Positions 1 through 64,000 of a stretch of 64,000 bases of DNA are shown here, piece after piece; positions within the stretch are counted from its first letter, which is position 1, and the number at the start of each line of letters is the position of its first letter. Below the pieces are notes generated by a model. That model ran no database searches, was not told where the DNA came from, and was given only the letters and a program-made list of their open reading frames with translations. Made by a program: the position numbers and the translations under genes. The DNA comes from an uncultured bacterium (GTDB lineage: Bacteria; Fidelibacterota; Marinisomatia; Marinisomatales; UBA1611): assembly GCA_943788175.1 (NCBI GenBank), contig CALSPG010000007.1, positions 346,258 through 410,257 on the forward strand. Direction: 5' to 3'.

Positions 1-820
1 ATAACGGGACCTTTAGGCGCTTATTTAAGTAGCACTGGCGACCTTCAGCCGCAAATTCAAGATGCTAGTATTAATATTTTATCATCTGGCCTCAGTATTC
101 CTGTTGTCGACTTAGGAGATTTAGGAAGTATTTATAAGTTTAATGAAGTCACTCAATTTAATTATCCTGATAATTCTCAGAATATTGATGTCATTAAGTA
201 CATGAATTCTTATGTAAAGCTTTCTGGGAAAATAGTATCAAGGTCAGATGATCTTGGTGGGGGTTCTAATATTGAATTGCAAGATGAAGAAGGCGCTTTT
301 ACTACGGTTAGAATATGGAATTCGAGCAATATATTGCTCGACGAATCAGGAGATATTACAAACACTTTGGTTGATTCCTCTGTTGAGGGTTGGTAGTAGC
401 GTAGAGATAAAAGGTATAGGCGGGCAATACTTAGGTTCAAGTCAGATTCAACCAGCATATGCCTCTGATATTTCAGAAAAACTAGAGGGTGAGGTTGGTA
501 GTTTTAAGGCAACATTAGATATCCCACCTTATCCATTTGTTCCTCAGCTTGGTGAGGTAATTAGCTTCAAATATAGTTTTCCATCTGATGCTAGAATTAA
601 ACTAAGAGTTTTTGATATTAATGGGCGATTAATTACTACCCTTTATGATGAATATCGGGGAGTTTCATTTGAAAAAACAGCTAGATGGAATGGGCGAGAC
701 AACTTAAATAGGTTGGTCCCAAGTGGTACCTATTTAATTCATTTAGACATTGTTAATTCTTTAACAGGAAAAAATTATCAGAAAATTGCCCCAGTAGTAA
801 TAGCCGCTTATGAGAATTAA
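1..820 (+). CDS. 5'-truncated exported protein with OB-fold-like segments and a C-terminal FlgD-Ig/T9SS-CTD-like domain; apparent single-base frameshift near 377
   Basis: Frame 1 is open from base 1 (ITGPLGAYLSSTGDLQPQI...) through ORF 202..396. Removing one C in gattcctctg joins it to ORF 248..820 (DSLLRVGSSVEIKGIGGQY...QIQP, OB-fold-like). The C-terminus PYPFVP...IKLRVFDINGRLITTL...WNGRDNLNRLVPSGTYLI is FlgD-Ig/CTD-like. Confidence 0.7.
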
Positions 821-821
821 T

Positions 822-1718
822 ATGAAACAAAACTTTATAAGTTTTTATATTTTTATGATTATTGCCTTTGGTAATGTCTTTTCTCAAGTGACTACTGAGC
901 AAATTTATTATGGTGCGAGCTCATTGTCTATGTCGGCAAGTGATATAGCCTTGCCTAAAAATTCATGGTCTCTTTTCGTAAATGCGGCTGGTATTGCCAG
1001 GCAGAAAGGCCTTTCATTAGTTGCAAGTTCACAATCTCATTTTAATCAAGACTATTTAAGTCACTCTCTTCTAGGCTTCCAGTTTAAAACTTCAAAATAT
1101 GGGGCCTATGGAATATCTGTTGAAAATTTTTCAGTTGATTATAGTGGGAGCAGTTTATCTGCTGAAACTGCCATTGGTTTTCACCAGGGAATAATGTTGC
1201 GATCAGACAGAAGCAGCTCTTTTTCGATAGGTTACGGAGTAAAATATTACAATATTGACTATGGTACCTCAGCAGGACCTTCTGGAGATGGTTCTGATGG
1301 AATAAAACTTGGCTCCTTAAGTACGTTTGGGCTGGACATAAGTTTTCTTGGGTCTTTAGCTGCTAGAATTAGAGTAGGCGCAAAAGCTTTAAACATTAAC
1401 AGTCCAACTCTAGGAGACGCAAATAATTCAACAAGACTTCCACAAAGATCTCAGATTGGTATCGCCTATTCGCCATATGATTTGGTCTGGACAACAGTTT
1501 CTCTTAATAAAAGTGTTGGTCATCCTACTCACTTTAGCAGCGGGCTTTCTTACGAAATACAAAAAAATATTTTTTTAAAAACTGGAATGCAGACTAGTCC
1601 AAATCGTTTCTCTTCGGGTTTTGAAGTTTATTTTAAAAAAATAAAAATTGATTATGGATTCATCACTCATCCAGTATTACCATTGTCTCATCAAATTTCA
1701 ATCGAGGTTAATCGTTAA
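822..1718 (+). CDS. PorV/PorQ-like outer-membrane beta-barrel protein
   Basis: ORF 810..1718, likely start ATG 822 (MKQNF). Signal peptide, N-terminal GASSLSMS...SLFVNAAGIA motif, amphipathic beta-strands, C-terminal DYGFITHPVLPLSHQISI as in PorV/PorQ-like proteins. Confidence 0.6.
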   Translation: MKQNFISFYIFMIIAFGNVFSQVTTEQIYYGASSLSMSASDIALPKNSWSLFVNAAGIARQKGLSLVASSQSHFNQDYLSHSLLGFQFKTSKYGAYGISVENFSVDYSGSSLSAETAIGFHQGIMLRSDRSSSFSIGYGVKYYNIDYGTSAGPSGDGSDGIKLGSLSTFGLDISFLGSLAARIRVGAKALNINSPTLGDANNSTRLPQRSQIGIAYSPYDLVWTTVSLNKSVGHPTHFSSGLSYEIQKNIFLKTGMQTSPNRFSSGFEVYFKKIKIDYGFITHPVLPLSHQISIEVNR

Positions 1719-4185
1719 TGAGATCACTTTTTTTTTATGTGTTCTCGATTACTCTTATCATTGGCCAAAAGATTTCGTTAAACTCGGCTTCAATCGAAGA
1801 TTTGAAGACCCTTCCACTATCTGAAAATCAAGTTGCTGATCTCTACGATTTTGTATTGTATCAAGGTCCTGTTAATGATGTTTATGATTTAGCCAAAATT
1901 TCAAGTTTTGAGCCTGAGAACATTAATGCTCTTAAATCTCTTATTAGTATAACAAGTAATGACGATACAAAAAAAAATGTATCCAGAATTAGTGACAGAT
2001 ATAGGAAGGTAGAAAATTGGACTTCTGAAGAAGGTGCTAACGAAGGTCTTGTAGAGGTATGGCTAGATAGGCTTGCTGAGCCAAAAAATATTAACACTGC
2101 AACCTGGAATGACTTAATGGCTTTACAAAATGTTAGTCCCGTTGATGCTGTTGCGGTCATGAAGAGAATCGAAGAAAGTAAAATAACGTACCCAAAAGCT
2201 CTAAGAGGAGCAATTGGTCTTAGCTATTGGGGTTATCGTAATATGGTTGACTTCTTTACATATGATGAAGAAGATACTACGGACTCTTTTCATCTTTGGT
2301 ATAACACTACATACAAAACGCTACCTTCTACGACTTCCTTTGATGATGAAGTAGGTTTAGTGATCAACTTAGTGATCACCCTGGAGACTTGCATCATAAA
2401 ATAGTTGCTACTTTTGGGAAACATTGGAAGTTATCATTAGCATCTCACAGGCAATTAGGTGAAAAAGTTTATGATTTCAAGATTGGTGATTTTGAGGTAC
2501 CTACTGCAAAATATTCTCTTACTTATAGGGATCTCAAGCTAGGCGGGTTAAAATTTGACAGGGTAATACTAGGAAACTTTTCTGCTACTATTGGTCAGGG
2601 TGTAATATTTGAAAATACAGATTTTTTCTCGCCTAGAAGATCTGGTTATAGTTGGAGCAGAAGAGTGCATGGTGTTTTTCCTGATATATCTAGGACCAGA
2701 GAGTATGCTTTAAAAGGACTCGCATTTCAAGCTGGTAATAAGCTGTTTGATGTTATGGGCTTTTTATCAAAAAATAAAAGAGATGCTATTCTAAACATAT
2801 CAGACAGTTCTGTTGCCTCTTTAATTACACTATATCCAAGAACAAATAATGGTTTTGGTGTAGAGTCTTTATTAATGCCAATGCTTGAGACTTTAGAAGA
2901 AGTGACTTATGGTGGTAGCATAAGACTTATTCCACTTTACGGTACTTTTATTGGTTTTTCAGCATATGAGAGTTTGTACGATAAGCCTTTAAGGCCTGAT
3001 ATAGCAACAACTGTAATAGCAGATGAAAGTGAAGGGAAATTTTTAACATCTATTGGGAATACAGCAGATACTGAAATCGCTGCAATGTATTCTAATTATG
3101 GTGAATCATCATTATGGGATAAAGCGAGATCTTTCCGGCGAGTTTTTGGCATGGATTTTTCAACAGTAATTAGAAATATAGCATTTCAAGGTGAATATGG
3201 TATATTAGATAAAAATGGTAATATGAGTGTTGAGGTATCAGACCCAAAAGCTTTTGTGTTTAGTGGTTATGCACAATTTAATAATTTTAGTATGTTAGTG
3301 GTTTATCGCGACTATGACTTAGAGTATGATAATCCGTATCAACGATCTTTTGCAAATTACCAGAGATATAAAGGTAGTATTTTCGAAGATACTTTTTATT
3401 TAGAAGATCCGATTTATGGATTTTTATACACGGGTCAAGCTCAGCCACAATCTGAAAAAGGCATATATGTAAATAGTAGATATCAGCCTCATCGCGCATT
3501 AGTTTTATCTGGAGACTTTGATACTTGGACTAGAGTTGCAGATCAAGCAAAGTACTACAGAACCGTAATGCGTGCTCAGTATAGACCCGTATTTAATTTG
3601 CGTTTTAGTATAAGGCACAAATGGCAAAAAAGAGGCTCAATGAATATTTTAGATCCGGCTGCTTATTATTCTCAAGAAACGATTATACGTTCGCAACTGA
3701 GATTATCTGGCTATGATCAGATCGAGTTGATGTGGGTACGCTCATGGGTCGACTTTTCTAACAGAAGGCGCTTAACTCTTGATCTTGCTTCAGGGGGAGA
3801 AGAATCATCTATGATTGGTAGTGCGGGTACGGGTAGTGAAGCAATTGGGTTTAAAATCACTCATAATTTCAATCAACGGATGAAAGCAATGGGGCAAGTA
3901 ATGTTCTACAATGGTTTTATTTGGAATTTTGAGGATACAGATTTTAGAGTTTTTGATAGCAATTCTGATGCAGTTCGGTATTGGATTTCATTATTTTCTC
4001 GTTTAAATGATCGTTGGGCAATTAGATTAAAATGGACAGTTGATAGTTCTGCGCCAGTAACAAATTATATTTTTGAACCTAGTGATCCAACAGGTCAATA
4101 TCCTGATCAACGGGTAAGTTGGAAAACTGTTAGTGGAGAAAATTTCACAAATGATATTAGATTACAGATAGATTATGCTTTTTAA
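1718..4185 (+). CDS. ComEA-like helix-hairpin-helix DNA-binding protein fused to a C-terminal outer-membrane beta-barrel; apparent frameshift near 2360
   Basis: ORF 1718..2404 has two HhH motifs (ISLNSASIEDLKTLP, NINTATWNDLMALQNV). ORF 2389..4185 has LGNFSATIGQGVIF and ends IRLQIDYAF. The second frame is open upstream to about 2362 (DQLSDHPGDLHHKIV), so one missing base joins the two. Confidence 0.7.
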
Positions 4186-5485
4186 ATTAAAAAATAAAAT
4201 TAAAATCATTGGATTGTTTGCGATGAACCTTGTTTTTAGTCAACAATATTTTTCGCCATTAATCCCCTCTAATAACTTTTTATCAAGCGCAAGTATGCTA
4301 GCAAAAGGTGGAGAGTTTTCAGGGTTATTTTCTCATTCTGTTTTTTCAAAGTATGGTGAGGTGTTTAATTTTGAGTTTGATCTTACTAGGAACTCATATG
4401 CAGAACGTAGAAGTGTTCCAGTAATAGATATGTTTGATGATGTTGTAACTCAAAATGTATATGCTCTCAATAGGCCAGCTTTCGCTTCAATTTCATGGTC
4501 TTTATCTGGCAGTGTAAATAATTATTTAAAATTACCCGTTTCCTTGTCGGTATCTGATTCTCCTTACTGGGATTTTAGATATGACTATTCTGAAGAAGTT
4601 CGAGCTAGTCTTGGTCCAGGAGTCTATAATCGTGACCCTGTAGTTGGCTATCATCTGATAAATATAGATGGAGTTATTCGCTCACTTAAAATTGGAATAG
4701 CATCAAAAATTAATAGTTGGTTGAAAATGGGAGTTCTTTTAGATAATCTTTATGAAGATGAGTTGTTTTATATGAAAGGTGTTAATGTGTTTGAAAAAGA
4801 TGACGCCTTGGCCAGTGATACAACCCTATTAAAAGATATAAACATGTCTGTTGAAAATGTTAGTCGTTTTACGTTTGGAGCAACAGTTGATTTGAAAAGG
4901 AATATATCTATCGCTCTTTCCGTAACCCCTTCAACAGAAATAAAATTTTTGACAGATGGCTTAATACCTTCTATTGATGAAAAAACTCAACTACCAAGTT
5001 TCAATTTTAGTGATACTTCTTCAAATTATAGTATTACTCTTCCTCAAGAAATTAATCTTGGCTTTTCTATACAGGTAAATAATCCTACTAAAACAAATAT
5101 TACAGGTGGGTTAATTTTTAAAGATTGGGAAAATCATGACATTTATAAAGTATATCATTCATCTACAGATACATCAACTCACAATTATCAATCGACAATA
5201 GGTTTATCTGTTGGTGTAGAACACCTAATTTTAGGAAAAACACCGTTTAGGTTTGGTTTTATTTATAGTGACTCTCCACTTGGAGAGGAGTTTGAGATAA
5301 CAAAAGTTACTCTTGGAAGTGGTTGGGCATATAATAATATAAGTTTTGATGTCGTTGCAGTTTTTGGATCAGTTGATTACAGGTATGGAGATTTATTTCC
5401 ATCTATTGCACAAGAGAATTTATCATTAGATAGGATTGATGAAAAAAATACAGTGTTAAAGGCTACAATTAATTATTCTTTTTAA
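4175..5485 (+). CDS. outer-membrane beta-barrel protein (FadL/OmpP1-like)
   Basis: Signal peptide, ITLPQEINLGFS, LSVGVEH...PFRFGF...TLGSGW strands and terminal ATINYSF. Confidence 0.55.
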   Translation: MLFKLKNKIKIIGLFAMNLVFSQQYFSPLIPSNNFLSSASMLAKGGEFSGLFSHSVFSKYGEVFNFEFDLTRNSYAERRSVPVIDMFDDVVTQNVYALNRPAFASISWSLSGSVNNYLKLPVSLSVSDSPYWDFRYDYSEEVRASLGPGVYNRDPVVGYHLINIDGVIRSLKIGIASKINSWLKMGVLLDNLYEDELFYMKGVNVFEKDDALASDTTLLKDINMSVENVSRFTFGATVDLKRNISIALSVTPSTEIKFLTDGLIPSIDEKTQLPSFNFSDTSSNYSITLPQEINLGFSIQVNNPTKTNITGGLIFKDWENHDIYKVYHSSTDTSTHNYQSTIGLSVGVEHLILGKTPFRFGFIYSDSPLGEEFEITKVTLGSGWAYNNISFDVVAVFGSVDYRYGDLFPSIAQENLSLDRIDEKNTVLKATINYSF

Positions 5486-5507
5486 TTAATGTTATAATAC
5501 TAAAAAA

Positions 5508-7409
5508 ATGAAAAGAATACTCCCGTTAATTCTATTTATTATTTTTGCCAGCTCTATTTATTCTAGGTCTTCCAAATTGCACCTTGTTTTTACAAATAAC
5601 ATCCATGGCGCTATTCATGAGCTTCCAGCGCGATTTATTAATCCTGAGTTTTCTCCTCTTCTAGCTGGAGGAGCTGGTGCCTATACCTATGTAACTAATC
5701 TAAGAAAAGAAGCTAGTGAAGCTGGTGATTTTGTCATTCTTACAGACGCCGGTAGTTTATTTCAAGGAACTCAGTTGGGAACAGATGATGGTGGAACAAA
5801 AATAATGAAATGGATGAATTGGATGGCGTATGATGCATTTGTTCCTGGAGTAAGAGATTTTGACCAAGGTGTTGAGAATTTAGAAAGATTGAAAAAAGAA
5901 TCGAATTTTCCATTTCTTGCTTCCAACCTCAAAGGAGTAAGTGGGATAGATAATTATAAAGTTATTGATGCCAATGGAATAAAAATAGGACTCATAGGTT
6001 TAATCACTCCATTTTTATTTGACGGATTAGTGCCTGAAAATTATGAAGGTGTAGAAGTCCTTGATTTACTAGAAACTTTAAATACTCAAATCGAAACTAT
6101 TCGCAACGATGTTGATCTTATCTTTGTTTTATCTCATTTAGGTCTTCCATATAATCGAGAAGATGAGTACGAAAGTTTTATAAAAAAGGCATCTCAAGAA
6201 AAGTTAAAAATTAAAAATGCAATTGAGTTAGCTCATTTCACAAACGATGTAGACGTTATTATAACAGGTGGCGTGAGTAAAGGATATGATACGCCTTGGG
6301 TTGATCCGAATACTCATACTATTGTAGTTCAAAACTATGGAAATCTTACAGGTATAGGTCATCTCATATTGAATGTTGACAAAGAAAAAAAAATAATAAA
6401 AGATTATACTTTTCCAACTGAGCGTGGAATGATGGTCAATTTATTTACTGATGATATATGGCCTGATTTGGCAGTCCAAGATTCGATAAATGGTTGGGTA
6501 GATTCTATTTCTTCTCTTCATAATAGAGATTATACGAAGCAAATTTCAGAAATTGAAGAAACTGACTGTTCTTCTGATAATACTATTTCAAATTTCAATG
6601 AATTTGACGTCTCGTCTGTTGGAGATGATAAGCTATTAGATATTATGACATGGAACATGGAAAGATTTCCATTGAAAGGTGACACTACGATGAAAGCTGT
6701 TGCCGAAATAATACAAGATTTAAATGTTGATATTATCGGGGTGCAAGAGGTTATAAAGATTGGAGCTTTTTCTGAAATGATGTCTTGGTTGCCTAATTAT
6801 GATTTTGTGATAAGTAAGCAATCATCATTTTTAGAACAGGCGATTATTTATAAAAAAAATATGTTTACGGTTTTAGCTCAAGATGAGCCGTTTGCCATGG
6901 ACGATTATTATTTTGCTGGTCGCCCACCTTTGGTAGTCGATTTTCTTTATCATTGTGGAGATGTAAAAAAGGAAATTTGTATTGTTAATATGCATTTAAA
7001 ATGTTGTGGAGACGGTCTTTACAGAAGACAACAGTCTATGAAGCAATTACATGGATTTTTAAAAGAAAAATCTAAAAATGGTAAAGATAATATCATAGTA
7101 GTTGGAGATTGGAATGATCAATTGCAAGATACCGGTATTTATCAATCATTTAGTCCATTTATAAATGACCAAGAAAATTTTCTTTTTGTTACGAGTAGAA
7201 TAGTTAATGATCCTAATCAGCAATCATATCCTAGTTGGCCTAGTTTTTTAGATCATATTATGATAGGTCGTGGATACTTTGATGTTTTTGAAAAAGAAGG
7301 AATAGTGCGATCAGTCAATTTAGATGAATGGATCGGTGGCTGGGAAGAGTATGAAAGTATTATATCAGATCACAGGCCAATACTGCTTTCAATACCTATA
7401 GGGGAATGA
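5508..7409 (+). CDS. exported fusion of a degenerate 5'-nucleotidase-type metallophosphoesterase domain and an endonuclease/exonuclease/phosphatase (EEP) domain
   Basis: N-terminal UshA-like fold motifs (VFTNNIHG, DAGSLFQG, PFLASN, LSHLG). C-terminal EEP motifs TWNMERF, GVQEV, HLKCC, VGDWND, LDHI, SDHRP. Confidence 0.8.
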   Translation: MKRILPLILFIIFASSIYSRSSKLHLVFTNNIHGAIHELPARFINPEFSPLLAGGAGAYTYVTNLRKEASEAGDFVILTDAGSLFQGTQLGTDDGGTKIMKWMNWMAYDAFVPGVRDFDQGVENLERLKKESNFPFLASNLKGVSGIDNYKVIDANGIKIGLIGLITPFLFDGLVPENYEGVEVLDLLETLNTQIETIRNDVDLIFVLSHLGLPYNREDEYESFIKKASQEKLKIKNAIELAHFTNDVDVIITGGVSKGYDTPWVDPNTHTIVVQNYGNLTGIGHLILNVDKEKKIIKDYTFPTERGMMVNLFTDDIWPDLAVQDSINGWVDSISSLHNRDYTKQISEIEETDCSSDNTISNFNEFDVSSVGDDKLLDIMTWNMERFPLKGDTTMKAVAEIIQDLNVDIIGVQEVIKIGAFSEMMSWLPNYDFVISKQSSFLEQAIIYKKNMFTVLAQDEPFAMDDYYFAGRPPLVVDFLYHCGDVKKEICIVNMHLKCCGDGLYRRQQSMKQLHGFLKEKSKNGKDNIIVVGDWNDQLQDTGIYQSFSPFINDQENFLFVTSRIVNDPNQQSYPSWPSFLDHIMIGRGYFDVFEKEGIVRSVNLDEWIGGWEEYESIISDHRPILLSIPIGE

Positions 7410-8290
7410 AACTAGTTTATCCATTAGTTCTTGCCTCTATTTTTTTTTCTTGCGCCAGCCCCACTGAACAAGAAAATATTAATGGTGGTAGTTCAGTAGA
7501 GTTATTACCTAACCTTAATTTAGAAGATGGTATTGAAGTTGTGACCTGGAACATTGAATTTTTTCCAAAATTGGGCCAAAGAACAATAGATTCTGTAAAA
7601 AAAATTATAAAAACTTTAAATGCAGATATTTACTGTTTGCAAGAAATATCAAGTCGATACTCATTTGAAGAACTTGCAGAATCACTAACTGAATATGATT
7701 TTGTAATTTCAGAAGACACAGATTATTTAAATTTAGTTGTATTATACAAAAAAAATGATTTTGTAGTAAGAAGCCAATCTAGCTTATTTACCAATAGCGT
7801 TTATGAGTTTGCTTATCGGCCGCCGTTAAGATTAGAAATGACATATCTGGGGCAAAATGCATTTGATTTCACTCTTATTAATATGCATCTAAAATGCTGT
7901 AATAATGGTTATGATAGAAGAAAAGCTTCCGTGGACATACTGCATGATTATTTGAATAGTTCTGTTCAGTCTGGTATCGTTAATCATATTGTGGTTGGAG
8001 ATTGGAATGATGATATATCCGATAGCTATAATCAAAATTCTTTTAATATCTTTTTAGAAGATAATGATAACTATAGGTATGTCACTTATGATAATGCTCA
8101 TTCAAATACAAATATTTATGACTCCTTTCCGAGTTACCCGAGTTTTATAGATCATATAATGATATCTGCAGATTTATTTGAAAAAGAGGGCTCGGGTGAT
8201 GTACAAACTATCAGACTTGGTGATTATATTTCTGGATATGATGAAATAATTTCAGATCATCGACCAGTAGTTTGGAGATTTATACCATGA
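7406..8290 (+). CDS. EEP-family (DNase I-like) nuclease lipoprotein
   Basis: Lipobox-like IFFSC; motifs TWNIEFF, CLQEI, HLKCC, VGDWND, IDHI, SDHRP. ATGA overlap with the previous gene. Confidence 0.85.
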   Translation: MKLVYPLVLASIFFSCASPTEQENINGGSSVELLPNLNLEDGIEVVTWNIEFFPKLGQRTIDSVKKIIKTLNADIYCLQEISSRYSFEELAESLTEYDFVISEDTDYLNLVVLYKKNDFVVRSQSSLFTNSVYEFAYRPPLRLEMTYLGQNAFDFTLINMHLKCCNNGYDRRKASVDILHDYLNSSVQSGIVNHIVVGDWNDDISDSYNQNSFNIFLEDNDNYRYVTYDNAHSNTNIYDSFPSYPSFIDHIMISADLFEKEGSGDVQTIRLGDYISGYDEIISDHRPVVWRFIP

Positions 8291-9261
8291 AAAATTCTCT
8301 GATATTTTGTTTTTTAGTGACTTTACAATTTAGTCTAGCTGATGAAATATCATATCTACGCTATTATGCAAATGAAAAAAATTTTATTGCTAACGTACCA
8401 ATGAAAGCAACAAATAGGAGGGGGTATGATCATCTTACAGCATATTTCAATGATCGAAATTTGCCTGTGAAGCTTGAATATTATATTTCCAATGGCAGTT
8501 TGAAAAAACGAGAAGTAATGGAATATAATAGCGATAAAGTTTTGATACAAAAAGGAGAGGTAAATAGTAAAGGTGAGTTTTTAAAATTAGTTGTATATAG
8601 CAATAATGAACCCTGGAGTATTGAATTTCAAAAATCTAATTATATTGATAAAGAAGAAATTGATTTTGTAGATCAACGTTCTACTTTTATCATTCCAAGG
8701 GGGAAGCAAGTTACCCAAATAATATTTGAGACGATTGATGGCATGAAGTATGGAAAAATTGAACTGGATTATGATTACTTAGGCTACCTTTCTGAGGAAA
8801 GGTGGAGGGCTATTCCCTCAGGTGAAATAATCAGAAGATTTAATTATAAATTTGATTTGATGTCTAATGTCACTCAAATTTGGGAGTTTGGTAAAAATAG
8901 TGAACTGATTTCTGAAGTTGCATTGGACATGGTTCCAGCGGACCAATTATATCGAACACCTCCTCCAAGAACAGGAAACGTGTTAGATGAATATGATATT
9001 ATTAGAAAAGAAATTAAAGAGAAGAGAATTATTTCACCAAACAACTCTTTTATTCCCAGTACGAAATTTGATCAACTAGTATTGAAATCTGGACAGTCCT
9101 TTGAAGTAGACTTTATTGGTACAAATACCAATGGGATTCAATTTAAATTATTAGATAATAATGGTCTTTTAACTATTCCATTTGATAATGTACGTTCTTT
9201 GACCTCGCGCATGGGGGATGTAATTTATCCAGAGGCAATCGAGTTTAGGAAAAGCTATTGA
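8287..9261 (+). CDS. hypothetical exported protein
   Basis: ORF 8272..9261. Likely start ATG 8287 overlapping the previous stop (MKNSLIFCFLVTLQFSLA signal peptide). Confidence 0.65.
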   Translation: MKNSLIFCFLVTLQFSLADEISYLRYYANEKNFIANVPMKATNRRGYDHLTAYFNDRNLPVKLEYYISNGSLKKREVMEYNSDKVLIQKGEVNSKGEFLKLVVYSNNEPWSIEFQKSNYIDKEEIDFVDQRSTFIIPRGKQVTQIIFETIDGMKYGKIELDYDYLGYLSEERWRAIPSGEIIRRFNYKFDLMSNVTQIWEFGKNSELISEVALDMVPADQLYRTPPPRTGNVLDEYDIIRKEIKEKRIISPNNSFIPSTKFDQLVLKSGQSFEVDFIGTNTNGIQFKLLDNNGLLTIPFDNVRSLTSRMGDVIYPEAIEFRKSY

Positions 9262-10037
9262 AAAGAAATTTTATAACCTTATTTTTATTTTTTAATGTAT
9301 CGTTTAGTCAAACATATCCTACCGGTCAAAACTATCCGCCACCAACAGATTTAATTACTGTCCCAACAGCTGCAACACTAATGCGAGGTAGTTTTTCTTT
9401 AGGAATGCGCATTCAAGATGAGGGTGGAATGATTCTAGGCTTGAGAGCTGGAATTACAGATAGGTTTCAATTTGGTTTATCATATGGTTCATCAAACTTA
9501 ATAGGTGATGATAGTCTACGTTGGTACCCAAGGCCAGAGGCTAATTTAAAATATATGCTTATGGATGAATCTATCACAACGCCTGGTATTGCTATGGGCT
9601 TAAATACACAGGGCTTCGGCAATTTTAATTTAGGTGACTCGCTTAACCGATATGATATGAAAGCCTATGGTTTTTATCTAAGTGCAAGTAAAAATTGGAA
9701 AACAGGATTAGGCAATTTAGGAATGCACGGTGGAGTCAGTTACAATTTTACTGAAACAGATGATGGCGATGAAGACCCAAATTTATTCTTTGGAATGGAC
9801 ATAGAAATCAATCCTGAATTTTCACTTTTAATGGAGTATAATGCAGCGCTTAATGAAAATGATATGACAACTGAAACATTGGCAATTAGTAGAGGTGGAT
9901 ATCTGAATGCTGCGATTCGTTGGACATTTGTCGAACATCTGCACTTAGAATTAAACTTTAATAATTTATTATTTGATGAAGATAAAGTGGATTACTTCAA
10001 GCGAGAAATTAAAATTATTTACATCGAATATTTTTAG
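9258..10037 (+). CDS. YjbH-like outer-membrane beta-barrel protein
   Basis: TTG start, signal peptide, DLITVPTAATL motif, beta-strand pattern, terminal IIYIEYF. Confidence 0.6.
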   Translation: MKRNFITLFLFFNVSFSQTYPTGQNYPPPTDLITVPTAATLMRGSFSLGMRIQDEGGMILGLRAGITDRFQFGLSYGSSNLIGDDSLRWYPRPEANLKYMLMDESITTPGIAMGLNTQGFGNFNLGDSLNRYDMKAYGFYLSASKNWKTGLGNLGMHGGVSYNFTETDDGDEDPNLFFGMDIEINPEFSLLMEYNAALNENDMTTETLAISRGGYLNAAIRWTFVEHLHLELNFNNLLFDEDKVDYFKREIKIIYIEYF

Positions 10038-10042
10038 TCTGG

Positions 10043-10810
10043 ATGACAGAGAAAACCCTCCTTATTTCATTATTACTCGCCTTTAGTTTTGGCCAATCAG
10101 ATTTTCAAAAAGGCGTCACTCATTATAATAAAAGGCATGAAGGCTGTATCGAAGATAGAGCCAATCCCATGCAAATTGAGAGGGCAATTACTTATTTCGA
10201 AAATGTTTTGAGTAATGAAACAAATAAAAAAGAAGCCGCACTTTATTTACTAAAATCATATTACTTTAAAGGAAAATTCGCCGAAGAAGACAGGGATCTT
10301 AAAAAAAAGATTTTAAAAAAAGGCAAAGATTTTGGCCTAGGTTTAATCGAAGAATTTCCAAATTCAGTTGAATGCCGATACTGGTATCTCGTAAACCTTG
10401 GGAGCTGGGCAGAGGAATATGGAATCTTTGCAGCTGCGAAAGAGGGAGTAGCTGACCAGATGAAATATCACTCCGGGAAAATAATTTCACTTAACCCAGA
10501 ATATGAAAATGGGGCAGGCTATTTTTTGCTGGGTGCCGTTCATTACAAGGCTCCATATATTCCGTTTATATTATCTTGGCCAAATAATAAAGAAGCTATT
10601 AAATACTTACGATTAGCCTATGATACTGGTGATGTTGAAATTGCTCAAATGGTATATTTATCTCAGGCTCTGCACAAAGGTAAAAGAAAAGATGAGGCTA
10701 TTTTCCTTATTGAAAAAGCTATGAATGTAGAGCCATCAAAAGATAATTATGCATCAGATTGGGAATGGGTAAAAAAAGCTAAAAATATATTTCATAAATA
10801 TAAAAAGTAA
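10043..10810 (+). CDS. exported TPR-like helical repeat protein
   Basis: Signal peptide; TPR-like helices (AITYFENVL, AGYFLLGAVHY, AIKYLRLAY, AIFLIEKAM). Confidence 0.65.
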   Translation: MTEKTLLISLLLAFSFGQSDFQKGVTHYNKRHEGCIEDRANPMQIERAITYFENVLSNETNKKEAALYLLKSYYFKGKFAEEDRDLKKKILKKGKDFGLGLIEEFPNSVECRYWYLVNLGSWAEEYGIFAAAKEGVADQMKYHSGKIISLNPEYENGAGYFLLGAVHYKAPYIPFILSWPNNKEAIKYLRLAYDTGDVEIAQMVYLSQALHKGKRKDEAIFLIEKAMNVEPSKDNYASDWEWVKKAKNIFHKYKK

Positions 10811-10825
10811 ATTTTTGTAAATGAT

Positions 10826-11368
10826 ATGTCAAATTTAAAAGAGACAAAAATAAACTCTAAAGTTGTTTATGAAGGTGACTTTTTAGATGTTAGGAAAGAC
10901 AATGTTCTTCTTCCTAATGGAGAAAAAGGAAATCGTGAATGGATAAATCATCCTGGTGCTTCTGTCATAATACCTGTATTTCCTGATGGAAAAATTGCAT
11001 TAATTAGGCAATTTAGATATGCGGTCGGTTCTGAGTTCATTGAGCTGCCGGCGGGTAAATTAGACCTAGGAGAAAATCCTTTAGAATGCGCAAAAAGAGA
11101 GCTTGAAGAAGAAATTGGTTATAAATCAAATAATATAGAATTCATTGCAAATATTCATCCTGCAATTGGATTCGCAAATGAAAAAATGAACTTATTTTTG
11201 GCTACAGACTTAGTTCAAACAAAACAGAATAAAGACGCAGATGAATTCATTGATTTAATTCCAGTTAATCTAGAAAAAGCATTAGAACTAGTTTGGTCCA
11301 ATAAAATTACTGATGTAAAAACAATTATTGGAATATTATGGTATCAAAAAATTTATAATAATGATTAA
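10826..11368 (+). CDS. nudF: NUDIX hydrolase (ADP-ribose pyrophosphatase)
   Basis: Nudix box GKLDLGENPLECAKRELEEEIG; HPGA and RQFRYAV motifs. Confidence 0.85.
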   Translation: MSNLKETKINSKVVYEGDFLDVRKDNVLLPNGEKGNREWINHPGASVIIPVFPDGKIALIRQFRYAVGSEFIELPAGKLDLGENPLECAKRELEEEIGYKSNNIEFIANIHPAIGFANEKMNLFLATDLVQTKQNKDADEFIDLIPVNLEKALELVWSNKITDVKTIIGILWYQKIYNND

Positions 11369-11396
11369 TAATGATTAATAAAAACAGATAAATAAA

Positions 11397-12068
11397 ATGA
11401 TAAAATTTCTATTAATTATTTTTTTCTTTACCATATTAAATGCTCAATCAAATATTGAGACCGTTGTGGTTGGAGATAGGGGTTATAATTTTGGTGGAAT
11501 TTTTAATATTTATGATAATGGAATTGATTTAGAGGCATTTGCTAATACAGAAAATAAATATGGCGTTTATGCAAATATATGGCTTGGTCAGATAGACTAT
11601 TATACTAATACAAGGTTGATTTCAAATAACTCTTTTGGCATGAGCAACACTTTATTAAAGAACGTATCATTCGATTTTGGAATTGGCCAAAATATTACTT
11701 TTGAAAATCAAATGAAAAAATCTATAGAAATTTATATTGGTTTAGATATTAAAGATTTTTCCTTATACGCTTTTTTTGAAGATGAAAGTTTAGAATATGA
11801 GGCTTGGCTTAAACCAAACTTTGGTATTTTAAATGAAAAAAATTTTAATTTTTTATTATATAGCTCTTTTGATCAGAATGGATATGAAGCAAGTATTGAT
11901 GTGTCTAGTCAATTAAATCAAAAATTAATTACAGGACTAATTTTTGGATATGAGGTCTTTAAAGAGACTGTGAATTATCAAAAAGGCGTTGACTTAAAAA
12001 CATACAGCATAACGAATAACTACAATAGAGTATTCCTTTCTATATATTTAGGGCTTTTATATAGTTAA
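11397..12068 (+). CDS. hypothetical protein, probable outer-membrane beta-barrel
   Basis: Signal peptide, alternating aromatic/hydrophobic strands, C-terminal VFLSIYLGLLYS. Confidence 0.5.
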   Translation: MIKFLLIIFFFTILNAQSNIETVVVGDRGYNFGGIFNIYDNGIDLEAFANTENKYGVYANIWLGQIDYYTNTRLISNNSFGMSNTLLKNVSFDFGIGQNITFENQMKKSIEIYIGLDIKDFSLYAFFEDESLEYEAWLKPNFGILNEKNFNFLLYSSFDQNGYEASIDVSSQLNQKLITGLIFGYEVFKETVNYQKGVDLKTYSITNNYNRVFLSIYLGLLYS

Positions 12069-12075
12069 TTTTTAA

Positions 12076-13005
12076 ATGACAATAAATTCAGAAGATGTAA
12101 AAAGAAAAGCATTCGAGCTCGGGTTCCATAAGGTTGGTATTGCTAGGGCTGCTGAAACAAAAGCTGAAAATAAAAAGCTTAAGCAATGGCTTGATGAAAA
12201 AAAGCATGCTGAAATGGCTTGGGTTGAAAAAAGAAAAACAGAAAGAGGAAATATTTTTAATTATTTTTCTGAAGCTAGAACTGTGATCTCTTTAGGGATG
12301 AATTATTATGTTGGTAAAGATCAATCAGATTTAAAAAGTAATTATAAATTCAGTAATTATGCATGGGGGGATGATTATCATTCTGTTATAAAATCAAAAA
12401 TCTTTTCCTTACTTGAGTTTATAAAGCAAAGTATGCCAACTGCTAAGGGTTTAGTTTGCGTAGACACTGCACCAATTATGGAAAAAGTTTGGGCTCAAAG
12501 AGCAGGGTTGGGCTGGCAAGGTAAACACACTAATTTAATAAGTACTGATTTCGGGAGTTGGCTCTTTTTAGGTGAGTTAGTGATTGATTTTGATTTAGAT
12601 TTTGATAAACCATTTACAAAAGACCTTTGTGGTAGTTGTACGGCTTGTATAGATGCTTGTCCGACTCAGGCATTAGGCGAATATGTTTTAGATGCAAACA
12701 AATGTATAAGCTATTTAACGATTGAGCATCGAGGTGAATTTTCGGAAGAACAGAGCAATCTAGATGGTTGGATATATGGATGTGATATTTGTCAAGAGGT
12801 TTGTCCTTGGAATATTTCATTTTCAAAAATAAGCGAAGAGAAATATTTTGAACCAAGAAGTGATATTGTTAACAACACTAATCAAAAATGGGAAAATATG
12901 AATCAATCAGACTTTACTACTACATTTAAAAATTCGGCAGCGAAGCGAACAAAATTAAATGGATTAAAAAGAAACATTAGTAATGTAAAAGAAGCTGATA
13001 AATGA
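12076..13005 (+). CDS. queG: tRNA epoxyqueuosine(34) reductase
   Basis: YAWGDDYH, VDTAPIMEK, CGSCTACIDACPT, CISYLTIE, GCDICQEVCPWN. Confidence 0.95.
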   Translation: MTINSEDVKRKAFELGFHKVGIARAAETKAENKKLKQWLDEKKHAEMAWVEKRKTERGNIFNYFSEARTVISLGMNYYVGKDQSDLKSNYKFSNYAWGDDYHSVIKSKIFSLLEFIKQSMPTAKGLVCVDTAPIMEKVWAQRAGLGWQGKHTNLISTDFGSWLFLGELVIDFDLDFDKPFTKDLCGSCTACIDACPTQALGEYVLDANKCISYLTIEHRGEFSEEQSNLDGWIYGCDICQEVCPWNISFSKISEEKYFEPRSDIVNNTNQKWENMNQSDFTTTFKNSAAKRTKLNGLKRNISNVKEADK

Positions 13006-13006
13006 A

Positions 13007-13885
13007 CTAATGTTTTTTTACTATCGATATATCGACTGATCCAATACCAACTGAAATTTCAATATTCATTGATGACCAACGTTTCTGATAGTCTTTACTT
13101 TCATATCTTCCTTCTCCTATCGATACTAAATCTTTCACATTAACAGAACTAAGCATATTTTGATTTATTGATAGATTGATATTTGTATTTGAGGGAAGTC
13201 TTAGCTCTAGAGACCCAACGCTGACTTCAATTTTTACAATAGCATCGTTGTTCACTGATCCAGACATATCTATTTCTGCAGATCCCATTCCCACGTCAAA
13301 AGTATATTTAGAAGAATTAAAATTCCCTAGTCCGAAGCTATTAAAGTCAGAGATACCAGTAGAAATATGAATATTGTCACAACTAATAATATTGGGTTTC
13401 TTAGATACAAGAGTAACATCGCTTAACCCACAATCCATAATTAAATTAGAAATACGTATACCCGAAAAATCAATATCAACTTTACCTAATCCAAAGTTAA
13501 AATTCATATCAGTTTCAATTTTTGTTGGTAAATGAAAATTAATCTTATAATTATCATTTCCTTTATTAATCAAATTGCTTAGTGTGCTTGCGGAAGCACT
13601 AGAACTATTTGGTTTTACCTTTAGATCTAATCTTGCAATATTATTTTTATCTGAAAACTTTAACTGTGGCTCTGGCATTTCAGCGTTATAAAATATATCA
13701 CCGTTAACGACATATCGATTATTGCTTGGCCTAATTTTTAAATTTCCAATACTGCAATCAAAATAGACTCGAATAGCATCATATTTTTCTAATTTATATT
13801 GATATTCTAAAGACTTTATATTTTTTGAATCGCCATATATAAATAGGGATATAAGAAAAAAGGTTATTAGAAATCGAAGATTCAA
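13007..13885 (-). CDS. exported beta-solenoid ('toast rack'/LiaF-DUF4097-like) protein
   Basis: TTG start, signal peptide, repeated xxGxGxxxI strands (FGLGKVDID, VGMGSAEID, VGIGSVDI). Confidence 0.6.
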   Translation of the reverse strand: MNLRFLITFFLISLFIYGDSKNIKSLEYQYKLEKYDAIRVYFDCSIGNLKIRPSNNRYVVNGDIFYNAEMPEPQLKFSDKNNIARLDLKVKPNSSSASASTLSNLINKGNDNYKINFHLPTKIETDMNFNFGLGKVDIDFSGIRISNLIMDCGLSDVTLVSKKPNIISCDNIHISTGISDFNSFGLGNFNSSKYTFDVGMGSAEIDMSGSVNNDAIVKIEVSVGSLELRLPSNTNINLSINQNMLSSVNVKDLVSIGEGRYESKDYQKRWSSMNIEISVGIGSVDISIVKKH

Positions 13886-13897
13886 TTAAGTCTAATA

Positions 13898-15133
13898 TCA
13901 ATCAGTATATATTGATATAGGTCCATAATTAGATGATAGGTTGCAATTTATTGTACCTTCTTTTATTTTACCTAGTGCCACTACCTTGGCGGCTAAAAAC
14001 TCCTCTTCAAGTGGTATCTCTGAATTGATAGCACTTCTTGTTTCTAGATTATGGCATTGGGAGTTTATGTTATATGGTAAACCTGAAGGTAAGCGAATTG
14101 AAATTGAACCACGCTTTGTAATTAAATCAATTGAATGGTCAGTTAAAAATGAGTTGTATCCTTTATTAATTAGAATATCTCCAAATTCAGAGTTAACATT
14201 TACTCTACCAAAAAGATTTGCGCCATTTATATTTCCAAAATTTGTGTTACAATTAACATTGCCTATAATATTATTTAAATTAATTTGGCCCTTTCCTGTA
14301 AAAATTGTCATAGAACCATGTAGGTCATTGACGTCAATATTTCCAATATCAATTTTGGCGGTAAGGTCTGATTTACAATTGGTGATTTTAAGGCTACCTA
14401 CATTTATATTAATTTCGCAAAGATCACCTTCAAAGTTTGAAATTAGAGTTTCTCCTAATGTAGTACTAGATATGAGCTTTCCCCGAGCGCCATTAATGAT
14501 AATATTACCATTCTCAATATTTGTTATTGTGTTTGAACTACAATCAAATAGCTCTATGTCTCCACTAATTACATTTAATTGAACAGAACCAGATAGTTTC
14601 TTTGCGATAATATTACCGTCCTTAGTGTTAAAATTAATATTACCTGATAAGTTGGCTAATTTTGAATCGGTACTCTCTGATTTTATAGCCAATGTACCTC
14701 TTAGTTTACTTATTGATAAGTCACTATTTTTTATTTCACCTCTTATATTTGAATTAATTGGAAGGTGTAAATCGATTTTTGAAATGATTTTATGATCATA
14801 CTTATCTGATACTTTTTTTATACGGATTATTTTCTCATTTTCATCATGATAAACATTTATTTGACTATTTCGAAGTATAGAAATAGCATTTTTATTGCTA
14901 AGGGCATGGACCTTATTATCAATGATTAAATGTGTTCCTGACCCAGCATGGCCAATAATATTTATAACACCATTTATTTTTTCTAAAATAAATGTGTAAG
15001 CACCATTATCTAATACTTCATCAAAGCTATACTCGACTGCAGACCTATAAAGATTTTTTTCTTCTTCTTGAACAAAAATACCTTGAGAGAACGAATAAGA
15101 AAGGAGTAGCCATAAGCTTAGTGTGAATTTCAT
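13898..15133 (-). CDS. DUF4097-like beta-strand repeat protein
   Basis: Signal peptide; repeated TxxGxIxI/LxGxL units. Confidence 0.7.
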   Translation of the reverse strand: MKFTLSLWLLLSYSFSQGIFVQEEEKNLYRSAVEYSFDEVLDNGAYTFILEKINGVINIIGHAGSGTHLIIDNKVHALSNKNAISILRNSQINVYHDENEKIIRIKKVSDKYDHKIISKIDLHLPINSNIRGEIKNSDLSISKLRGTLAIKSESTDSKLANLSGNINFNTKDGNIIAKKLSGSVQLNVISGDIELFDCSSNTITNIENGNIIINGARGKLISSTTLGETLISNFEGDLCEININVGSLKITNCKSDLTAKIDIGNIDVNDLHGSMTIFTGKGQINLNNIIGNVNCNTNFGNINGANLFGRVNVNSEFGDILINKGYNSFLTDHSIDLITKRGSISIRLPSGLPYNINSQCHNLETRSAINSEIPLEEEFLAAKVVALGKIKEGTINCNLSSNYGPISIYTD

Positions 15134-15181
15134 ATATTAAATAATGTCTATACTCCTGATAAAAGTTTAATTAAAAAAACC

Positions 15182-16117
15182 TTACAGATTTGTTTCTGCA
15201 ACTGTCCTTTTTACAGCGTCCAGAGTATTAGCTAAGTCTGATTTTTCTTCATCTGTAAGACTGAATTCTATTATTTTTTCAATTCCACCAGATCCAATTA
15301 CTGTTGGCACGCCAATAAAGTAACCATCTATTCCAAATTCCCCTTCACAAAGTGCTGCGCTAGGGATAACTCTTTTTTTATCTTTTAGATAAGATTCAGC
15401 CATTTCAATAGCACACTGGGCAGGAGCATAAAATGCAGATCCATTACCGAACAGTTTTACCAGCTCTCCACCAGCAAATCTAGTTCTATCTTCGATTTCT
15501 TTAAGTCTTTTTGCATCAATCAAATCTGTTACTGGAACCCCTCCAATGGTTGCTAATCGTGTTATTGGCACCATACTATCTCCATGGCCTCCTAATACCA
15601 TACAACTAACATCTTGCGCAGAAAGTCCAGTTTCCATAGCTAAAAACGCGCGAAATCTACCTGAATCTAGAGCACCAGCCATGCCAACTACTTTGCTTTT
15701 ATCAAAACCAGATACTTTATGAAAAGCATATACCATAGCATCTAAAGGGTTTGATATAACAATTACAAACGCGTTTGGTGCATATTTTTTAACATTAGAG
15801 GCTACATCTTTTATAATACCAAGATTAATTGACATTAAATCTTCTCTATCCATTCCAGGTTTTCTTGGGATACCAGCCGTAATAATGACAACATCTGAAC
15901 CTTTAATGTCACTGTAATCCGAAGTCCCAGATAATTCAGAATCATACCCATCATGTGGTCTTAGTTGCATGATATCTAATGCTTTGCCTTTAACCATACC
16001 TTCGGATTGAGGAATATCAAATATAACCACATCGCCAAGTTCTTTCTGAGCGGCTATGAGAGCTAAGTTTCCACCAATTTGTCCACCACCGATCATTGTT
16101 AATTTTTTTCTACCCAT
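15182..16117 (-). CDS. mdh: malate dehydrogenase (LDH-like)
   Basis: IGGGQIGG, TAGIPRKPGMDREDL, ISNPLDAM, LDSGR, LGGHGD. Confidence 0.95.
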   Translation of the reverse strand: MGRKKLTMIGGGQIGGNLALIAAQKELGDVVIFDIPQSEGMVKGKALDIMQLRPHDGYDSELSGTSDYSDIKGSDVVIITAGIPRKPGMDREDLMSINLGIIKDVASNVKKYAPNAFVIVISNPLDAMVYAFHKVSGFDKSKVVGMAGALDSGRFRAFLAMETGLSAQDVSCMVLGGHGDSMVPITRLATIGGVPVTDLIDAKRLKEIEDRTRFAGGELVKLFGNGSAFYAPAQCAIEMAESYLKDKKRVIPSAALCEGEFGIDGYFIGVPTVIGSGGIEKIIEFSLTDEEKSDLANTLDAVKRTVAETNL

Positions 16118-16180
16118 GATTATATTTCTCCATTATTTTATTGAAAGGCCTATTAGAAGCTATGAATATTATTTTATAAC

Positions 16181-16207
16181 AAAAAAGCCTCACAATAGTG
16201 AGGCTTT
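16181..16207 (-). terminator. intrinsic terminator downstream of rpmA
   Basis: aaagcctcac-aata-gtgaggcttt hairpin, followed by a U-tract on the minus strand. Confidence 0.8.
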
Positions 16208-16239
16208 AATTATTTTTACTGTACCAAAAAAATCTAATG

Positions 16240-16491
16240 TTAGATTACTATGTTTACAACTTTTCTATCTCTACCTTTGCGTTTAAACTCAACTATTCCA
16301 TCTTTCAAAGCAAATAAAGAATCATCATTTGCTCTTTTAACATTTGTACCAGGGTGAACCTTAGTTCCGCGCTGTTTAAGAATGATTGAACCGGCTAAAA
16401 TTGATTGCCCATTTCCTACTTTTAATCCAAGACGTTTTGCATTAGAGTCTCTTCCGTTTCTTGAACTACCTTGACCTTTTTTATGTGCCAT
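16240..16491 (-). CDS. rpmA: 50S ribosomal protein L27
   Basis: [22 protein letters not shown]. Confidence 0.98.
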
Positions 16492-16496
16492 GAGAT

Positions 16497-16946
16497 TTAC
16501 TTATCTTCTTTTTTAGGTTTAGCTGCTGGTTTAGCTGCTGGTTTAGCTGCTGGTTTAGCTGCTGGTTTAGCTGCTGGTTTAGCTGCTGGTTTAGCTGCTG
16601 GTTTAGCTGCTGGTTTAGCTGCTGGTTTAGCTTTCGCAATTTGAATATTTTGAACTTCCAAGTTAGTATACCATTGTCTATGACCATTTTTACGAGCATA
16701 CCCTTTTCGTCGCTTCTTTTTGTAGACCAAAATTTTTCTCTCTCTGCCATGATCAATAACTGTAGCGGTAACTTTTGCACCAGCTACTTTTGGACTGCCA
16801 AAACTTGTAGATCTTCCATCATGAACCATTAACACATCATCCAGAATAATTTTCTTGCCTTCTTCTAATGATAATTTTGGTACACAAAGCTTCGAACCTT
16901 TTTCAGCTTTGAATTGTTTACCTGATATATTTACTATTGCATACAT
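16497..16946 (-). CDS. rplU: 50S ribosomal protein L21 with C-terminal (AKPA)n tail
   Basis: [13 protein letters not shown]...[19 protein letters not shown]. Start moved to ATG 16946. Confidence 0.96.
16516..16632. repeat. perfect 12-bp tandem repeat (ggtttagctgct) x9 plus 9 bp, encoding AKPA repeats in L21
   Basis: Read directly from the sequence. Confidence 0.97.
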
Positions 16947-16975
16947 AACTTTTAGAGCTGGCAAACTTAACCTAT

Positions 16976-18505
16976 TTAAGCATCCTTATCAAGTGACATT
17001 TCATTTGTTATGTCTTTTCCTGATCTTGATTTAATAAATCTAAACTCATCCCTTCTTAAATCTTTGTTCGTTTCTATCTTGATATGAACAAAATTTTTCC
17101 ACATTAATCCTCTTAAAATATTTTTTTTATCATTTTCAATATAATGTGCATTTTCTTTGTGCAATTGTAAAATAATTCTTAAGTCTCTGTGTTTACTTTT
17201 ATATCTTCTAAGCCAGTGCTCGATTCTGGTAATGAGTGCTTCTTTTGAAATAATTCTTCCTGACCCGAAACATGAAGGACATTCCTCGCTCATAGAATCT
17301 AACAAACTGACCCGTATTCTTTGTCTTGTCATTTCTAACAACCCAAACTCTGTTATTGGTGATACTGCTACTTTGGCTCTATCCTTTCTAAGTTCTTTTC
17401 TAAGTTCATGATATATTTTTTTTCTGTTTTCTTCAAGACGCATATCTATAAAGTCTATGACAACTAATCCGGAAAGATCTCTTAGTCTTAATTGTCTTGC
17501 TACTTCTCGAGCCGCTTCAAGATTAATTTTTAGTGAATTATCTTCATGCAGTTTTTTTCCAACAAATTTTCCGCTGTTCACATCTACAACTACCATTGCT
17601 TCTGTTTTTTCAATAATTAGATAGGCACCGCTTTTTAACCAGGCTTTTGGTCTCATTAATTTTTCTATTTCTGATTCGATACCAAAACTTTCGAAAAGCG
17701 GTAGTTTTAGTTTATACATTTCAAGACGATCGGCGAGACTAGGCGAAACTTCTTCAAGATATTTTTGTGTTTTTTTGAAGAGTCTTTTTGAGTCAATTAT
17801 AATTTTTTCAACATCTGGTGTAAGTAGATCTCTAACAACACTTGAAGCTGTTTCTAAGTCTTCGTAAACCAATGCTGGTGCATTTTCATTTTCAGCAACC
17901 TTTGCTACTTTATTCCAGCTATTTAAAAGAGAATTAAAATCATTTACTATATGCTCTTCACTTTTTCCTTCTGCAACAGTCCGAATGATAATTCCAGTAT
18001 CTTTTTGTCTAAGACTCTTAGCAATCTTTTTTAATCGCCTTCTCTCAAATTTGTCCCATATTTTTTTTGATATACCAATGTAGTTTTCGTGAGGGACTAA
18101 AACTAATAACCTTCCCGGAATCGCTACTTCTGTGGTAACTCTAGGCCCTTTTCCTGCAAAAGGCTCCTTGATTACCTGAACAAAGATTTCTTGATTTGTT
18201 CGAAGGTCAACTTCAATATTATCCGGTTTACCTCTCTTTTTTTTATTCTCTTCTGAATCGTCTTCTATTATGTAATCTGGGTTTGCAATTTCTGAAAAAG
18301 GTAAAAAGGCATTTAAGTCATATCCAATATCAACAAATGCTGCTTGCATACCAGGCAAAACATTTTCGACTTTGCCTTTGTAGATATTCCCAACCATACG
18401 CTGTTTATCTTGACGTTCAATATAAACTTCGACGATTTTGCCATCTTCTTGAATAGCAATTCTCGTTTCGCCCATACTCTCATTAATAAAAATCTCTTTT
18501 TTCAT
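16976..18505 (-). CDS. rng: Rne/Rng family ribonuclease (RNase G-like)
   Basis: VGNIYKGKVENVLPGMQAAFVDIG S1 domain, VDVNSG, RQLRLRDLSGLVVIDFIDM, CPSCFGSG. Confidence 0.92.
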   Translation of the reverse strand: MKKEIFINESMGETRIAIQEDGKIVEVYIERQDKQRMVGNIYKGKVENVLPGMQAAFVDIGYDLNAFLPFSEIANPDYIIEDDSEENKKKRGKPDNIEVDLRTNQEIFVQVIKEPFAGKGPRVTTEVAIPGRLLVLVPHENYIGISKKIWDKFERRRLKKIAKSLRQKDTGIIIRTVAEGKSEEHIVNDFNSLLNSWNKVAKVAENENAPALVYEDLETASSVVRDLLTPDVEKIIIDSKRLFKKTQKYLEEVSPSLADRLEMYKLKLPLFESFGIESEIEKLMRPKAWLKSGAYLIIEKTEAMVVVDVNSGKFVGKKLHEDNSLKINLEAAREVARQLRLRDLSGLVVIDFIDMRLEENRKKIYHELRKELRKDRAKVAVSPITEFGLLEMTRQRIRVSLLDSMSEECPSCFGSGRIISKEALITRIEHWLRRYKSKHRDLRIILQLHKENAHYIENDKKNILRGLMWKNFVHIKIETNKDLRRDEFRFIKSRSGKDITNEMSLDKDA

Positions 18506-18725
18506 TATAATTCACCTACTTCTTGGCTTTTATAATAGGATTGCTCGCGCTAAAGGTGCGGGCAGTACCAGAATAAAAGCAATTTATATATACTATATTA
18601 GGGAGAGTAGATAGGTAAGAAATTTTGTCCCGTTTATTAATGGGATGATAAAAAAGTTGTCAATGTCGTCAGAAAAAATATGAAAATTTGTTTTCCTTCT
18701 AATCTCCGTCTCTATTAAAAAATAC
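18506..18725 (-). promoter_or_regulatory. putative structured 5' leader of rng
   Basis: Complementary segments 18526-18533/18573-18580 and 18602-18615/18695-18707; TAACTT on the minus strand at 18729-18734. Confidence 0.4.
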
Positions 18726-18831
18726 GCGAAGTTATGAATGGTATTCAAGGTAAATAAAAAAATAATTAATACATGAATACATAAATATTCAAATTAATTT
18801 TAAATATAATATTTAACTTTTTAATTAAAAT

Positions 18832-19521
18832 ATGAAACAAATTATAGCTATAGGTGGTGGTGGTTTCGGTCGCAATCCAAATCAAAGAATAATAGAAAAA
18901 TATATAATTGATCAATCAAGTGAAAGCAGACCAAATGTTCTCTTTGTTCCGACGGCAAGCGCTGAGGATAAATCATATACAGTAAATTTTTATTCATGTT
19001 TTAATGGCTTAGATTGTAATCCTAGTCACTTAAACCTTTTTCAAAGAACGCCAAGAATAGAGGGGTTAATTAACAAGGCCGATATAATCTATGTTGGAGG
19101 AGGTAATACTAAAAGTATGCTCGCTGTTTGGAAAGAATGGAAATTAGATAAGCTTTTATTTAAGGCCTACAACGATGGCACTGTCTTAGCCGGCGTTAGC
19201 GCAGGCGCTATTTGCTGGTTTGATACTGGAATTACTGATTCTTGGGCGAGTAATTTAAATTACATTGATTGTCTGGGAATATTGCCAGGGAGTTGTTGTC
19301 CTCACTATGATTCAGAAAAAGATAGAAGGCCAAGTGTTCATAAATTTATTGAGCATGAAAAAATAAAATCAGTGTATGCCATTGAAGATGGCGCAGCTAT
19401 TCACTTTGTAGATGATGCCCCTTACAAAAACATTTCATTTTTTAAAAATTCCAAGGTGTTTTTTGTAGATAAACAAAACTCAATTGTTCAAGAAAAACCT
19501 CAAAAAATGGTAAGTATTTAA
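18832..19521 (+). CDS. pepE: peptidase E (S51 family)
   Basis: IIAIGGGG, YVGGGNT, GVSAGAICW, CPHYD. Confidence 0.85.
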   Translation: MKQIIAIGGGGFGRNPNQRIIEKYIIDQSSESRPNVLFVPTASAEDKSYTVNFYSCFNGLDCNPSHLNLFQRTPRIEGLINKADIIYVGGGNTKSMLAVWKEWKLDKLLFKAYNDGTVLAGVSAGAICWFDTGITDSWASNLNYIDCLGILPGSCCPHYDSEKDRRPSVHKFIEHEKIKSVYAIEDGAAIHFVDDAPYKNISFFKNSKVFFVDKQNSIVQEKPQKMVSI

Positions 19522-19524
19522 TTA

Positions 19525-20331
19525 ATGCCTCAAGATGACAAATTAATTTTAGAAAAAGATTTATTGATTGCTATAAAAGCATCAAAAAATGCTGGTGAAA
19601 TAATTATGAAGTATTACCGGCATGATTATGAAATCAAAGAAAAAGGTTATCATAATCCTGTCACCACTGCAGATAATGAAGCAGATGATTATTTGAAAAA
19701 GACCCTTGTTGGAGCCAGGCCTAGTTATGGTTGGTTATCTGAGGAGACTGTAGATTCAAAAGACAGATTAAAAAAAGAAAAAGTCTGGATTGTTGACCCC
19801 CTAGATGGGACGAAGGAATTCATAGAGGGTGTTCCTCAATTTGTAGTAAGTGTTGGTCTAGTAAAAAACGGAAAACCGATCGTCGGGATTTTGCATAACC
19901 CTGTTACGGGTGAAACATTTCATGCGAGCGAGGGCTCTGGTACTTTTTTAAACAATGAAAAATTTAAAGTATCAGAAAAAGACAGTACAAAAGAAATGAC
20001 AATTCTAAATAGCCGTTCAGAATCTAGAAGAGGATTATGGGAGCCGTTTAAAGAAAACTTTAAAAAACTAGAGCCAATTGGAAGTGTTGCATATAAAATG
20101 GGACTAACTGCTGTAGGTAAAGCTGATGTTTTTGCTACGCTTCGCCCCAAAAATGAGTGGGATGTATGCGCTGGAGTTTGTTTAATTAATGAGGCTGGTG
20201 GCAAGGCTATCAATTTAAAAAATGGTCAAGAACTAAATTTTAATAATGAGAAAACTTTAATTGAACCTGGTATTATTGCTGGTTATAATTTATCTGTAGA
20301 TAAAACGTTTAAAGTATTGAGTCAAAAATAA
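19525..20331 (+). CDS. cysQ: inositol monophosphatase/CysQ family 3'(2'),5'-bisphosphate nucleotidase
   Basis: PVTTAD, LSEE, WIVDPLDGTKEF, EWDVCAG. Confidence 0.8.
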   Translation: MPQDDKLILEKDLLIAIKASKNAGEIIMKYYRHDYEIKEKGYHNPVTTADNEADDYLKKTLVGARPSYGWLSEETVDSKDRLKKEKVWIVDPLDGTKEFIEGVPQFVVSVGLVKNGKPIVGILHNPVTGETFHASEGSGTFLNNEKFKVSEKDSTKEMTILNSRSESRRGLWEPFKENFKKLEPIGSVAYKMGLTAVGKADVFATLRPKNEWDVCAGVCLINEAGGKAINLKNGQELNFNNEKTLIEPGIIAGYNLSVDKTFKVLSQK

Positions 20332-20349
20332 ATTACGATAGGAATTAAA

Positions 20350-21063
20350 ATGAGTAATGTTGATAACGAAAAAGTACTAGACAAGGGTTATATTGAAGTC
20401 GTTGATGTGTTAGGCGATGATCTTACGCCCGTAAATGCGGCAAGAGTTTCATTTGGGGGACGGTCGAAAGAATTTACAAGCAAGGATAGAAGGCTTTCAA
20501 AGTATCTTATTAAGCACAAGCATTTTTCACCATTTAGACATCAGCATGTGATGATGATTATTAAAGCCCCAGAATTTGTAATGAGACAATGGTATAAACA
20601 TGTTGTAGGTATTGAGACGACATCAGATCATCCTACAAAAGATCATGCTTGGAATGAAATAAGTGGAAGATATGTTGAATACTCTGATTTCTATATGCCT
20701 GAAAACTTTCGTGCTCAATCTGACGATAATAAACAGGCAAGCGAGGGTTTAGTAGAAGATCAAAGTGGTGCGCAAACTCTATGGAGCGAGGCTCAACACA
20801 GGTCCATAGATGCCTACGAAAAAATGATTGAAATGGGTGTTGCGAAAGAGCAAGCAAGGAGTATTCTTCCTTTAACTGTCTATACTCAGGTATGGTGGAC
20901 AGCCTCTTTCCAATCCATTATGAATTTTATTGAGCTCAGAGATGAAGCAACTGCTCAAATTGAGATTCAAGAATATGCAAAGGCATTGAAAAAAATTATG
21001 TTAAATGTTTTTCCGGAAACAACAAAATTATGGCAAGAAGTTTACTGGGATAACCAAGATTAG
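20350..21063 (+). CDS. thyX: FAD-dependent thymidylate synthase (variant motif)
   Basis: VNAARVSF, HFSPF, APEFVMRQW, NEISGRY, KEQARSILP, AQIEIQEYA. Confidence 0.92.
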   Translation: MSNVDNEKVLDKGYIEVVDVLGDDLTPVNAARVSFGGRSKEFTSKDRRLSKYLIKHKHFSPFRHQHVMMIIKAPEFVMRQWYKHVVGIETTSDHPTKDHAWNEISGRYVEYSDFYMPENFRAQSDDNKQASEGLVEDQSGAQTLWSEAQHRSIDAYEKMIEMGVAKEQARSILPLTVYTQVWWTASFQSIMNFIELRDEATAQIEIQEYAKALKKIMLNVFPETTKLWQEVYWDNQD

Positions 21064-21091
21064 ATACAATTCAAATTAAATAACTTATCTT

Positions 21092-21790
21092 ATGTTGTGG
21101 AAACTCACGCAAAATGTTTTAACAACCGTTGTAGTTCTTTATACTGGAATTCATTGGGGTATTGCATCCGTTCCCGGTGTTTACATTGTTTTAAATATTT
21201 TTCAAAGCACAGGATTTCATTCAAATTTTGAGCGTTCTTTATATATCGGAATCAGTATTGGGCTTGCATATGTATTATGGATGCTTTCAACAATTCTCTT
21301 AACAGCTTTATTAAGTTATGTTTTCAAGCCTTCAATCGGTTCCATCCGAGTTCCTTTTCTTTCTTTAATAACGATAAGATGGGGTTTCTTAAATGTTCTA
21401 GATCGCCTGGCTAAGCCTTGCATACATCATATGGTTCCATCATGGATTACAGACTTTTATTATAGGGCTCTCGGGTGCAAAATTGGTAAGGGTGCTTTTG
21501 TAAGCAGTGATCGGATAAATGATCCTTACTTAGTTTCAATTGGCGAAAATGCAATTATAGGCTCAAAAGTAATTATTACTCCCCATTTAGCAGAAAGAGA
21601 TGATTTAGTATTTTCGCCAATTGAAATTGGTAATAATTGTTTAATTGGTTTAGGTGCGCAAATTAATCCAGGCTGTATCATTGGTGATGGCTCTGTTATA
21701 GCATCTAGGGCAATAGTTCCAAAATATACAAAAGTCCCTCCCGGAGAAGTCTGGGGTGGAATTCCAGCAAGATTTATTAAAAAGAAATAA
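21092..21790 (+). CDS. membrane-anchored hexapeptide-repeat (left-handed beta-helix) acyltransferase
   Basis: Two N-terminal TM segments; LGCKIGKGA, IGENAIIG, IGNNCLIG, VWGGIPARFIK. Confidence 0.8.
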   Translation: MLWKLTQNVLTTVVVLYTGIHWGIASVPGVYIVLNIFQSTGFHSNFERSLYIGISIGLAYVLWMLSTILLTALLSYVFKPSIGSIRVPFLSLITIRWGFLNVLDRLAKPCIHHMVPSWITDFYYRALGCKIGKGAFVSSDRINDPYLVSIGENAIIGSKVIITPHLAERDDLVFSPIEIGNNCLIGLGAQINPGCIIGDGSVIASRAIVPKYTKVPPGEVWGGIPARFIKKK

Positions 21791-21817
21791 AATTTTTTAG
21801 AAGTTTCCACCAAAGAT

Positions 21818-24034
21818 ATGAATCAATTTAACAGAGCTGAAATCATAGATAATAATTTTTTAGAATCTTTGAAAAGCAATTCTTTTCCAAAAAATGAACA
21901 GTTTACCGCGTTAAGTGATCTGAGCATAAATACCAATGAGATAGTATCTATTTTTGAAAGTCAAGTTTTAAGTAGGCATATAGATATAAAAGCGAGGGAA
22001 TTAAAAGATAAAGGACAATGTTTTTATACTATTGGAAGTTCTGGACATGAATCTAATGCCGTATTTGGTAATGTATTTCCATTTTCAGATATTGCTTTTT
22101 TACACTATCGAAGTGGTCCTTTTTTTATTGAGCGTTCAAAACAGCTTTTTGGTAGCACGCCGCTTTATGATATGGCACTATCATTCATGGCCTCCTCAGA
22201 AGACCCAATCAGTGGTGGTAGACATAAAGTGCTTGGAAGTAAACCATTAAATATTCCGCCTCAAACAAGCACAATTGCTAGTCATATTCCAAAGGCAGTT
22301 GGCGCTGCCTTTTCTATAGATAGAGCTAAAGATCTAAAAATCAAAGAAAAAGAATTAGAATCAAATAGTATAGTTATTTGTAGTTTTGGAGACGCGAGTG
22401 CAAATCATGCAAGTGCACTAACAGGCTTTAATACATCAAGGTGGGTAAGAAGTATAGGTGGAAATGTGCCTATAATTTTTATTTGTGAAGATAATGGTGT
22501 AGGTATTTCTGTTCCAACACCAAAAGATTGGATAAAAAATACTTATTCAAAACAAGAGCATTTGAAATATTTTAGCTGTAATGGGTTAAATATTCTTGAT
22601 ACAATAAGAGTATCAAAAATGGCTGAGGAATATTGCCGTTCAAATCGGGCACCAGTTTTCTTACACATGAAAACTGTAAGGTTAATGGGTCACGCCGGGT
22701 CTGATATTGAATCAAGTTATTTAGAAATAGATCATATTGAGGATGCTGAAAGAAGAGATCCATTACTTTACTCCGCTTCAGCTTTATTAGAAAATAATAT
22801 ATTGTCCTTGGAAGAAATATTCAATTTATATGAGCATGCTAGAAAAAAAGTGGATTATGTTTTTGATAAAGCAGCAACAAAACCAAGACTTTCAAAAGCA
22901 ACAGATGTAATGAAGTCCATTGTTCCTTCAAATATTAGAAAAAACCATCCCTATTCACCTCTAGAAAAAAAGAGAGCTGAAATTTTTGGTAAAGAATATA
23001 AAAGATTGTCTAGGCCTGCGCATATGGCTAAGCTAATAAACTACGCTCTTTCTGATATAATGCTACAGTACAAAAATGGTTTGATTTTTGGTGAAGATGT
23101 AGCTAAAAAAGGAGGTGTCTATCATGTTACCTCCGGTTTATATGAGCAGTTTTCAATAAGGAGAGTTTTTAATAGCCCTCTAGACGAGACATCTATTATT
23201 GGATTTGCTGCAGGATTAGCTCACAATGGATTTTTACCAATACCAGAGATACAATTTTTAGCTTATTTTCATAATGCTGAAGACCAATTAAGAGGAGAAG
23301 CCGCAACACTTTCTTTTTTTAGTCAATCTCAATATACAAACCCAATGGTAATACGTATCGCAGGTTTAGCTTATCAGAAAGGTTTTGGTGGTCATTTTCA
23401 TAATGATAACTCCTTAGCAATTTTTCGAGATATACCAGGAGTGATTGTAGCCTGTCCTTCAAATGGTGCAGATGCGGTCAAGATGTTAAGGGCTGCAGTC
23501 GAGCATGCTTACAAAAATGGAAGAATAGTAGTATTTATTGAACCTATTGCTCTATACATGACTAAGGACCTTCATGAATCTAAAGATAATAAATGGTGTT
23601 TTAATTATCCAGAATTAGGCGAAATTCTTGAAATTGGAAAATTTATTCATTATGGTGATGGTGATGCTTTAACTATTATTAGTTACGGCAATGGTCTTTA
23701 TCATTCATTAAAAGCGCAACCTGTAATTGAAAAAAAAATAAAGCAGAAAATTAAAATTATTGATTTGTGCTGGCTTTCTGATATTAATGTTGAACAGTTA
23801 ATAACCGAAATTGGATCATCCAATAAAATTTTAATTGTAGATGAGTGTCGGCGTTCAGGATCTTATGGAGAAGGTTTAATGTCTTCATTATATTCAAAAA
23901 TGAAAAACAGATATGATATAAATCTTCATGCGGCTGAGGATAGTTTTATTCCGCTTGGTGATGCAGCAACTTCTACTTTGCCAAACAGTAAGACAATAAC
24001 ATTTGAAGCATTGAAATTGTACGAAAATGCGTAA
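21818..24034 (+). CDS. fused alpha/beta E1 component of a 2-oxoacid dehydrogenase (ThDP-dependent)
   Basis: GSSGHE, LHYRSG, ThDP motif FGDASANH...EDN, LMGHAGSD; beta domain FGEDVAKKGGVY, PLDETSIIG, EIQFLAY, GGHFH. Confidence 0.9.
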   Translation: MNQFNRAEIIDNNFLESLKSNSFPKNEQFTALSDLSINTNEIVSIFESQVLSRHIDIKARELKDKGQCFYTIGSSGHESNAVFGNVFPFSDIAFLHYRSGPFFIERSKQLFGSTPLYDMALSFMASSEDPISGGRHKVLGSKPLNIPPQTSTIASHIPKAVGAAFSIDRAKDLKIKEKELESNSIVICSFGDASANHASALTGFNTSRWVRSIGGNVPIIFICEDNGVGISVPTPKDWIKNTYSKQEHLKYFSCNGLNILDTIRVSKMAEEYCRSNRAPVFLHMKTVRLMGHAGSDIESSYLEIDHIEDAERRDPLLYSASALLENNILSLEEIFNLYEHARKKVDYVFDKAATKPRLSKATDVMKSIVPSNIRKNHPYSPLEKKRAEIFGKEYKRLSRPAHMAKLINYALSDIMLQYKNGLIFGEDVAKKGGVYHVTSGLYEQFSIRRVFNSPLDETSIIGFAAGLAHNGFLPIPEIQFLAYFHNAEDQLRGEAATLSFFSQSQYTNPMVIRIAGLAYQKGFGGHFHNDNSLAIFRDIPGVIVACPSNGADAVKMLRAAVEHAYKNGRIVVFIEPIALYMTKDLHESKDNKWCFNYPELGEILEIGKFIHYGDGDALTIISYGNGLYHSLKAQPVIEKKIKQKIKIIDLCWLSDINVEQLITEIGSSNKILIVDECRRSGSYGEGLMSSLYSKMKNRYDINLHAAEDSFIPLGDAATSTLPNSKTITFEALKLYENA

Positions 24035-25040
24035 AAAAAGAATAGTCGTTGTTTGTCCCGGCCGAGGTTCTTATACCCGCGAAACTTCAAATTATTTAGA
24101 AAATGTTGATTCAAACCTTCGGGCAATGATTGAAGAGCAAGATAAAATAAGATCTGCAAAAAAATTCAAAAGTATTTTTGAGCTTGATAAAAATAGTTTC
24201 AGAGCAAAGACACATATGACTGGAGAAAATGCCTCTCCTTTGATTTATTCTTGTTCTTTAAAAGACTACGCCTCAATCAATAAAGAGGAGTTTGAAGTCG
24301 CGGCGATATGTGGTAATTCTATGGGTTGGTATATTGCGATGGCTTTGAGTGGAGCCTTAACAAGTAAAAGTGGCTTTGAGCTCATTCAGGCCATGGGTGT
24401 TTTAACTCAAGAACATGGTGAGGGTGGACAGATTATTTATCCAATTATTGATGAAGACTGGCGAATGAATATTGATCGAAAAAACATGCTATTAGATGAA
24501 GTTGCCAAAATTGGAGCCCATTTATCTATAAAGCTAGGTGGCTTTATTGTAATTGGAGGTAAACAGAGTTCCCTAGATCACCTATTAAAAACATTACCTG
24601 CCATTGATAAATATCCTTTTCAGATTCCTTTTCATGCTGCTTTTCATACTCATCACCTTGAAGAGTCGTCTACACTCGCACAATCTCATTTTGATTATAA
24701 AAATTTTAATAAGCCAAAAATCCCTTTGATAGATGGTCGAGGTAATATATGGTCTCCTTGGTCCACAGATACGCAAGCATTATTTAGTTATACGTTCGCT
24801 CATCAAATTGTAAAGCCCTATGATTTTTCTTCTTCTATAGAGGTTGCAGTAAAAGAATTTTGCCCCGACCATATTGTCCTTCTTGGGCCTGGAAATTCAC
24901 TTGGAAGTCCCGTTGCGCAGGTTTTGATAGATCATAATTGGAATGGCTTAACTTCAAAAAGCGACTTTTTAAAATCTCAAGAAAAAGACCCTTTCGTTAT
25001 TTCGATGGGGATTGAAGAGCAAAGAAACATAGTTTTATAA
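24027..25040 (+). CDS. FabD-like (ACP S-malonyltransferase family) acyltransferase, atypical
   Basis: CPGRGSY, nucleophile elbow GNSMG, HAAFHT, LGPG. Overlaps the E1 stop codon. Confidence 0.8.
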   Translation: MRKKRIVVVCPGRGSYTRETSNYLENVDSNLRAMIEEQDKIRSAKKFKSIFELDKNSFRAKTHMTGENASPLIYSCSLKDYASINKEEFEVAAICGNSMGWYIAMALSGALTSKSGFELIQAMGVLTQEHGEGGQIIYPIIDEDWRMNIDRKNMLLDEVAKIGAHLSIKLGGFIVIGGKQSSLDHLLKTLPAIDKYPFQIPFHAAFHTHHLEESSTLAQSHFDYKNFNKPKIPLIDGRGNIWSPWSTDTQALFSYTFAHQIVKPYDFSSSIEVAVKEFCPDHIVLLGPGNSLGSPVAQVLIDHNWNGLTSKSDFLKSQEKDPFVISMGIEEQRNIVL

Positions 25041-25111
25041 TTATTATTATCGAAGTTTACTTTTTTATACTTTATTAGATTAATTTACCTAAACATAACA
25101 AGGGAAATGTA

Positions 25112-26284
25112 ATGAAACTTATTGGTCCAGATTTTTACAACATATCAGATTTATTAACAGAAGAAGAATTATTTATTCAAAAAACAGCAAATGAATTCGT
25201 TACAAAAGAATTCAAGCCACTGATCAATGAGCACTTTGAAAAGGGAACCTTTCCATTAGAAATTGCTACAAAATTAGGTGAACTTGGGTTTATGGGGTCA
25301 GCTTTACCTGAAGAGAGTGGTGGAGCCGGTGTGAGTAATGTAGCATATGGTTTAATTCTTCATGAGCTTGAAAGAGGTGATTCCGGGTTACGTTCATTTG
25401 CCAGTGTTCAAGGTTCATTGGTTATGTACCCTATCCATTCATATGGATCAAATGAACAAAAAAAGAAGTGGTTACCAGGACTCGGGGCAGGTGAATTAAT
25501 TGGTTGTTTTGGACTAACTGAATCGAACTTTGGTTCAAATCCTGGAGGTATGGCTACTTCTGCAAAAAAAGATGGAGATGATTGGATTATTAATGGTTCA
25601 AAAATGTGGATTACGAATGGGAGCTTGGCCGACGTTGCACTTGTTTGGGCAAAGGATGAATCTGGTGTGATTAGAGGATTTCTGCTTGAAAAAGGAATGG
25701 ACGGTTTTACTTCAAACGATATCCATGGGAAATTAAGTTTGAGGGCTTCAGTCACTTCAGAATTATCAATGGTTGATGTAAGAGTGCCAGATAGCTCAAG
25801 GCTTCCGGATATTGAGGGATTGAAAGGACCACTTTCATGTCTTACTCAGGCAAGATATGGTATCGCCTGGGGAATGGTAGGTGCCGCTATTGATTGTTAT
25901 CAAACTGCATTGGATTACTCTTTAGAAAGAAAGCAATTTAGTAAGCCCATCGCAGGTTACCAGTTAACACAAGCCAAATTTGCAGAAATGATTACACAAA
26001 TCACGATGGCTCAATTAACGGTTTATCAGCTTGGGAGATTAAAGGATAGTGGGAAAATGAGATTTGACCAGGTGTCTTTAGCGAAAAGAAACCATTGCCA
26101 AATGGCTAGGGATGTAGCCAGGACATGTCGAGAAATTTTAGGTGGAAATGGAATTATGGAGGATTACTCTCCGATGAGGCATATGACAAATATTGAGACC
26201 GTTTTTACTTATGAAGGAACACATGAAATGCATTCCCTAATATTGGGACAGTCTGTTACAGGACTAGCAGCGTACGATTCTTAA
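25112..26284 (+). CDS. gcdH: glutaryl-CoA dehydrogenase (acyl-CoA dehydrogenase family)
   Basis: ELERGDSGLRSFASVQGSLVMYPI, GCFGLTE, KLSLRASVT, CLTQARYGIAWG, TYEGTHEMH are typical of GCDH. Confidence 0.85.
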   Translation: MKLIGPDFYNISDLLTEEELFIQKTANEFVTKEFKPLINEHFEKGTFPLEIATKLGELGFMGSALPEESGGAGVSNVAYGLILHELERGDSGLRSFASVQGSLVMYPIHSYGSNEQKKKWLPGLGAGELIGCFGLTESNFGSNPGGMATSAKKDGDDWIINGSKMWITNGSLADVALVWAKDESGVIRGFLLEKGMDGFTSNDIHGKLSLRASVTSELSMVDVRVPDSSRLPDIEGLKGPLSCLTQARYGIAWGMVGAAIDCYQTALDYSLERKQFSKPIAGYQLTQAKFAEMITQITMAQLTVYQLGRLKDSGKMRFDQVSLAKRNHCQMARDVARTCREILGGNGIMEDYSPMRHMTNIETVFTYEGTHEMHSLILGQSVTGLAAYDS

Positions 26285-26292
26285 GAGATAAT

Positions 26293-26718
26293 CTAAAAGT
26301 TATCTCTTAACATTTTTTTGAGCTCTGCTTGGTGCATTTCTTCTGTTGCAATCATAGTTCTAGCATATTCTTCTAACATTATAGACTTTCCATCAATGTT
26401 TTCTAATAAACCGTAGTAAGCTTTAACTGCAGACTTCTCATGTTCTAAACATTCATTTAAGATATCTTCTGTTGAATGCTTATGTGTTTCTAATAATTCT
26501 CCAATTTTAAGCGTAGGATGTTCTCCTAAGCTTGTAATATGCTCTCCAACCATTTCGGCATGCATTAAAGATTCTTTTGCTTGTTCTCTAAGCCAGTCTA
26601 CAACACTTAATCTGTAGGGACCTTGAACCATGAATGCGTAATGAGTGTATCTAACTACACCAGCAAGTTCAAGTTCAAGTATATTGTTTAAAGAGTTTAA
26701 TATTTTGTCTTTATCCAT
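26293..26718 (-). CDS. bfr: bacterioferritin/ferritin-like diiron protein
   Basis: LELEL...Y, ESLMHA, LEHEKSAV, EEMH diiron motifs. Confidence 0.75.
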   Translation of the reverse strand: MDKDKILNSLNNILELELAGVVRYTHYAFMVQGPYRLSVVDWLREQAKESLMHAEMVGEHITSLGEHPTLKIGELLETHKHSTEDILNECLEHEKSAVKAYYGLLENIDGKSIMLEEYARTMIATEEMHQAELKKMLRDNF

Positions 26719-26767
26719 TATTAAAGATAGTGCTAATTAGCTTAAAAATATTAATCATTTAAATCTT

Positions 26768-27541
26768 TTAGATTAGATTTATGGAATTATATGTTTTGAT
26801 TTCATCATTAATTTCAATTTGGGCATAGCCTTTTTCGTTAAGGCCAGTAAAAGTGCCTTCATTAAGTTTGTTATTATTTGAGAAAGAAACTTTTTTGTTT
26901 AAATGTAAACAATGGTTAAGCCATTCATCGATTATACTATTTGGTTCATCACTGAGTTTTTTTAATAGGCGTTCAAAAGAATTAATAAACTCAGCTACAA
27001 TTAATTCCCTCTGATGTGCGTGGTTTGTAATGCTAAACATAGTTGTTAATGTTTTTTGAAGGTCCTTAGGATGTTCTTCAATGGTTTCATTAACATTAAT
27101 ACCTACGCCAACTACAATTTTATCAAAAGCGTCTTTCTTTATTTTGCTTTCACATAATATTCCGCCAAGTTTTCTTTCTTGATAATAAATGTCGTTGGGC
27201 CATTTTAATGAACACTCAATACTTCTTTTTTTTAGGGATTCAACTACAGAAATACCAGTGGCTAGAGATATAAAACTAGAATGGTTAGAAGGGTACTTTT
27301 TATCGAGTATTACTGATATAGCTAATCCTTTTCCTGCAACCATCGACCATGAATTTTCTTTTCTTCCTTTACCTTTTATTTGATTTTCTGTGATTACAAT
27401 AGTGCCGTGCTGATTTTCTCGTTCTTCTTCAATTAATTCCCATGCTTCTTCATTTGTTGAATCTAGCCTATTGTAATATTCGATTTTTTTACCTAGTTCT
27501 TTAGTTCGGAGATTTGTTTGAATTAATTGAGTAAATATCAT
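26768..27541 (-). CDS. birA: biotin--[acetyl-CoA-carboxylase] ligase (no HTH domain)
   Basis: DSTN, QIKGKGR..W, KWPND, KLGGIL, GVGINVN. Confidence 0.92.
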   Translation of the reverse strand: MIFTQLIQTNLRTKELGKKIEYYNRLDSTNEEAWELIEEERENQHGTIVITENQIKGKGRKENSWSMVAGKGLAISVILDKKYPSNHSSFISLATGISVVESLKKRSIECSLKWPNDIYYQERKLGGILCESKIKKDAFDKIVVGVGINVNETIEEHPKDLQKTLTTMFSITNHAHQRELIVAEFINSFERLLKKLSDEPNSIIDEWLNHCLHLNKKVSFSNNNKLNEGTFTGLNEKGYAQIEINDEIKTYNSINLI

Positions 27542-27543
27542 AA

Positions 27544-28140
27544 TTAAATAAATAGAATTGAATAATGAACCAAAGTAGAGGTAAAACCTAAAATAAGACC
27601 AGCTATAATTTGAAGAAAATTGTGCGCATTAGCAAGCAAGCGTGCCGCAGTCAATATAAAGAAAAGTCCAAGAGATACTAATAAGTATTCATGCCCAAAT
27701 ATCCAGAATATTGTAACACTCGATGAAAGGGAAATCGCATGAATAGATATTTTCCAATATTTAGTAATAAGCCATGCCAATATAGTATTAATCATTCCAC
27801 AAAACATTATACCTTGGATCAATTTTGGTGTGTTTATTTCTCTAAGGATAATAAACCCAATTAAGTAGAAGAGGGCGCCTATACTCATAGGGAGCAATCT
27901 TTCTTCTTTTTTAGAAGCATTATAATCAGATATTAAATTTTGATTTTTTAGTATTAAAAAAGTAACAATAGGCAACAAAGTACTAAAAACCAAGGAGGTT
28001 AAAAAAACTGTTTTTGAATTTTCAATATTGGCTTCTGGGCCAGATATTAAATACCAAAAAGTGAATGAGGATATAATCATTGGATGAAGTAAATAAGAAA
28101 TAGTAACTCCTAAAATATTAGAAATGTTTTTACTATTCAT
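27544..28140 (-). CDS. PAP2-superfamily membrane protein
   Basis: Multiple TM helices, KISIH, ARLLANAHNFLQIIAG. Probable start ATG 28140. Confidence 0.65.
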   Translation of the reverse strand: MNSKNISNILGVTISYLLHPMIISSFTFWYLISGPEANIENSKTVFLTSLVFSTLLPIVTFLILKNQNLISDYNASKKEERLLPMSIGALFYLIGFIILREINTPKLIQGIMFCGMINTILAWLITKYWKISIHAISLSSSVTIFWIFGHEYLLVSLGLFFILTAARLLANAHNFLQIIAGLILGFTSTLVHYSILFI

Positions 28141-29620
28141 GAATGCCAAATATGTCTCTCATAACATTTGAAATTTCTCCCAAAGTACACTGGCCCTTAA
28201 CGCAATCTATAATCCCAGGCATGATATTATCTGTAGACTGGGCTAGAGTTTTTAATCTTTCTAATTTTTCATTAGCACTAGAATTATCTCTATTTTTTTT
28301 AAATTTAATAAGAGAATTAATTTGATCATTTGCAGAATTTAAATTGATATCAAACGTATCTATATCTTTTTGGTTTTCATCTTTGAATTGATTTACACCT
28401 ACTACTATTTTTTTGTTATGATCTACATCTTTTTGGTAATCATAAGCGCTTTTTGCAATTTGATTTTCAATCCAACCACTTTCTATTGCCTTAATAGCAC
28501 CCCCCATAGAATCAATCTCACTAATAATTTTAAAAGATTTTTTAACTAATTCCTCTGTCATTTCTTCAATTATATAACTTCCACCAAAGGGGTCAGGATG
28601 ATTGACGATATTTGATTCATGTGCGATAATCTGTTGTGTCCTCAATGCTAACTTAGCGGATTCGTCTGAGGGTAAGGATAGCGCTTCATCAAAGCTATTT
28701 GTGTGTAAAGATTGTGTTCCTCCTAGTACAGCTGATAGCGCCTGAATCGTTGTTCTCACGATATTATTATCAGGTTGTTCTGAGGTCAAGGTTGAGCCAC
28801 CAGTTTGAGTATGAAAACGACACATCATCGCTTTTTCGTTTGTGACACCAAATCTTTCTTTCATAATCGTGGACCATATTTTTCTAGCAGCACGAAACTT
28901 TGCTATTTCTTCAAGGAATCCATTATGTGAGTTAAAGAAAAAAGAGATCTGTTGACCTAATTGGTTTAGATCTAAACCATTTTTAATAGCTGTTTCCATG
29001 TACGCAATTCCATTAGCAAATGTAAAAGCAAGTTCTTGTTCCACTGTGCTCCCTGCTTCTCTAATGTGGTAGCCAGAAATAGAGATAGGATTCCATTTTG
29101 GTAGATTCTGATTACAAAACTCTAAAATATTCGTCACTATCCTCATCGAAGGATATGGTGGGTAAATATAGGTTCCTCTAGCGGCAAATTCTTTCAAGAT
29201 ATCATTTTGTATTGTACCTTTGAGTTTGGTCAACGGTATACCTTTATTTTCTGCATTAACTATATAAAAAGATAGTAGTATGGCAGCGGTAGAATTAATT
29301 GTCATTGATGTTGAGACACTGTCTAAAGGGATGCCATCAAAAAGAGTATGCATATTTTCTAAAGTAGATATTGGCACGCCTACTCGTCCAACTTCGCCCT
29401 CTGCCATTGAATCATCAGAATCATAGCCAATTTGTGTAGGTAAATCAAAGGCAACAGATAAACCCATTACTCCATTTTCCAAGAGGTATTTATATCTAGA
29501 ATTTGACTCCTTCGCAGAGGTAAATCCAGCATACTGCCTCATGGTCCAAAGGCGAGATGAGTACATTTCAGGGTACAATCCTCTAGTAAATGGGAATTTT
29601 CCAGGCTTTTCTTTTTTCAT
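28133..29620 (-). CDS. methylmalonyl-CoA mutase, large (substrate-binding) subunit without the B12-binding domain
   Basis: PGKFPFTRG, WTMRQYAGF, QNDILKE, ISISGYHIREAG, GGTQSLHTN; no DxHxxG motif. Confidence 0.9.
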   Translation of the reverse strand: MKKEKPGKFPFTRGLYPEMYSSRLWTMRQYAGFTSAKESNSRYKYLLENGVMGLSVAFDLPTQIGYDSDDSMAEGEVGRVGVPISTLENMHTLFDGIPLDSVSTSMTINSTAAILLSFYIVNAENKGIPLTKLKGTIQNDILKEFAARGTYIYPPYPSMRIVTNILEFCNQNLPKWNPISISGYHIREAGSTVEQELAFTFANGIAYMETAIKNGLDLNQLGQQISFFFNSHNGFLEEIAKFRAARKIWSTIMKERFGVTNEKAMMCRFHTQTGGSTLTSEQPDNNIVRTTIQALSAVLGGTQSLHTNSFDEALSLPSDESAKLALRTQQIIAHESNIVNHPDPFGGSYIIEEMTEELVKKSFKIISEIDSMGGAIKAIESGWIENQIAKSAYDYQKDVDHNKKIVVGVNQFKDENQKDIDTFDINLNSANDQINSLIKFKKNRDNSSANEKLERLKTLAQSTDNIMPGIIDCVKGQCTLGEISNVMRDIFGIHE

Positions 29621-29715
29621 ATTAAGTAAATATTATACTATGATTATACCTAAGCACTAAGTAGTAAGGAAAAGAGTTTTTATTTTGTTTTATTTGATCT
29701 TAAGTAAGTTCAGAT

Positions 29716-30258
29716 ATGGACATACCCATAAAATTTAAACTGTTACTATTTTGGAAAAATCTTTTAAATAAGGAAGTAGACAATCCTTCAATAGAAATAA
29801 GTAAAGAGGGTCGAGGAGTAAGCTCAATTCTATTTCTTTTGCCTGAAAAGAAGGAAGACGCTAAAATAGCAAATTATTTAGTAAAGGTACAAAATCCGTT
29901 ACCTGGATGTAAAATTGGACTTTTTTGCAGTGAAAAATCCAAAGAGTTTTATCCTCATACTGGTAATGTTCGCTTTTTTACCTATAAAGATAATTATCTA
30001 AATTATTTTGATACTATTAAATCTGTTGCTCTCTTTGATCAAATAAACTCTACCAAATATGATGCGATAGTAGATTTAAATACAGAGTTTTGTGCAGCCT
30101 CGACAATGCTTGCGCTTGAACTGGATGCTCCCATAAAAATAGGGTTTGATTCAACAATCGCGCGGAAAATATATACAATCACATTAGAGCGCAAAACAAA
30201 TGCATTTTTAGAGGGCTATTTTTCAAGAATCATGGGCCTTTTAGGCGTATCTATTTAA
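29716..30258 (+). CDS. hypothetical protein (DUF6913-like)
   Basis: YDAIVDLN...APIKIGF pattern. Confidence 0.55.
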   Translation: MDIPIKFKLLLFWKNLLNKEVDNPSIEISKEGRGVSSILFLLPEKKEDAKIANYLVKVQNPLPGCKIGLFCSEKSKEFYPHTGNVRFFTYKDNYLNYFDTIKSVALFDQINSTKYDAIVDLNTEFCAASTMLALELDAPIKIGFDSTIARKIYTITLERKTNAFLEGYFSRIMGLLGVSI

Positions 30259-30353
30259 ATTTTTTTTAAAAAAAAATAACTTTATTTACATAATAAGTTG
30301 CCCTATTGTGTTTCACCAATTATATTACCCGCCGGTTTATAAAGGTAAAATTT

Positions 30354-30749
30354 ATGTTAGAAGGTATAATTTGTCCCGTATGTGAGAACACTCTTGAAGA
30401 GGTTGATTTACAAGATTCTCTTGTGTGTCCTCACTGTCGAGCAGACTTAAAAAGCAGAAAGTTTTTAGATTTTTTAGAGTTTCTAATGGCTAATGGCATT
30501 GTAGATAATTTGGACTTTTTTGATCCAGAGGTATACAGTGAAGATGTTGACGATTTGGATCAAACAAAAGAAGAAGAGGGTGATCCGAGCGAGTTTGAAA
30601 AAAAGAAAGACCATTATAATATTTATGAAAATGAGCTTCTTCCTGAAGATAAAGCTGATGAAAATATAAAAGAATATTCACAGTTTGATGGTTTAAATGA
30701 TGAATGGGAAGACTTTAACGAAAGAGATTTTGAGAACTCTAAAAAATAA
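30354..30749 (+). CDS. zinc-ribbon protein with acidic C-terminus
   Basis: CPVC and CPHC motifs; likely start ATG 30354. Confidence 0.65.
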   Translation: MLEGIICPVCENTLEEVDLQDSLVCPHCRADLKSRKFLDFLEFLMANGIVDNLDFFDPEVYSEDVDDLDQTKEEEGDPSEFEKKKDHYNIYENELLPEDKADENIKEYSQFDGLNDEWEDFNERDFENSKK

Positions 30750-30760
30750 GAAGGTTAGTA

Positions 30761-31087
30761 ATGGATAATGATAAAAAAAACGTTCAACAAATTAATATAG
30801 AGCTTGATGCGGATGTTAGTAGTGGTGAATATTCAAATTTTGTTGTTGTCACGCACTCCCCAGCAGAATTTGTATTAGACTTTACTAGAATCCTTCCGGG
30901 TGTACCTAAAGCGAAAGTTCATTCAAGGGTTATCATGGCACCACCACATGCTAAAACATTCCTCAGAGCTCTTGGAGATAACATAAAAAAGTTTGAGTCA
31001 AAACATGGTGAAATAAACGTACCAAAAAATGAAGATGGCTTTTCTCCTTTTGGCGTAAAAGCCCCTGATGATAATATGCCTAACTAA
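30761..31087 (+). CDS. DUF3467 domain protein
   Basis: GEYSNFVVVTHSPAEFVLDF...SRVIMAPPHAK...FESKHGEI. Confidence 0.85.
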   Translation: MDNDKKNVQQINIELDADVSSGEYSNFVVVTHSPAEFVLDFTRILPGVPKAKVHSRVIMAPPHAKTFLRALGDNIKKFESKHGEINVPKNEDGFSPFGVKAPDDNMPN

Positions 31088-31683
31088 ATAGTTGGTGGTC
31101 TATCACTAGCATACCACACCCACATTTGTCCTCTTTTTAATTCCCGCATTTTTATTATTACCCAAAACGATAGTACAACCCATGAAAGTACATAACCTGT
31201 CAAGGCGCCAAATAGTATGTCTAAAGGGTAATGTACACCAACGTAAACCCTAGAATAAGCTATTATAGAAGCAGAAACAAATAGGATAAGCTTTTTTCTT
31301 TCATAAAAATAGGATAGCACTGTCGCAAATGCAAAACTGTTAGCTGCATGATTTGAGGGAAAACTCCATTTGCCACCTTTTTTAACCAGCAAATTAATAT
31401 AATCAATAAACTCGTGCGATGGTCTTATTCTTCCAACCCATGGTTTAATTATTTGTGCGCATATTGCATCCGACATTCCTGCTGCAAATAATAAAACTAA
31501 AAGAGTAATTTTCCCTCTTTTACCGCAAAAGAAACCAAGATAAATAATTAGAATAACTCCAATCACCGTTAAAAAATCTTTACTAGTGATTATAGGCATG
31601 ATTATATCAAAAAATGAATTGGAGATGCTTTTATTTAAAAATACCATCAATGCTTTATCTATTTCGAGGATTTTATCTAACAT
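31084..31683 (-). CDS. PAP2 family phosphatase
   Basis: KPWVGRIRP, SFPSNHA, SRVYVGVHYPLD. Confidence 0.88.
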   Translation of the reverse strand: MLDKILEIDKALMVFLNKSISNSFFDIIMPIITSKDFLTVIGVILIIYLGFFCGKRGKITLLVLLFAAGMSDAICAQIIKPWVGRIRPSHEFIDYINLLVKKGGKWSFPSNHAANSFAFATVLSYFYERKKLILFVSASIIAYSRVYVGVHYPLDILFGALTGYVLSWVVLSFWVIIKMRELKRGQMWVWYASDRPPTI

Positions 31684-31797
31684 CAAGATTGGCTATAATT
31701 ATAATAAATAAAAATGGAAGGCTAGAATGAGTTATGCTGTTCTATTAACGAGCATTCAGCGTTATCATTTATTCTTTATAGTTTGTAAAATTTAATT

Positions 31798-34700
31798 TTA
31801 AAGCTTTGTCTCTAATCTCAGCATCATAACTCTACCCAGGGATGGACCACCAATTATTTCAGTATGATTGTGATCTAAAATATTATTGATTGTAAAGTTC
31901 ATTTTTATATTTTTATTGATTTGATAACCAAGGTGTAAATCGAAAATCGAATAAGCATTAATCTTTCCATAATAAATACCAGATGACCAATCAAAACTAT
32001 CAACATACCTTCCATTAAAAGATACTGTTAATGGAATCTTGGTGGGGTTGTATTGTAGTTTTAACCCCGCTTTGTGCTTTGGAGAGTTTACAGACTCTTT
32101 AGCTTTTGTTAATGGATTTAAGAACTCATTTGTACCCATAAAAGAGTAAGTCATATCCATATTCCATTTTCTGCTTAGAAAAACAGTTAGACTAGCATCA
32201 AAGCCCCAGATATCAACTTCTCCGTAGTTTAAAAAGCCGATTATAACGGGTGGAGGAGCTCCAGGAAGAGTATCGCTAGTAGCTGTTACGCCTACTAACC
32301 CTTGTCGCCAAAAGTCTAAGGCTTCATCGTAGTCTTCTTGGTCATTAATTACAACTTGACCATCTGCGCCATCAATATTTGTTATCCCGTTTCCATTGTA
32401 ATCATCTGTTAAAATAGACTTTCCTTAATACTAGAGGGCTAATAAATGTAGCTCCACTTACAAAGCTTGTGTAATGACTAGTATAAAGGTCTAAAGTACC
32501 AAACATATTACTTGCCAAGCGTCCTTTATAGCCGACTTCCCATGTGCTTACAATTTCTGGCTCAAGCTCGGGTTGATCTTGAATTTTACCAGCAAAATAG
32601 CCTTTAATTTTTGGGTCGACTGAAGGAAAGAAAAATATTTTAGTAGAGTCCATTGGTCTGTAAAGACCCTCTTCAAACTCAAACCAAACATTTTTACCTG
32701 CCTGGTTTGTAGTATAATTATATCCGCCGTAAGAACCTTTTGCATACACTTTAAAAATAGATAGTCTTGTTACAAAAATGTCCAGGAAAAGAGCTTGATT
32801 AGAAGGAGTATTGAAAGCTTTTGCCCATGTCAGTCTGAAATTCTGATTTTCTTTAGGTTTAAAAGAAAGCCCAAACTTCGGAGATATTTGTAACCCGTCT
32901 GTTTTGTCAAAATTAAAGTTCCAATTGGTAGGACTATAAGAATCGTTATAGCCTTGATTGTTAAACTCTACAAAGTTTGTAAGTCTATCATGAACATCTA
33001 ACCTCGTTGCTTGTATGAACTCTAATTTGTCATTTATCTTCCAGTTAAGCTGATAATATGCGCCAAATTCATTGACCTTGTAACGGTTGTCTTCAGCTCG
33101 TTCATCGATACCCTCATCAATATTTTCATCTGTTTTTCCATCGCCATCATTATCAATGCCGTCAGCATAAACAAAAATATGAGTACCATTTATTAGTCTT
33201 GCACCTTCTTCAACGGCATCAATACCAACATCAAAAACACCGTTTCCATTATTCTCGGTCCAAGGGTATCCATTTCCATCCACATCGTTAAAATCATCGC
33301 TATCACGATCATTATCAAGTTTATCACTTACCGCACCTTGAACATTGTCTCCTGAAAATAGAATAGCATCATAGGGGTTTGAACCCCAAACAGAAATAGG
33401 GCTATAATTTGAAATTTGATTTGAAGAATCAATATTTCTGAAAGCTTCACCTTCTTCAAAGTAAAAGCTGTCATCGGCGTCATAAAAAAAGTTAGGAGAA
33501 CCCGCTTCTCCGTTTCCATTATTATCTCTTTTATCTGTTAAATCTCTATCTGATAGTATTGAACCTTTAGTATCAGGTAAAGTAAGAAAATAGTCAAACC
33601 CCCAAACAAACCTGAGGTCGCCATTCATTTTTTCTATGAAATGTTGCAGTTGTAAACTGAATTTTTTTGATCGATCATATATGATACCGCCAGTAGCTAA
33701 GTTCCTTGTAGCTCTATCTGATTCTCCAGAAAAGCTTGAATTTAAATATGTCTGTAAAAATAGATTTTTATATCGAAATTTTCCTTGGTAGTAACGATAT
33801 ACCCAGCCGTCTGCTAAATATCTAGCTATTCCAGTTATATTAATATTTCTTGCCCATGCGTAACCATGAGATAGGCTAGCTGTAATATCTGAATTGGGTT
33901 CCCAATCTAATCGGAAATCATAACGAACATTTTTAACGTTAAAATCAGGGAAGTCATTAATGCCATCATCATTTGCATCATACCTGATTTTTGGAAGGCC
34001 ACCATAATTCATGATGAAATCTGCTTCATCATTTTCATCGATTGTACCATCTTCATCATTATCAATACCATCAGAACGCCAGTTGTCGTTGTATTCACCA
34101 TTATTATTTGTATCAAAAATAATATTTCCTTCATCGTCAAATTTATATTCGCCAAACCCTCCCTTAGCTATATCCCAAGTTCCATAATATGTGCCGAATC
34201 TTTCTAACCAAGTTGTGCCGGTTTCATCTTCTTCATCAACTTCACCATCGCCATCATTATCGATACCATCAAACCAAATTTCACCAGGCTCATCTATGCC
34301 TAAGTCAATGCCTTCATCGATTGATCCATCACCATCGTTATCTACGCCGTCAATATAACCTCTTCCAACGTCTTCATATCCAATATCATATAGTACAATA
34401 CCATTGTCTAGGATAAACCGTCTATAGGGGTCATTCATTGCCACCTGCACCATTGCGGAATCTATAATTGGAGATCCTGCCTCTGCATCAGTGAAAATTA
34501 AATTATCAACACCATCACCAATTTTTGGGCCAGTCCAATTATCAAGTTCTCCAGAGCCCCAGCTTAAATTTTCATCAATAAAACCATTCCCGTTGTCATC
34601 TTTTCCATTGCCATCAATTTCACCGGTCAACCATTCTACTGGCATCCTTGGACTACCGAACTCACCCGCATTGGCACCATCTTCAACGCGGTTATGAATT

Positions 34701-35626
34701 AAATTAGCTCTTCCAATAAAGGAAGGGGAGTGACCTTCGTATTCATCTTCATTATAATGTTCCCAGTCTTCACCTGTCAAGGCTACAGCGGAAATCTTTA
34801 TACCAAAGTTGTTAAATTTATGTGCAGTCCTAAATGTGTACTTTTCGAGAGGCCGAGTATTTTTTTGGCTCAAATAGCCAGTTTGAAAATTGAATTTAGT
34901 ACCTTGAGATCTTAAAGGTGAACTCGTTACAATATTTAAAACGCCACTGTGCGCATTTGGACCATATAACGCAGAAGAAGGCCCTAAGACTACTTCTATC
35001 TGCTCTACATCATCAAAAGAGACAGGGATGACATTATAAGCCGTTAACCTCAAAGATGGAACATTTGCCATCCTTCCATCAGTTAAAGTAAGAAGCCTTG
35101 AGCTGAAAGATGAGTTAAACCCCCTAGCGGTCATATTATAACTATCCACACCTGACTGAGTAAAGTCTATACCTTTTGTTCCTTTTAAATAATCTCCTAA
35201 GTTTGTGTTACTCTCTCTTCTTATTTCTTTTTTTGAAATAATAGAAATTGCTGCAGGCGCATCTTCGACTCTCTCTCGCCTCCTTGATGCAGTAACAACA
35301 TATTCATCGAGTTTTATTGCTTCAGGTTCTAATAATATTGTAATGGAACCATCTTCGTATGGTATCGTCACTGGTTTCTTATATGTTGAATAACCCATAT
35401 ATGAGGCGATGACAGTATAAGTGCCTGCATTAATTTTTTCGATGCTAAATCTTCCATCAGCATCTGATGCAGATCCTAAAGTGGTACCTTCTAACGTAAT
35501 ATTTGCAAAAGGTAAAACAGATTTATTTGATGCGTCTAAAATTTGGCCATCAAGTTTAAAATTTTGGGCAAATGTGATTTGCGCTGCAATGAAAAGCGTA
35601 ATAAAAATAAGTTTTTTATAGTTCAT
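31798..35626 (-). CDS. TonB-dependent receptor with N-terminal carboxypeptidase-regulatory-like domain and Asp/Gly-rich insertions; apparent frameshift near 32421
   Basis: LDEYVVTASRR, plug IEVVLGPSSALYG, LEPEIVSTWEVGYKG. Removing one A in agg-aaa-gtc gives an open frame (RKSILTDDYNGNG...NYGEVDIWGFD) into ORF 31798..32160 (FDLHLGYQ...NNILD...GRVMMLRLETKL). Confidence 0.88.
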
Positions 35627-35633
35627 AGATTCC

Positions 35634-35670
35634 AAAAAAAACAGCCTCTTGATATCAAGAGGCTGTTTTT
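35634..35670. terminator. perfect 34-bp palindrome with flanking U-tracts (intrinsic terminator)
   Basis: aaaaacagcctcttgat|atcaagaggctgttttt at 35637-35670, with an A8 run on the left. Confidence 0.85.
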
Positions 35671-35698
35671 ATAATGTTGAGTTATTGAATTGCTAAGT

Positions 35699-37600
35699 CT
35701 ACTTCAAGAATAACATTTTACCTTGCAGTCTTCTTCCATCCGATTCGATATCATACAAATACATTCCAGTTGGAACAATTTTACCATTTGTATTTCTACC
35801 ATTCCAACTAACATCATATGCACCAGCATTAACTGGCTTATTCATGATTGTTGCAACTTTTTCACCAGTAAGCGCATATACAGTTACTTTAACATTACTG
35901 TTACGATCATTGGTAAAACGTATCTTTGTTGTTGGGTTAAATGGGTTTGGATAATTTCCTTTTAATTCGAAACGATCAACTGTAATACTGTTGTCATCAA
36001 TGGCAGATAGTGCACCCATGTATGTCCAGTGAGAGTTTACTCGTTGAGTCCACTTAGCTGGAAAACAATTTGCATAGCTTTGTGCTTTTACTCTACCACC
36101 TTTATTGTTCCATAGTACACCATACTCCATAGCTTCCGCTAGATCAAAGTCAATCATTGAAAGATCATGTCCGGAATCATCAACAATTATGGGAGTATCA
36201 TCATAATAAAGTAAAGGTGTGCCTGCTGCAGTAAGAGCGGCCTGTACATTTGTTACGGCACCTTGTATAAAAGGTAGTAAAGCACCACCAATCTGTTCAA
36301 AGCTCAATCCCGCAGTAGCCCAAGCTGTTACTTGAGCAATAGCAGCATCACGAAAAGATGTACCCTGGGCATCGACAGGAGCTGCCTTAAGAGTAGCTAC
36401 AGAGGCATCATCAAATTCCCAATAATAAGTAGTCCACTCTATTACAGAGTCCACAACTGCAGCCATTGTTGGAGCATTAGGGAAAGCATCCATTGCTGCT
36501 TCCTCAACACCATCTGCAATACCATTCATCGTAATAAGAGTGTTCCAAGTAGCGTAATAACCTGTAAACATTAATGCTTCATCACCACTAAACATTTCGC
36601 CATCGCCGCCACCAAGTAAATCACCAACTGGATCAAAAACGTAGAAAATATTTGTATCAAGAGCGCCAAAACCTGGTGTTCCATCAGGAGTTTCTACACC
36701 TTCACCACCAACCATGTATGGATTTACATCTGGGACATTAATTGTTATACCCATTGTAGACGCTAAATTTGCTATCGCTGGAATAGTAACAGAGTCAACA
36801 GGGACCGAACTTCTACCCAGCATTCCATTTAAAAGACCCAAGTCTGCTTCAGCTTGTACAAAGAATGGATCGCCATCACTTACAATACCCAAATTAGCAG
36901 ATTCACTGTCATGAGCTTCCCAGCCAATATTTAGTCCATCTATTGCAGAATAAGTATCATCTGTATAATTTGCTTGAATGTATCCCCAGCTTTCCATTTG
37001 AGTTCCAGCGCCATAGTCAGTTCCTAATACATGGTTAACCATGTCAGGAGCTTCGAAAGTAGCAAAAACGCCAGAGGTAATAATTCCCCAACCCCATCTA
37101 ACCTTGTTTCCAGGTAAGAGTGCAGGATCATAACCACCGTTGGTCCATGTCCCAGCATCTTGGATTGGTAAAAACACTTGATCTGTAACACAATCAACAG
37201 TGTTGGTAGTAGGATAAACACTTCCTTGGTTAATTGTATAAGCGCCATCTGAAAAATCAGTGTTTAGCCCTAATCCGAATGCACTTAGTGCAGCAGCAGA
37301 TCCTAAAGGCACTTCCGTGACTACCATAGTGTCACCAACACTCCAATATGGTAGAGCAAAGTCAAACAGACTTGTTTCGCCAGCAACCGGCCAGCCAATC
37401 AAAACTTCATATGTACCTGCTGAATCATCATATGTAGTAGTGTAATCAGCGCCATCGTTACCAGTTTGAACCATGTCTCTGGATACAATAGTATACTCTA
37501 CGACAAGACTATCAAGTTCAAAATTACCATCGATAGACTGTGCTGATAGGTAAGAAAAATTTATAATAATTGATAAAAAAACGAATAACAGTTTTTTCAT
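35699..37600 (-). CDS. acidic secreted/surface protein with C-terminal T9SS-type A sorting/FlgD-Ig domain
   Basis: Signal peptide; FELKGNYPNPFNPTTKI...WNGRNTNGKIVPTGMYLY...KMLFLK; strong SD aaggagga upstream. Confidence 0.85.
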   Translation of the reverse strand: MKKLLFVFLSIIINFSYLSAQSIDGNFELDSLVVEYTIVSRDMVQTGNDGADYTTTYDDSAGTYEVLIGWPVAGETSLFDFALPYWSVGDTMVVTEVPLGSAAALSAFGLGLNTDFSDGAYTINQGSVYPTTNTVDCVTDQVFLPIQDAGTWTNGGYDPALLPGNKVRWGWGIITSGVFATFEAPDMVNHVLGTDYGAGTQMESWGYIQANYTDDTYSAIDGLNIGWEAHDSESANLGIVSDGDPFFVQAEADLGLLNGMLGRSSVPVDSVTIPAIANLASTMGITINVPDVNPYMVGGEGVETPDGTPGFGALDTNIFYVFDPVGDLLGGGDGEMFSGDEALMFTGYYATWNTLITMNGIADGVEEAAMDAFPNAPTMAAVVDSVIEWTTYYWEFDDASVATLKAAPVDAQGTSFRDAAIAQVTAWATAGLSFEQIGGALLPFIQGAVTNVQAALTAAGTPLLYYDDTPIIVDDSGHDLSMIDFDLAEAMEYGVLWNNKGGRVKAQSYANCFPAKWTQRVNSHWTYMGALSAIDDNSITVDRFELKGNYPNPFNPTTKIRFTNDRNSNVKVTVYALTGEKVATIMNKPVNAGAYDVSWNGRNTNGKIVPTGMYLYDIESDGRRLQGKMLFLK

Positions 37601-37880
37601 TTACTCCTCCTTGTGTTTGTTCCAACTAAATTCCGTAACAGTTACGGCAATGAATTAACATTATCCCCAAAACTAAATAAATAAGCAGTATTTATCAAAG
37701 GGCTTTATTTTTTTTGATTTGACCTTGCCCATAGCATCCATAACGAGTATAAAAAAAGAATGCTCCCAAGAACAAAAACTGCATTTAATAATATGCTTTG
37801 TATCATAAATAATTACCGTGAGTTTTTTTTAATGTATAAATAATTGTTAAGTTTAGATATAATATATATAATCATATTAC

Positions 37881-38642
37881 ATGAAAATCGCAGTATTAGT
37901 AAAACAAGTTGTAGGCTCAGAGTCCTCCCTAGATATATCTCCAGATAATAAATGGATAGATGAATCTAATGCAACGTTTGTAATGAACCCTCCGGATAGC
38001 TATGCTATTGAGGAAGCAATGAATATTAAAGAGAAAATTGGAGAGGGTGAAGTTGTCATTGTTTCAATGGGCGCTGACAGCGTACAGAAAGTAATTAGAG
38101 AAGCCTTATCAAAGGGTGCCGATAGAGGTATCCATGTTCAAACTGATGGCACCGCTTTTATTGACCCCCTAAATACAGCGAAAAATATTGTGTCAGCCTT
38201 AGATGGAGAAAATTTTGATTTAATATTATCAGGCTTACAGTCTGATGATACAGGTATGGGGCAAACGGGTGTTTTAGTAGGTGAACTATTAAATATGTCA
38301 ACGGCAACGCTTGCCATTGAAACTGATATCGATTCGGAACATATTAGAGTCAAACGAGAGTTAGAATCTGGCTGGTTTCAGTGGGTTAGGCTCGAGTCTC
38401 CTGCTTCGATTAGCATTCAATCAGGCATAAATCAACCGAGATACCCTTCGCTAAAAGGTATTATGGGTGCCAAGAAAAAAGAAATAAAAGTTGTCCCATT
38501 GTCTGTTCATGAAACGAAGCAAGAAGTAGAAAAAATTTCGATTCCTCAAAAGTCTAAAGAAACAGAAATAATTAACACAGACATTGATTCCTCTGTTAAA
38601 AGAATCGTAGAAATTTTAAAGTCTGAAGTGAAAGTATTTTAG
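37881..38642 (+). CDS. etfB: electron transfer flavoprotein beta subunit
   Basis: MKIAVLVKQV, MNPPDSYAIEEA, GADRG, NQPRYPSLKGIMGAKKK. Confidence 0.93.
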   Translation: MKIAVLVKQVVGSESSLDISPDNKWIDESNATFVMNPPDSYAIEEAMNIKEKIGEGEVVIVSMGADSVQKVIREALSKGADRGIHVQTDGTAFIDPLNTAKNIVSALDGENFDLILSGLQSDDTGMGQTGVLVGELLNMSTATLAIETDIDSEHIRVKRELESGWFQWVRLESPASISIQSGINQPRYPSLKGIMGAKKKEIKVVPLSVHETKQEVEKISIPQKSKETEIINTDIDSSVKRIVEILKSEVKVF

Positions 38643-38644
38643 TC

Positions 38645-39589
38645 ATGAAGTCTTTGGTTATTATAGAGCATAAAAATGGTGTTTTACACCGAATGAGTAG
38701 AGAAGCCATTTCCGGTGCTCAGAAAATCGGCGGAGATATCACAGCATTAGTTATTGGAGAAAACGCTGAATCGATTTCTAGTGAGTTGTCTAATTTTAAA
38801 ATTGAAAAAACTATTATAGTTAATCACGAGCTCGTTCCTTATTATAATGTTGACGGATATAAAGAGATTATTAAACAAGTAGTCAATACAATTTCACCGG
38901 ATATTATAATTACGGGTCATACCTATCAGGCCAGAGATTTTATGCCAAGAATTAGTGCAGCACTTGATATACCGTTCATTCCTGATATAGTAGAACTCGA
39001 AGATAGTATTTATATAAAACAGGTTTTAAACTCAAAATTAAATGCATCAATATCTTCATCATCAGATAGGGTGCTTATTAGTTTTCAATCTGCTAGTTTT
39101 AGTGAGGAAGATGTTATCAAAGGTTCTAGTAGTTCTGAATCCTTTGATGTAGACCTTGATTCTTCTTCAATTAAATCCAAGTCAGATGACCCCTTCCAAG
39201 AATCTGCATCAGAAGTTGATTTAGAAAGCGCCGAATTAATTGTTTCTGTTGGACGCGGCATAGAAAAAGAAGAAAACAAATCAATCGCTTTCGAATTGGC
39301 AGAAGTAATTGGAGCAGAAGTATCAGCGAGTAGGCCAGTTGTAGATGCTGGATGGCTTCCTAGTTCTAGACAAGTTGGGAGTTCTGGTAGCACGGTTAGC
39401 CCTAAGCTATATCTCTCGCTCGGTGTTTCAGGTGCAATTCAGCATGTTGTAGGAATGAAAGGCTCTAAAAATATTTTAGCGATTAATAAAGACTCTGATG
39501 CGCCTATTTTTGAGATTGCAGATTATGCTGTTGTTGGAGATCTTTTAGAAATTGTGCCTAAGCTTATTGCCACTCTTAAAGACTCTTAA
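38645..39589 (+). CDS. etfA: electron transfer flavoprotein alpha subunit
   Basis: VSVGRG, ASRPVVDAGW, QVGSSG, GVSGAIQHVVGM, AINKD. Confidence 0.93.
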   Translation: MKSLVIIEHKNGVLHRMSREAISGAQKIGGDITALVIGENAESISSELSNFKIEKTIIVNHELVPYYNVDGYKEIIKQVVNTISPDIIITGHTYQARDFMPRISAALDIPFIPDIVELEDSIYIKQVLNSKLNASISSSSDRVLISFQSASFSEEDVIKGSSSSESFDVDLDSSSIKSKSDDPFQESASEVDLESAELIVSVGRGIEKEENKSIAFELAEVIGAEVSASRPVVDAGWLPSSRQVGSSGSTVSPKLYLSLGVSGAIQHVVGMKGSKNILAINKDSDAPIFEIADYAVVGDLLEIVPKLIATLKDS

Positions 39590-39713
39590 ACTTTCTAGTT
39601 TCAAACTATTCCCGTTTTACTTTTTTACTATAGATTATGCTCGTATAATTAATATAGTTTATCAAAGTGGTATTTTGATAGCAGTTGACATAACAAGAAG
39701 GGAAGTATACTAG

Positions 39714-41729
39714 TTGCTCTCAAACATTGAAAAAATAATTTTTATCATAATTGCTATCAGTGCATTCGGCGCTTCTTATGTTACCTTTGGTAAAATGTTT
39801 AAAGTCATTAGCGTTGGTTCTCAGCCAATTGATTGGAAAAAAGCACTATGGAATTTTCCAAAAGGCTTGAAAGTATTTATTAGTCAAAACACCCTTTTCA
39901 AGACCAGGCCTATTGTTGGTTTTATTCATGCTCTAGTAGCATGGGGTTTTACGCTTTATTTAATCGTGAATGTCGTTGACGTTTTATACGGCTTCATACC
40001 TGACTTTCATTTTTTTCCAAATTATTTGATTGGCAAGGTTTATCGGCTTTTTGTTGATATCTTTACAGTGTTAGTTCTTGTCGGAGTTCTTTATTTTTTA
40101 ATAAGAAGATTTATTTTAAATGATAGCAGGTTACTAATAAATGAACCAGTAATGCTAAGCGAGGAAGCAAGAATTGGCATGAGAAATGACTCGTTGTTAG
40201 TTGGGTTATTTATTTTTGCGCATGTGGGTGCACGATTTCTATCAGCAAGCTTTGAGATTGCAAAAAATGGAGTTGATTATTTCCAGCCAGCAGCGACAAC
40301 AGTTTCCTTATTATGGTCTAATTTATCTTCAGATAATATTATTCTATTTGAGCATATTAGCTGGTGGGTCGCGCTGGGGTTAATATTGGGATTTTTACCT
40401 TATTTCCCATTCAGCAAGCACGCTCATTTATTTATGGGGCCACTGAATTACATGGTTAAGGAAGAAAGGTCTTCCATGGCAGCTATAGAAACAATTGATT
40501 TTGAAGATGATTCAATTGATCAATTTGGGGCAGGGCAAATCAATCATCTACCGCAATCTAACCTCTTGGATGCCTATGCATGTATACAATGTAGTCGTTG
40601 TCAGGATGCTTGTCCTGCTTATGAAACAGGTAAGGAGTTATCGCCATCGGCACTAGAAATAAATAAGCGCTATTTTTTAAATAACCATTTGGATGAGTTC
40701 ATCGACGGCTCAATACCTGACTCTTCTATTACAAATCATTTGCTAACAGATGAAGCGGCTTGGAGTTGTACTACATGTGGGTATTGCGTTGAGGTATGTC
40801 CAGTTGGAAACGAGCCAATGATTGATATCTTAAGGGCTCGTCAAAATCTCGTCATGATGGAAAGTAAATTTCCTCAAGAAGCAATGGAGACTTTTGATAA
40901 AATAGAAAACTATGGTAACCCATGGGGCCTTAGTCCAAATGAAAGAGAAGTATGGATGGAAGGTCGTGAAGTTCCACTTATGAGAGAAAAAAAGGAAGCT
41001 GAAGTATTATATTGGGCTGGATGTGCAGGTGCATATGATAGTAGAGGCAAAGAAATTTCACAGGCAGTTGTAGACGTGCTCAAAGAAGCCAAAGTCGATT
41101 TTGCATCTTTAGGAAATGAAGAAACATGTACAGGTGATTCAGCTAGGAGGATAGGAAATGAATACTTATTTCAAACCATGGCAGAAAAAAACTTGGAAAC
41201 ATTTGGTAAATATAAATTTAAAAAAATTGTTACCCAATGTCCGCACTGCTTTACAACGTTAAAAAATGATTACGCAGAACTCGGAGCTGATCTTGAAGTT
41301 GTACACCACTCCCAATATATAGGTCAGTTAGTCACTGAAGGAAAGATAAATCCAAAAGCATGGATGGATGAAGATGTTACGTATCATGATGCATGCTATC
41401 TTGGCCGTCACAATGATGAATATGATGCCCCAAGAGACGTGATTCAATCAATCATGAAAGATGGCAAACTCAAAGAAATGGAAAAATCTAGAGAAGAGAG
41501 CTTTTGTTGTGGTGCTGGCGGAGGAAATATGTGGTATGAAATAAAAACTGGTGAAAGAATAAATCATAACCGGTTTAAACAAGCCGCTGAAACTGGAGCA
41601 ACTACAGTTGCAACTGCATGCAACTTTTGTAACATAATGATGGAAGATGGAATGAAAGTAACGGGGAACGATGAAAATATGAAAGTAATGGATATTGCAG
41701 AACTTGTATCAAAAAGTTTAGCGAGGTAG
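39714..41729 (+). CDS. membrane-bound Fe-S oxidoreductase (FadF/HdrD-like; candidate ETF:quinone oxidoreductase)
   Basis: N-terminal TM domain with FSKHAH, two CxxCxxCxxxCP ferredoxin motifs, CCG domains (TQCPHC, YHDACYLGR, CCGAGGG); lies next to etfBA. Confidence 0.85.
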   Translation: MLSNIEKIIFIIIAISAFGASYVTFGKMFKVISVGSQPIDWKKALWNFPKGLKVFISQNTLFKTRPIVGFIHALVAWGFTLYLIVNVVDVLYGFIPDFHFFPNYLIGKVYRLFVDIFTVLVLVGVLYFLIRRFILNDSRLLINEPVMLSEEARIGMRNDSLLVGLFIFAHVGARFLSASFEIAKNGVDYFQPAATTVSLLWSNLSSDNIILFEHISWWVALGLILGFLPYFPFSKHAHLFMGPLNYMVKEERSSMAAIETIDFEDDSIDQFGAGQINHLPQSNLLDAYACIQCSRCQDACPAYETGKELSPSALEINKRYFLNNHLDEFIDGSIPDSSITNHLLTDEAAWSCTTCGYCVEVCPVGNEPMIDILRARQNLVMMESKFPQEAMETFDKIENYGNPWGLSPNEREVWMEGREVPLMREKKEAEVLYWAGCAGAYDSRGKEISQAVVDVLKEAKVDFASLGNEETCTGDSARRIGNEYLFQTMAEKNLETFGKYKFKKIVTQCPHCFTTLKNDYAELGADLEVVHHSQYIGQLVTEGKINPKAWMDEDVTYHDACYLGRHNDEYDAPRDVIQSIMKDGKLKEMEKSREESFCCGAGGGNMWYEIKTGERINHNRFKQAAETGATTVATACNFCNIMMEDGMKVTGNDENMKVMDIAELVSKSLAR

Positions 41730-41813
41730 CGCTTTAATTCTTGCTAGGAATCCTTCCAAAGCCAAGATTCCAAAAACAACTGAAAGGCCTACCATCAGTG
41801 CTGGATTATCCAT
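41718..41813 (-). CDS. possible 31-aa single-pass membrane microprotein
   Basis: ATG..TAA ORF MDNPALMVGLSVVFGILALEGFLARIKALPR filling an otherwise empty gap. Confidence 0.35.
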   Translation of the reverse strand: MDNPALMVGLSVVFGILALEGFLARIKALPR

Positions 41814-41839
41814 TAACTAAACTGACTTGAAAAATATAA

Positions 41840-42679
41840 TTAGGTTTTTAGTCCGATCTCAAATAGTCGTTCTTTTAGATATGTCTTTGCAGTATAATGC
41901 GCTGAAAGTTGTACGTTATCTCTAGGATGTAAAAACAGAGGCATTGAAAAACGACTATTATTTGCGGATTCTGATTCGGGATTTACTACTCGATGAGTGG
42001 TCGAGGGGTAATAGCCACCTGAAACTTCTTTAAGCATATCTCCAATATTCACAATAATTGTTCCTGGGTCAGTAGAAATTTTATGCCAATTCCCGTTTTT
42101 ATCTTGAGCTTCAAGCCCGGGTTCTGTTCCTGCAACTAATAAGGTAATAAGGTTTATATCTTCGTGAGGTGCTGCTCTTAAGGATTGCGAGTCTTCACTC
42201 CCGATAAAAGGGGGATAATGAATGATTCTTAGTAAATTTGTTTTACTGTCTTTGATCATATCTTTTAATGGTTCGCTAAATTTAGAACGAATTTCAGGTG
42301 GGGTGTTTAGCTCAATCCATTCTAAAAGAAGAGAAGTAATATTAACTAGACTGTCATATAATTCTTTAGTTGCAGGCGAAATAGAGTCTGGAGTTCTTCC
42401 CCATAAATAAAAATGGAAGAATTCTTTGTGGTCTTTTGCGCTGTATCCTTTTGCATTTTCTGTGCCCAAAGGGAAATAACCATCTTGTCTTAAAGGATCA
42501 AATAAAAAAGTATGTTTTAATTCTGATTCAAAAAAATCTTTCCATTCTCTGTATACAGTTTTAATTAATTCTGGTAATATGGGATGATTAACAATAAGGC
42601 CAAAGCCTGTGTCTTTTAGAGATTTAGTAAATGCAGAGGGAGCATTTTTATCATTATAATGGATTTTGGCTACTTGCAT
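41840..42679 (-). CDS. 2OG-Fe(II) oxygenase (isopenicillin N synthase family)
   Basis: LRIIHYPP, HEDINLITLL, NIGDML, STTHRV, RFSMPLF. Confidence 0.9.
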   Translation of the reverse strand: MQVAKIHYNDKNAPSAFTKSLKDTGFGLIVNHPILPELIKTVYREWKDFFESELKHTFLFDPLRQDGYFPLGTENAKGYSAKDHKEFFHFYLWGRTPDSISPATKELYDSLVNITSLLLEWIELNTPPEIRSKFSEPLKDMIKDSKTNLLRIIHYPPFIGSEDSQSLRAAPHEDINLITLLVAGTEPGLEAQDKNGNWHKISTDPGTIIVNIGDMLKEVSGGYYPSTTHRVVNPESESANNSRFSMPLFLHPRDNVQLSAHYTAKTYLKERLFEIGLKT

Positions 42680-42695
42680 ACAAAAAATTAAAGAA

Positions 42696-43118
42696 CTAAT
42701 CCATGGCTATCAATTCTATATTTGCTTCTGTTGCATACTTAATGATTCTTTCGTCTCGATAAAACTCATCATAGTAAATAGTCTTAATTCCCGAGTTTGC
42801 AATTAATTTGAAACAATTATAGCAAGGTGAGGCTGTTACAAATATTTCTGATTTATTGATACTAACACCATTTTTTGCGGCTTGTACAATTGCATTTGCT
42901 TCTGCATGAGTAGTTCTAACGCAGTGGCCATCAACCATCTCGTGTCCGACCTCATCGCAATGTTTTAAACCCTTAATGCTGCCATTATATCCTGTTGATA
43001 AAATAGTTTTATCTCTAACGATCACAGCACCAACATTCTTACGCTCACATGTCGACCTAGTCGCTACTTCCATAGCAATATTCATGAAATATCTTTTCCA
43101 GCTAACTCGGTCGGGCAT
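42696..43118 (-). CDS. dCMP deaminase (ComEB family)
   Basis: RSTC, TGYNG, HAEANAI, SPCYNC. Confidence 0.9.
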   Translation of the reverse strand: MPDRVSWKRYFMNIAMEVATRSTCERKNVGAVIVRDKTILSTGYNGSIKGLKHCDEVGHEMVDGHCVRTTHAEANAIVQAAKNGVSINKSEIFVTASPCYNCFKLIANSGIKTIYYDEFYRDERIIKYATEANIELIAMD

Positions 43119-43120
43119 AA

Positions 43121-43369
43121 TTATTTATCTCTGTTAAATATTTTCACAGCATGGCGTGGCTCGCCAAAATATATTTTATCGGCTACTTGAGCAAGATTGG
43201 CCACAATAATTAAATAAGCCCAAGTAGGAACAGGCACTCCTGCGCAACCCTTTATAATCACTTTTTTTTTATTAAAAAGATTAAAGTCCATTGAATCGAT
43301 TTTTTCTCTAAAAGATTTTTCCCTGATAATGCCATTATCTAAAAAGTCATCTAATAAAATTGTTTCCAT
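43121..43369 (-). CDS. DUF2480 family protein
   Basis: IREKSFR, VIIKGC...PTWAYL. Confidence 0.75.
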   Translation of the reverse strand: METILLDDFLDNGIIREKSFREKIDSMDFNLFNKKKVIIKGCAGVPVPTWAYLIIVANLAQVADKIYFGEPRHAVKIFNRDK

Positions 43370-43370
43370 T

Positions 43371-44567
43371 TTAAAAGTAGCTTATTGTTGATTTAATAGA
43401 ATCTACTAATTTATCAATGTCTGAAAAATCATTGTAGATATAAAAACTAGCTCGAGCAGTTGAAGTTTCATTAAGAGTCTCTAGAAGGGGCTGAGCGCAG
43501 TGGTGTCCAACCCGGATGCAAATATTATCTTCATTTAAAAATTGAGCGAGGTCTTGAGGATGAATCTTCTCAATATTAAAACTGATGACACTGCCTCTAT
43601 TTTTAGGCGAACCATGAATATTTAAGTTTGGTATAGATTGAAGTTTTTCAATCGCATATGAGGTCAACTCTTTTTCATAGTTATGCACATGCTCCATACC
43701 AATTTTGGAAAGAAATTTTACTGCAGCACCTAGTCCAATTGCTTGAACATAATTTGGCGTTCCTGCTTCAAATTTATAGGGGACTTCATTCCAAGTCGAC
43801 TCTTCAAGTGTGACTTTTTCAATCATTTCTCCACCGCTTAGAAAAGGGTCCAAGTTATTAAGTAATTCAAATTTACCCCAAAGAATACCAACGCCTGTGG
43901 GGCCTAACATTTTGTGACCAGAAAAAGCTAAAAAATCGCACTCTAAGTCTTGGACATTTACCGGCATGTGAGATACGCTTTGCGCGCCGTCAACAATGAA
44001 TATTGCTCCTACCATTTTTGTTAGCTTAGCAATTTCTTTTATTGGGTTAATCGTTCCTAAGACATTTGACATGTGCGTAAGAGAAACTATTTTTGTTTTT
44101 GCAGTAATAAGTTCACTACTCTTAGATAAGTCTATTTCTCCTGAACCTGTAAGAGGAAGGTATTTTAGTTTTATACCAGTTCTTTTAACTAACTGTTGCC
44201 AAGGAACAATATTTGCATGATGCTCCATATGGCTAATTAATACCTCATCATCCTCTTTTAATTGAGATCCAATAGAATAGGCTAAAAGGTTAATGGATGC
44301 GGTTGCGCCGCTTGTAAAAATTATTTCTTTAGAGGAATTAGCATTAATAAAATTTGCTATGAGTTCTCTTGAGGATTCGTATAATTCAGTAGACTCTGAA
44401 CCTAAATCATAAAGGGCTCTGTGAACGTTAGCGTTTGAGTTTTCGTAAACATTTCTCATCGCATCTAAGACAACCTTCGGTTTTTGTGATGTTGATGCGC
44501 TGTCTAGATAAGTGAGCTTTCTATTTTTAAATATTGGAAATTCAGATTTATTTACTAGAGTAGACAT
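43371..44567 (-). CDS. sufS: cysteine desulfurase SufS
   Basis: YLDSASTSQKP, EHHANIVPW, FSGHKMLGPTG, RVGHHCAQP. Likely start ATG 44567. Confidence 0.93.
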   Translation of the reverse strand: MSTLVNKSEFPIFKNRKLTYLDSASTSQKPKVVLDAMRNVYENSNANVHRALYDLGSESTELYESSRELIANFINANSSKEIIFTSGATASINLLAYSIGSQLKEDDEVLISHMEHHANIVPWQQLVKRTGIKLKYLPLTGSGEIDLSKSSELITAKTKIVSLTHMSNVLGTINPIKEIAKLTKMVGAIFIVDGAQSVSHMPVNVQDLECDFLAFSGHKMLGPTGVGILWGKFELLNNLDPFLSGGEMIEKVTLEESTWNEVPYKFEAGTPNYVQAIGLGAAVKFLSKIGMEHVHNYEKELTSYAIEKLQSIPNLNIHGSPKNRGSVISFNIEKIHPQDLAQFLNEDNICIRVGHHCAQPLLETLNETSTARASFYIYNDFSDIDKLVDSIKSTISYF

Positions 44568-44574
44568 TTGAGAA

Positions 44575-45117
44575 TTAAAACATTCCAAGCTCGAGTTGAG
44601 CGGCCTCGGACATCATACCTTGATTCCATTGTGGCTCCCAAACCAGTTCTACTTTCACACTTTCCACATTATTTAATGCACTAACTTTCCGATCAACTTC
44701 ATCAGCAATTACGGGTCCCATTCCACAACCTGGTGCAGTTAAAGTCATCATGATGACAACATTTTTATCGCCGTTTTCAGCATCATTGATACTTAAATCA
44801 TAAATCAATCCTAATTCAACAATATTTACTGGTATTTCTGGGTCATAACAAGTTTTTAATTGGTCCCAAACCAGCTTTTCAGAAAACTCTGAACCCGTCA
44901 TTGGATTATTTTCCTTTACGGCTTTCAATCCTAATGCGTCTGAGTTCTCCGCACTGATTTGAGCCATATTACCATTAATTATAACAGTGTGGTTACCACC
45001 TAATGATTGCGTTATTTGAACTATGTTGCCCTCTACAAGCTTCACTTTATCGCCAGAGGGAACCATGTTTGCTTCTACATCCCTTAAAAGTCTAATTCGT
45101 TTTTCAGTATTATTCAT
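44575..45117 (-). CDS. sufT: Fe-S cluster assembly protein SufT (DUF59)
   Basis: ITQSLGG N-terminal domain, CYDPEIPVNIVELGLIY, TLTAPGCGMG. Confidence 0.88.
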   Translation of the reverse strand: MNNTEKRIRLLRDVEANMVPSGDKVKLVEGNIVQITQSLGGNHTVIINGNMAQISAENSDALGLKAVKENNPMTGSEFSEKLVWDQLKTCYDPEIPVNIVELGLIYDLSINDAENGDKNVVIMMTLTAPGCGMGPVIADEVDRKVSALNNVESVKVELVWEPQWNQGMMSEAAQLELGMF

Positions 45118-45518
45118 GTACTCATTTCATGTATTTTAGTTACGGCGCTAGCAAACCCATTCGTTCTTTGAATACTAATAAGGCCAGATAGTCCAACAGT
45201 TTTTAATATGTCTGCATGGTTTACAGCTTGGATTTCTTTTGATTCGTGCCCACTATATATCTTACACAGCAGAGCAAGAAGTCCTTTCACAATTAACGCA
45301 TCTGAATCGCATTTAAAGAAATAGTTTTTATCTCTTTTTTCACAGATAACCCAGGCCTGAGAGGTGCAACCAGATACTTTTGCGTTATCTATGCGTTCAT
45401 TGTCCGATAGACCTTCTGTTTCTTTTGCAATATCCATTAATTGAGCGAATCTATCTTTAGGGTCATCAAAAATTGAAAAAATATCTTCAATTTCATTTAA
45501 CGTTTCATTGATACTCAT
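45114..45518 (-). CDS. sufE: SufE sulfur acceptor
   Basis: VSGCTSQAW, DSDALIVKGL, QRTNG. Confidence 0.9.
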   Translation of the reverse strand: MSINETLNEIEDIFSIFDDPKDRFAQLMDIAKETEGLSDNERIDNAKVSGCTSQAWVICEKRDKNYFFKCDSDALIVKGLLALLCKIYSGHESKEIQAVNHADILKTVGLSGLISIQRTNGFASAVTKIHEMST

Positions 45519-46774
45519 TATTGGTTGTTATTTAGAAGCCATCTATCAAATCTGGTAAAGAGATGGTTCTTTAAATCTTCGCTTTTAATGTCATTAATTA
45601 ATTCTGAGACAAACCCTCTGATAAGCAATGAAATTGAATCTTTTCGATTTATTCCTCGAGATTGCATGTAGAATAATGCTTCATTATCTAAAGCTCCAGT
45701 AGTTGACCCATGCGCACATTTAACATCATCAGCATAAATTTCTAATTGAGGGTTTGAATTCATTATTGCTTGATCAGAAAGCAGTAAATTTTTATTAGAC
45801 TGTTTTGAATTTGTTTTTTGGGAATCTTCTCTTACAATAGTCCTACCATTAAAAACGCCAGATGAATGACCATTTAGAACAGATTTAAAATTTTGAGAAC
45901 TCTCACACTGAGGCATGATATGGTCGCTAGTTATGTATGTAGCTGAGTGTTGTTTTTTATCTAAAAGAGTTAGCCCAGATAAAGAGCATGTAGCATTTTT
46001 TCCTTCAAGATCTGTATAAATATCTGATCTTTGTAAGGCTCCTCCATCAACAAGTTGGAAATAATTATAGTTTGAGTCATCGCTCTGGGTAACATGCAGG
46101 CCTGAAATATTTGCTGTCTCATCAGAGTTTGAGTGAATTCGAATGTGATTTAATGATGCGTTTTTCTCAATTGAAGCAAATACAGAAGTGTTCTGAAAAA
46201 AAGAAGAAGTGTCACTTACATATTGCTCAATAATGGTAGCAGAACTTGAACGGGAAATGTCCATAGTGATCTGCGGGTTAATCATTAAATTATCCTTTCC
46301 TGTGCATAAAAAAAGAATGTGTATAGGTTTTTCAATGGATGCATTTGGCTCAATCACAATTGCTACACTGCTATCAGATAAAGATGCATTTAACAGTTCA
46401 AATGGATTCTCTTTTTTATTTTTTGGATTCCAATTATTTTTGTCTGTATACGTTGAAACTTTTAACTCTTTCGGTAGAACTGAACTGCCTTCTATGAAAT
46501 AGCCGTTAATGATGATGATAGTATATGTATTTGCAATTTTGTAGTTAGAAATATCGATTGAATCGACTTGCGAATCATCTGGCCTTGAAACTCTAAAGTT
46601 GTTTTTGTTTAAAAAAGATAAGTCTGTGTGTCTCCAAGCTTCCCATTTTTTTGTCGGTATGCCAGAATCCAAAAATTTGGAAAAAGTGTCATTTCTTTGC
46701 GGGTGAGAATCTGAAGGAAAAGATTGTTGAGCAATTAGTTTATTAAACTCGGTTTGGTAATCATTTAGATTCAT
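45518..46774 (-). CDS. sufD: Fe-S cluster assembly protein SufD
   Basis: EAWRHTD, VFNGR, PQLEIYADDVKCAHG, FYMQSRG. Confidence 0.92.
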   Translation of the reverse strand: MNLNDYQTEFNKLIAQQSFPSDSHPQRNDTFSKFLDSGIPTKKWEAWRHTDLSFLNKNNFRVSRPDDSQVDSIDISNYKIANTYTIIIINGYFIEGSSVLPKELKVSTYTDKNNWNPKNKKENPFELLNASLSDSSVAIVIEPNASIEKPIHILFLCTGKDNLMINPQITMDISRSSSATIIEQYVSDTSSFFQNTSVFASIEKNASLNHIRIHSNSDETANISGLHVTQSDDSNYNYFQLVDGGALQRSDIYTDLEGKNATCSLSGLTLLDKKQHSATYITSDHIMPQCESSQNFKSVLNGHSSGVFNGRTIVREDSQKTNSKQSNKNLLLSDQAIMNSNPQLEIYADDVKCAHGSTTGALDNEALFYMQSRGINRKDSISLLIRGFVSELINDIKSEDLKNHLFTRFDRWLLNNNQ

Positions 46775-47511
46775 TGTTCTAGCCAGCCATATCCTTTCTC
46801 TTCAAGTTCAAGTGCTAGCTCTTTCCCACCAGATTTTATGATCTTACCATCAATCAAAACATGAACTACATCTGGTTCAATGTATTTCAATAGTCTTTGA
46901 TAATGAGTTATTACTAGAAAGCTTCTATTTTTGTCTTTATAATTATTTATACCTCTAGAAATGATTTTAAGAGCATCGATATCTAACCCGGAATCTGTTT
47001 CATCCATGATTGCTAATTCTGGTTCTAAGCATAATAATTGTAACATTTCGTTTCTTTTTTTCTCTCCACCAGAGAAACCTTCATTAACTGCACGTTTGAG
47101 ATATTTTGAGTCCATGTCAACTTCTTTCAATTTGCTTTTGACAAGTTTTAGAAAGCTTGCTGCATCATATTCTTTTTGGCCATTGTATTTCCTTTTTGCG
47201 TTAACAGCTGCCCTTAGAAAATAGGTATTGTTCACTCCTGGGATAACCGTAGGATATTGAAATGACATAAAAATTCCAGCTAAGGCTCTTTGATCTGGCT
47301 CCATTTCAATTATCGAATCATTTTTATAGACAATATCTCCTTTAGTGACATTATAGTTCTCACGACCAGTTATAGCATTTGAGAGTGTGCTTTTACCGGA
47401 ACCATTTAAACCCATAATTGCATGCATTTCACCTGACTTAACATCAAGGTCAATACCATTTAATATTTGCTTTCCCTCTACTTCAACGTGCAAATTTTTT
47501 ATTTCTAACAT
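46771..47511 (-). CDS. sufC: Fe-S cluster assembly ATPase SufC
   Basis: GLNGSGKST, VNEGFSGGEKKRNE, DETDSGLD, ITHYQRLL. Likely start ATG 47511. Confidence 0.95.
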   Translation of the reverse strand: MLEIKNLHVEVEGKQILNGIDLDVKSGEMHAIMGLNGSGKSTLSNAITGRENYNVTKGDIVYKNDSIIEMEPDQRALAGIFMSFQYPTVIPGVNNTYFLRAAVNAKRKYNGQKEYDAASFLKLVKSKLKEVDMDSKYLKRAVNEGFSGGEKKRNEMLQLLCLEPELAIMDETDSGLDIDALKIISRGINNYKDKNRSFLVITHYQRLLKYIEPDVVHVLIDGKIIKSGGKELALELEEKGYGWLEQ

Positions 47512-47524
47512 AACGAATCCTTCA

Positions 47525-48973
47525 TTAACCAACACTGCCTTCTAGACTAACTTCCATTAATTTTGTTGCTTCCATGGCAAACTCCATTGGAAGCTCATTA
47601 AATACTTCTTTGCAAAAGCCATTAACAATCATAGAAACTGCATCTTCTGTATTTATACCTCTTTGGTTACAATAGAATAACTGATCTTCACCAATTTTTG
47701 ACGTTGATGCTTCGTGTTCCATTGTAGCAGATTGGTTTCTTACATCTATATACGGGAATGTGTGCGCTCCACATCTATCTCCAATTAAGATAGAATCACA
47801 TTGGGAAAAGTTTCTAGCATTATCGGCGCTTTTCATTATTTTAACTTCTCCTCGGTAAGTTTGCTGACCTTTACCTGCTGAGATGCCTTTAGATATAATG
47901 GTGCTTTTGGTGTTTTTACCGATGTGAATCATTTTCGTTCCGGTGTCGGCTTGTTGTCTGTTATTTGTAAGGGCTACGGAATAAAACTCACCTACAGAGT
48001 TATCTCCTTTTAAAATGCAACTGGGATACTTCCATGTTACTGCCGAACCGGTTTCTACTTGAGTCCATGATATCCGAGAATTTTTTCCAGAACAAAGTCC
48101 ACGTTTTGTAACAAAATTATAAATCCCGCCTTCTCCAGTTTCTGGGTTTCCAGGGTACCAATTTTGAACAGTCGAATACTTTATTGTAGCATTATCAAGA
48201 GCTACAAGCTCTACGACTGCTGCATGCAACTGGTTTTCGTCTCGCATTGGAGCCGTACATCCTTCTAGATAGCTTACAGAACTGCCTTCCTCCGCAATAA
48301 TCAGTGTCCTTTCAAATTGCCCAGTCTTTGCCTCATTTATTCTAAAATAGGTTGAAAGCTCCATAGGGCATTTGACGCCTTTTGGAATAAACACAAAGGA
48401 GCCATCAGTAAAAACGGCAGAATTAAGGCAGGCAAAATAATTATCAGTGTGTGGGATGACACTACCTAAATATTTTTTCACTATTTCTGGATAATCAACT
48501 GCTGCTTCCGAAAAACTACAGAATATCACTCCATGACTTTTTAGCTCTTCTCGAAAAGTAGTTGCGACAGAAACACTGTCAAAAACTGCATCAACGGCGA
48601 TTCCATTCATCATTTTTTGTTCATCTAATGGAATACCCAACTTGTTGTAAGTGCTTAAAAGTTCTGGATCTAGTTCATCTAAACTTTTCAATTCATTTTT
48701 TTTTGGAGCAGAGAAGTAACTTATATCCTGATAATCAATCTTTGCATATTTGACATTTTGCCAGTCAGGTTCTTTCATTTTTAGCCATTTTCGGTAAGCC
48801 TTCAAACGCCAAGCAAGCAACCAAGAAGGCTCTTTCTTTTTTTCTGAAATAAAGTGAATTGTTTTTTCACTAATTCCGGGTGCGAGAGTATCTGACTCTA
48901 TGTCGGTAACAAAGCCATATTTATAATCTTCTTTTACTCTTTGATCAATTACTGCATTTTTATTTTGATTCAT
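47525..48973 (-). CDS. sufB: Fe-S cluster assembly protein SufB
   Basis: [34 protein letters not shown]. Confidence 0.96.
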
Positions 48974-48999
48974 ACTCTAGTCCCCATCAAATTAGTCTT

Positions 49000-49392
49000 T
49001 TAAGCTGAAAAAGAGGTACCACAGCCACAAGTTCTTTCAGCGTTCGGGTTTTCAATTTTGAACCCACCATTGAGCATATCATCAGAATAGTCAATTGTAA
49101 TGTTTTTTAGATACAACCAGCTTTTCAAATCACATATCACATTTAAGCCATTTTGGTTGAAAACTTTATCAAAGGTATCTTGTTCTTTATCAAAATCCAT
49201 TTTATAGTTCATCCCTGAACATCCACCGCTATCAACGGACATTCTTAAAAAATAATCGCTTTTCCCTTCAGAAGACATTACGGCTTTCAATCTAGTTACA
49301 GCTTTTTTTGAAACATAGATTTGAGCATCTTTAAAATCATTTTGCTCTTTTTCTATGGATGCTTTTTGTTCTTTAATATCATTTATTCCCAT
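49000..49392 (-). CDS. sufA: A-type Fe-S carrier (SufA/IscA/HesB)
   Basis: SGGCSG, NPNAERTCGCGTSF. Confidence 0.88.
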   Translation of the reverse strand: MGINDIKEQKASIEKEQNDFKDAQIYVSKKAVTRLKAVMSSEGKSDYFLRMSVDSGGCSGMNYKMDFDKEQDTFDKVFNQNGLNVICDLKSWLYLKNITIDYSDDMLNGGFKIENPNAERTCGCGTSFSA

Positions 49393-49745
49393 GTTGTTTC
49401 AAGCTCCTCTTTTTTGACTTTCTGTACTTCATTATCAAAACCTAATTTTTCTCGCGCCTCCTGAGTCATCATCTCAGGCTCCCATGGAGGATCAAATGTC
49501 ACTTTAACATTTACTTCATTAATATTTGGAATTGAAGAAACTTTTACTTTTATATCATCTGCCATACTTTGACCCATTGTACAGCCAGGGGTTGTCAAAG
49601 ACATTAGAACGTTAACATCTGACACATTATTTTCTTTTTGAAGAATATCAATGTTATAAATGAGGCCGAGGTTCCATAAATCAATTGGGATTTCTGGGTC
49701 ATAACATTGTTTTAAAACATCAATTATCTTATTTTTTAAGTTCAT
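49383..49745 (-). CDS. DUF59/MIP18 metal-sulfur cluster biosynthesis protein
   Basis: YDPEIPIDLWNLGLIY, SLTTPGC, FDPPW. Confidence 0.85.
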   Translation of the reverse strand: MNLKNKIIDVLKQCYDPEIPIDLWNLGLIYNIDILQKENNVSDVNVLMSLTTPGCTMGQSMADDIKVKVSSIPNINEVNVKVTFDPPWEPEMMTQEAREKLGFDNEVQKVKKEELETTWE

Positions 49746-50137
49746 TGTGAAATATCTGCTAGTGTTAGATTATTAAAAAGGTTTCTTATAGAATCATTTA
49801 TTTTATTTATCGGAGTACGAATATTGCAACTATTCAAATGATCGCAACCATCTTGAAAGTAACAATCCATTATAGCAGTCGGGCCCTCTAAAATTTCAAA
49901 AAAATCATTTAAAGTTGTTTTCGCTATCTTTTTCGATGCTTTATAACCACCGGTAGGACCTTTGTACGATTTAACAATATTAGCACTAGCAAGTTTTTGT
50001 AATGTTTTAGCTAGAATTTCTTTTGGAATACCGTATGAAGCCGATAAATCAGAAACAGAAACAAGGGCATCTTGATTTTCTTGAAGATGTCTTATTGCAA
50101 TTAATGCGTACTCTACTTTTTTTGTAATTTTCAACAT
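49742..50137 (-). CDS. Rrf2 family transcriptional regulator (IscR/SufR-like)
   Basis: MLKITKKVEYAL, SYKGPTGGY, three Cys (DC..GC..SC). Start ATG 50137. Confidence 0.9.
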   Translation of the reverse strand: MLKITKKVEYALIAIRHLQENQDALVSVSDLSASYGIPKEILAKTLQKLASANIVKSYKGPTGGYKASKKIAKTTLNDFFEILEGPTAIMDCYFQDGCDHLNSCNIRTPINKINDSIRNLFNNLTLADISQ

Positions 50138-50182
50138 TTTGAGACTGAAAGTATAGAAATAGTACGTAGATAAAACCAAACA

Positions 50183-50211
50183 TTATATACGACAAATTTA
50201 ATCGTATATAA
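50183..50211. promoter_or_regulatory. inverted repeat upstream of the suf operon; probable Rrf2 operator
   Basis: ttatatacga-N9-tcgtatataa with perfect 10-bp arms; resembles IscR type-1 sites. Confidence 0.7.
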
Positions 50212-50229
50212 AGCTAATTAGAGTCGTTT

Positions 50230-51270
50230 TTAGAAGTTAACTGTGATGGGGTTGACCTTTCTAGGTTCAATTTCTCCAATTTTTTTTGCTTTTCCACCGA
50301 ACTCATTTAAAAATTTTTCTGCATCTTTTGGCTGTAATGAAATTAGTAAACCTCCAGAAGTTTGAGCATCACAAAGCAGTAATTTTTGATTAAAAGAGAG
50401 TTTAGAACTAAAAGTAGTAAAATTTTCTGCATGGTCTAAATTTCGTTTTGAGCCTCCTGGCATAATGCCTTCATTGACTAAGTCTATTGCTCCATGTAAA
50501 AATTCGATTTCCTTAAAATCGATATTAGCAGATACATTGCTAGCATTACAAACTTCAATTAGATGTCCAACAAGACCAAATCCAGTAACGTCTGTTACAG
50601 CATTCGGTTGAAGATTTTGAGCAACCTCGGAAGCTTTTTTGTTTAGTTCTTTCATTGATTCTGAGGCCGAATCGGTAACAGCCTGTGAGGCTTTCTCTTT
50701 CTTTATCGCAGTCGAAATAATGCCAGTGCCGATGGGTTTTGTAAGTATTAAATGATCGCCTGGTTTAGCGCCAGCATTTGTCCATATGTTTTTTTCAATT
50801 GCTTCTCCTGTCACTACTAATCCATATTTTGGCTCATTGTCGTCAATAGAATGACCGCCAACTATCGGAATTCCGGCTTCTGCGGCTTTATCGGCACCGC
50901 CCTGCATAATTTCAGAGAGTATCGTGTTGGATAATTTTTGGATAGGGAAAGCGACAATATTTAATGCGAATAAAGGTTTTCCACCCATGGCATATATATC
51001 TGAAAGTGAATTTGCTGCGGATATTTGACCAAATGTGTATGGGTCATCAACAATGGGGGTGAAAAAATCAACAGTCTGCAATATGATTTTACCATCGCTA
51101 AGGCGCACTACCGCTGCATCATCCGTACTAGTATAGTCCGTAATAACAGAGTCATTTGTATTCATTTTTACATTACCCAGAACCTGGGCTAAGTCCGCAG
51201 GACCGATTTTACATGCTCAGCCCGCGCCGTGACTAAGGGTTGTCAGTCTAACTTTTTCTCTAGTATTCAT
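50230..51270 (-). CDS. selD: selenide, water dikinase SelD, selenoprotein form (in-frame UGA at codon 18)
   Basis: From ATG 51270: MNTREKVRLTTLSHGAG-UGA-ACKIGPADL, in frame with ORF 50230..51165 (DDAAV, TVDFFTP, NSLSDIYAMGG, TDVTGFGL, DAQTSGGLL). Confidence 0.93.
51175..51216 (-). promoter_or_regulatory. candidate bacterial SECIS element downstream of the selD UGA
   Basis: Hairpins GUCC-UGC-GGAC (+14..+24) and GCCCAG-GUU-CUGGGU (+28..+42) after the UGA. Confidence 0.55.
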
Positions 51271-51342
51271 TGGACAAATTTAAAGATTTAAAAATCTATA
51301 AAAAACCAATTCAAAAATTTTTTGTAATCTTTAGAATACCTT

Positions 51343-51369
51343 TTGACATCGATGCTACTTTGGTAACTT
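51343..51369 (+). promoter_or_regulatory. possible promoter for korAB-fumC
   Basis: TTGACA-N15-TAACTT; the spacer is shorter than canonical. Confidence 0.35.
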
Positions 51370-51463
51370 AAAGCCTAAAATGTTTTGAAAAATTTGTATT
51401 TATAGCAACAAATTTGAAACAGTGCATAACATATTATTTAAAAATTTAAAGTAGAATTGAACC

Positions 51464-53305
51464 ATGGGAAAAACATTTAAAACGATTGATGATGCTGTTA
51501 TTCGGTTTGCCGGAGATTCAGGCGATGGAATGCAGCTTACAGGTGGGCGCTTTACGGAAACGACTGCATCCATTGGTAATGATTTAAGTACTTTACCAGA
51601 TTTTCCAGCTGAGATCAGAGCTCCTGCTGGCTCATTAGCTGGTGTTAGTGCATTTCAAATTCACTTTAGTTCAAAAGATATCCATACTCCTGGTGATGAC
51701 CCGGATGTGCTAGTTGCTATGAACCCAGCTGCCCTGAAAGTTCATCAAAAAGAAATTACTCCAGGCGGGACTATAATCATCAATACAGATTCTTTTACGA
51801 AGAAAAACCTTAATTTTGCTGGTTACGATAGTAATCCAGTAGAGGATGGAACGCTCGATGATTATTTTACGGTAATTCCAATCGAGATGAACAAGCTTGT
51901 TACAGCTGCTTGCGAAGGTATTGAGTTGTCCCCTAAGTTTGTCATAAGGACAAAAAACTTTTTTGCCCTTGGTGTTTTATACTACATGTATGATAGACCT
52001 CTTGAGGCCACTGAAAAATGGCTTGAGAAAAAATTTGCTGGAAAAGATGTGATTATTGAGGCGAATAAAAAAGCAATGTATGCTGGTTATAACTACGCAG
52101 ACACAACAGAATTATTTACCACAAGATTTAAAGTAGAGAAGGCTGTTCTTCCTGAAGGTACTTACAGAAATATAAATGGAAACCATGCTACTTCCCTTGG
52201 TCTTCTTGCTGCCTCTGAAAAATCAGGACTAAAATTATTTTTTGGAGGATATCCAATTACACCGGCTAGTGATATATTGCATACACTTGCAGCCTGGAAA
52301 CACTTTGGGGTTCAAACATTTCAGGCTGAAGATGAAATAGCAGGTATTTGTTCGATTATAGGAGCTTCTTTTACAGGTAATCTTGCTGTTACGTCTACTT
52401 CAGGTCCTGGAATTGCATTAAAAGGTGAAGCTATGGGGTTAGCCGTAATGACTGAACTTCCTATGGTTATTATAAATGTTCAGAGAGGTGGGCCGAGTAC
52501 TGGCTTACCTACAAAGACAGAACAATCTGATTTAAATCAGGCTCTTTACGGAAGAAATGGTGAAGCACCATTGCCCGTAGTTGCTGCAGCCACTCCAGGT
52601 GATTGCTTTTATGCTGCTTATGAAGCCTCAAGAATTGCGCTCAAGTATATGACGCCAGTTGTGCTTTTAACCGATGGGTATTTAGCAAATGGTTCTGAGC
52701 CTTGGAAAATACCTGACGTAGATAATTTAGACCCTATTGATGTTGAATTTATTCAAGGCGTCAAGGATGGCGAGGAGTTTATGCCTTACAAAAGGGATGA
52801 AGAAACTTTGTCGAGGCCATGGGCAATTCCTGGCGTTCCTGGTCTAGAGCATAGAATTGGTGGTCTTGAAAAAGCAGAAAATACGGGACACGTAAGTTAT
52901 GATCCAGACAACCACCACCGAATGGTTGAATTAAGACAAGAAAAAGTCAATAGAATCCAAAATGATATTGCGGAGACAGAAGTCTTTGGTGAAGAAAATG
53001 GAGATGTTTTAATTTTAAGTTGGGGTGGAACATTCGGTTCCTGTAGATCAGCAGTAGAGACATTGCATGAGCATAAAAAAAGTGTTTCACATGTTCATAT
53101 TAGGTGGATTAGTCCATTGCCAAAAGATCTAGGTGAGATTATAATCAAGTTTAAAAATGTTTTGGTTCCTGAAATTAATATGGGCCAATTTATTAAATTA
53201 ATAAGATCAGAATATTTAGTAGACGCTAAAGGACTTAATCAAGTAAATGGGAAACCAATTAGCGCGTCTAAAATTGTAGAAACAGTAAACGAAATGATAG
53301 GTTAA
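51464..53305 (+). CDS. korA: 2-oxoacid:ferredoxin oxidoreductase alpha subunit (gamma-alpha fusion)
   Basis: RFAGDSGDGMQ, GYPITPASD, QAEDEIAG, TSGPG, VQRGGPSTGLPTK. Confidence 0.92.
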   Translation: MGKTFKTIDDAVIRFAGDSGDGMQLTGGRFTETTASIGNDLSTLPDFPAEIRAPAGSLAGVSAFQIHFSSKDIHTPGDDPDVLVAMNPAALKVHQKEITPGGTIIINTDSFTKKNLNFAGYDSNPVEDGTLDDYFTVIPIEMNKLVTAACEGIELSPKFVIRTKNFFALGVLYYMYDRPLEATEKWLEKKFAGKDVIIEANKKAMYAGYNYADTTELFTTRFKVEKAVLPEGTYRNINGNHATSLGLLAASEKSGLKLFFGGYPITPASDILHTLAAWKHFGVQTFQAEDEIAGICSIIGASFTGNLAVTSTSGPGIALKGEAMGLAVMTELPMVIINVQRGGPSTGLPTKTEQSDLNQALYGRNGEAPLPVVAAATPGDCFYAAYEASRIALKYMTPVVLLTDGYLANGSEPWKIPDVDNLDPIDVEFIQGVKDGEEFMPYKRDEETLSRPWAIPGVPGLEHRIGGLEKAENTGHVSYDPDNHHRMVELRQEKVNRIQNDIAETEVFGEENGDVLILSWGGTFGSCRSAVETLHEHKKSVSHVHIRWISPLPKDLGEIIIKFKNVLVPEINMGQFIKLIRSEYLVDAKGLNQVNGKPISASKIVETVNEMIG

Positions 53306-53312
53306 TAATTAT

Positions 53313-54320
53313 ATGTCAGATGTAAATACTCCAACTTATACAAAAAAAGATTTTGAATCCGACCAGTCGGTCAGGTGGTGTCCTGGATGTGGTGATTACG
53401 GAATTTTAGCTCAAACTCAAAAAACGATGCCAACATTTGGTAGAAAAAAGGAAGATTTCGTATTTGTTTCAGGTATAGGATGTTCAAGTAGGTTTCCTTA
53501 TTATATGAATGCCTATGGTTTCCATACCATTCATGGTAGAGCTCCAGCAGTAGCTTCCGGCGTAAAAATTGCAAATCCAGACTTATCAGTTTGGGTTGTT
53601 ACGGGAGATGGAGATGGTCTTTCAATTGGCGGAAATCACTTCATGCATGCATTAAGACGAAACATGGATTTGAATATTTTGCTGTTTAATAACAGAATTT
53701 ATGGCCTAACAAAAGGACAGTATTCTCCGACCTCTGAAGTGGGAAAGGTTACAAAAGCAACTCCTTATGGCTCATTAGATATTCCTTTAAATCCGCCTTC
53801 TCTGGCTTTAGGAGCCCAAGCCACATTTGTTGCTAGAACGATAGATCGTTGGCAAGCTCACTTATCTCAAATGTTGGAAAGGTCTTATCATCATGATGGT
53901 GGTTCATTAATTGAAATATATCAAAATTGTAATATTTTTAATGACAATGCTTTTGAAGAATATACTTCTGCTGACAAGTTTGATAATGTAATTGAGGTTA
54001 AGCATGGAGAACCAATGGTTTTTTCAAAAGGGACTAAAGGCATAAAGCTTGAGGGCTTTAAAGCGACTGTTGTTGATATGGAAAAGCATAGTTTAGATGA
54101 TCTTCTAGTTCATGATGAAACGAATCTTGACTTAGCTCATATTATTGCAAATTGGACATCACATCCTGTTTTGCCAGAACCGATTGGAGTTATATATTCT
54201 GTAGATAAGCCTACTTATAATTCTGAAATGGTTTCTCAAGTTGATTCTGCAATTAAAGCAAAAGGACCTGGCAAGGTTCAAGACTTGTTAAACGCAGGCG
54301 ATATTTGGACGGTAAAATAA
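53313..54320 (+). CDS. korB: 2-oxoacid:ferredoxin oxidoreductase beta subunit
   Basis: [43 protein letters not shown]. Confidence 0.92.
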
Positions 54321-54324
54321 ATTA

Positions 54325-55719
54325 ATGACATTTCGTACTGAGAGTGATAGTCTTGGTCCAATAGATGTTCCTTCTGAAAAATATTATGGAGCGCAAACGC
54401 AGAGATCATTAGACAATTTTAAGATTGGTGATCATCATTTTCCTAGAGAGTTCATACGAGCTTATGGTATTATAAAAAAATCTGCAGCTACTGTTAATTA
54501 TGATAGTGGGAAGTTAAAAGAAGATATAAAATCTGCTATTCATGAAGCCGCTGATGAGGTGATTGATGGAAAATTAGACGATCATTTCCCTTTAGTTGTT
54601 TGGCAGACTGGAAGTGGGACGCAGACAAATATGAACTTTAATGAAGTGATTTCTAATCGGGCAATTGAGATTGTTGGTGGGAAACTAGGAAGCAAGAGCC
54701 CCGTTCACCCGAATGACCATGTAAACATGAGTCAATCAACAAATGATACTTTTCCCACGGCTATTAATATTGCTGCAGTTGAGAGCGTAGTAAATAATCT
54801 TAAACCAGCACTCGAAAAATTAAAAAGTTCATTCCAAAAAAAATCCAAAGACTTCGAAGATATTATTAAAGTAGGTCGAACCCATTTACAGGATGCGACT
54901 CCTTTGAGTTTAGGTCAAGAGTTTTCTGGTTATGTTTCAGCCATAGAACATGGAATTGATCGGCTAGATAAGGCTGTTGGCAATTGCTATGAGCTTGCAG
55001 TGGGAGGTACTGCTGTCGGAACTGGTATAAATACAATCGAAGGCTATGATGTCGAAATGGCTGAAGAAATTAAAAAAATTACTGGTTTAAATTTTAAAAC
55101 AGCCGTTAACAAATTTGAAGCACTCGGAGGTCAGGATTGTATAGTAGAGTTATCTGGCGCTCTTAAAGTTGTAGCAACTTCATTGTTCAAAATCGCAAAT
55201 GATATACGATGGTTAGCTTGTGGCCCGAGGTCTGGTATAGGTGAAATTATTCTCCCGGCAAATGAGCCTGGATCTTCAATCATGCCGGGCAAGGTTAATC
55301 CTACTCAATGTGAAGCCTTAACAATGGTTTGTACTCAAGTATTTGGAAATGATGTTACAATTACCATGGCAGGATCTAGTGGGAATTTTGAGTTAAACGT
55401 TTTCAGACCTGTAATAGCCCATAATATTTTAGAATCTATAACATTGTTAGCTGACTCTTCAAAATCATTTGCTGAAAAGGCGGTTGATGGAATACAGCCA
55501 AACATTGAAAAAATTAATCAAAACTTATATAACTCGCTCATGCTAGTTACGGCCTTAAACCCTCATATTGGTTATGATAAAGCTGCAGAGGTTGCAAAAA
55601 ATTCATATAAAAATAATATTTCTTTAAAGGAATCAGCAGAGAAACTAGGTTATTTGAAGATCGGCGAGTTTGACAAGCTGGTTAAACCAAGCAAGATGAT
55701 TAGTCCTTCAAAAAAATAG
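54325..55719 (+). CDS. fumC: class II fumarate hydratase
   Basis: [35 protein letters not shown]. Confidence 0.95.
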
Positions 55720-55790
55720 ATTTGATTTTTACCCTTTTTTCTTGTTCTAGGAATCTGAATTAAATTTCAAGAAAGCTTGTAAGTTTATAT

Positions 55791-57923
55791 ATGTCAAATA
55801 CAAAACCCATAACTGGAATAGCAAAAGTTTTCTGGGTGTCTCTAGGGATTATTTTTTCAGGGGCAATTTTCGTCCTCTTATTTATACTGTTTTTGTCTCG
55901 CGATCTACCTTCTCTAGAGCAATTAGAAAATTATGACCCCGATTTAGTGACAAGGATTTATTCATCCGATGGAAAAATATTAAGCGAGTTATTCCTTCAA
56001 AAACGAGTTTTTGTTGAACTAAATAATATCCCAAAACATATGCATGATGCGGTTATTGCATCGGAGGACAGAAGATTTTATGATCACTGGGGGTTATCAT
56101 TACGTAGTGTTGCAAGAGCGATTAGTATAAATATTCTATCGTTAAGCTATCGCCAAGGGTTTAGTACTCTTACTCAGCAGCTAGCGAGGAATTTGTATAA
56201 AACAATTGGTTTTGAAGATAGTATTTTGAGAAAAATTAAAGAGGTCATTACAGCGGTCCAAATAGAAAGAACTTATACAAAAGATGAAATTTTAGAAATG
56301 TATCTTAACACCGTTCATTTTGGTCATGGAACATATGGAGTGGAAGCAGCTACTAAAAGATTTTTTGGCAAAGAATCAAACAAGCTTAGTGTGGATGAGT
56401 CGGCCTTGCTTGTAGGCTTGCTGCCATCTCCAGCAAGTTATTCGCCAATTCGTCATCCAGAAAGAGCAAGGAAAAGAAGAAATACAGTTCTTAGGCTAAT
56501 GAAAGATCAAAAATACATAACACACAATGAGCATGCTCAGTATAGAGCAATGACATTAGAATCAGTTAAAGAATTACCCATTAGAGGATTAGCGCCATAC
56601 TTTACAGAATATGTTAGAAGGCTTTTAGAAAAAGAAGATGAAGCACTAGATATTAATATCTACCGAGATGGATTAAAAATATATACGACTCTTGATTCAA
56701 GGCTACAGGCTCTTGCAGAAAAAGTTGTTTTAGATGCGATAAATACTTCGCAATCCAAATTAAATGATAGAATTATAAATAATAAAGAAGAGTTTGAGCT
56801 TTTAGGACACCTTACAATTCATGACGAGGACTCTGTTAAACTGATGATGCGAGGAGAAGCTCAGTTATATAAAGACCTTCGATCAAAATTATTGGTGCAA
56901 ACAGCGTTTGTTGCTATTGATCCAAAAACGGGAGGCATTATGGCAATGATTGGAGGTCGTCCGGATTATCATGATCAATATAATAGAGCTGTACAAGCAA
57001 AGAGGCAGCCAGGCTCTGTATTTAAACCATTTGTTTATACTACTGCATTAGAAAATGGTTACACTGTTTCTCAGCAACTCTTGAATCAGCCAGTAGTGTT
57101 AAATGTCCAAAATACAGACGGGTCATGGGTAAAATGGAAGCCTCAAAACTATGGTGGCAGCACAGGTGGGCTAACTACTCTAAGAGAAGGGTTAAGAAAA
57201 TCATTAAATTTAATTTCTGTTAGAATTGTCCAACAGGATTATGCTCCTGCAGAACAGGTTAAGCGAACGGCACAACGAATGGGCATATCGACAGATATTA
57301 GAGCCGTAGACGCAATTGCTCTTGGAACAAGTGAGGTAATTCCTTTAGAACTAGTATCTGCTTATGCGGCTTATGCAAATAAAGGTGTTTATTCTAAACC
57401 TTTTGCGATCACAAAAATAGAAGATCGCTACGGAAATATAATAAGAGAGTACGGTGCTGTTCAGTATGAAGTATTAAGTGAGGAAATTGCATTTCTTATG
57501 ACAAATTTAATGCAGACTGTTATGGATAGAGGAACCGGAGGAAGTGCAAGGTGGAAATATAAATTTACAAGGCCTGCCGCTGGTAAAACCGGAACAACTC
57601 AAGGCTGGAGTGATGCCTGGTTTGTTGGCTTTACGCCTCAATTAGCAACGGGAGTGTGGTTCGGAGTCGATGACTATCAAGTTAGTTTAGGTATTGGACA
57701 AGATGGGTCTAAAGCAGCGTTGCCAACATGGGCAAGATTCATGCGAGATGGACATGATATACTGGGGATGCCCAGAGTCAATTTCCAAAGGCCTAGCGGA
57801 GTAATTGTATCTGAGATATGCTCAGTCTCAAAAAAAGGGGCAAGAAAAGCATGTCCAGTTGAGAAAGAAGTTTATAAGTCTGGATCAGAACCTGGGCAAA
57901 AATGTAGGATACATAGAAATTAG
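55791..57923 (+). CDS. mrcA: class A penicillin-binding protein (PBP1A family)
   Basis: TM anchor; transglycosylase EDRRFYDHWG, STLTQQLARN, RKIKE; transpeptidase SVFK, SLN, KTG. Confidence 0.9.
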   Translation: MSNTKPITGIAKVFWVSLGIIFSGAIFVLLFILFLSRDLPSLEQLENYDPDLVTRIYSSDGKILSELFLQKRVFVELNNIPKHMHDAVIASEDRRFYDHWGLSLRSVARAISINILSLSYRQGFSTLTQQLARNLYKTIGFEDSILRKIKEVITAVQIERTYTKDEILEMYLNTVHFGHGTYGVEAATKRFFGKESNKLSVDESALLVGLLPSPASYSPIRHPERARKRRNTVLRLMKDQKYITHNEHAQYRAMTLESVKELPIRGLAPYFTEYVRRLLEKEDEALDINIYRDGLKIYTTLDSRLQALAEKVVLDAINTSQSKLNDRIINNKEEFELLGHLTIHDEDSVKLMMRGEAQLYKDLRSKLLVQTAFVAIDPKTGGIMAMIGGRPDYHDQYNRAVQAKRQPGSVFKPFVYTTALENGYTVSQQLLNQPVVLNVQNTDGSWVKWKPQNYGGSTGGLTTLREGLRKSLNLISVRIVQQDYAPAEQVKRTAQRMGISTDIRAVDAIALGTSEVIPLELVSAYAAYANKGVYSKPFAITKIEDRYGNIIREYGAVQYEVLSEEIAFLMTNLMQTVMDRGTGGSARWKYKFTRPAAGKTGTTQGWSDAWFVGFTPQLATGVWFGVDDYQVSLGIGQDGSKAALPTWARFMRDGHDILGMPRVNFQRPSGVIVSEICSVSKKGARKACPVEKEVYKSGSEPGQKCRIHRN

Positions 57924-57928
57924 ATTAG

Positions 57929-59218
57929 CTAACACAATATTAATTTAGATTTTAAAATTGTTTCACTAGATACCTTGAAAGTTTTGTGAAGCATCAACTT
58001 TGCGTTTTCTAGCTTTTTAATGTTTTCACCAAATAATGTATACACCTTTTCACCTTTTTTTACAGTTTCCCCGATCTTTACATTAAATTTGATTCCTGCC
58101 GTATAGTCTAGAAGGTCTTTATCTCTTCGCCTTCCGCACCCCATTTCAACTAGAGCCCATCCTATCTTTTCAGTATCCATAGAACTTATATATCCATCTC
58201 TATCTGAACAAATATAAAGCTCATTCTTGATACGGGATCCACTCATTTGTAATTGTTCAAAATTTCCTCCTTGCGCGACGATTAACTCTTCAAACTTTTT
58301 TAAAGCGGTTCCATTCTTAATAGTTTCGAGCATTTTCTTTTTTGCTTCATTTTTGTTATCAGCTTTTTTACTTTGAAGTAAAATTTTTGATCCAAGTTCT
58401 AAACTAAGTTCAATTAAATCATTTGGACCATCGCCGTTTAAACAATTAATAGACTCAATAATTTCACATCTCAACCCAGCATACCTACCCAAAGGTTGCG
58501 ACATATTTGAAAAAGTTATATCCGTTTTTATTTTAAAAGCGCTTCCTATTTTTTTAAGTTCAGCCGCAAGTATTTTTGCCTCAGAAACCGTTTTCATAAA
58601 AGCGCCATTCCCAACTTTTATATCCATTATAAGTCCATCAAGTCCTTCAGCTATTTTCTTACTCATTATAGAACTGCAAATAAGTGGCATTGATGGTATC
58701 GTCCCTGTTAAGTCTCGTATCGAATATATTTTTTTATCCGCAGGGCAAATTTCTGATGATTGACTTATAATACCATAACCAATGTTTTGTATTTGGCTTT
58801 CAAAATCTTTTTCATTAATGGATGTTTGAAAATTGGGAATTGATTCTAACTTATCAATCGTACCACCCGTGTAAGCTAGTCCTCTGCCTGCAATCATTGG
58901 AATGATAATGCCCAGGGATGATAATATGGGAGCTAAAATAAAAGAAATTTTGTCACCAATGCCGCCAGTACTATGCTTATCTGCAATATAATTACCAGGG
59001 CTATTAAATTTAAATCTTTTCCCAGAATTAACCATTGATTCAACTAAAGAAAAAGTCTCTAAGTCACTCATTCCGTTAAAATAAATTGCCATTAACAGCG
59101 CAGATAGCTGGCAATCATCAATTTTATTTTCTACTGTTCCTTCGACGAACCATGCAATTTCTTTTGCATTAAGTTCAAATCCATCTCGTTTTTTTTCTAT
59201 TAATTTTGCAGGTATCAT
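57929..59218 (-). CDS. pdp: pyrimidine-nucleoside/thymidine phosphorylase
   Basis: DKHSTGGIGDK, GRGLAYTGGTIDKLESIP, SIMSKK, DIKVGNGAFMK. Confidence 0.92.
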   Translation of the reverse strand: MIPAKLIEKKRDGFELNAKEIAWFVEGTVENKIDDCQLSALLMAIYFNGMSDLETFSLVESMVNSGKRFKFNSPGNYIADKHSTGGIGDKISFILAPILSSLGIIIPMIAGRGLAYTGGTIDKLESIPNFQTSINEKDFESQIQNIGYGIISQSSEICPADKKIYSIRDLTGTIPSMPLICSSIMSKKIAEGLDGLIMDIKVGNGAFMKTVSEAKILAAELKKIGSAFKIKTDITFSNMSQPLGRYAGLRCEIIESINCLNGDGPNDLIELSLELGSKILLQSKKADNKNEAKKKMLETIKNGTALKKFEELIVAQGGNFEQLQMSGSRIKNELYICSDRDGYISSMDTEKIGWALVEMGCGRRRDKDLLDYTAGIKFNVKIGETVKKGEKVYTLFGENIKKLENAKLMLHKTFKVSSETILKSKLILC

Positions 59219-60594
59219 TATTTGTCTTTTTTCTTTTTGAAAATAGTTGGCAGTTTTATTCCGATTGGGGCATTCTCTCTAACGGTATGGATTAATAAAT
59301 AAATAGCAATTAATAGAATAATTAAGTTTGGAGACCACATTCCTACAGCTGGAGATAAAAATGTTCTATCTGCCATTTCTTCACCGCCTATTAGAAGCAC
59401 GTAATAAATAAGAAAAAATCCAAAACTCAATCCAGTACTTATCGCAAAACCTCCTTTTTTACTCATTACACCTAATGGTGCTCCAAGTAAAACAAATAAA
59501 ATACAGGCTACAGGGATAGAAAACTTTTTATGTATTTCAACACCATATTTGTTTTGGCTTTTTTTATAGCTCCTAATCAAATTGAATTCGTTCTTCAATT
59601 GTCGCTCAAGATTTTTTATCCTTTTTTCTTTTTTAATTAATTGAGCTTTTGATAATGAATTTTGATTTTTAATACTATCTAAAGCATTTACAATCATTAT
59701 TTCCCCTTCTTTGACAGTATTTGGAACTGTACTGTCGCCAATAGTTCTATAAAAATTTCCTGACAATCGTTTGTAAACAATTCTAAGACGCTTTTCTTGT
59801 AATCATTAACTTTATTCACGATCATTGGTATGGTCATTTCACGATCGGTCCGCTTTGAAGAATCTCTTCTGCTTAGGAGGAGATCACTTTGCGGGGATTA
59901 CTATTTTATGGGTTTCAAAAATAATTCTTCTGTAGTTTGAAAAATCATCATTTTCAATCTCATGAATCTCTCCATCATATAACGTAAGAAGGAATGCATC
60001 TGAAAGAGTGTTCAATCTACCCGATTTAGCATGAATACTTGTTTGTTCTTTTTGTTTTCCTTTTGAGAAAATTCTAACATCTGTCATTCAAATCATCTAT
60101 TTTCCCTCCGATAATCATACTGTATGAAGGTAGATCATCAATGAAAACTCCAGGCTCAATATTCATACCTGGACGTTTTTTGATAAATATCTCCTGATAA
60201 AGTCGTGCTTTGAAATTCATTTCAGGCAATATATAATTATTGAAAAATACTAGTACAAGGGCTATGGTTATTCGCCAAACATAAGTGGGGCACGAATAAT
60301 TGTTGAAAAGCTAATACCAGAAGCTCTCATTGCGTTGATCTCGTTGTCTTCTGATAATCTACCAAATGCCATTAGAGTCGCTAGAAGTACTGCCATAGGT
60401 ACTGACAACGCTATTATCCATGCAAGGTTTAAAAATAGGTATTCGAGGATTGTTAATAAATCCAAACCTTTCCCCAGGAATCTATCAATCGCCCTGAGTA
60501 AAAAATTTACAAATAATACGAAAGTTATCATTAAAAGAGAAAAAATGAATGGCAAAATAAGCTCTTTTAAAAAGTATCTATATAAAAGTCTCAC
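59218..60594 (-). CDS. lptF: LptF/LptG family LPS export permease, broken by several indels (probably sequence errors)
   Basis: GTG 60594 starts xRLLYRYFLKEL...LSVPMAVLLATLMAFGRLSEDNEINAMRASGIS. Middle fragments NNYILPEMN and LTLYDGEIHE; C-terminal VEIHKKFSIPVACILFVLLGAPLG...WSPN. The pieces lie in different frames. Confidence 0.8.
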
Positions 60595-60707
60595 GGTATA
60601 AGTTACAAATACGAATATAATTATATCGATTGAAATTCCTTTCAGTGAACGAATAATTCGTTTAACTTCTGTCGCTCTATATTTGGAAATCCAATCATGA
60701 GCTGTAT

Positions 60708-60782
60708 GGTGGGTGTAGCTCAGCTGGTTAGAGCACCTGGTTGTGGCCCAGGAGGCCGTGGGTTCAAGTCCCATCACTCACC
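60708..60782 (+). tRNA. tRNA-His (GTG), G-1 encoded
   Basis: Acceptor GTGGGTG/CACTCAC, anticodon arm CCTGG-TTGTGGC-CCAGG, T arm GTGGG-TTCAAGT-CCCAT. Confidence 0.95.
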
Positions 60783-60792
60783 CAAAAAAATT

Positions 60793-60867
60793 CGGGGTGT
60801 AGCGTAGTCCGGTTATCGCGCCTGCTTTGGGAGCAGGAGGTCGGGAGTTCGAATCTCTCCACCCCGA
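60793..60867 (+). tRNA. tRNA-Pro (TGG)
   Basis: Acceptor CGGGGTG/CACCCCG, anticodon arm CCTGC-TTTGGGA-GCAGG, T arm GGGAG-TTCGAAT-CTCTC. Confidence 0.95.
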
Positions 60868-60984
60868 CGCTATTAAGCCTTGTTTCTCGAGTAGAAATGA
60901 GGCTTTTGTCTTTTTACCTGTTTTAGTCTGATTTCCTTAAAAATACCCTAAAAAGCACTAAATGCACTGGTAATACACTGGTCA
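60832..60984 (+). repeat. direct repeat copy 1: tRNA-Pro 3' end + terminator + CACTGG-repeat arm
   Basis: Matches 62389-62544 with 3 substitutions and 3 single-base indels. Confidence 0.95.
60875..60915 (+). terminator. intrinsic terminator after tRNA-Pro (repeated at about 62432-62472)
   Basis: aagccttgtttct-cgagt-agaaatgaggctt hairpin followed by a T-rich tract. Confidence 0.75.
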
Positions 60985-61027
60985 TTTTTAGTATGAGTTC
61001 TTTATTACATCTGTTAGGTATTGTGCT

Positions 61028-61342
61028 CTAATCATTATAATGATTACTTCCCCATTCCCCGAGTTTTTTAAACACAGGTAAAAGTGTTTCACCTTTTTTT
61101 GTTAGTGAATATTCAACTCTAGGAGGTATTTCCGCAAAGATTTTTCTGCTGATTATATTTTGCGCTTCTAAATCTCTAAGTTCTCTTGTTAGCATATTTT
61201 TACTTATACCCTCGATGCTCCGACTTAATACACCAAAGCGATTAATGCCATGAGATAATCTCATGAATATAATTGGTTTCCATTTTCCTCCAATTACCTT
61301 CATTGCAAAGGTGATTGGACAATTTTTATGTTCTTTTTTCAT
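61028..61342 (-). CDS. HxlR family winged-helix regulator
   Basis: NCPITFAMKVIGGKWKPII, ISKNMLTRELRDLE, IPPRVEYSLT. Confidence 0.92.
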   Translation of the reverse strand: MKKEHKNCPITFAMKVIGGKWKPIIFMRLSHGINRFGVLSRSIEGISKNMLTRELRDLEAQNIISRKIFAEIPPRVEYSLTKKGETLLPVFKKLGEWGSNHYND

Positions 61343-61452
61343 TCCTTCTTCTTCTAATAGTCCTAAAAATATAACTATATAATAAAATAGTGCCTACTTT
61401 ACAAAAATAAATATACAAAATAATTTAGGCCTATCAAATAAAGGATTAAAAA

Positions 61453-61689
61453 ATGAGTTTAAAAAAAACACTTCAAACAAGCCCTTACATAATAAAAGGT
61501 GAGAAAAAAAAATATGCATTGTGTGCATGTGGCCTATCATCAAATCAACCATTTTGTGATGGCAGTCATAAGAGTACAGACATTACTCCAATAATTTTTG
61601 AAAATGAAAAAGAAGGCAATATCGCTTTGTGTGGATGTAAAGGCACAGGTAATTCTCCATTCTGTGATGGCAGCCACACCAAACTCTGA
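61453..61689 (+). CDS. CDGSH iron-sulfur domain protein (two CDGSH motifs, MiNT/CISD3-like)
   Basis: CACGLSSNQPFCDGSH and CGCKGTGNSPFCDGSH. Confidence 0.92.
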   Translation: MSLKKTLQTSPYIIKGEKKKYALCACGLSSNQPFCDGSHKSTDITPIIFENEKEGNIALCGCKGTGNSPFCDGSHTKL

Positions 61690-61713
61690 TAAAATAAATA
61701 AGGAAATAATAAA

Positions 61714-62355
61714 ATGAAAAAATATTTAAGTGTATTTGCGTTACTTACAATAGTATTAAGTAGTTGCGCTAAAAAAAGTGATTCAAAGCCAATAGTTAAA
61801 AATATAGAAATGAATACAATTAAGAAAGGAGGTTATAAAGTTGATAGTTTTGAATCAAAGTTGGTTTGGAAAGGAAGACAATTATCATCAAAAGAGCATG
61901 ATGGGACTCTAGACATTAGTAGTGGTTCAATAGAAATTGATAAATCGGGAAGAATTTTTGGTGATATTAAAATTGATATGAAATCAATTAGTACCTCTGA
62001 TTTAGAGGGGGAATGGAAAGACAAACTGGATGGTCATTTAAAAAGCCCAGACTTTTTTAATGTAAAAGGTTTTCCAACCGCAACAGTAACATTTAAGGGT
62101 AATCAAAATAAAACTACTAATGGAGAAATTAATTTTGAAGGTGATTTAACTATTAAAGGCATTACTCAGATTACAAAATTTTCAGCGAAGATAAATCAAA
62201 TAGGAGATAAGGTCATTGCAACAGCATCAATTTCGTTTGATAGGTCAGAGTATGATATAAGGTATGGATCTGGAAAGTTCTTTGATAATTTAGGGGATAA
62301 ATTAATTTATGATGAAATTACTGCTGAGGTTTCTATAGTTGCTAAAATGTTATAA
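61714..62355 (+). CDS. YceI family lipoprotein
   Basis: Lipobox LSSC; HLKSPDFFNV..FPTA, GDLTIKGIT, FDRSEYDIRYGS. Confidence 0.9.
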   Translation: MKKYLSVFALLTIVLSSCAKKSDSKPIVKNIEMNTIKKGGYKVDSFESKLVWKGRQLSSKEHDGTLDISSGSIEIDKSGRIFGDIKIDMKSISTSDLEGEWKDKLDGHLKSPDFFNVKGFPTATVTFKGNQNKTTNGEINFEGDLTIKGITQITKFSAKINQIGDKVIATASISFDRSEYDIRYGSGKFFDNLGDKLIYDEITAEVSIVAKML

Positions 62356-62388
62356 TTGCTAATGAAAATATTAATAAAATGATTAATC

Positions 62389-62544
62389 AGCAGGAGGTCG
62401 GGAGTTCGAATCTCTCCACCCCGACGCTATTAAGCCTTGTTTCTCGAGAAGAAATGAGGCTTTTTGTCTTTCTTACCTGATTTAGGCTGATTTCCTTAAA
62501 AATACCCTAAAAAGCACTAAATCGCACTGGTAATACACTGGTCA
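62389..62544 (+). repeat. direct repeat copy 2 (att-like; begins with the 3' 36 nt of tRNA-Pro)
   Basis: agcaggaggtcgggagttcgaatctctccaccccgacgctattaagcc...cactggtaatacactggtca. Confidence 0.95.
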
Positions 62545-62973
62545 GTTTTTGGCTTTAAAAATGTTAATTAATTTTAATAATGCTATAATTTCAATGGCGA
62601 CAATGATGATATGAAGAATTAAATCTGTGGTGGGATCGACAGGCGCATTTGCTAATGGATAAAGAGGATCAATTATTGTTTCTTGTCCTTCCCGAAAAAC
62701 ATTCATAACAAACATAATGATAAATAGTTTAACATCTTGTGATAGCATTATTAAAAAAGAAATTACAGCCATAGTGCCAGTCCTGCCCGCAAATTCATAA
62801 ATCAGGTTTTTATTTGGAATACCCTCGGTTGTAATCCCTGATGCCGAAACTGCGTCGATATCAAAGTAAAATTGATATGTCTGCTGAATGACAATCATAG
62901 TTAATAAAATTTGTACAATATTTATCCAGATCGGTATAGGACTTGTTTTAAAATGGTTAATTAAGGATTTCAT
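62542..62973 (-). CDS. hypothetical membrane protein (about 4 TM segments)
   Basis: Hydrophobic helices; divergent from the second hxlR. Its TGA stop lies inside repeat copy 2. Confidence 0.7.
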   Translation of the reverse strand: MKSLINHFKTSPIPIWINIVQILLTMIVIQQTYQFYFDIDAVSASGITTEGIPNKNLIYEFAGRTGTMAVISFLIMLSQDVKLFIIMFVMNVFREGQETIIDPLYPLANAPVDPTTDLILHIIIVAIEIIALLKLINIFKAKN

Positions 62974-63060
62974 TTTTTATATTTAGTTTAATTTGTTACC
63001 TAAAGTTATTAATGATAGATACTTTTAGTAACTTATATATTATCAAATAGTCAAATAGTA

Positions 63061-63076
63061 GTTACTTCAAAGTAAC
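63061..63076. promoter_or_regulatory. 7-2-7 inverted repeat, probable HxlR operator
   Basis: gttactt-ca-aagtaac; related site gatacttttagtaac at 63018-63032. Confidence 0.6.
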
Positions 63077-63096
63077 AATTAAGAGGATTTAATATT

Positions 63097-63420
63097 ATGA
63101 AACACAATAAGTGTCCTTTGACATATGCTTTAACTATTGTAGGTGGGAAATGGAAACCGATTATTATATCTCATTTAAAAAAATCACCTAAACGATTCGG
63201 AAAACTTGATGCTCTAATTCCAACAATTTCAAGAAAAGTATTGTCTACCCAATTATCAGAACTAGTTGGACACAAAATGTTAAATAGGGTTTCATATCCT
63301 GAAACACCCCCAAGAGTAGAATATTCATTGACAGATAAAGCAAAAGAACTAGTTCCAATTTTCGAAACACTTGCAGAATGGGGATATGAATTAGTTAAAA
63401 AAAATGAAAATAAAGAATAA
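63097..63420 (+). CDS. HxlR family winged-helix regulator
   Basis: KCPLTYALTIVGGKWKPII, ISRKVLSTQLSEL, TPPRVEYSLT. Confidence 0.92.
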   Translation: MKHNKCPLTYALTIVGGKWKPIIISHLKKSPKRFGKLDALIPTISRKVLSTQLSELVGHKMLNRVSYPETPPRVEYSLTDKAKELVPIFETLAEWGYELVKKNENKE

Positions 63421-63446
63421 TTTTACTTCACATTCTTTATTAGATC

Positions 63447-63486
63447 AAAAGCACTAAATGCACTGGTAATACACTGGTCATTTTTA
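63447..63486 (+). repeat. direct repeat copy 3 (arm only, 40 bp identical to 60951-60990)
   Basis: aaaagcactaaatgcactggtaatacactggtcattttta. Confidence 0.92.
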
Positions 63487-63516
63487 ATAGGATAATTATT
63501 TGTAGATTTGATAAGT

Positions 63517-64000
63517 ATGAAGAAATATCTATTCATAGTTTTATTAATTGGCTTTTGGGGATGTAATATTCTTCAAAAAAAAGATATTATTGCACTTTTT
63601 GACTATGAGCCTATTAATTATGATGGCAGTATAAATGCATTGATTGAAATTCCTGCCGGCACTTTAAAAAAATGGGAGTTTAACAAAGTAAGTGGATTAA
63701 TTGAATTAGAAATAATTAATAATAAGCCAAGAATAATAGATTATTTGGGATATCCTGCCAACTATGGAATGATTCCCAAAACATTATTAGCAAAAAAAAA
63801 TGGGGGAGATGGTGACCCTTTAGATATTATAGTTATAGGGCCTCCGCAAGAAAAAGGGAGTGTTGTTAAATGCAAAATTATTGGAGTACTCCATCTCATC
63901 GACAATTTAGAGAAGGACGATAAACTAATTGCGGTATTGCATAATTCAACATTAAATAATATCAATGGCATTAAAGAATTAGATGCCAATTATAATGGGA
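63517..64000 (+). CDS. ppa: family I inorganic pyrophosphatase with lipoprotein signal peptide (3'-truncated; not in the ORF track)
   Basis: Manual translation: MKKYLFIVLLIGFWGC...IEIPAG..KWE...YPANYGMIPKT...DGDPLDI...DDKLIAV, open to the window end. Confidence 0.88.
   Translation, partial: MKKYLFIVLLIGFWGCNILQKKDIIALFDYEPINYDGSINALIEIPAGTLKKWEFNKVSGLIELEIINNKPRIIDYLGYPANYGMIPKTLLAKKNGGDGDPLDIIVIGPPQEKGSVVKCKIIGVLHLIDNLEKDDKLIAVLHNSTLNNINGIKELDANYNG

Follow-up and report, generated by a model that had tools for sequence, protein, structure and literature searches.

A fused 2-oxoacid dehydrogenase E1 coupled to a FabD-fold acyltransferase: a candidate route from 2-oxoadipate to glutaryl-CoA

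Genes of the locus

The window (the whole stretch of DNA analysed, 64,000 nucleotides from an uncultured bacterium) corresponds to C7:346258-410257 of its genome. As the original prediction described, open reading frames at 21818-26284 encode a fused E1, an overlapping FabD-fold protein and GcdH. The EtfAB and FadF-like genes that it placed at 37881-41729 were recovered by Pfam as etfBA and a 4Fe-4S/CCG gene, for which an electron-carrying role is presumed. The relevant features are:

21818..24034, + strand: fused E1 alpha/beta, 738 aa (PF00676, PF02779, PF02780); proposed 2-oxoadipate-specific E1
24027..25040, + strand: FabD-fold Ser/His acyltransferase (AT), 337 aa; proposed glutaryl transferase to CoA
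25112..26284, + strand: GcdH, predicted glutaryl-CoA dehydrogenase, 390 aa (GCDH chain scores, ACAD Pfam domains)
37881..39589, + strand: EtfB and EtfA (PF01012 and PF00766 matches)
39714..41729, + strand: 4Fe-4S/CCG-domain protein adjoining etfBA (two PF02754 CCG matches and Fer4)

The ATG of the AT gene overlaps the E1 stop codon by 8 nt. Genome profile matches place no E2 catalytic domain, lipoyl domain or PF00698 (FabD) inside the window. BirA is encoded near the module.

The product of 25112-26284 is assigned, on full-length similarity, as a decarboxylating glutaryl-CoA dehydrogenase of the GCDH type. It scores 392-462 bits against ten distinct GCDH-type chains, including the putative T. 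thermophilus GCDH 2eba (462 bits) and human GCDH 1siq (392 bits); one of the ten, 4w9u, is deposited as 'acyl-CoA dehydrogenase'. Other ACAD/ACOX types reach at most 254 bits. The protein carries three ACAD Pfam domains and a TYEGT motif. EtfB/EtfA, 11.6 kb from the E1-AT-gcdH genes, are the likely electron acceptor of GcdH, a role generic for all acyl-CoA dehydrogenases, and the 4Fe-4S/CCG protein may link ETF to quinone.

The domain content of E1 identifies it as a probable 2-oxoacid dehydrogenase E1 of the heterotetramer (alpha/beta) type, with PF00676 at 101 bits, PF02779 at 81 bits and a partial PF02780 at 34 bits (cut-off 25.9). It matches alpha/beta-type chains only, not the SucA type. 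A Pfam scan detected no lipoyl domain (PF00364) in E1, and neither E1 nor AT matches PF00198 or PF00364. Alignment to human PDH E1alpha pairs the GDA...EDN ThDP/Mg motif with GDG...ENN and His292 with YHGHS, and His528 aligns to position 128 of the G. stearothermophilus E1beta chain 1w85_B. Both histidines are invariant in 21/21 E1 orthologues and are presumably the active-site pair that reductively acylates lipoyl groups. Identity to the canonical fused E1 of the same genome is only 27%, and the Transketolase_C domain (PF02780), which scores 99 bits in that protein, is divergent in the module E1. In canonical E1beta the C-terminal domain docks E2. No E2 recurs as a neighbour in 28 AT-seeded loci, so the cognate partner expected of this E1 class was not found at the locus.

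The AT matches no Pfam family at E<=0.001, and hence not PF00698, and scores 46.6 bits against TIGR00128 (fabD), far below the cut-off of 260.9. Its AlphaFold2 model (pLDDT 97.4) retrieved with Foldseek, as top PDB matches, exclusively malonyl-CoA:ACP transacylases at 14-19% identity (4rr5: E=1e-18, TM 0.75/0.86). The predicted structure thus has the two-subdomain MCAT fold with a Ser-His dyad. Ser98 (GNSMG) and His207 (AFH) are invariant in 43/43 family members, as is W145; Arg13 is present in at least 90% and lies within PGRGSY, where FabD has GQGSQ. HMMER aligns the AT segment 'liqaMgvltqe' to 'lvkkRgkfmqe' of MCAT 3ptw, placing Met123, invariant in 21/21 E1-linked AT orthologues, at the FabD Arg position. 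We take this Arg (E. coli Arg117, LVxxRG) to bind the malonyl carboxylate and the Gln of GQGSQ to be a further mark of FabD. The malonyl Arg typical of FabD or an ACP S-malonyltransferase is missing from AT. Because Met stands in place of this Arg and the genome encodes a true FabD (PF00698) at another site, AT is judged, from its sequence, not to be malonyl-specific. This agrees with the proposal of a non-malonyl acyltransferase, originally drawn from a by-eye alignment that had already placed Met at the malonyl Arg and kept the Ser/His dyad.

Conservation and genomic context of the pair

E1 and AT form a conserved, tight unit. They are neighbours in all 28 AT-seeded loci (16/16 genome loci and 12/12 further loci), and of the 71 E1-seeded metagenome loci that could be evaluated, 66 have AT beside E1. 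A start/stop overlap of 4 or 8 nt was found in 14 of 20 loci in addition to the window. In one lineage the two are naturally fused in frame (P0272, 1128 aa, five member sequences on two contigs; P0241 is a fragment of such a fusion), and this polypeptide has no precomputed lipoyl-domain (Pfam) match. The arrangement is far beyond chance, as it recurs across phyla; carriers include Shewanella waksmanii and Motiliproteus sp. MSK22-1. A literature search found no description of an E1-AT module. At the five remaining E1 loci (L088, L105, L118, L125 and L129) the flanks contain neither AT nor any recognised substitute for it, so AT may be encoded elsewhere or not be needed.

The gcdH gene falls within the flanks of 8/16 and 9/12 AT-seeded loci (17/28 together) and of 34/80 metagenome loci, in three different arrangements. 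The expected association of the pair with gcdH is therefore borne out; no lipoyl carrier, the other partner anticipated, recurs in the neighbourhoods, nor does an E3, ACP, ketosynthase or glutarate CoA-transferase.

Other neighbours tie the pair to lysine and 2-oxoadipate. In L037, from a gammaproteobacterium, a class-I aminotransferase, gcdH, E1, AT, amaB and an AmaA-like pipecolate oxidase lie on the same strand; its AmaB is 66% identical to that of L040, which is adjacent to the pair and scores 759 bits (cut-off 730). Similarly, amaB adjoins the pair in five metagenome loci, and in L044, L047 and five metagenome loci AT and gcdH are separated by a homocitrate-synthase-like gene. In L008 an HGLS-family (HglS) gene lies directly downstream; members of this family with an HHE triad and Arg are predicted to use 2-oxoadipate, according to an excerpt of PMC7286885. 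The seven Rhodobacteraceae loci and L038/L039 have no lysine-related neighbour, and six of the Rhodobacteraceae loci instead have a gene for a BCAT-like class IV aminotransferase immediately upstream. None of the lysine, 2-oxoadipate or glutaryl markers searched was found in 33 of 52 non-Marinimicrobia-like metagenome loci.

In the window's own genome, lat scores 639 bits (cut-off 521) and lies beside amaB, which scores 774 bits (cut-off 730); the two products are predicted to convert lysine to 2-aminoadipate. No SucA/DHTKD1-type E1 exceeds the cut-off in any of the 10 phylum genomes tested, and in the window's genome the best TIGR00239 match (22 bits, cut-off 770) is the canonical fused E1. 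The term 'E2-less', used in the original prediction, holds for the locus and not for the cell: the genome encodes three E2s, each beside its own E1, as well as GcvH and, in the AceE operon, a gene of the size expected for E3. Across the phylum sample, GcdH occurs in 38 of 40 AT-positive genomes, compared with 183 of all 301. AmaB (214) and GcdH are far commoner than the E1-AT pair (40), so most relatives must make glutaryl-CoA otherwise and the co-occurrence is not specific.

Proposed reaction sequence and alternatives

The three genes would encode the last steps of lysine catabolism by way of 2-aminoadipate. Gene neighbourhoods from several unrelated lineages give this placement good support, in line with the original proposal, which put 2-oxoadipate, glutaryl-CoA and GcdH in lysine breakdown: the module probably carries out the conversion of 2-oxoadipate to glutaryl-CoA. 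In the sequence of events that we propose, 2-oxoadipate would be decarboxylated on ThDP by a dimer of the fused E1, which would then reductively glutarylate a lipoyl-lysine arm encoded away from the locus and lent either by GcvH or by the lipoyl domain of a resident E2, of which there are three. The FabD-fold AT would accept the S-glutaryl-dihydrolipoyl arm, form glutaryl-O-Ser98 with His207 as base and pass the glutaryl group to CoA, while a resident E3 would re-oxidise the arm. GcdH would convert glutaryl-CoA to crotonyl-CoA and CO2, with electrons going to ETF. Through covalent ping-pong catalysis AT would fill the role of the E2 catalytic core, a Ser-acyltransferase standing in for that core as first suggested. 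Taken as a whole, this scheme of E1, AT and a borrowed arm feeding GcdH is tentative, with a probability a little under even. Its two less certain parts are that AT is the CoA-transferring component, which is plausible at a similar level, and that the acyl group rides on a borrowed lipoyl arm, about which we are somewhat more doubtful.

A borrowed arm is favoured because the genome holds three E2s and GcvH and because E1 keeps both lipoyl-acylation histidines, which also makes it less likely that CoA receives the acyl group straight from the ThDP adduct. Of the two routes originally offered, the lipoyl-carrier variant is thus preferred over the direct one. Since the two histidines also serve decarboxylation, their retention is no proof of lipoyl use, and the fact that all three resident E2s are already paired with their own E1 counts against a borrowed arm. 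The FabD relatives of AT act on thioesters that a small carrier bears on its swinging arm. A serine enzyme acting on glutaryl-lipoyl has a precedent in ABHD11, as described in an excerpt of PMC12643935.

The same precedent suits an unlikely but substantial alternative, in which the E1 is an extra 2-oxoadipate-specific subunit that plugs into a complete resident E2/E3 core, in the way that human DHTKD1 uses DLST/DLD. The core itself would make glutaryl-CoA and AT would be accessory, either an ABHD11-like glutaryl-lipoyl thioesterase or editor, or a glutaryl-CoA/carrier transacylase with a side role. The three lipoyl-bearing E2s and the E3-sized gene of the AceE operon could supply that core, the histidine pair in E1 is kept, AT is missing at 5/71 E1 loci, and FabD-fold acyl hydrolases exist, PksD being among the Foldseek matches. 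However, the coupling, overlap and fusion of E1 and AT are tighter than expected of a housekeeping editor, and the divergent C-terminal domain of E1 (partial, 34 versus 99 bits) speaks against docking to such a core. A hydrolase would moreover yield glutarate instead of the substrate of GcdH, and a glutarate CoA-transferase is not among the recurring neighbours.

It is quite improbable that the pair serves another substrate or end, with gcdH linkage as one of several contexts. Branched-chain or other 2-oxoacids, 2-oxoglutarate and 2-oxopimelate would be candidates, as would acyl loading onto ACP, for example of glutaryl or another primer for lipid or biotin synthesis. The BCAT-like genes of the Rhodobacteraceae, the 33 marker-free metagenome loci, the usual service of FabD relatives to ACP and the BirA gene near the pair fit this reading. 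Against it, the gcdH, amaB, amaA, HGLS and homocitrate-synthase-like contexts, which are independent, all point to 2-oxoadipate or glutaryl-CoA, neither ACP nor ketosynthase is a recurring neighbour, the BirA/thyX synteny also stands without E1-AT in a sister genus, and glutaryl-ACP is said in an excerpt of PMC7645780 to be unobserved in nature. Less probable still is a self-contained, lipoyl-independent enzyme, in which glutaryl-ThDP on E1 would be oxidised by another oxidant and transferred to a docked AT with no carrier arm, directly or via CoA entering E1. The lack of a lipoyl carrier encoded with the pair in the loci examined, and of a lipoyl-domain match even in the fused polypeptide, is consistent with it; yet E1 and AT have no flavin, Fe-S or other redox domain to take two electrons, and the lipoyl-acylation histidines are still present. 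Direct transfer would also be sterically hard, as established structures of the two families show the E1 ThDP site and the catalytic Ser of FabD-type proteins each buried at the base of a cleft.

Relation to known systems

If the proposed scheme of E1, AT and a borrowed arm is true, the transferase would be of a different kind from the one found in all textbook enzymes of this class. The published mitochondrial 2-oxoadipate dehydrogenase complex comprises DHTKD1 (E1a), DLST (E2o) and DLD (E3). It catalyses the step proposed for the module, making glutaryl-CoA from 2-oxoadipate ahead of GCDH in the breakdown of lysine, and its dedicated E1 likewise has no E2 gene of its own and relies on components of another complex. 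That E1, DHTKD1, is a homodimer of the SucA type without a dedicated acyltransferase partner, whereas the module E1 is a fused alpha/beta protein (BCKDH/PDH-type) that lacks the TIGR00239 architecture and occurs next to, or in one polypeptide with, a FabD-fold enzyme.

The AT shares its fold and Ser-His dyad with FabD/MCAT and with the trans-acting AT/AH of polyketide synthases, and presumably an acyl-O-Ser intermediate between two thioesters with FabD/MCAT. It differs from FabD in Arg117 (Met), GHSxG (GNSMG) and GQGSQ (GRGSY), at 14-19% identity, and its partner is an E1 rather than an ACP, ketosynthase or PKS. Its proposed function, carrying an acyl group from dihydrolipoyl over to CoA, is that of the E2 catalytic core (PF00198, CAT-like), whereas its fold and mechanism are unrelated, with no PF00198 match; lipoyl and E1/E3-binding domains are absent from AT, which presumably does not assemble into a 24/60-mer core. 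Human ABHD11, as presented in an excerpt of PMC12643935, likewise applies a serine nucleophile to S-glutaryl-lipoyl at a 2-oxoacid dehydrogenase, but it is an alpha/beta-hydrolase that turns the adduct into glutarate and has no genetic coupling to an E1. Within the same genome, the canonical fused E1 and its E2 (C5:319694-323850) are flanked by LipB-like and radical-SAM (LipA-like) genes. This E1 has the same domain order in one polypeptide as the module E1; unlike the latter, it is accompanied by a dedicated E2 that contains lipoyl, E3-binding and catalytic domains.

The E1-acyltransferase module

The original prediction of three genes, made from the sequence alone, was borne out. The window forms the 3′ end of contig C7 in a genome that resembles Marinimicrobia (2.27 Mb, 92% complete), and it carries the genes on one strand in the order E1, acyltransferase (AT) and gcdH.

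Features of the window that bear on the module (coordinates, strand, identity)
21818-24034, +, E1: fused E1 alpha/beta, 738 aa (PF00676, PF02779, PF02780)
24027-25040, +, AT: acyltransferase, 337 aa; shares 8 nt with E1, from its own ATG to the E1 stop codon
25112-26284, +, gcdH: acyl-CoA dehydrogenase of the glutaryl-CoA dehydrogenase (GCDH) type, 390 aa, after a 71-nt spacer
37881-41729, +, etfB, etfA and the gene for a 671-aa 4Fe-4S/CCG-domain protein, in a row

A Pfam search found no lipoyl domain in the window E1. The third gene product scores 462 bits against the putative GCDH of T. thermophilus, 392 bits against human GCDH and at most 254 bits against any other subfamily, and by sequence similarity it is classed as a GCDH-type enzyme. 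The etfB/etfA/4Fe-4S-CCG row plausibly encodes a route from ETF to quinone that would serve GcdH as well as other acyl-CoA dehydrogenases. A promoter and terminator scan returned fewer matches than in shuffled sequences.

AT matches no Pfam family and reaches only 46.6 bits against the fabD equivalog, whose cut-off is 260.9. Its predicted structure (pLDDT 97.4) nevertheless has what the model makes unmistakably a malonyl-CoA:ACP transacylase fold (TM 0.75/0.86, identity 14-19%). The active-site reading of the original prediction proved correct: Ser98 (GNSMG) and His207 (AFHT) are invariant across 43 AT family members, and alignment places Met123, invariant in 21 E1-linked orthologues, at the position of the malonyl-binding Arg of MCAT. 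AT also has PGRGSY where FabD has GQGSQ, with a near-invariant Arg13. AT is like FabD in fold but fails its defining sequence features, and it is unrelated to E2; a bona fide FabD is encoded elsewhere in the same genome (C6:52962). In public records, family members go by 'ACP S-malonyltransferase', by 'acyl transferase domain-containing protein' and in some cases by 'acyl carrier protein'. The first of these, which is the common name, is contradicted by the change of Arg to Met; as the malonyl-binding Arg is absent throughout, it is probably wrong, and the proposed function would correct a widespread annotation.

The linkage of AT to E1 is tight. An E1 orthologue lies immediately upstream of AT in all 16 AT-seeded genome loci, which are labelled as Marinimicrobia-like MAGs, Shewanella, Motiliproteus, Rhodobacteraceae and one MAG labelled Streptomyces, and likewise in 12/12 further AT-seeded loci from class- and phylum-wide searches. 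Seeding on E1 in metagenome contigs gave 80 loci, 71 of them evaluable, and AT stands beside E1 in 66 of the 71 (24/24 Marinimicrobia-like, 42/47 others): directly downstream in 65 and ∼1.6 kb further on in locus L086. In 14/20 loci, as well as in the window, AT begins before E1 has ended, with an overlap of 4 or 8 nt (start codons picked heuristically). In the flanks of the remaining five metagenome loci (L088, L105, L118, L125 and L129), whose E1 orthologues show 47-52% identity, neither AT nor a recognizable substitute transferase was found. In the available flanks of L105, gcdH directly follows E1; genes for a LysR regulator and a class-I aminotransferase precede E1 in L118; and in L088 two small ORFs without a family match come after it.

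The two proteins also occur as one chain. Protein cluster P0272 (1128 aa; 5 member sequences, 2 contigs) is an in-frame E1::AT fusion in which ∼35 residues link a complete E1 to a complete AT, and the 595-aa fragment P0241 has the same junction. The Arg-rich N-terminus of P0272 appears to resemble a mitochondrial presequence, and both clusters may be of eukaryotic origin. The C-terminal tail of P0241 is Pro/Ser/Leu-rich and looks like read-through into non-coding sequence. Two other clusters were rejected as fusions. In P0271 (1082 aa), E1 similarity ends at residue 573, and the Arg/Pro/Gly-rich stretch preceding AT, of the type given by out-of-frame GC-rich DNA, makes it look like a frameshifted read-through; P0198 (391 aa) looks chimeric, with the middle of E1 joined to the middle of AT. 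A three-chain complex prediction (E1 49-370, E1 402-738 and AT) scored 0.88, and its control with chain 2 replaced scored 0.85. The AlphaFold2 model of P0272 from a mixed alignment (pLDDT 77.9, pTM 0.58) does not place the domain packing confidently, and an ESM Atlas search with P0272 gave no usable match.

To our knowledge, all described 2-oxoacid dehydrogenase systems pair E1 with an E2 of the CAT fold. Obligate coupling of an E1 to a FabD-fold transferase, at times by fusion, would be a new architecture for a central enzyme class. A literature search found no description of an E1 coupled to a FabD-like enzyme, though gene lists in supplements might mention one.

Distribution and pathway context

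The AT family is small and patchy: a search of 1.84 billion representatives gave 113 clusters at E≤1e-30. In the class to which the Shewanella locus belongs it is present in 2/400 sampled genomes, and in that of the Rhodobacteraceae locus in 5/401. Within the window's phylum the pair occurs in 40 of 301 sampled genomes and is confined to four families of one order. A sister genus retains the order thyX-hexapeptide-[nothing]-gcdH-...-birA; because the flanking synteny is kept without the pair, E1-AT behaves as a clean two-gene indel. The hexapeptide-repeat acyltransferase of the window (21092-21790, +) has a hydrophobic N-terminal half; among NCBIfam models it scores highest against the terminal domain of Pls/PosA-type NRPS (77 bits, far under the cut-off). 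It was rejected as a module component, since it keeps its position after thyX in the sister genus lacking E1-AT; outside the phylum it was not found in the compared loci.

Gene context in unrelated lineages converges on lysine catabolism through 2-oxoadipate and glutaryl-CoA, the pathway guessed in the original prediction. The association of the pair with gcdH recurs in all three locus sets (8/16 genome loci, 9/12 further loci and 34/80 metagenome loci), and gcdH lies downstream, upstream on the same strand, or divergently. The most complete arrangement is L037, which came from a search of a whole class with the Shewanella locus as seed. There, six genes run head to tail on one strand: a class-I aminotransferase, gcdH, E1, AT, AmaB and an AmaA-like L-pipecolate oxidase. 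Its AmaB is 66% identical to the protein of L040, where the adjacent L-piperidine-6-carboxylate dehydrogenase scores 759 bits (cut-off 730); the AmaA-like protein scores 386 bits, under the cut-off of 600. As annotated by similarity, the L037 genes cover one step after another of the way from pipecolate to crotonyl-CoA, and E1-AT takes the place of the enzyme that converts 2-oxoadipate to glutaryl-CoA. Five metagenome loci contain amaB and three the aminotransferase. In the window's own genome, the genes for L-lysine 6-transaminase and piperidine-6-carboxylate dehydrogenase are adjacent (639 bits against a cut-off of 521 and 774 bits against a cut-off of 730, respectively), and the genome thus makes 2-aminoadipate from lysine; a profile search of this genome found no SucA/DHTKD1-type E1. 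In Motiliproteus, AT is followed by a gene of the HglS family of 2-oxoadipate dioxygenase/decarboxylase (PMC7286885).

Several observations count against this assignment. Seven Rhodobacteraceae loci show no lysine markers; in those with enough upstream sequence (L012-L015, L018 and L019), the gene that lies 9 nt upstream of E1 encodes a BCAT-like class IV aminotransferase (for example, L013:4876-5799), and gcdH was not found near E1 in them. The neighborhoods of L038 and L039 contain nothing telling, and 33/52 non-Marinimicrobia-like metagenome loci contain none of the searched markers. Furthermore, GcdH (183/301) and AmaB (214/301) are far commoner in the phylum than the pair; although 38/40 and 37/40 of the pair-carrying genomes have them (counts read from tables), they are too common for within-phylum co-occurrence to serve as a discriminator. 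On the whole, the context makes it quite probable that the module acts at the 2-oxoadipate to glutaryl-CoA step. The proposed working is that of mitochondrial 2-oxoadipate dehydrogenase, but the module's E1 is of another type.

This assignment would name the missing bacterial gene or genes for that step in the 2-aminoadipate/pipecolate branch of lysine catabolism. As far as we know, the bacterial step is at present left blank or given to generic complexes, and our literature search found no bacterial alpha/beta-type 2-oxoadipate E1 described, though supplements might list one. In A. tumefaciens, 2-oxoadipate is a biotin precursor, and the part of that report cited here names no enzyme for its conversion to glutaryl-CoA (PMC7645780).

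Candidate lipoyl partners and mechanism

The proposal that the system is E2-less holds for the locus but not for the genome, which encodes E2s beside other E1s, as well as GcvH. An AceE-type E1/E2/E3 operon lies at C7:29369-34691, and a canonical fused E1 lies with its E2 between a lipoyl-transferase-like gene and a radical-SAM gene. The third set, which is divergent (C5:327071-330189; L050:13072-16190), comprises an E1alpha of only 250 aa, an E1beta of 360 aa and an E2-like protein of 399 aa, whose lipoyl match is weak (20.6 bits) and whose catalytic domain is partial (84 bits). No recurring lipoyl carrier or E3 was found near the pair among the compared loci.

By alignment, the ThDP motif is retained in E1, together with the two active-site histidines that in canonical alpha/beta E1s serve reductive acylation of the lipoyl group; a redox cofactor domain was found in neither E1 nor AT. 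The ThDP site of the E1 family and the FabD-type Ser are both buried, which makes a swinging arm the simplest connector. We tentatively infer, as a preferred reading that we stop short of calling probable, that E1 would load glutaryl onto a borrowed lipoyl arm, that AT, whose relatives handle thioesters on carrier arms, would take it onto Ser98, and that AT would then hand it to CoA. The main rival is that transfer to CoA is performed by a resident E2, with AT in an accessory role such as that of a glutaryl-lipoyl thioesterase, for which human ABHD11 provides a model (PMC12643935). The C-terminal domain of the module's E1 is divergent (34 bits, partial, vs 99 bits for the other fused E1 of the genome), which would fit a changed partner. 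In canonical enzymes this domain docks E2.

A homocitrate-synthase-like gene and 2-oxoglutarate

One Marinimicrobia family has an extra gene between AT and gcdH: it is short and homocitrate-synthase-like (PF00682 and PF22617; L044:10856-12079 and L047:8812-9939), and it is also found in five metagenome loci (L062, L063, L064, L066 and L075). It scores 413.2 bits against TIGR02146, whose cut-off is 413.55. A role in lysine biosynthesis by the aminoadipate route is unlikely, because in the window's genome LysA of the DAP route is over its cut-off and LysX is not. The enzyme may instead make 2-oxoadipate from 2-oxoglutarate and so feed the module.

Marinimicrobia are abundant in the deep ocean and degrade proteins. 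The module would bear on their carbon flow. No SucA-type 2-oxoglutarate dehydrogenase E1 (TIGR00239) is over the cut-off in 10/10 phylum genomes (G000, G972, G1048, G868, G991, G852, G1045, G1014, G916 and G817), where the canonical fused E1 alone gives weak matches. The idea that a SucA-type E1 stands in where the pair is missing was rejected: it is under the cut-off in 5/5 genomes with the pair and 5/5 without, and so explains nothing.

A wider joint reading, which we consider rather unlikely, would make the FabD-fold serine transferase a second, non-homologous solution to the E2 step, and E1::AT a 2-oxoadipate dehydrogenase of minimal make-up, able to hijack whatever lipoyl arm is available. 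In another, possibly eukaryotic, lineage it exists as one 1128-aa fusion whose N-terminus is presequence-like. Marinimicrobia with the homocitrate-synthase-like insert and without a SucA-type enzyme might then run 2-oxoglutarate through homocitrate, 2-oxoadipate and glutaryl-CoA to crotonyl-CoA. Such a route would oxidize 2-oxoglutarate to acetyl-CoA without a 2-oxoglutarate dehydrogenase step. The window's own genome has a copy of the homocitrate-synthase-like gene, 48% identical, at C3:6830-7948 (L049:6830-7948), beside an amino-acid carrier gene.

Follow-up and report, generated by a model that had tools for sequence, protein, structure and literature searches.

The window analysed here is a stretch of 64,000 nucleotides whose last part holds a tRNA-His/tRNA-Pro pair followed by a series of repeats that delimit small gene modules (Table 1). 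Below, G000 denotes the genome under study, C7, C8 and C2 are contigs of it, and other G numbers are related genomes. The same tRNA pair lies upstream of the array in G006 and G065, and tRNA-Pro(TGG) is a single-copy gene in G000. The initial annotation had described a repeat unit starting at 60832, and this recurs from 62389 at ~96% identity over ~160 nt (E 7e-67), with the last 40 nt repeated once more without a mismatch. The modules have the reported content, namely HxlR, CDGSH and YceI genes, then a membrane protein with a second HxlR gene, then a lipoprotein pyrophosphatase. The reported lack of a recombinase was borne out for tyrosine recombinases, as a profile search with PF00589 (tyrosine integrase) gave no match on contig C7 and the window itself is therefore without one. 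Beyond the two tRNAs, Rfam returned only a sub-threshold tmRNA-like match on the tRNA fragment, and a reading of the arm as a known RNA was rejected for want of a match.

Table 1. Features at the right end of the window (positions are those of the window)
Feature	Position	Strand	Basis or remark
tRNA-His(GTG)	60709-60783	+	ARAGORN; Rfam 67.1 bits; left neighbour of the island
tRNA-Pro(TGG)	60793-60868	+	ARAGORN, Rfam; attL side of the island
Anticodon stem-loop (CCTGC TTTGGGA GCAGG)	60821-60837	+	presumed core site/crossover region
Unit copy 1, limits of the initial annotation (tRNA 3' part, terminator, P' arm)	60832-60984	+	repeat comparison
Terminator hairpin 3' of tRNA	60875-60905	+	13 pairs, then T run
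Box 1, three tandem CACT repeats, 3' end CACTGGTAATACACTGGTCA	60955-60984	+	alignment of 12 copies; sharp right edge of unit
Cassette 1, HxlR-type regulator, 104 aa	61028-61342	-	ORF; Pfam HxlR 1.7e-28 on C8 twin; NCBIfam
Cassette 1, CDGSH iron-sulfur protein, 78 aa	61453-61689	+	ORF; zf-CDGSH 6.9e-23 on C8 twin
Cassette 1, YceI-like lipoprotein, 213 aa	61714-62355	+	ORF, Pfam, NCBIfam
Unit copy 2, short form	62389-62544	+	tRNA from position 40 only, no P arm; terminator, spacer, box
Terminator hairpin, unit copy 2	62432-62462	+	hairpin search
Box 2	62514-62544	+	final 3 nt double as stop codon of the opposite-strand membrane-protein gene
Cassette 2, membrane protein, 143 aa	62542-62973	-	ORF; no Pfam or NCBIfam match
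Cassette 2, second HxlR-type regulator, 107 aa	63097-63420	+	ORF, Pfam, NCBIfam
Unit copy 3, box alone (40 nt)	63447-63486	+	100% to copy 1
Lipoprotein inorganic pyrophosphatase, cut by contig end	63508-64000	+	Pyrophosphatase 5.4e-34; full gene C8:10103-10729

The window ends where contig C7 ends, so that the array is cut off and the initial annotation saw only its start. A query of the tRNA plus arm gave nine further matches on contig C8, all on the same strand. With a 234-nt query, 12 unit pieces were located on C8 (1-32000) and three in the C7 tail, all on the + strand. With the C8 pieces the island reaches a length of at least ~21 kb, and its right end is placed beyond C8:28708. Searches of the genus for this edge with a RarA-like protein (matched in 2 of 9 genomes) or the tRNA flank (3 of 9) yielded no contig joining the tRNA to core genes. 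The segment C8:8351-10595 corresponds to window positions 60819-62549 plus 63447-64000 at 99.5-99.6% identity and is without cassette 2, from which it follows that the assembly holds two versions of this stretch. The two versions switch inside a shared tRNA-fragment/terminator stretch, at a joint that is without half of the core, and they differ in the spacer to the left of the box.

Complete units of ~230 bp are composed of a P arm, the 3' part of the tRNA from the anticodon stem onwards, a terminator and a P' arm that ends in a 30-bp CACT box, an arrangement that resembles an attP site. Most complete copies begin at tRNA position 27/28, which includes the whole anticodon stem-loop, and carry the further 59-bp left (P) arm. 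Three P-core-P' units of this kind are found at C8:12274, 14599 and 19617, and a copy with P arm and core at C8:27434-27529. In short copies the tRNA part starts only at position 40, on the 3' edge of the anticodon loop. The anticodon stem-loop is the presumed position of crossover. The window's own later copies are not complete att sites, copy 2 being a truncated, short form and copy 3 a box alone. The left edge of copy 2 after cassette 1 is identical in four contexts, and the box-only form of copy 3 follows cassette 2 in five contigs.

The box itself is strictly confined to the island, with all 11 genome copies of CACTGGTAATA lying inside it on the + strand. Its repeats are direct, with a spacing of 10-11 bp, and are candidate arm-type binding sites of an integrase; cassette-specific sequence begins directly after the ...GGTCA of the box. 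Across 44 upstream and 48 downstream contexts the 30 bp are nearly invariant amid surroundings that differ, which suggests selection for function. Among copies not cut by a contig end, 56 of 114 are box-only, in a set that was collected with the box as search pattern and so over-samples such forms, and for ~7 of 54 box-only copies the match seems due to chance, in DNA that is unrelated. Plain tandem integration does not predict these box-only copies. Two other identities for the repeats were rejected. A transposon end, considered because the box ends in ...CA, is incompatible with its occurrence on one strand only (11/11) and the lack of an inverted partner. An attC-like hairpin fails because single-strand folding of the P' arm, box and P arm is no better than that of shuffled sequences (z -0.39 to 0.40).

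Units are present in five of the eight other genomes of the genus, in two of three genomes of a second genus (g3) and on at least 64 marine metagenome contigs, which answers the proposal to seek further copies in the genome and its relatives. Cassette content and order differ among these genomes and contigs, and the tRNA-anchored, same-orientation array of integrase-less modules described by the initial annotation is thus one that varies between relatives. Nine intact tRNA-plus-arm copies are followed by eight different first cassettes. Cassette 1 stands after the tRNA in G000 and after a complete unit in L096, with homology starting exactly at the core. On one metagenome contig cassette 2 directly follows the tRNA, a finding that fits the later arrival of cassette 1, as the earlier suggestion that the newest cassette lies nearest the tRNA would have it, or the loss of cassette 1 in that lineage. 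Cassette 2 is 97.5% identical to its counterpart in G006, a genome of another species, and a GNAT+DUF2200 module is 96.3% identical, whereas the G006 flank is only 77.1% identical. Cassette 2 also occurs between two boxes in at least five left and at least four right contexts.

Most modules between joints comprise one to three genes and no integrase. At C8:12274-14826 and 14599-19850, complete units stand on both sides and no integrase lies between them. Genes lie on both strands, and modules have their own terminators and promoter-like leaders. Their products include redox regulators, type IX-secreted inhibitors and hydrolases, and lipoproteins. The independently assembled contig L102 reproduces C8:11222-19676 at 99.87% across four units. 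Many joints of matched metagenome contigs pass through the repeats but were not counted as rearrangements, given sides of no more than 20-36 nt and a comparison that extended along C8 up to position 20000. Single-cassette depths differ in some metagenome runs; in run X6 the depth of the pyrophosphatase contig was 8.4, against 86 for cassette 1, a mere hint of presence/absence variation given that contig depth is a poor measure.

A tyrosine integrase next to the same arm, which the initial annotation had proposed to look for, was found on C8. The region C8:7401-8327 matches the Pfam families SAM_5 and Phage_integrase, and the gene ends 23 bp before a unit. It is frameshifted in the assembly; intact 377-aa homologues (89% identity) span both open reading frames. 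The integrase-bearing element abuts cassette 1 on C8. Its right end overlaps the 3' end of the integrase gene and, judged by eye from unaligned sequences, is unlike the 59-bp P arm of the cassettes; action of this integrase on cassette P arms is a candidate pairing only. The integrase lies directly upstream of a tRNA-Pro 3' fragment in G021, G020, G011 and G065, and in G065 a complete 8.4-kb element is preserved between tRNA and fragment. This element carries primase/helicase pieces and an Arc-like gene; the primase/helicase pieces are found in it only, with none in the assembled part of the G000 element. A second integrase copy in G000, on contig C2, was rejected as part of the island, since its surroundings contain neither a unit nor a piece of tRNA-Pro; at a distance of ~10 kb there is a fragment of tRNA-Arg(CCG).

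Integrase genes are rare, and several copies are damaged. They are found in only 7 of 54 family genomes and in none of eight same-genus genomes, and stops or frameshifts interrupt the copies in G000 (both C8 and C2) and G065. In G003, all that is left of the gene on contig C178 is its final ~165 bp, adjoining a unit; this remnant shows that integrase-bearing elements also contribute to the array through their decay. Only 1 of the 64 metagenome contigs with a box has an integrase match, and word depth in four metagenome runs was 0-3 for the integrase bin against 11-233 for cassette 1, figures that derive from contigs matched at ≥95% identity and leave diverged integrase elements uncounted. The genomes are MAGs, from which such elements are often missing. 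For the integrase-less modules an integrase may be supplied in trans. The circular forms and empty sites expected by the initial annotation were not encountered: viral contigs gave no match to the P' box or the P arm, none of the 64 metagenome contigs (assembled contigs, not raw reads) showed the terminal overlap of a circle, and no empty site or excised form was found in the assembled contigs examined.

The positions at which homology between arrays breaks off are strongly clustered. Linker windows cover 8.7% of the island but contain 49 of the 65 breakpoints, which gather at the tRNA part, the box and an island-specific terminator. Of the 65, 19 lie at the box and 23 at terminator repeats outside the att unit; since the latter are no att sites, much of the shuffling looks like homologous recombination. 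The behaviour of the arms speaks against the claim that each incoming unit carried the same arm: P' arms do not travel with the cassettes behind them (median identity 84.3% against a background of 84.1%, from five informative pairs only). The arms are mosaics, more alike within one source (88.5%) than by cassette (84.3%). Breakpoint clustering and unlinked P' arms together imply that homologous or box-level recombination reshuffles what integration has built. The initial observation is thus confirmed and its interpretation partly supported.

The reading that we favour, with slightly better than even confidence, is that of an integrase-built additive island at tRNA-Pro(TGG) whose modules were later reshuffled by recombination at the linkers. 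Elements of ~8 kb would integrate at the tRNA anticodon stem-loop, leaving the tRNA whole again and displacing earlier insertions downstream. Besides cargo they encode a small Arc-like protein and a tyrosine integrase that is extended at its N terminus, and in at least one relative also primase/helicase. The attP-like units would be the joints left between successive insertions. Modules flanked by complete units could be excised and re-inserted by the integrase of a rare element resident in the same site, and recombination at short conserved linkers (the tRNA part, the box and the island-specific terminator with its promoter-like leader) would reshuffle modules within and between species.

A somewhat unlikely alternative is that decay and homologous recombination suffice. 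The modules would then be leftovers of elements that lost their integrase by deletion and were never again moved by it, and all later shuffling, loss and cross-species exchange would be due to RecA-type recombination or gene conversion at the linkers. The G003 remnant beside a unit and the interrupted integrase genes of G000 and G065 are consistent with such a history, as are breakpoints at three linker types of which one is a non-att terminator, the mosaic arms, and the version switch in G000 at a joint with only part of the core. It accounts less well for the cassette at C8:12503-14598, in which a P' arm and a 59-bp P arm both survive although no piece of an integrase gene does, the P arm appearing by eye (unaligned) unlike the integrase-side end. 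The near-invariance of the box in so many contexts also argues against it, and the diversity of first cassettes after intact tRNA copies fits repeated entry at the tRNA.

It is decidedly improbable that cassettes move by way of the 30-bp CACT box rather than the tRNA core, the box having an attC-like role and the integrase, or some other recombinase, joining box to box, while the tRNA parts mark only the arrival of the first box. Box-only copies are the largest class, but their number is inflated by the box-based search and by the apparent chance matches. Their left edges are similar in the 44 upstream and 48 downstream contexts, cassette-specific sequence starts immediately after the box, the arms to its left are unlinked to the cassette on its right, and cassette 2 is flanked by boxes in varied contexts; yet direct repeats at 10-11 bp look like arm-type or accessory sites and not like a core with inverted half-sites, and the box has no fold (z about 0). 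Its share of breakpoints is matched by terminator repeats without a box, which are breakpoints equally often. Moreover, box-by-box insertion of cassette 2 would have left the spacer unchanged, whereas the two G000 versions differ to the left of the box. Finally, mis-joined or duplicated MAG contigs as the origin of the repeats have a negligible chance: assemblies do break at repeats, and the C7 tail and C8:8351-10595 are 99.5%-identical versions in one assembly, but this origin is already contradicted by arrays shared between independent assemblies (L102, L059, L096, L087 and seven related genomes).

Several known systems invite comparison. With integrons and integrase-less attC clusters (CALINs) the SAR406 (Marinimicrobia) array shares its small modules, single site orientation, conserved 3' site with a sharp right edge, and absence of a recombinase from most arrays. 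The integron-like character suggested by the initial annotation does not extend further. The integrase scores 48.7 and 31 bits against NCBIfam integron integrase models with cut-offs of 265 and 435, and is not of the IntI type; the sites have no attC-like fold; and the genes, instead of being promoterless, co-oriented and served by one common promoter, lie on both strands with their own leaders and terminators behind a tRNA anchor. In the CIME/ICESt elements of Streptococcus thermophilus, integrase-less elements are flanked by the att sites of a tandem integrase-bearing element, as the SAR406 modules with both att arms are found in tandem with one. Those cases concern one or two large elements at the end of a protein gene and conjugative transfer, in contrast to the SAR406 site, a tRNA gene with at least a dozen tiny modules and no transfer genes seen.

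The locus is best read as an additive flexible genomic island behind tRNA-Pro(TGG); the kind is known, the host group is new and the form is unusually regular. An intact tRNA at one edge is followed by repeats of its 3' part, a cognate integrase lies at the same att site, and shared cassettes are closer than the core genome. Additive islands at tRNA genes have been described in Alteromonas (PMC4898812), and recurring 20-bp tRNA-Lys repeats in fGI-2 of 'Ca. Methylopumilus' (PMC10872708). The traits shared with these are a tRNA hotspot, partial-tRNA repeats that mark cassettes, variable content in close relatives and near-identical cassettes across species. The SAR406 repeat is more than a tRNA fragment, being a ~230-bp two-armed attP-like unit, the modules are very small (one to three genes), and the box and the island-specific terminator/leader also serve as boundaries. 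Tycheposons of Prochlorococcus, as outlined in a preprint (10.1101/2020.12.28.424599), encode a tyrosine recombinase and combine modules for integration, replication and cargo; they enter a few tRNA genes including tRNA-Pro(tgg), stack in tandem split by partial tRNAs, are rarer than islands and leave remnants. The SAR406 integrase-bearing elements are likewise tandem, rare and accompanied by remnants at tRNA-Pro(TGG). They differ in having a replication module in G065 only, and the likeness is one of architecture. Integrase-less modules with complete two-armed sites and a box-type boundary depart from tycheposons as described there.

A full-text literature search returned no description of such an island in SAR406, nor of how SAR406 gains and swaps genes. 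Alteromonas, Methylophilaceae and Prochlorococcus have already shown the general principle, so that the value of the island lies in its detail and new host. For SAR406, an uncultured group with high abundance in the dark ocean, the island provides a sequence-level picture of gene gain and swap in which the exchange of modules between species far outpaces divergence of the core genome. Its regular linkers (att unit, 30-bp box and terminator/leader) make the mechanism directly testable. A bolder reading, which we consider rather improbable, is a SAR406 gene-capture system of its own design, in which the box after the terminator of each self-expressing module would be the true recombination site, and box-by-box recombination by the lambda-like integrase of a minority of cells would add or remove modules of one gene and swap them between species. 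If true, box-based capture would be an integron analogue derived from a tRNA att site, with simple double-stranded sites replacing the folded attC.

The array behind tRNA-Pro(TGG) opens with a unit whose first copy runs from position 60832 of the window, the final base of the tRNA-Pro anticodon loop, to about 60990. This copy recurs at 62389-62549 with ~96% identity, and its last 40 nt appear again without change at 63447-63486, so that the repeats reported downstream of this tRNA by the initial annotation are real. The modules are also as described there: an HxlR regulator with a CDGSH protein and a YceI lipoprotein (cassette 1), a membrane protein with a second HxlR (cassette 2) and a third module that opens with a lipoprotein pyrophosphatase. 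The recombinase, said to be missing from the window, is indeed missing for the tyrosine type, as PF00589 has no match on the contig (C7). The final base of the window is that of C7, and the array is therefore cut off there. The genome, G000 (2.27 Mb, 12 contigs, 33% G+C), holds a single tRNA-Pro(TGG), and a second contig, C8, is without any tRNA. Further copies of the repeat do exist on C8, where a tRNA-plus-arm query finds nine more matches on one strand at 8351-27529 and the full 234-nt unit finds twelve pieces, reaching 28708. From the tRNA through this last position, the island measures at least about 21 kb.

A complete unit of ~230 bp (12 copies compared) begins with a left (P) arm of 59 bp that includes CACTGGTAAAG. 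The tRNA part comes next, from position 27/28 to the 3' end with the anticodon stem-loop whole, then a terminator hairpin, about 55 nt of spacer and a box. The box has three tandem CACT repeats and ends in CACTGGTAATACACTGGTCA, beyond which similarity ends sharply in all 12 copies. In the window, copy 1 is an attL form (tRNA and right arm), copy 2 is a short form that begins at tRNA position 40 and lacks the P arm, and copy 3 is reduced to the box. The genome has 11 copies of CACTGGTAATA, all of them in the island and on the + strand. The layout of the unit is that of a lambda-type attP, with two arms bearing tandem repeats at 10-11-bp spacing and a core in a tRNA stem-loop; by this analogy, the CACT boxes are candidate arm-type integrase sites. 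Single-strand folding of the unit arms does not exceed that of shuffled sequences (z about 0), and the arms match no Rfam family.

Coordinates of island features and of related sequences elsewhere in the genome (L011 is the C8 sequence, L012 a further island stretch, L053 lies on contig C5, and L046/L052 on contig C2)
Feature	Sequence	Position	Remark
tRNA-His	window	60709-60783	
tRNA-Pro(TGG)	window	60793-60868	
LptF/G gene	window	59218-60594	minus strand
Terminator hairpins, first two unit copies	window	60875-60905; 62432-62462	
Complete units	C8	12274; 14599; 19617	
P arm and tRNA part, then diverged arm	C8	27434-27529	
Integrase	C8	7401-8327	Phage_int_SAM_5 and Phage_integrase domains (Pfam)
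CCCCACATTCGTGGGG terminator	L011	10746-10773; 11287-11314; 13777-13802; 14570-14597; 15965-15992; 16893-16920; 17267-17291	
CCCCACATTCGTGGGG terminator	L012	3715-3740; 5417-5442; 6373-6400	
Type IX sorting domains	L011	12018-12271 vs 19361-19614	
Type IX sorting domains	L012	3413-3694; 8311-8596	
Second integrase copy	C2 (L046/L052)	40442-41266	internal stop
tRNA-Arg(CCG) 3' fragment	C2	51441-51472	32 nt
tRNA-Val(TAC)	L053	1429-1503	
tRNA-Val(TAC), last 32 nt repeated	L053	11438-11469	

C8 repeats part of the window, 60819-62549 corresponding to C8:8351-10080 at 99.5% and 63447-64000 to C8:10042-10595 at 99.6%, without cassette 2, so that the start of the island is present in two versions in the assembly. 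The order is tRNA, cassette 1, cassette 2 and pyrophosphatase on C7, and integrase element, cassette 1 and pyrophosphatase on C8. Cassette 1 is virtually identical in both, and nearly all differences fall within the spacer at its right-hand joint, which places the switch there inside the common tRNA fragment and terminator. That the repeats are duplications made by the assembly is contradicted by a metagenome contig, L102, which carries C8:11222-19676 at 99.87%, and the array is thus no artefact. Searched with 18 nt of the box, metagenomes gave at least 140 matching stretches, and the set used comprised 64 loci (264 kb) among the matches listed, after removal of 5 nested duplicates. Cassette content downstream of the tRNA is not fixed: among the matches listed, eight different first cassettes stand behind nine copies of the intact tRNA and arm, cassette 2 comes directly after the tRNA in L104, and five modules of the array recur in L096 at 92-96% identity but in a different order.

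Content likewise varies among relatives. Non-tRNA parts of the unit are present in five of the eight other genomes of the genus (G002, G003, G004, G006 and G007) and in two of three genomes of a second genus. G006 shares the flank (thymidine phosphorylase, LptF/G, tRNA-His, tRNA-Pro; 77.1% identity over 5.8 kb), after which stands a 13-kb array of different modules whose ORFs of at least 70 aa include no integrase. G006 and G000 share cassette 2 at 97.5% identity (1033 bp) and a GNAT+DUF2200 module at 96.3%.

A tyrosine integrase adjoining the same arm was found on C8, its gene ending 23 bp short of the unit at 8351. It scores well under XerC, XerD and integron-integrase models. Database homologues have 377 aa (89% identity) and also span a 71-aa ORF directly upstream, which a single surplus T within a T run separates from the integrase ORF. 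The LptF/G gene beside tRNA-His is also broken, with at least two out-of-frame stretches containing many stops, whereas G006 encodes it in a single ORF of 455 aa. Either this normally essential gene has become a pseudogene or the breaks are assembly indel errors, and the integrase frameshift may accordingly be an assembly error and not decay. In metagenome run X7, two contigs stop and start exactly at this T run (L011:7385-7391), which would fit either variation of its length in the population or a k-mer break. Encoded alongside the integrase are a zinc-finger protein of 83 aa and a protein of 179 aa, both also found in G021, and a small Arc-like protein (PHROGs). It is present in 7 of 54 family genomes (E <= 1e-30) and in none of the eight other genomes of the genus; in G003, only the last ~165 bp of the gene are left, beside a unit. 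A tRNA-Pro 3' fragment directly follows the integrase gene in G021, G020, G011 and G065. In G065, an entire 8.4 kb element lies between the intact tRNA and the fragment. Besides the integrase and the Arc-like gene, it has lipoprotein cargo and a primase/helicase split into three pieces, a set that matches the module plan given for tycheposons (10.1101/2020.12.28.424599). Elsewhere in G000, C2 carries a second integrase copy of the same family (52% identity) about 10 kb from a fragment of tRNA-Arg(CCG), a tRNA with its gene on contig C1; here the assembly has apparently split a further island. On C5, where PF00589 has no match, the end of tRNA-Val(TAC) recurs 10 kb downstream, and this may be another integrase-less island.

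Where modules are exchanged was assessed from 36 homology blocks (>=300 bp, >=88% identical) between the G000 island and other sequences, blocks that are not independent, as some contigs come from one population. Of 65 internal breakpoints, 49 fall at or around units and terminator repeats, in stretches that make up 8.7% of the island: 23 at the island-specific terminator, 19 at the box, four at the tRNA part, two at the spacer and one at the P arm. Among the matches listed there are 126 box copies, 12 of them cut by contig ends; the 114 classed comprise 24 complete units, 12 attL-like or integrase-adjacent, four short, 18 intermediate and 56 box-only copies, the last class being over-sampled because the box itself served as the search pattern. 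Of the box-only copies, 54 have sufficient flanking sequence, apparently about seven of them chance matches; upstream the 54 lie in 44 different contexts and downstream in 48. The 86-nt terminator-plus-spacer part of the arm is not linked to the cassette behind it: for arm pairs of unlike source that share the downstream but not the upstream context, median identity is 84.3% (n=5) against a background of 84.1% (n=471); arms of one source share 88.5% (n=28). Crossovers lie at several conserved segments, a sign that homologous recombination or gene conversion acts in addition to site-specific integration. That the box is itself a cassette recombination site is unlikely.

The island terminator, CCCCACATTCGTGGGG with a T run, has 12 copies in C8:10.7-24.4 kb and two elsewhere in G000. 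This near-identical hairpin follows many island genes, and 12 of its 14 copies in the genome are in the island. A promoter-like leader, GGATGATGGGTA, often comes next; all four of its copies in the genome are in the island, and we take it to resemble the -33/-7 promoter type of Bacteroidota. Type IX secretion sorting domains end unrelated cargo genes (Kunitz, GH16, Kazal, esterase) with DNA identity of 68-84%, providing extra homology for recombination. Six tandem lipoprotein genes at L011:160-4197 share 40-50 nt of near-identical signal-peptide coding sequence (MKKYLFIVLL...), also present in the pyrophosphatase gene at window position 63517.

C8:1-10000 is partly present in 18 marine metagenome runs from 7 studies, all as assembled contigs, and depth was taken from four. 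Word depth in the integrase bin (7338-8004) is 2.97, 0, 0.9 and 2.32 in X1, X3, X6 and X7, against 52.9, 232.8, 90.8 and 11.1 in the cassette 1 bin (8672-9338); these values are consistent with the integrase element being scarce compared with the cassettes, although contig depth measures abundance poorly and elements under 95% identity go uncounted. An integrase match, a weak one, occurs in one of the 64 metagenome loci among the matches listed. Metagenome contigs break exactly at units and terminators, and in X6 one contig extends left from cassette 1 into the 5' part of a tRNA-Pro. The initial annotation had proposed small non-autonomous circles inserted by an integrase acting in trans. The variable array and the integrase at the arm agree with this, but no cassette circles were seen in viral contigs scanned with the box and P arm or in the 64 metagenome contigs among the matches listed.

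The tRNA-anchored additive island is already known as a kind. Such islands are described in Alteromonas (PMC4898812) and Methylophilaceae (PMC10872708), with partial-tRNA repeats and near-identical cassettes across species. The tycheposon islands of Prochlorococcus have tandem elements, remnants and rare integrase-bearing elements and also use tRNA-Pro(tgg) (10.1101/2020.12.28.424599). Full-text searches on genomic islands of Marinimicrobia/SAR406 brought up no paper whose title or opening abstract lines point to such an island. What is new here is SAR406 as host, the ~230-bp two-armed unit as a recurring cassette joint in two genera, and the 30-bp box together with the common terminator and leader as extra module boundaries.
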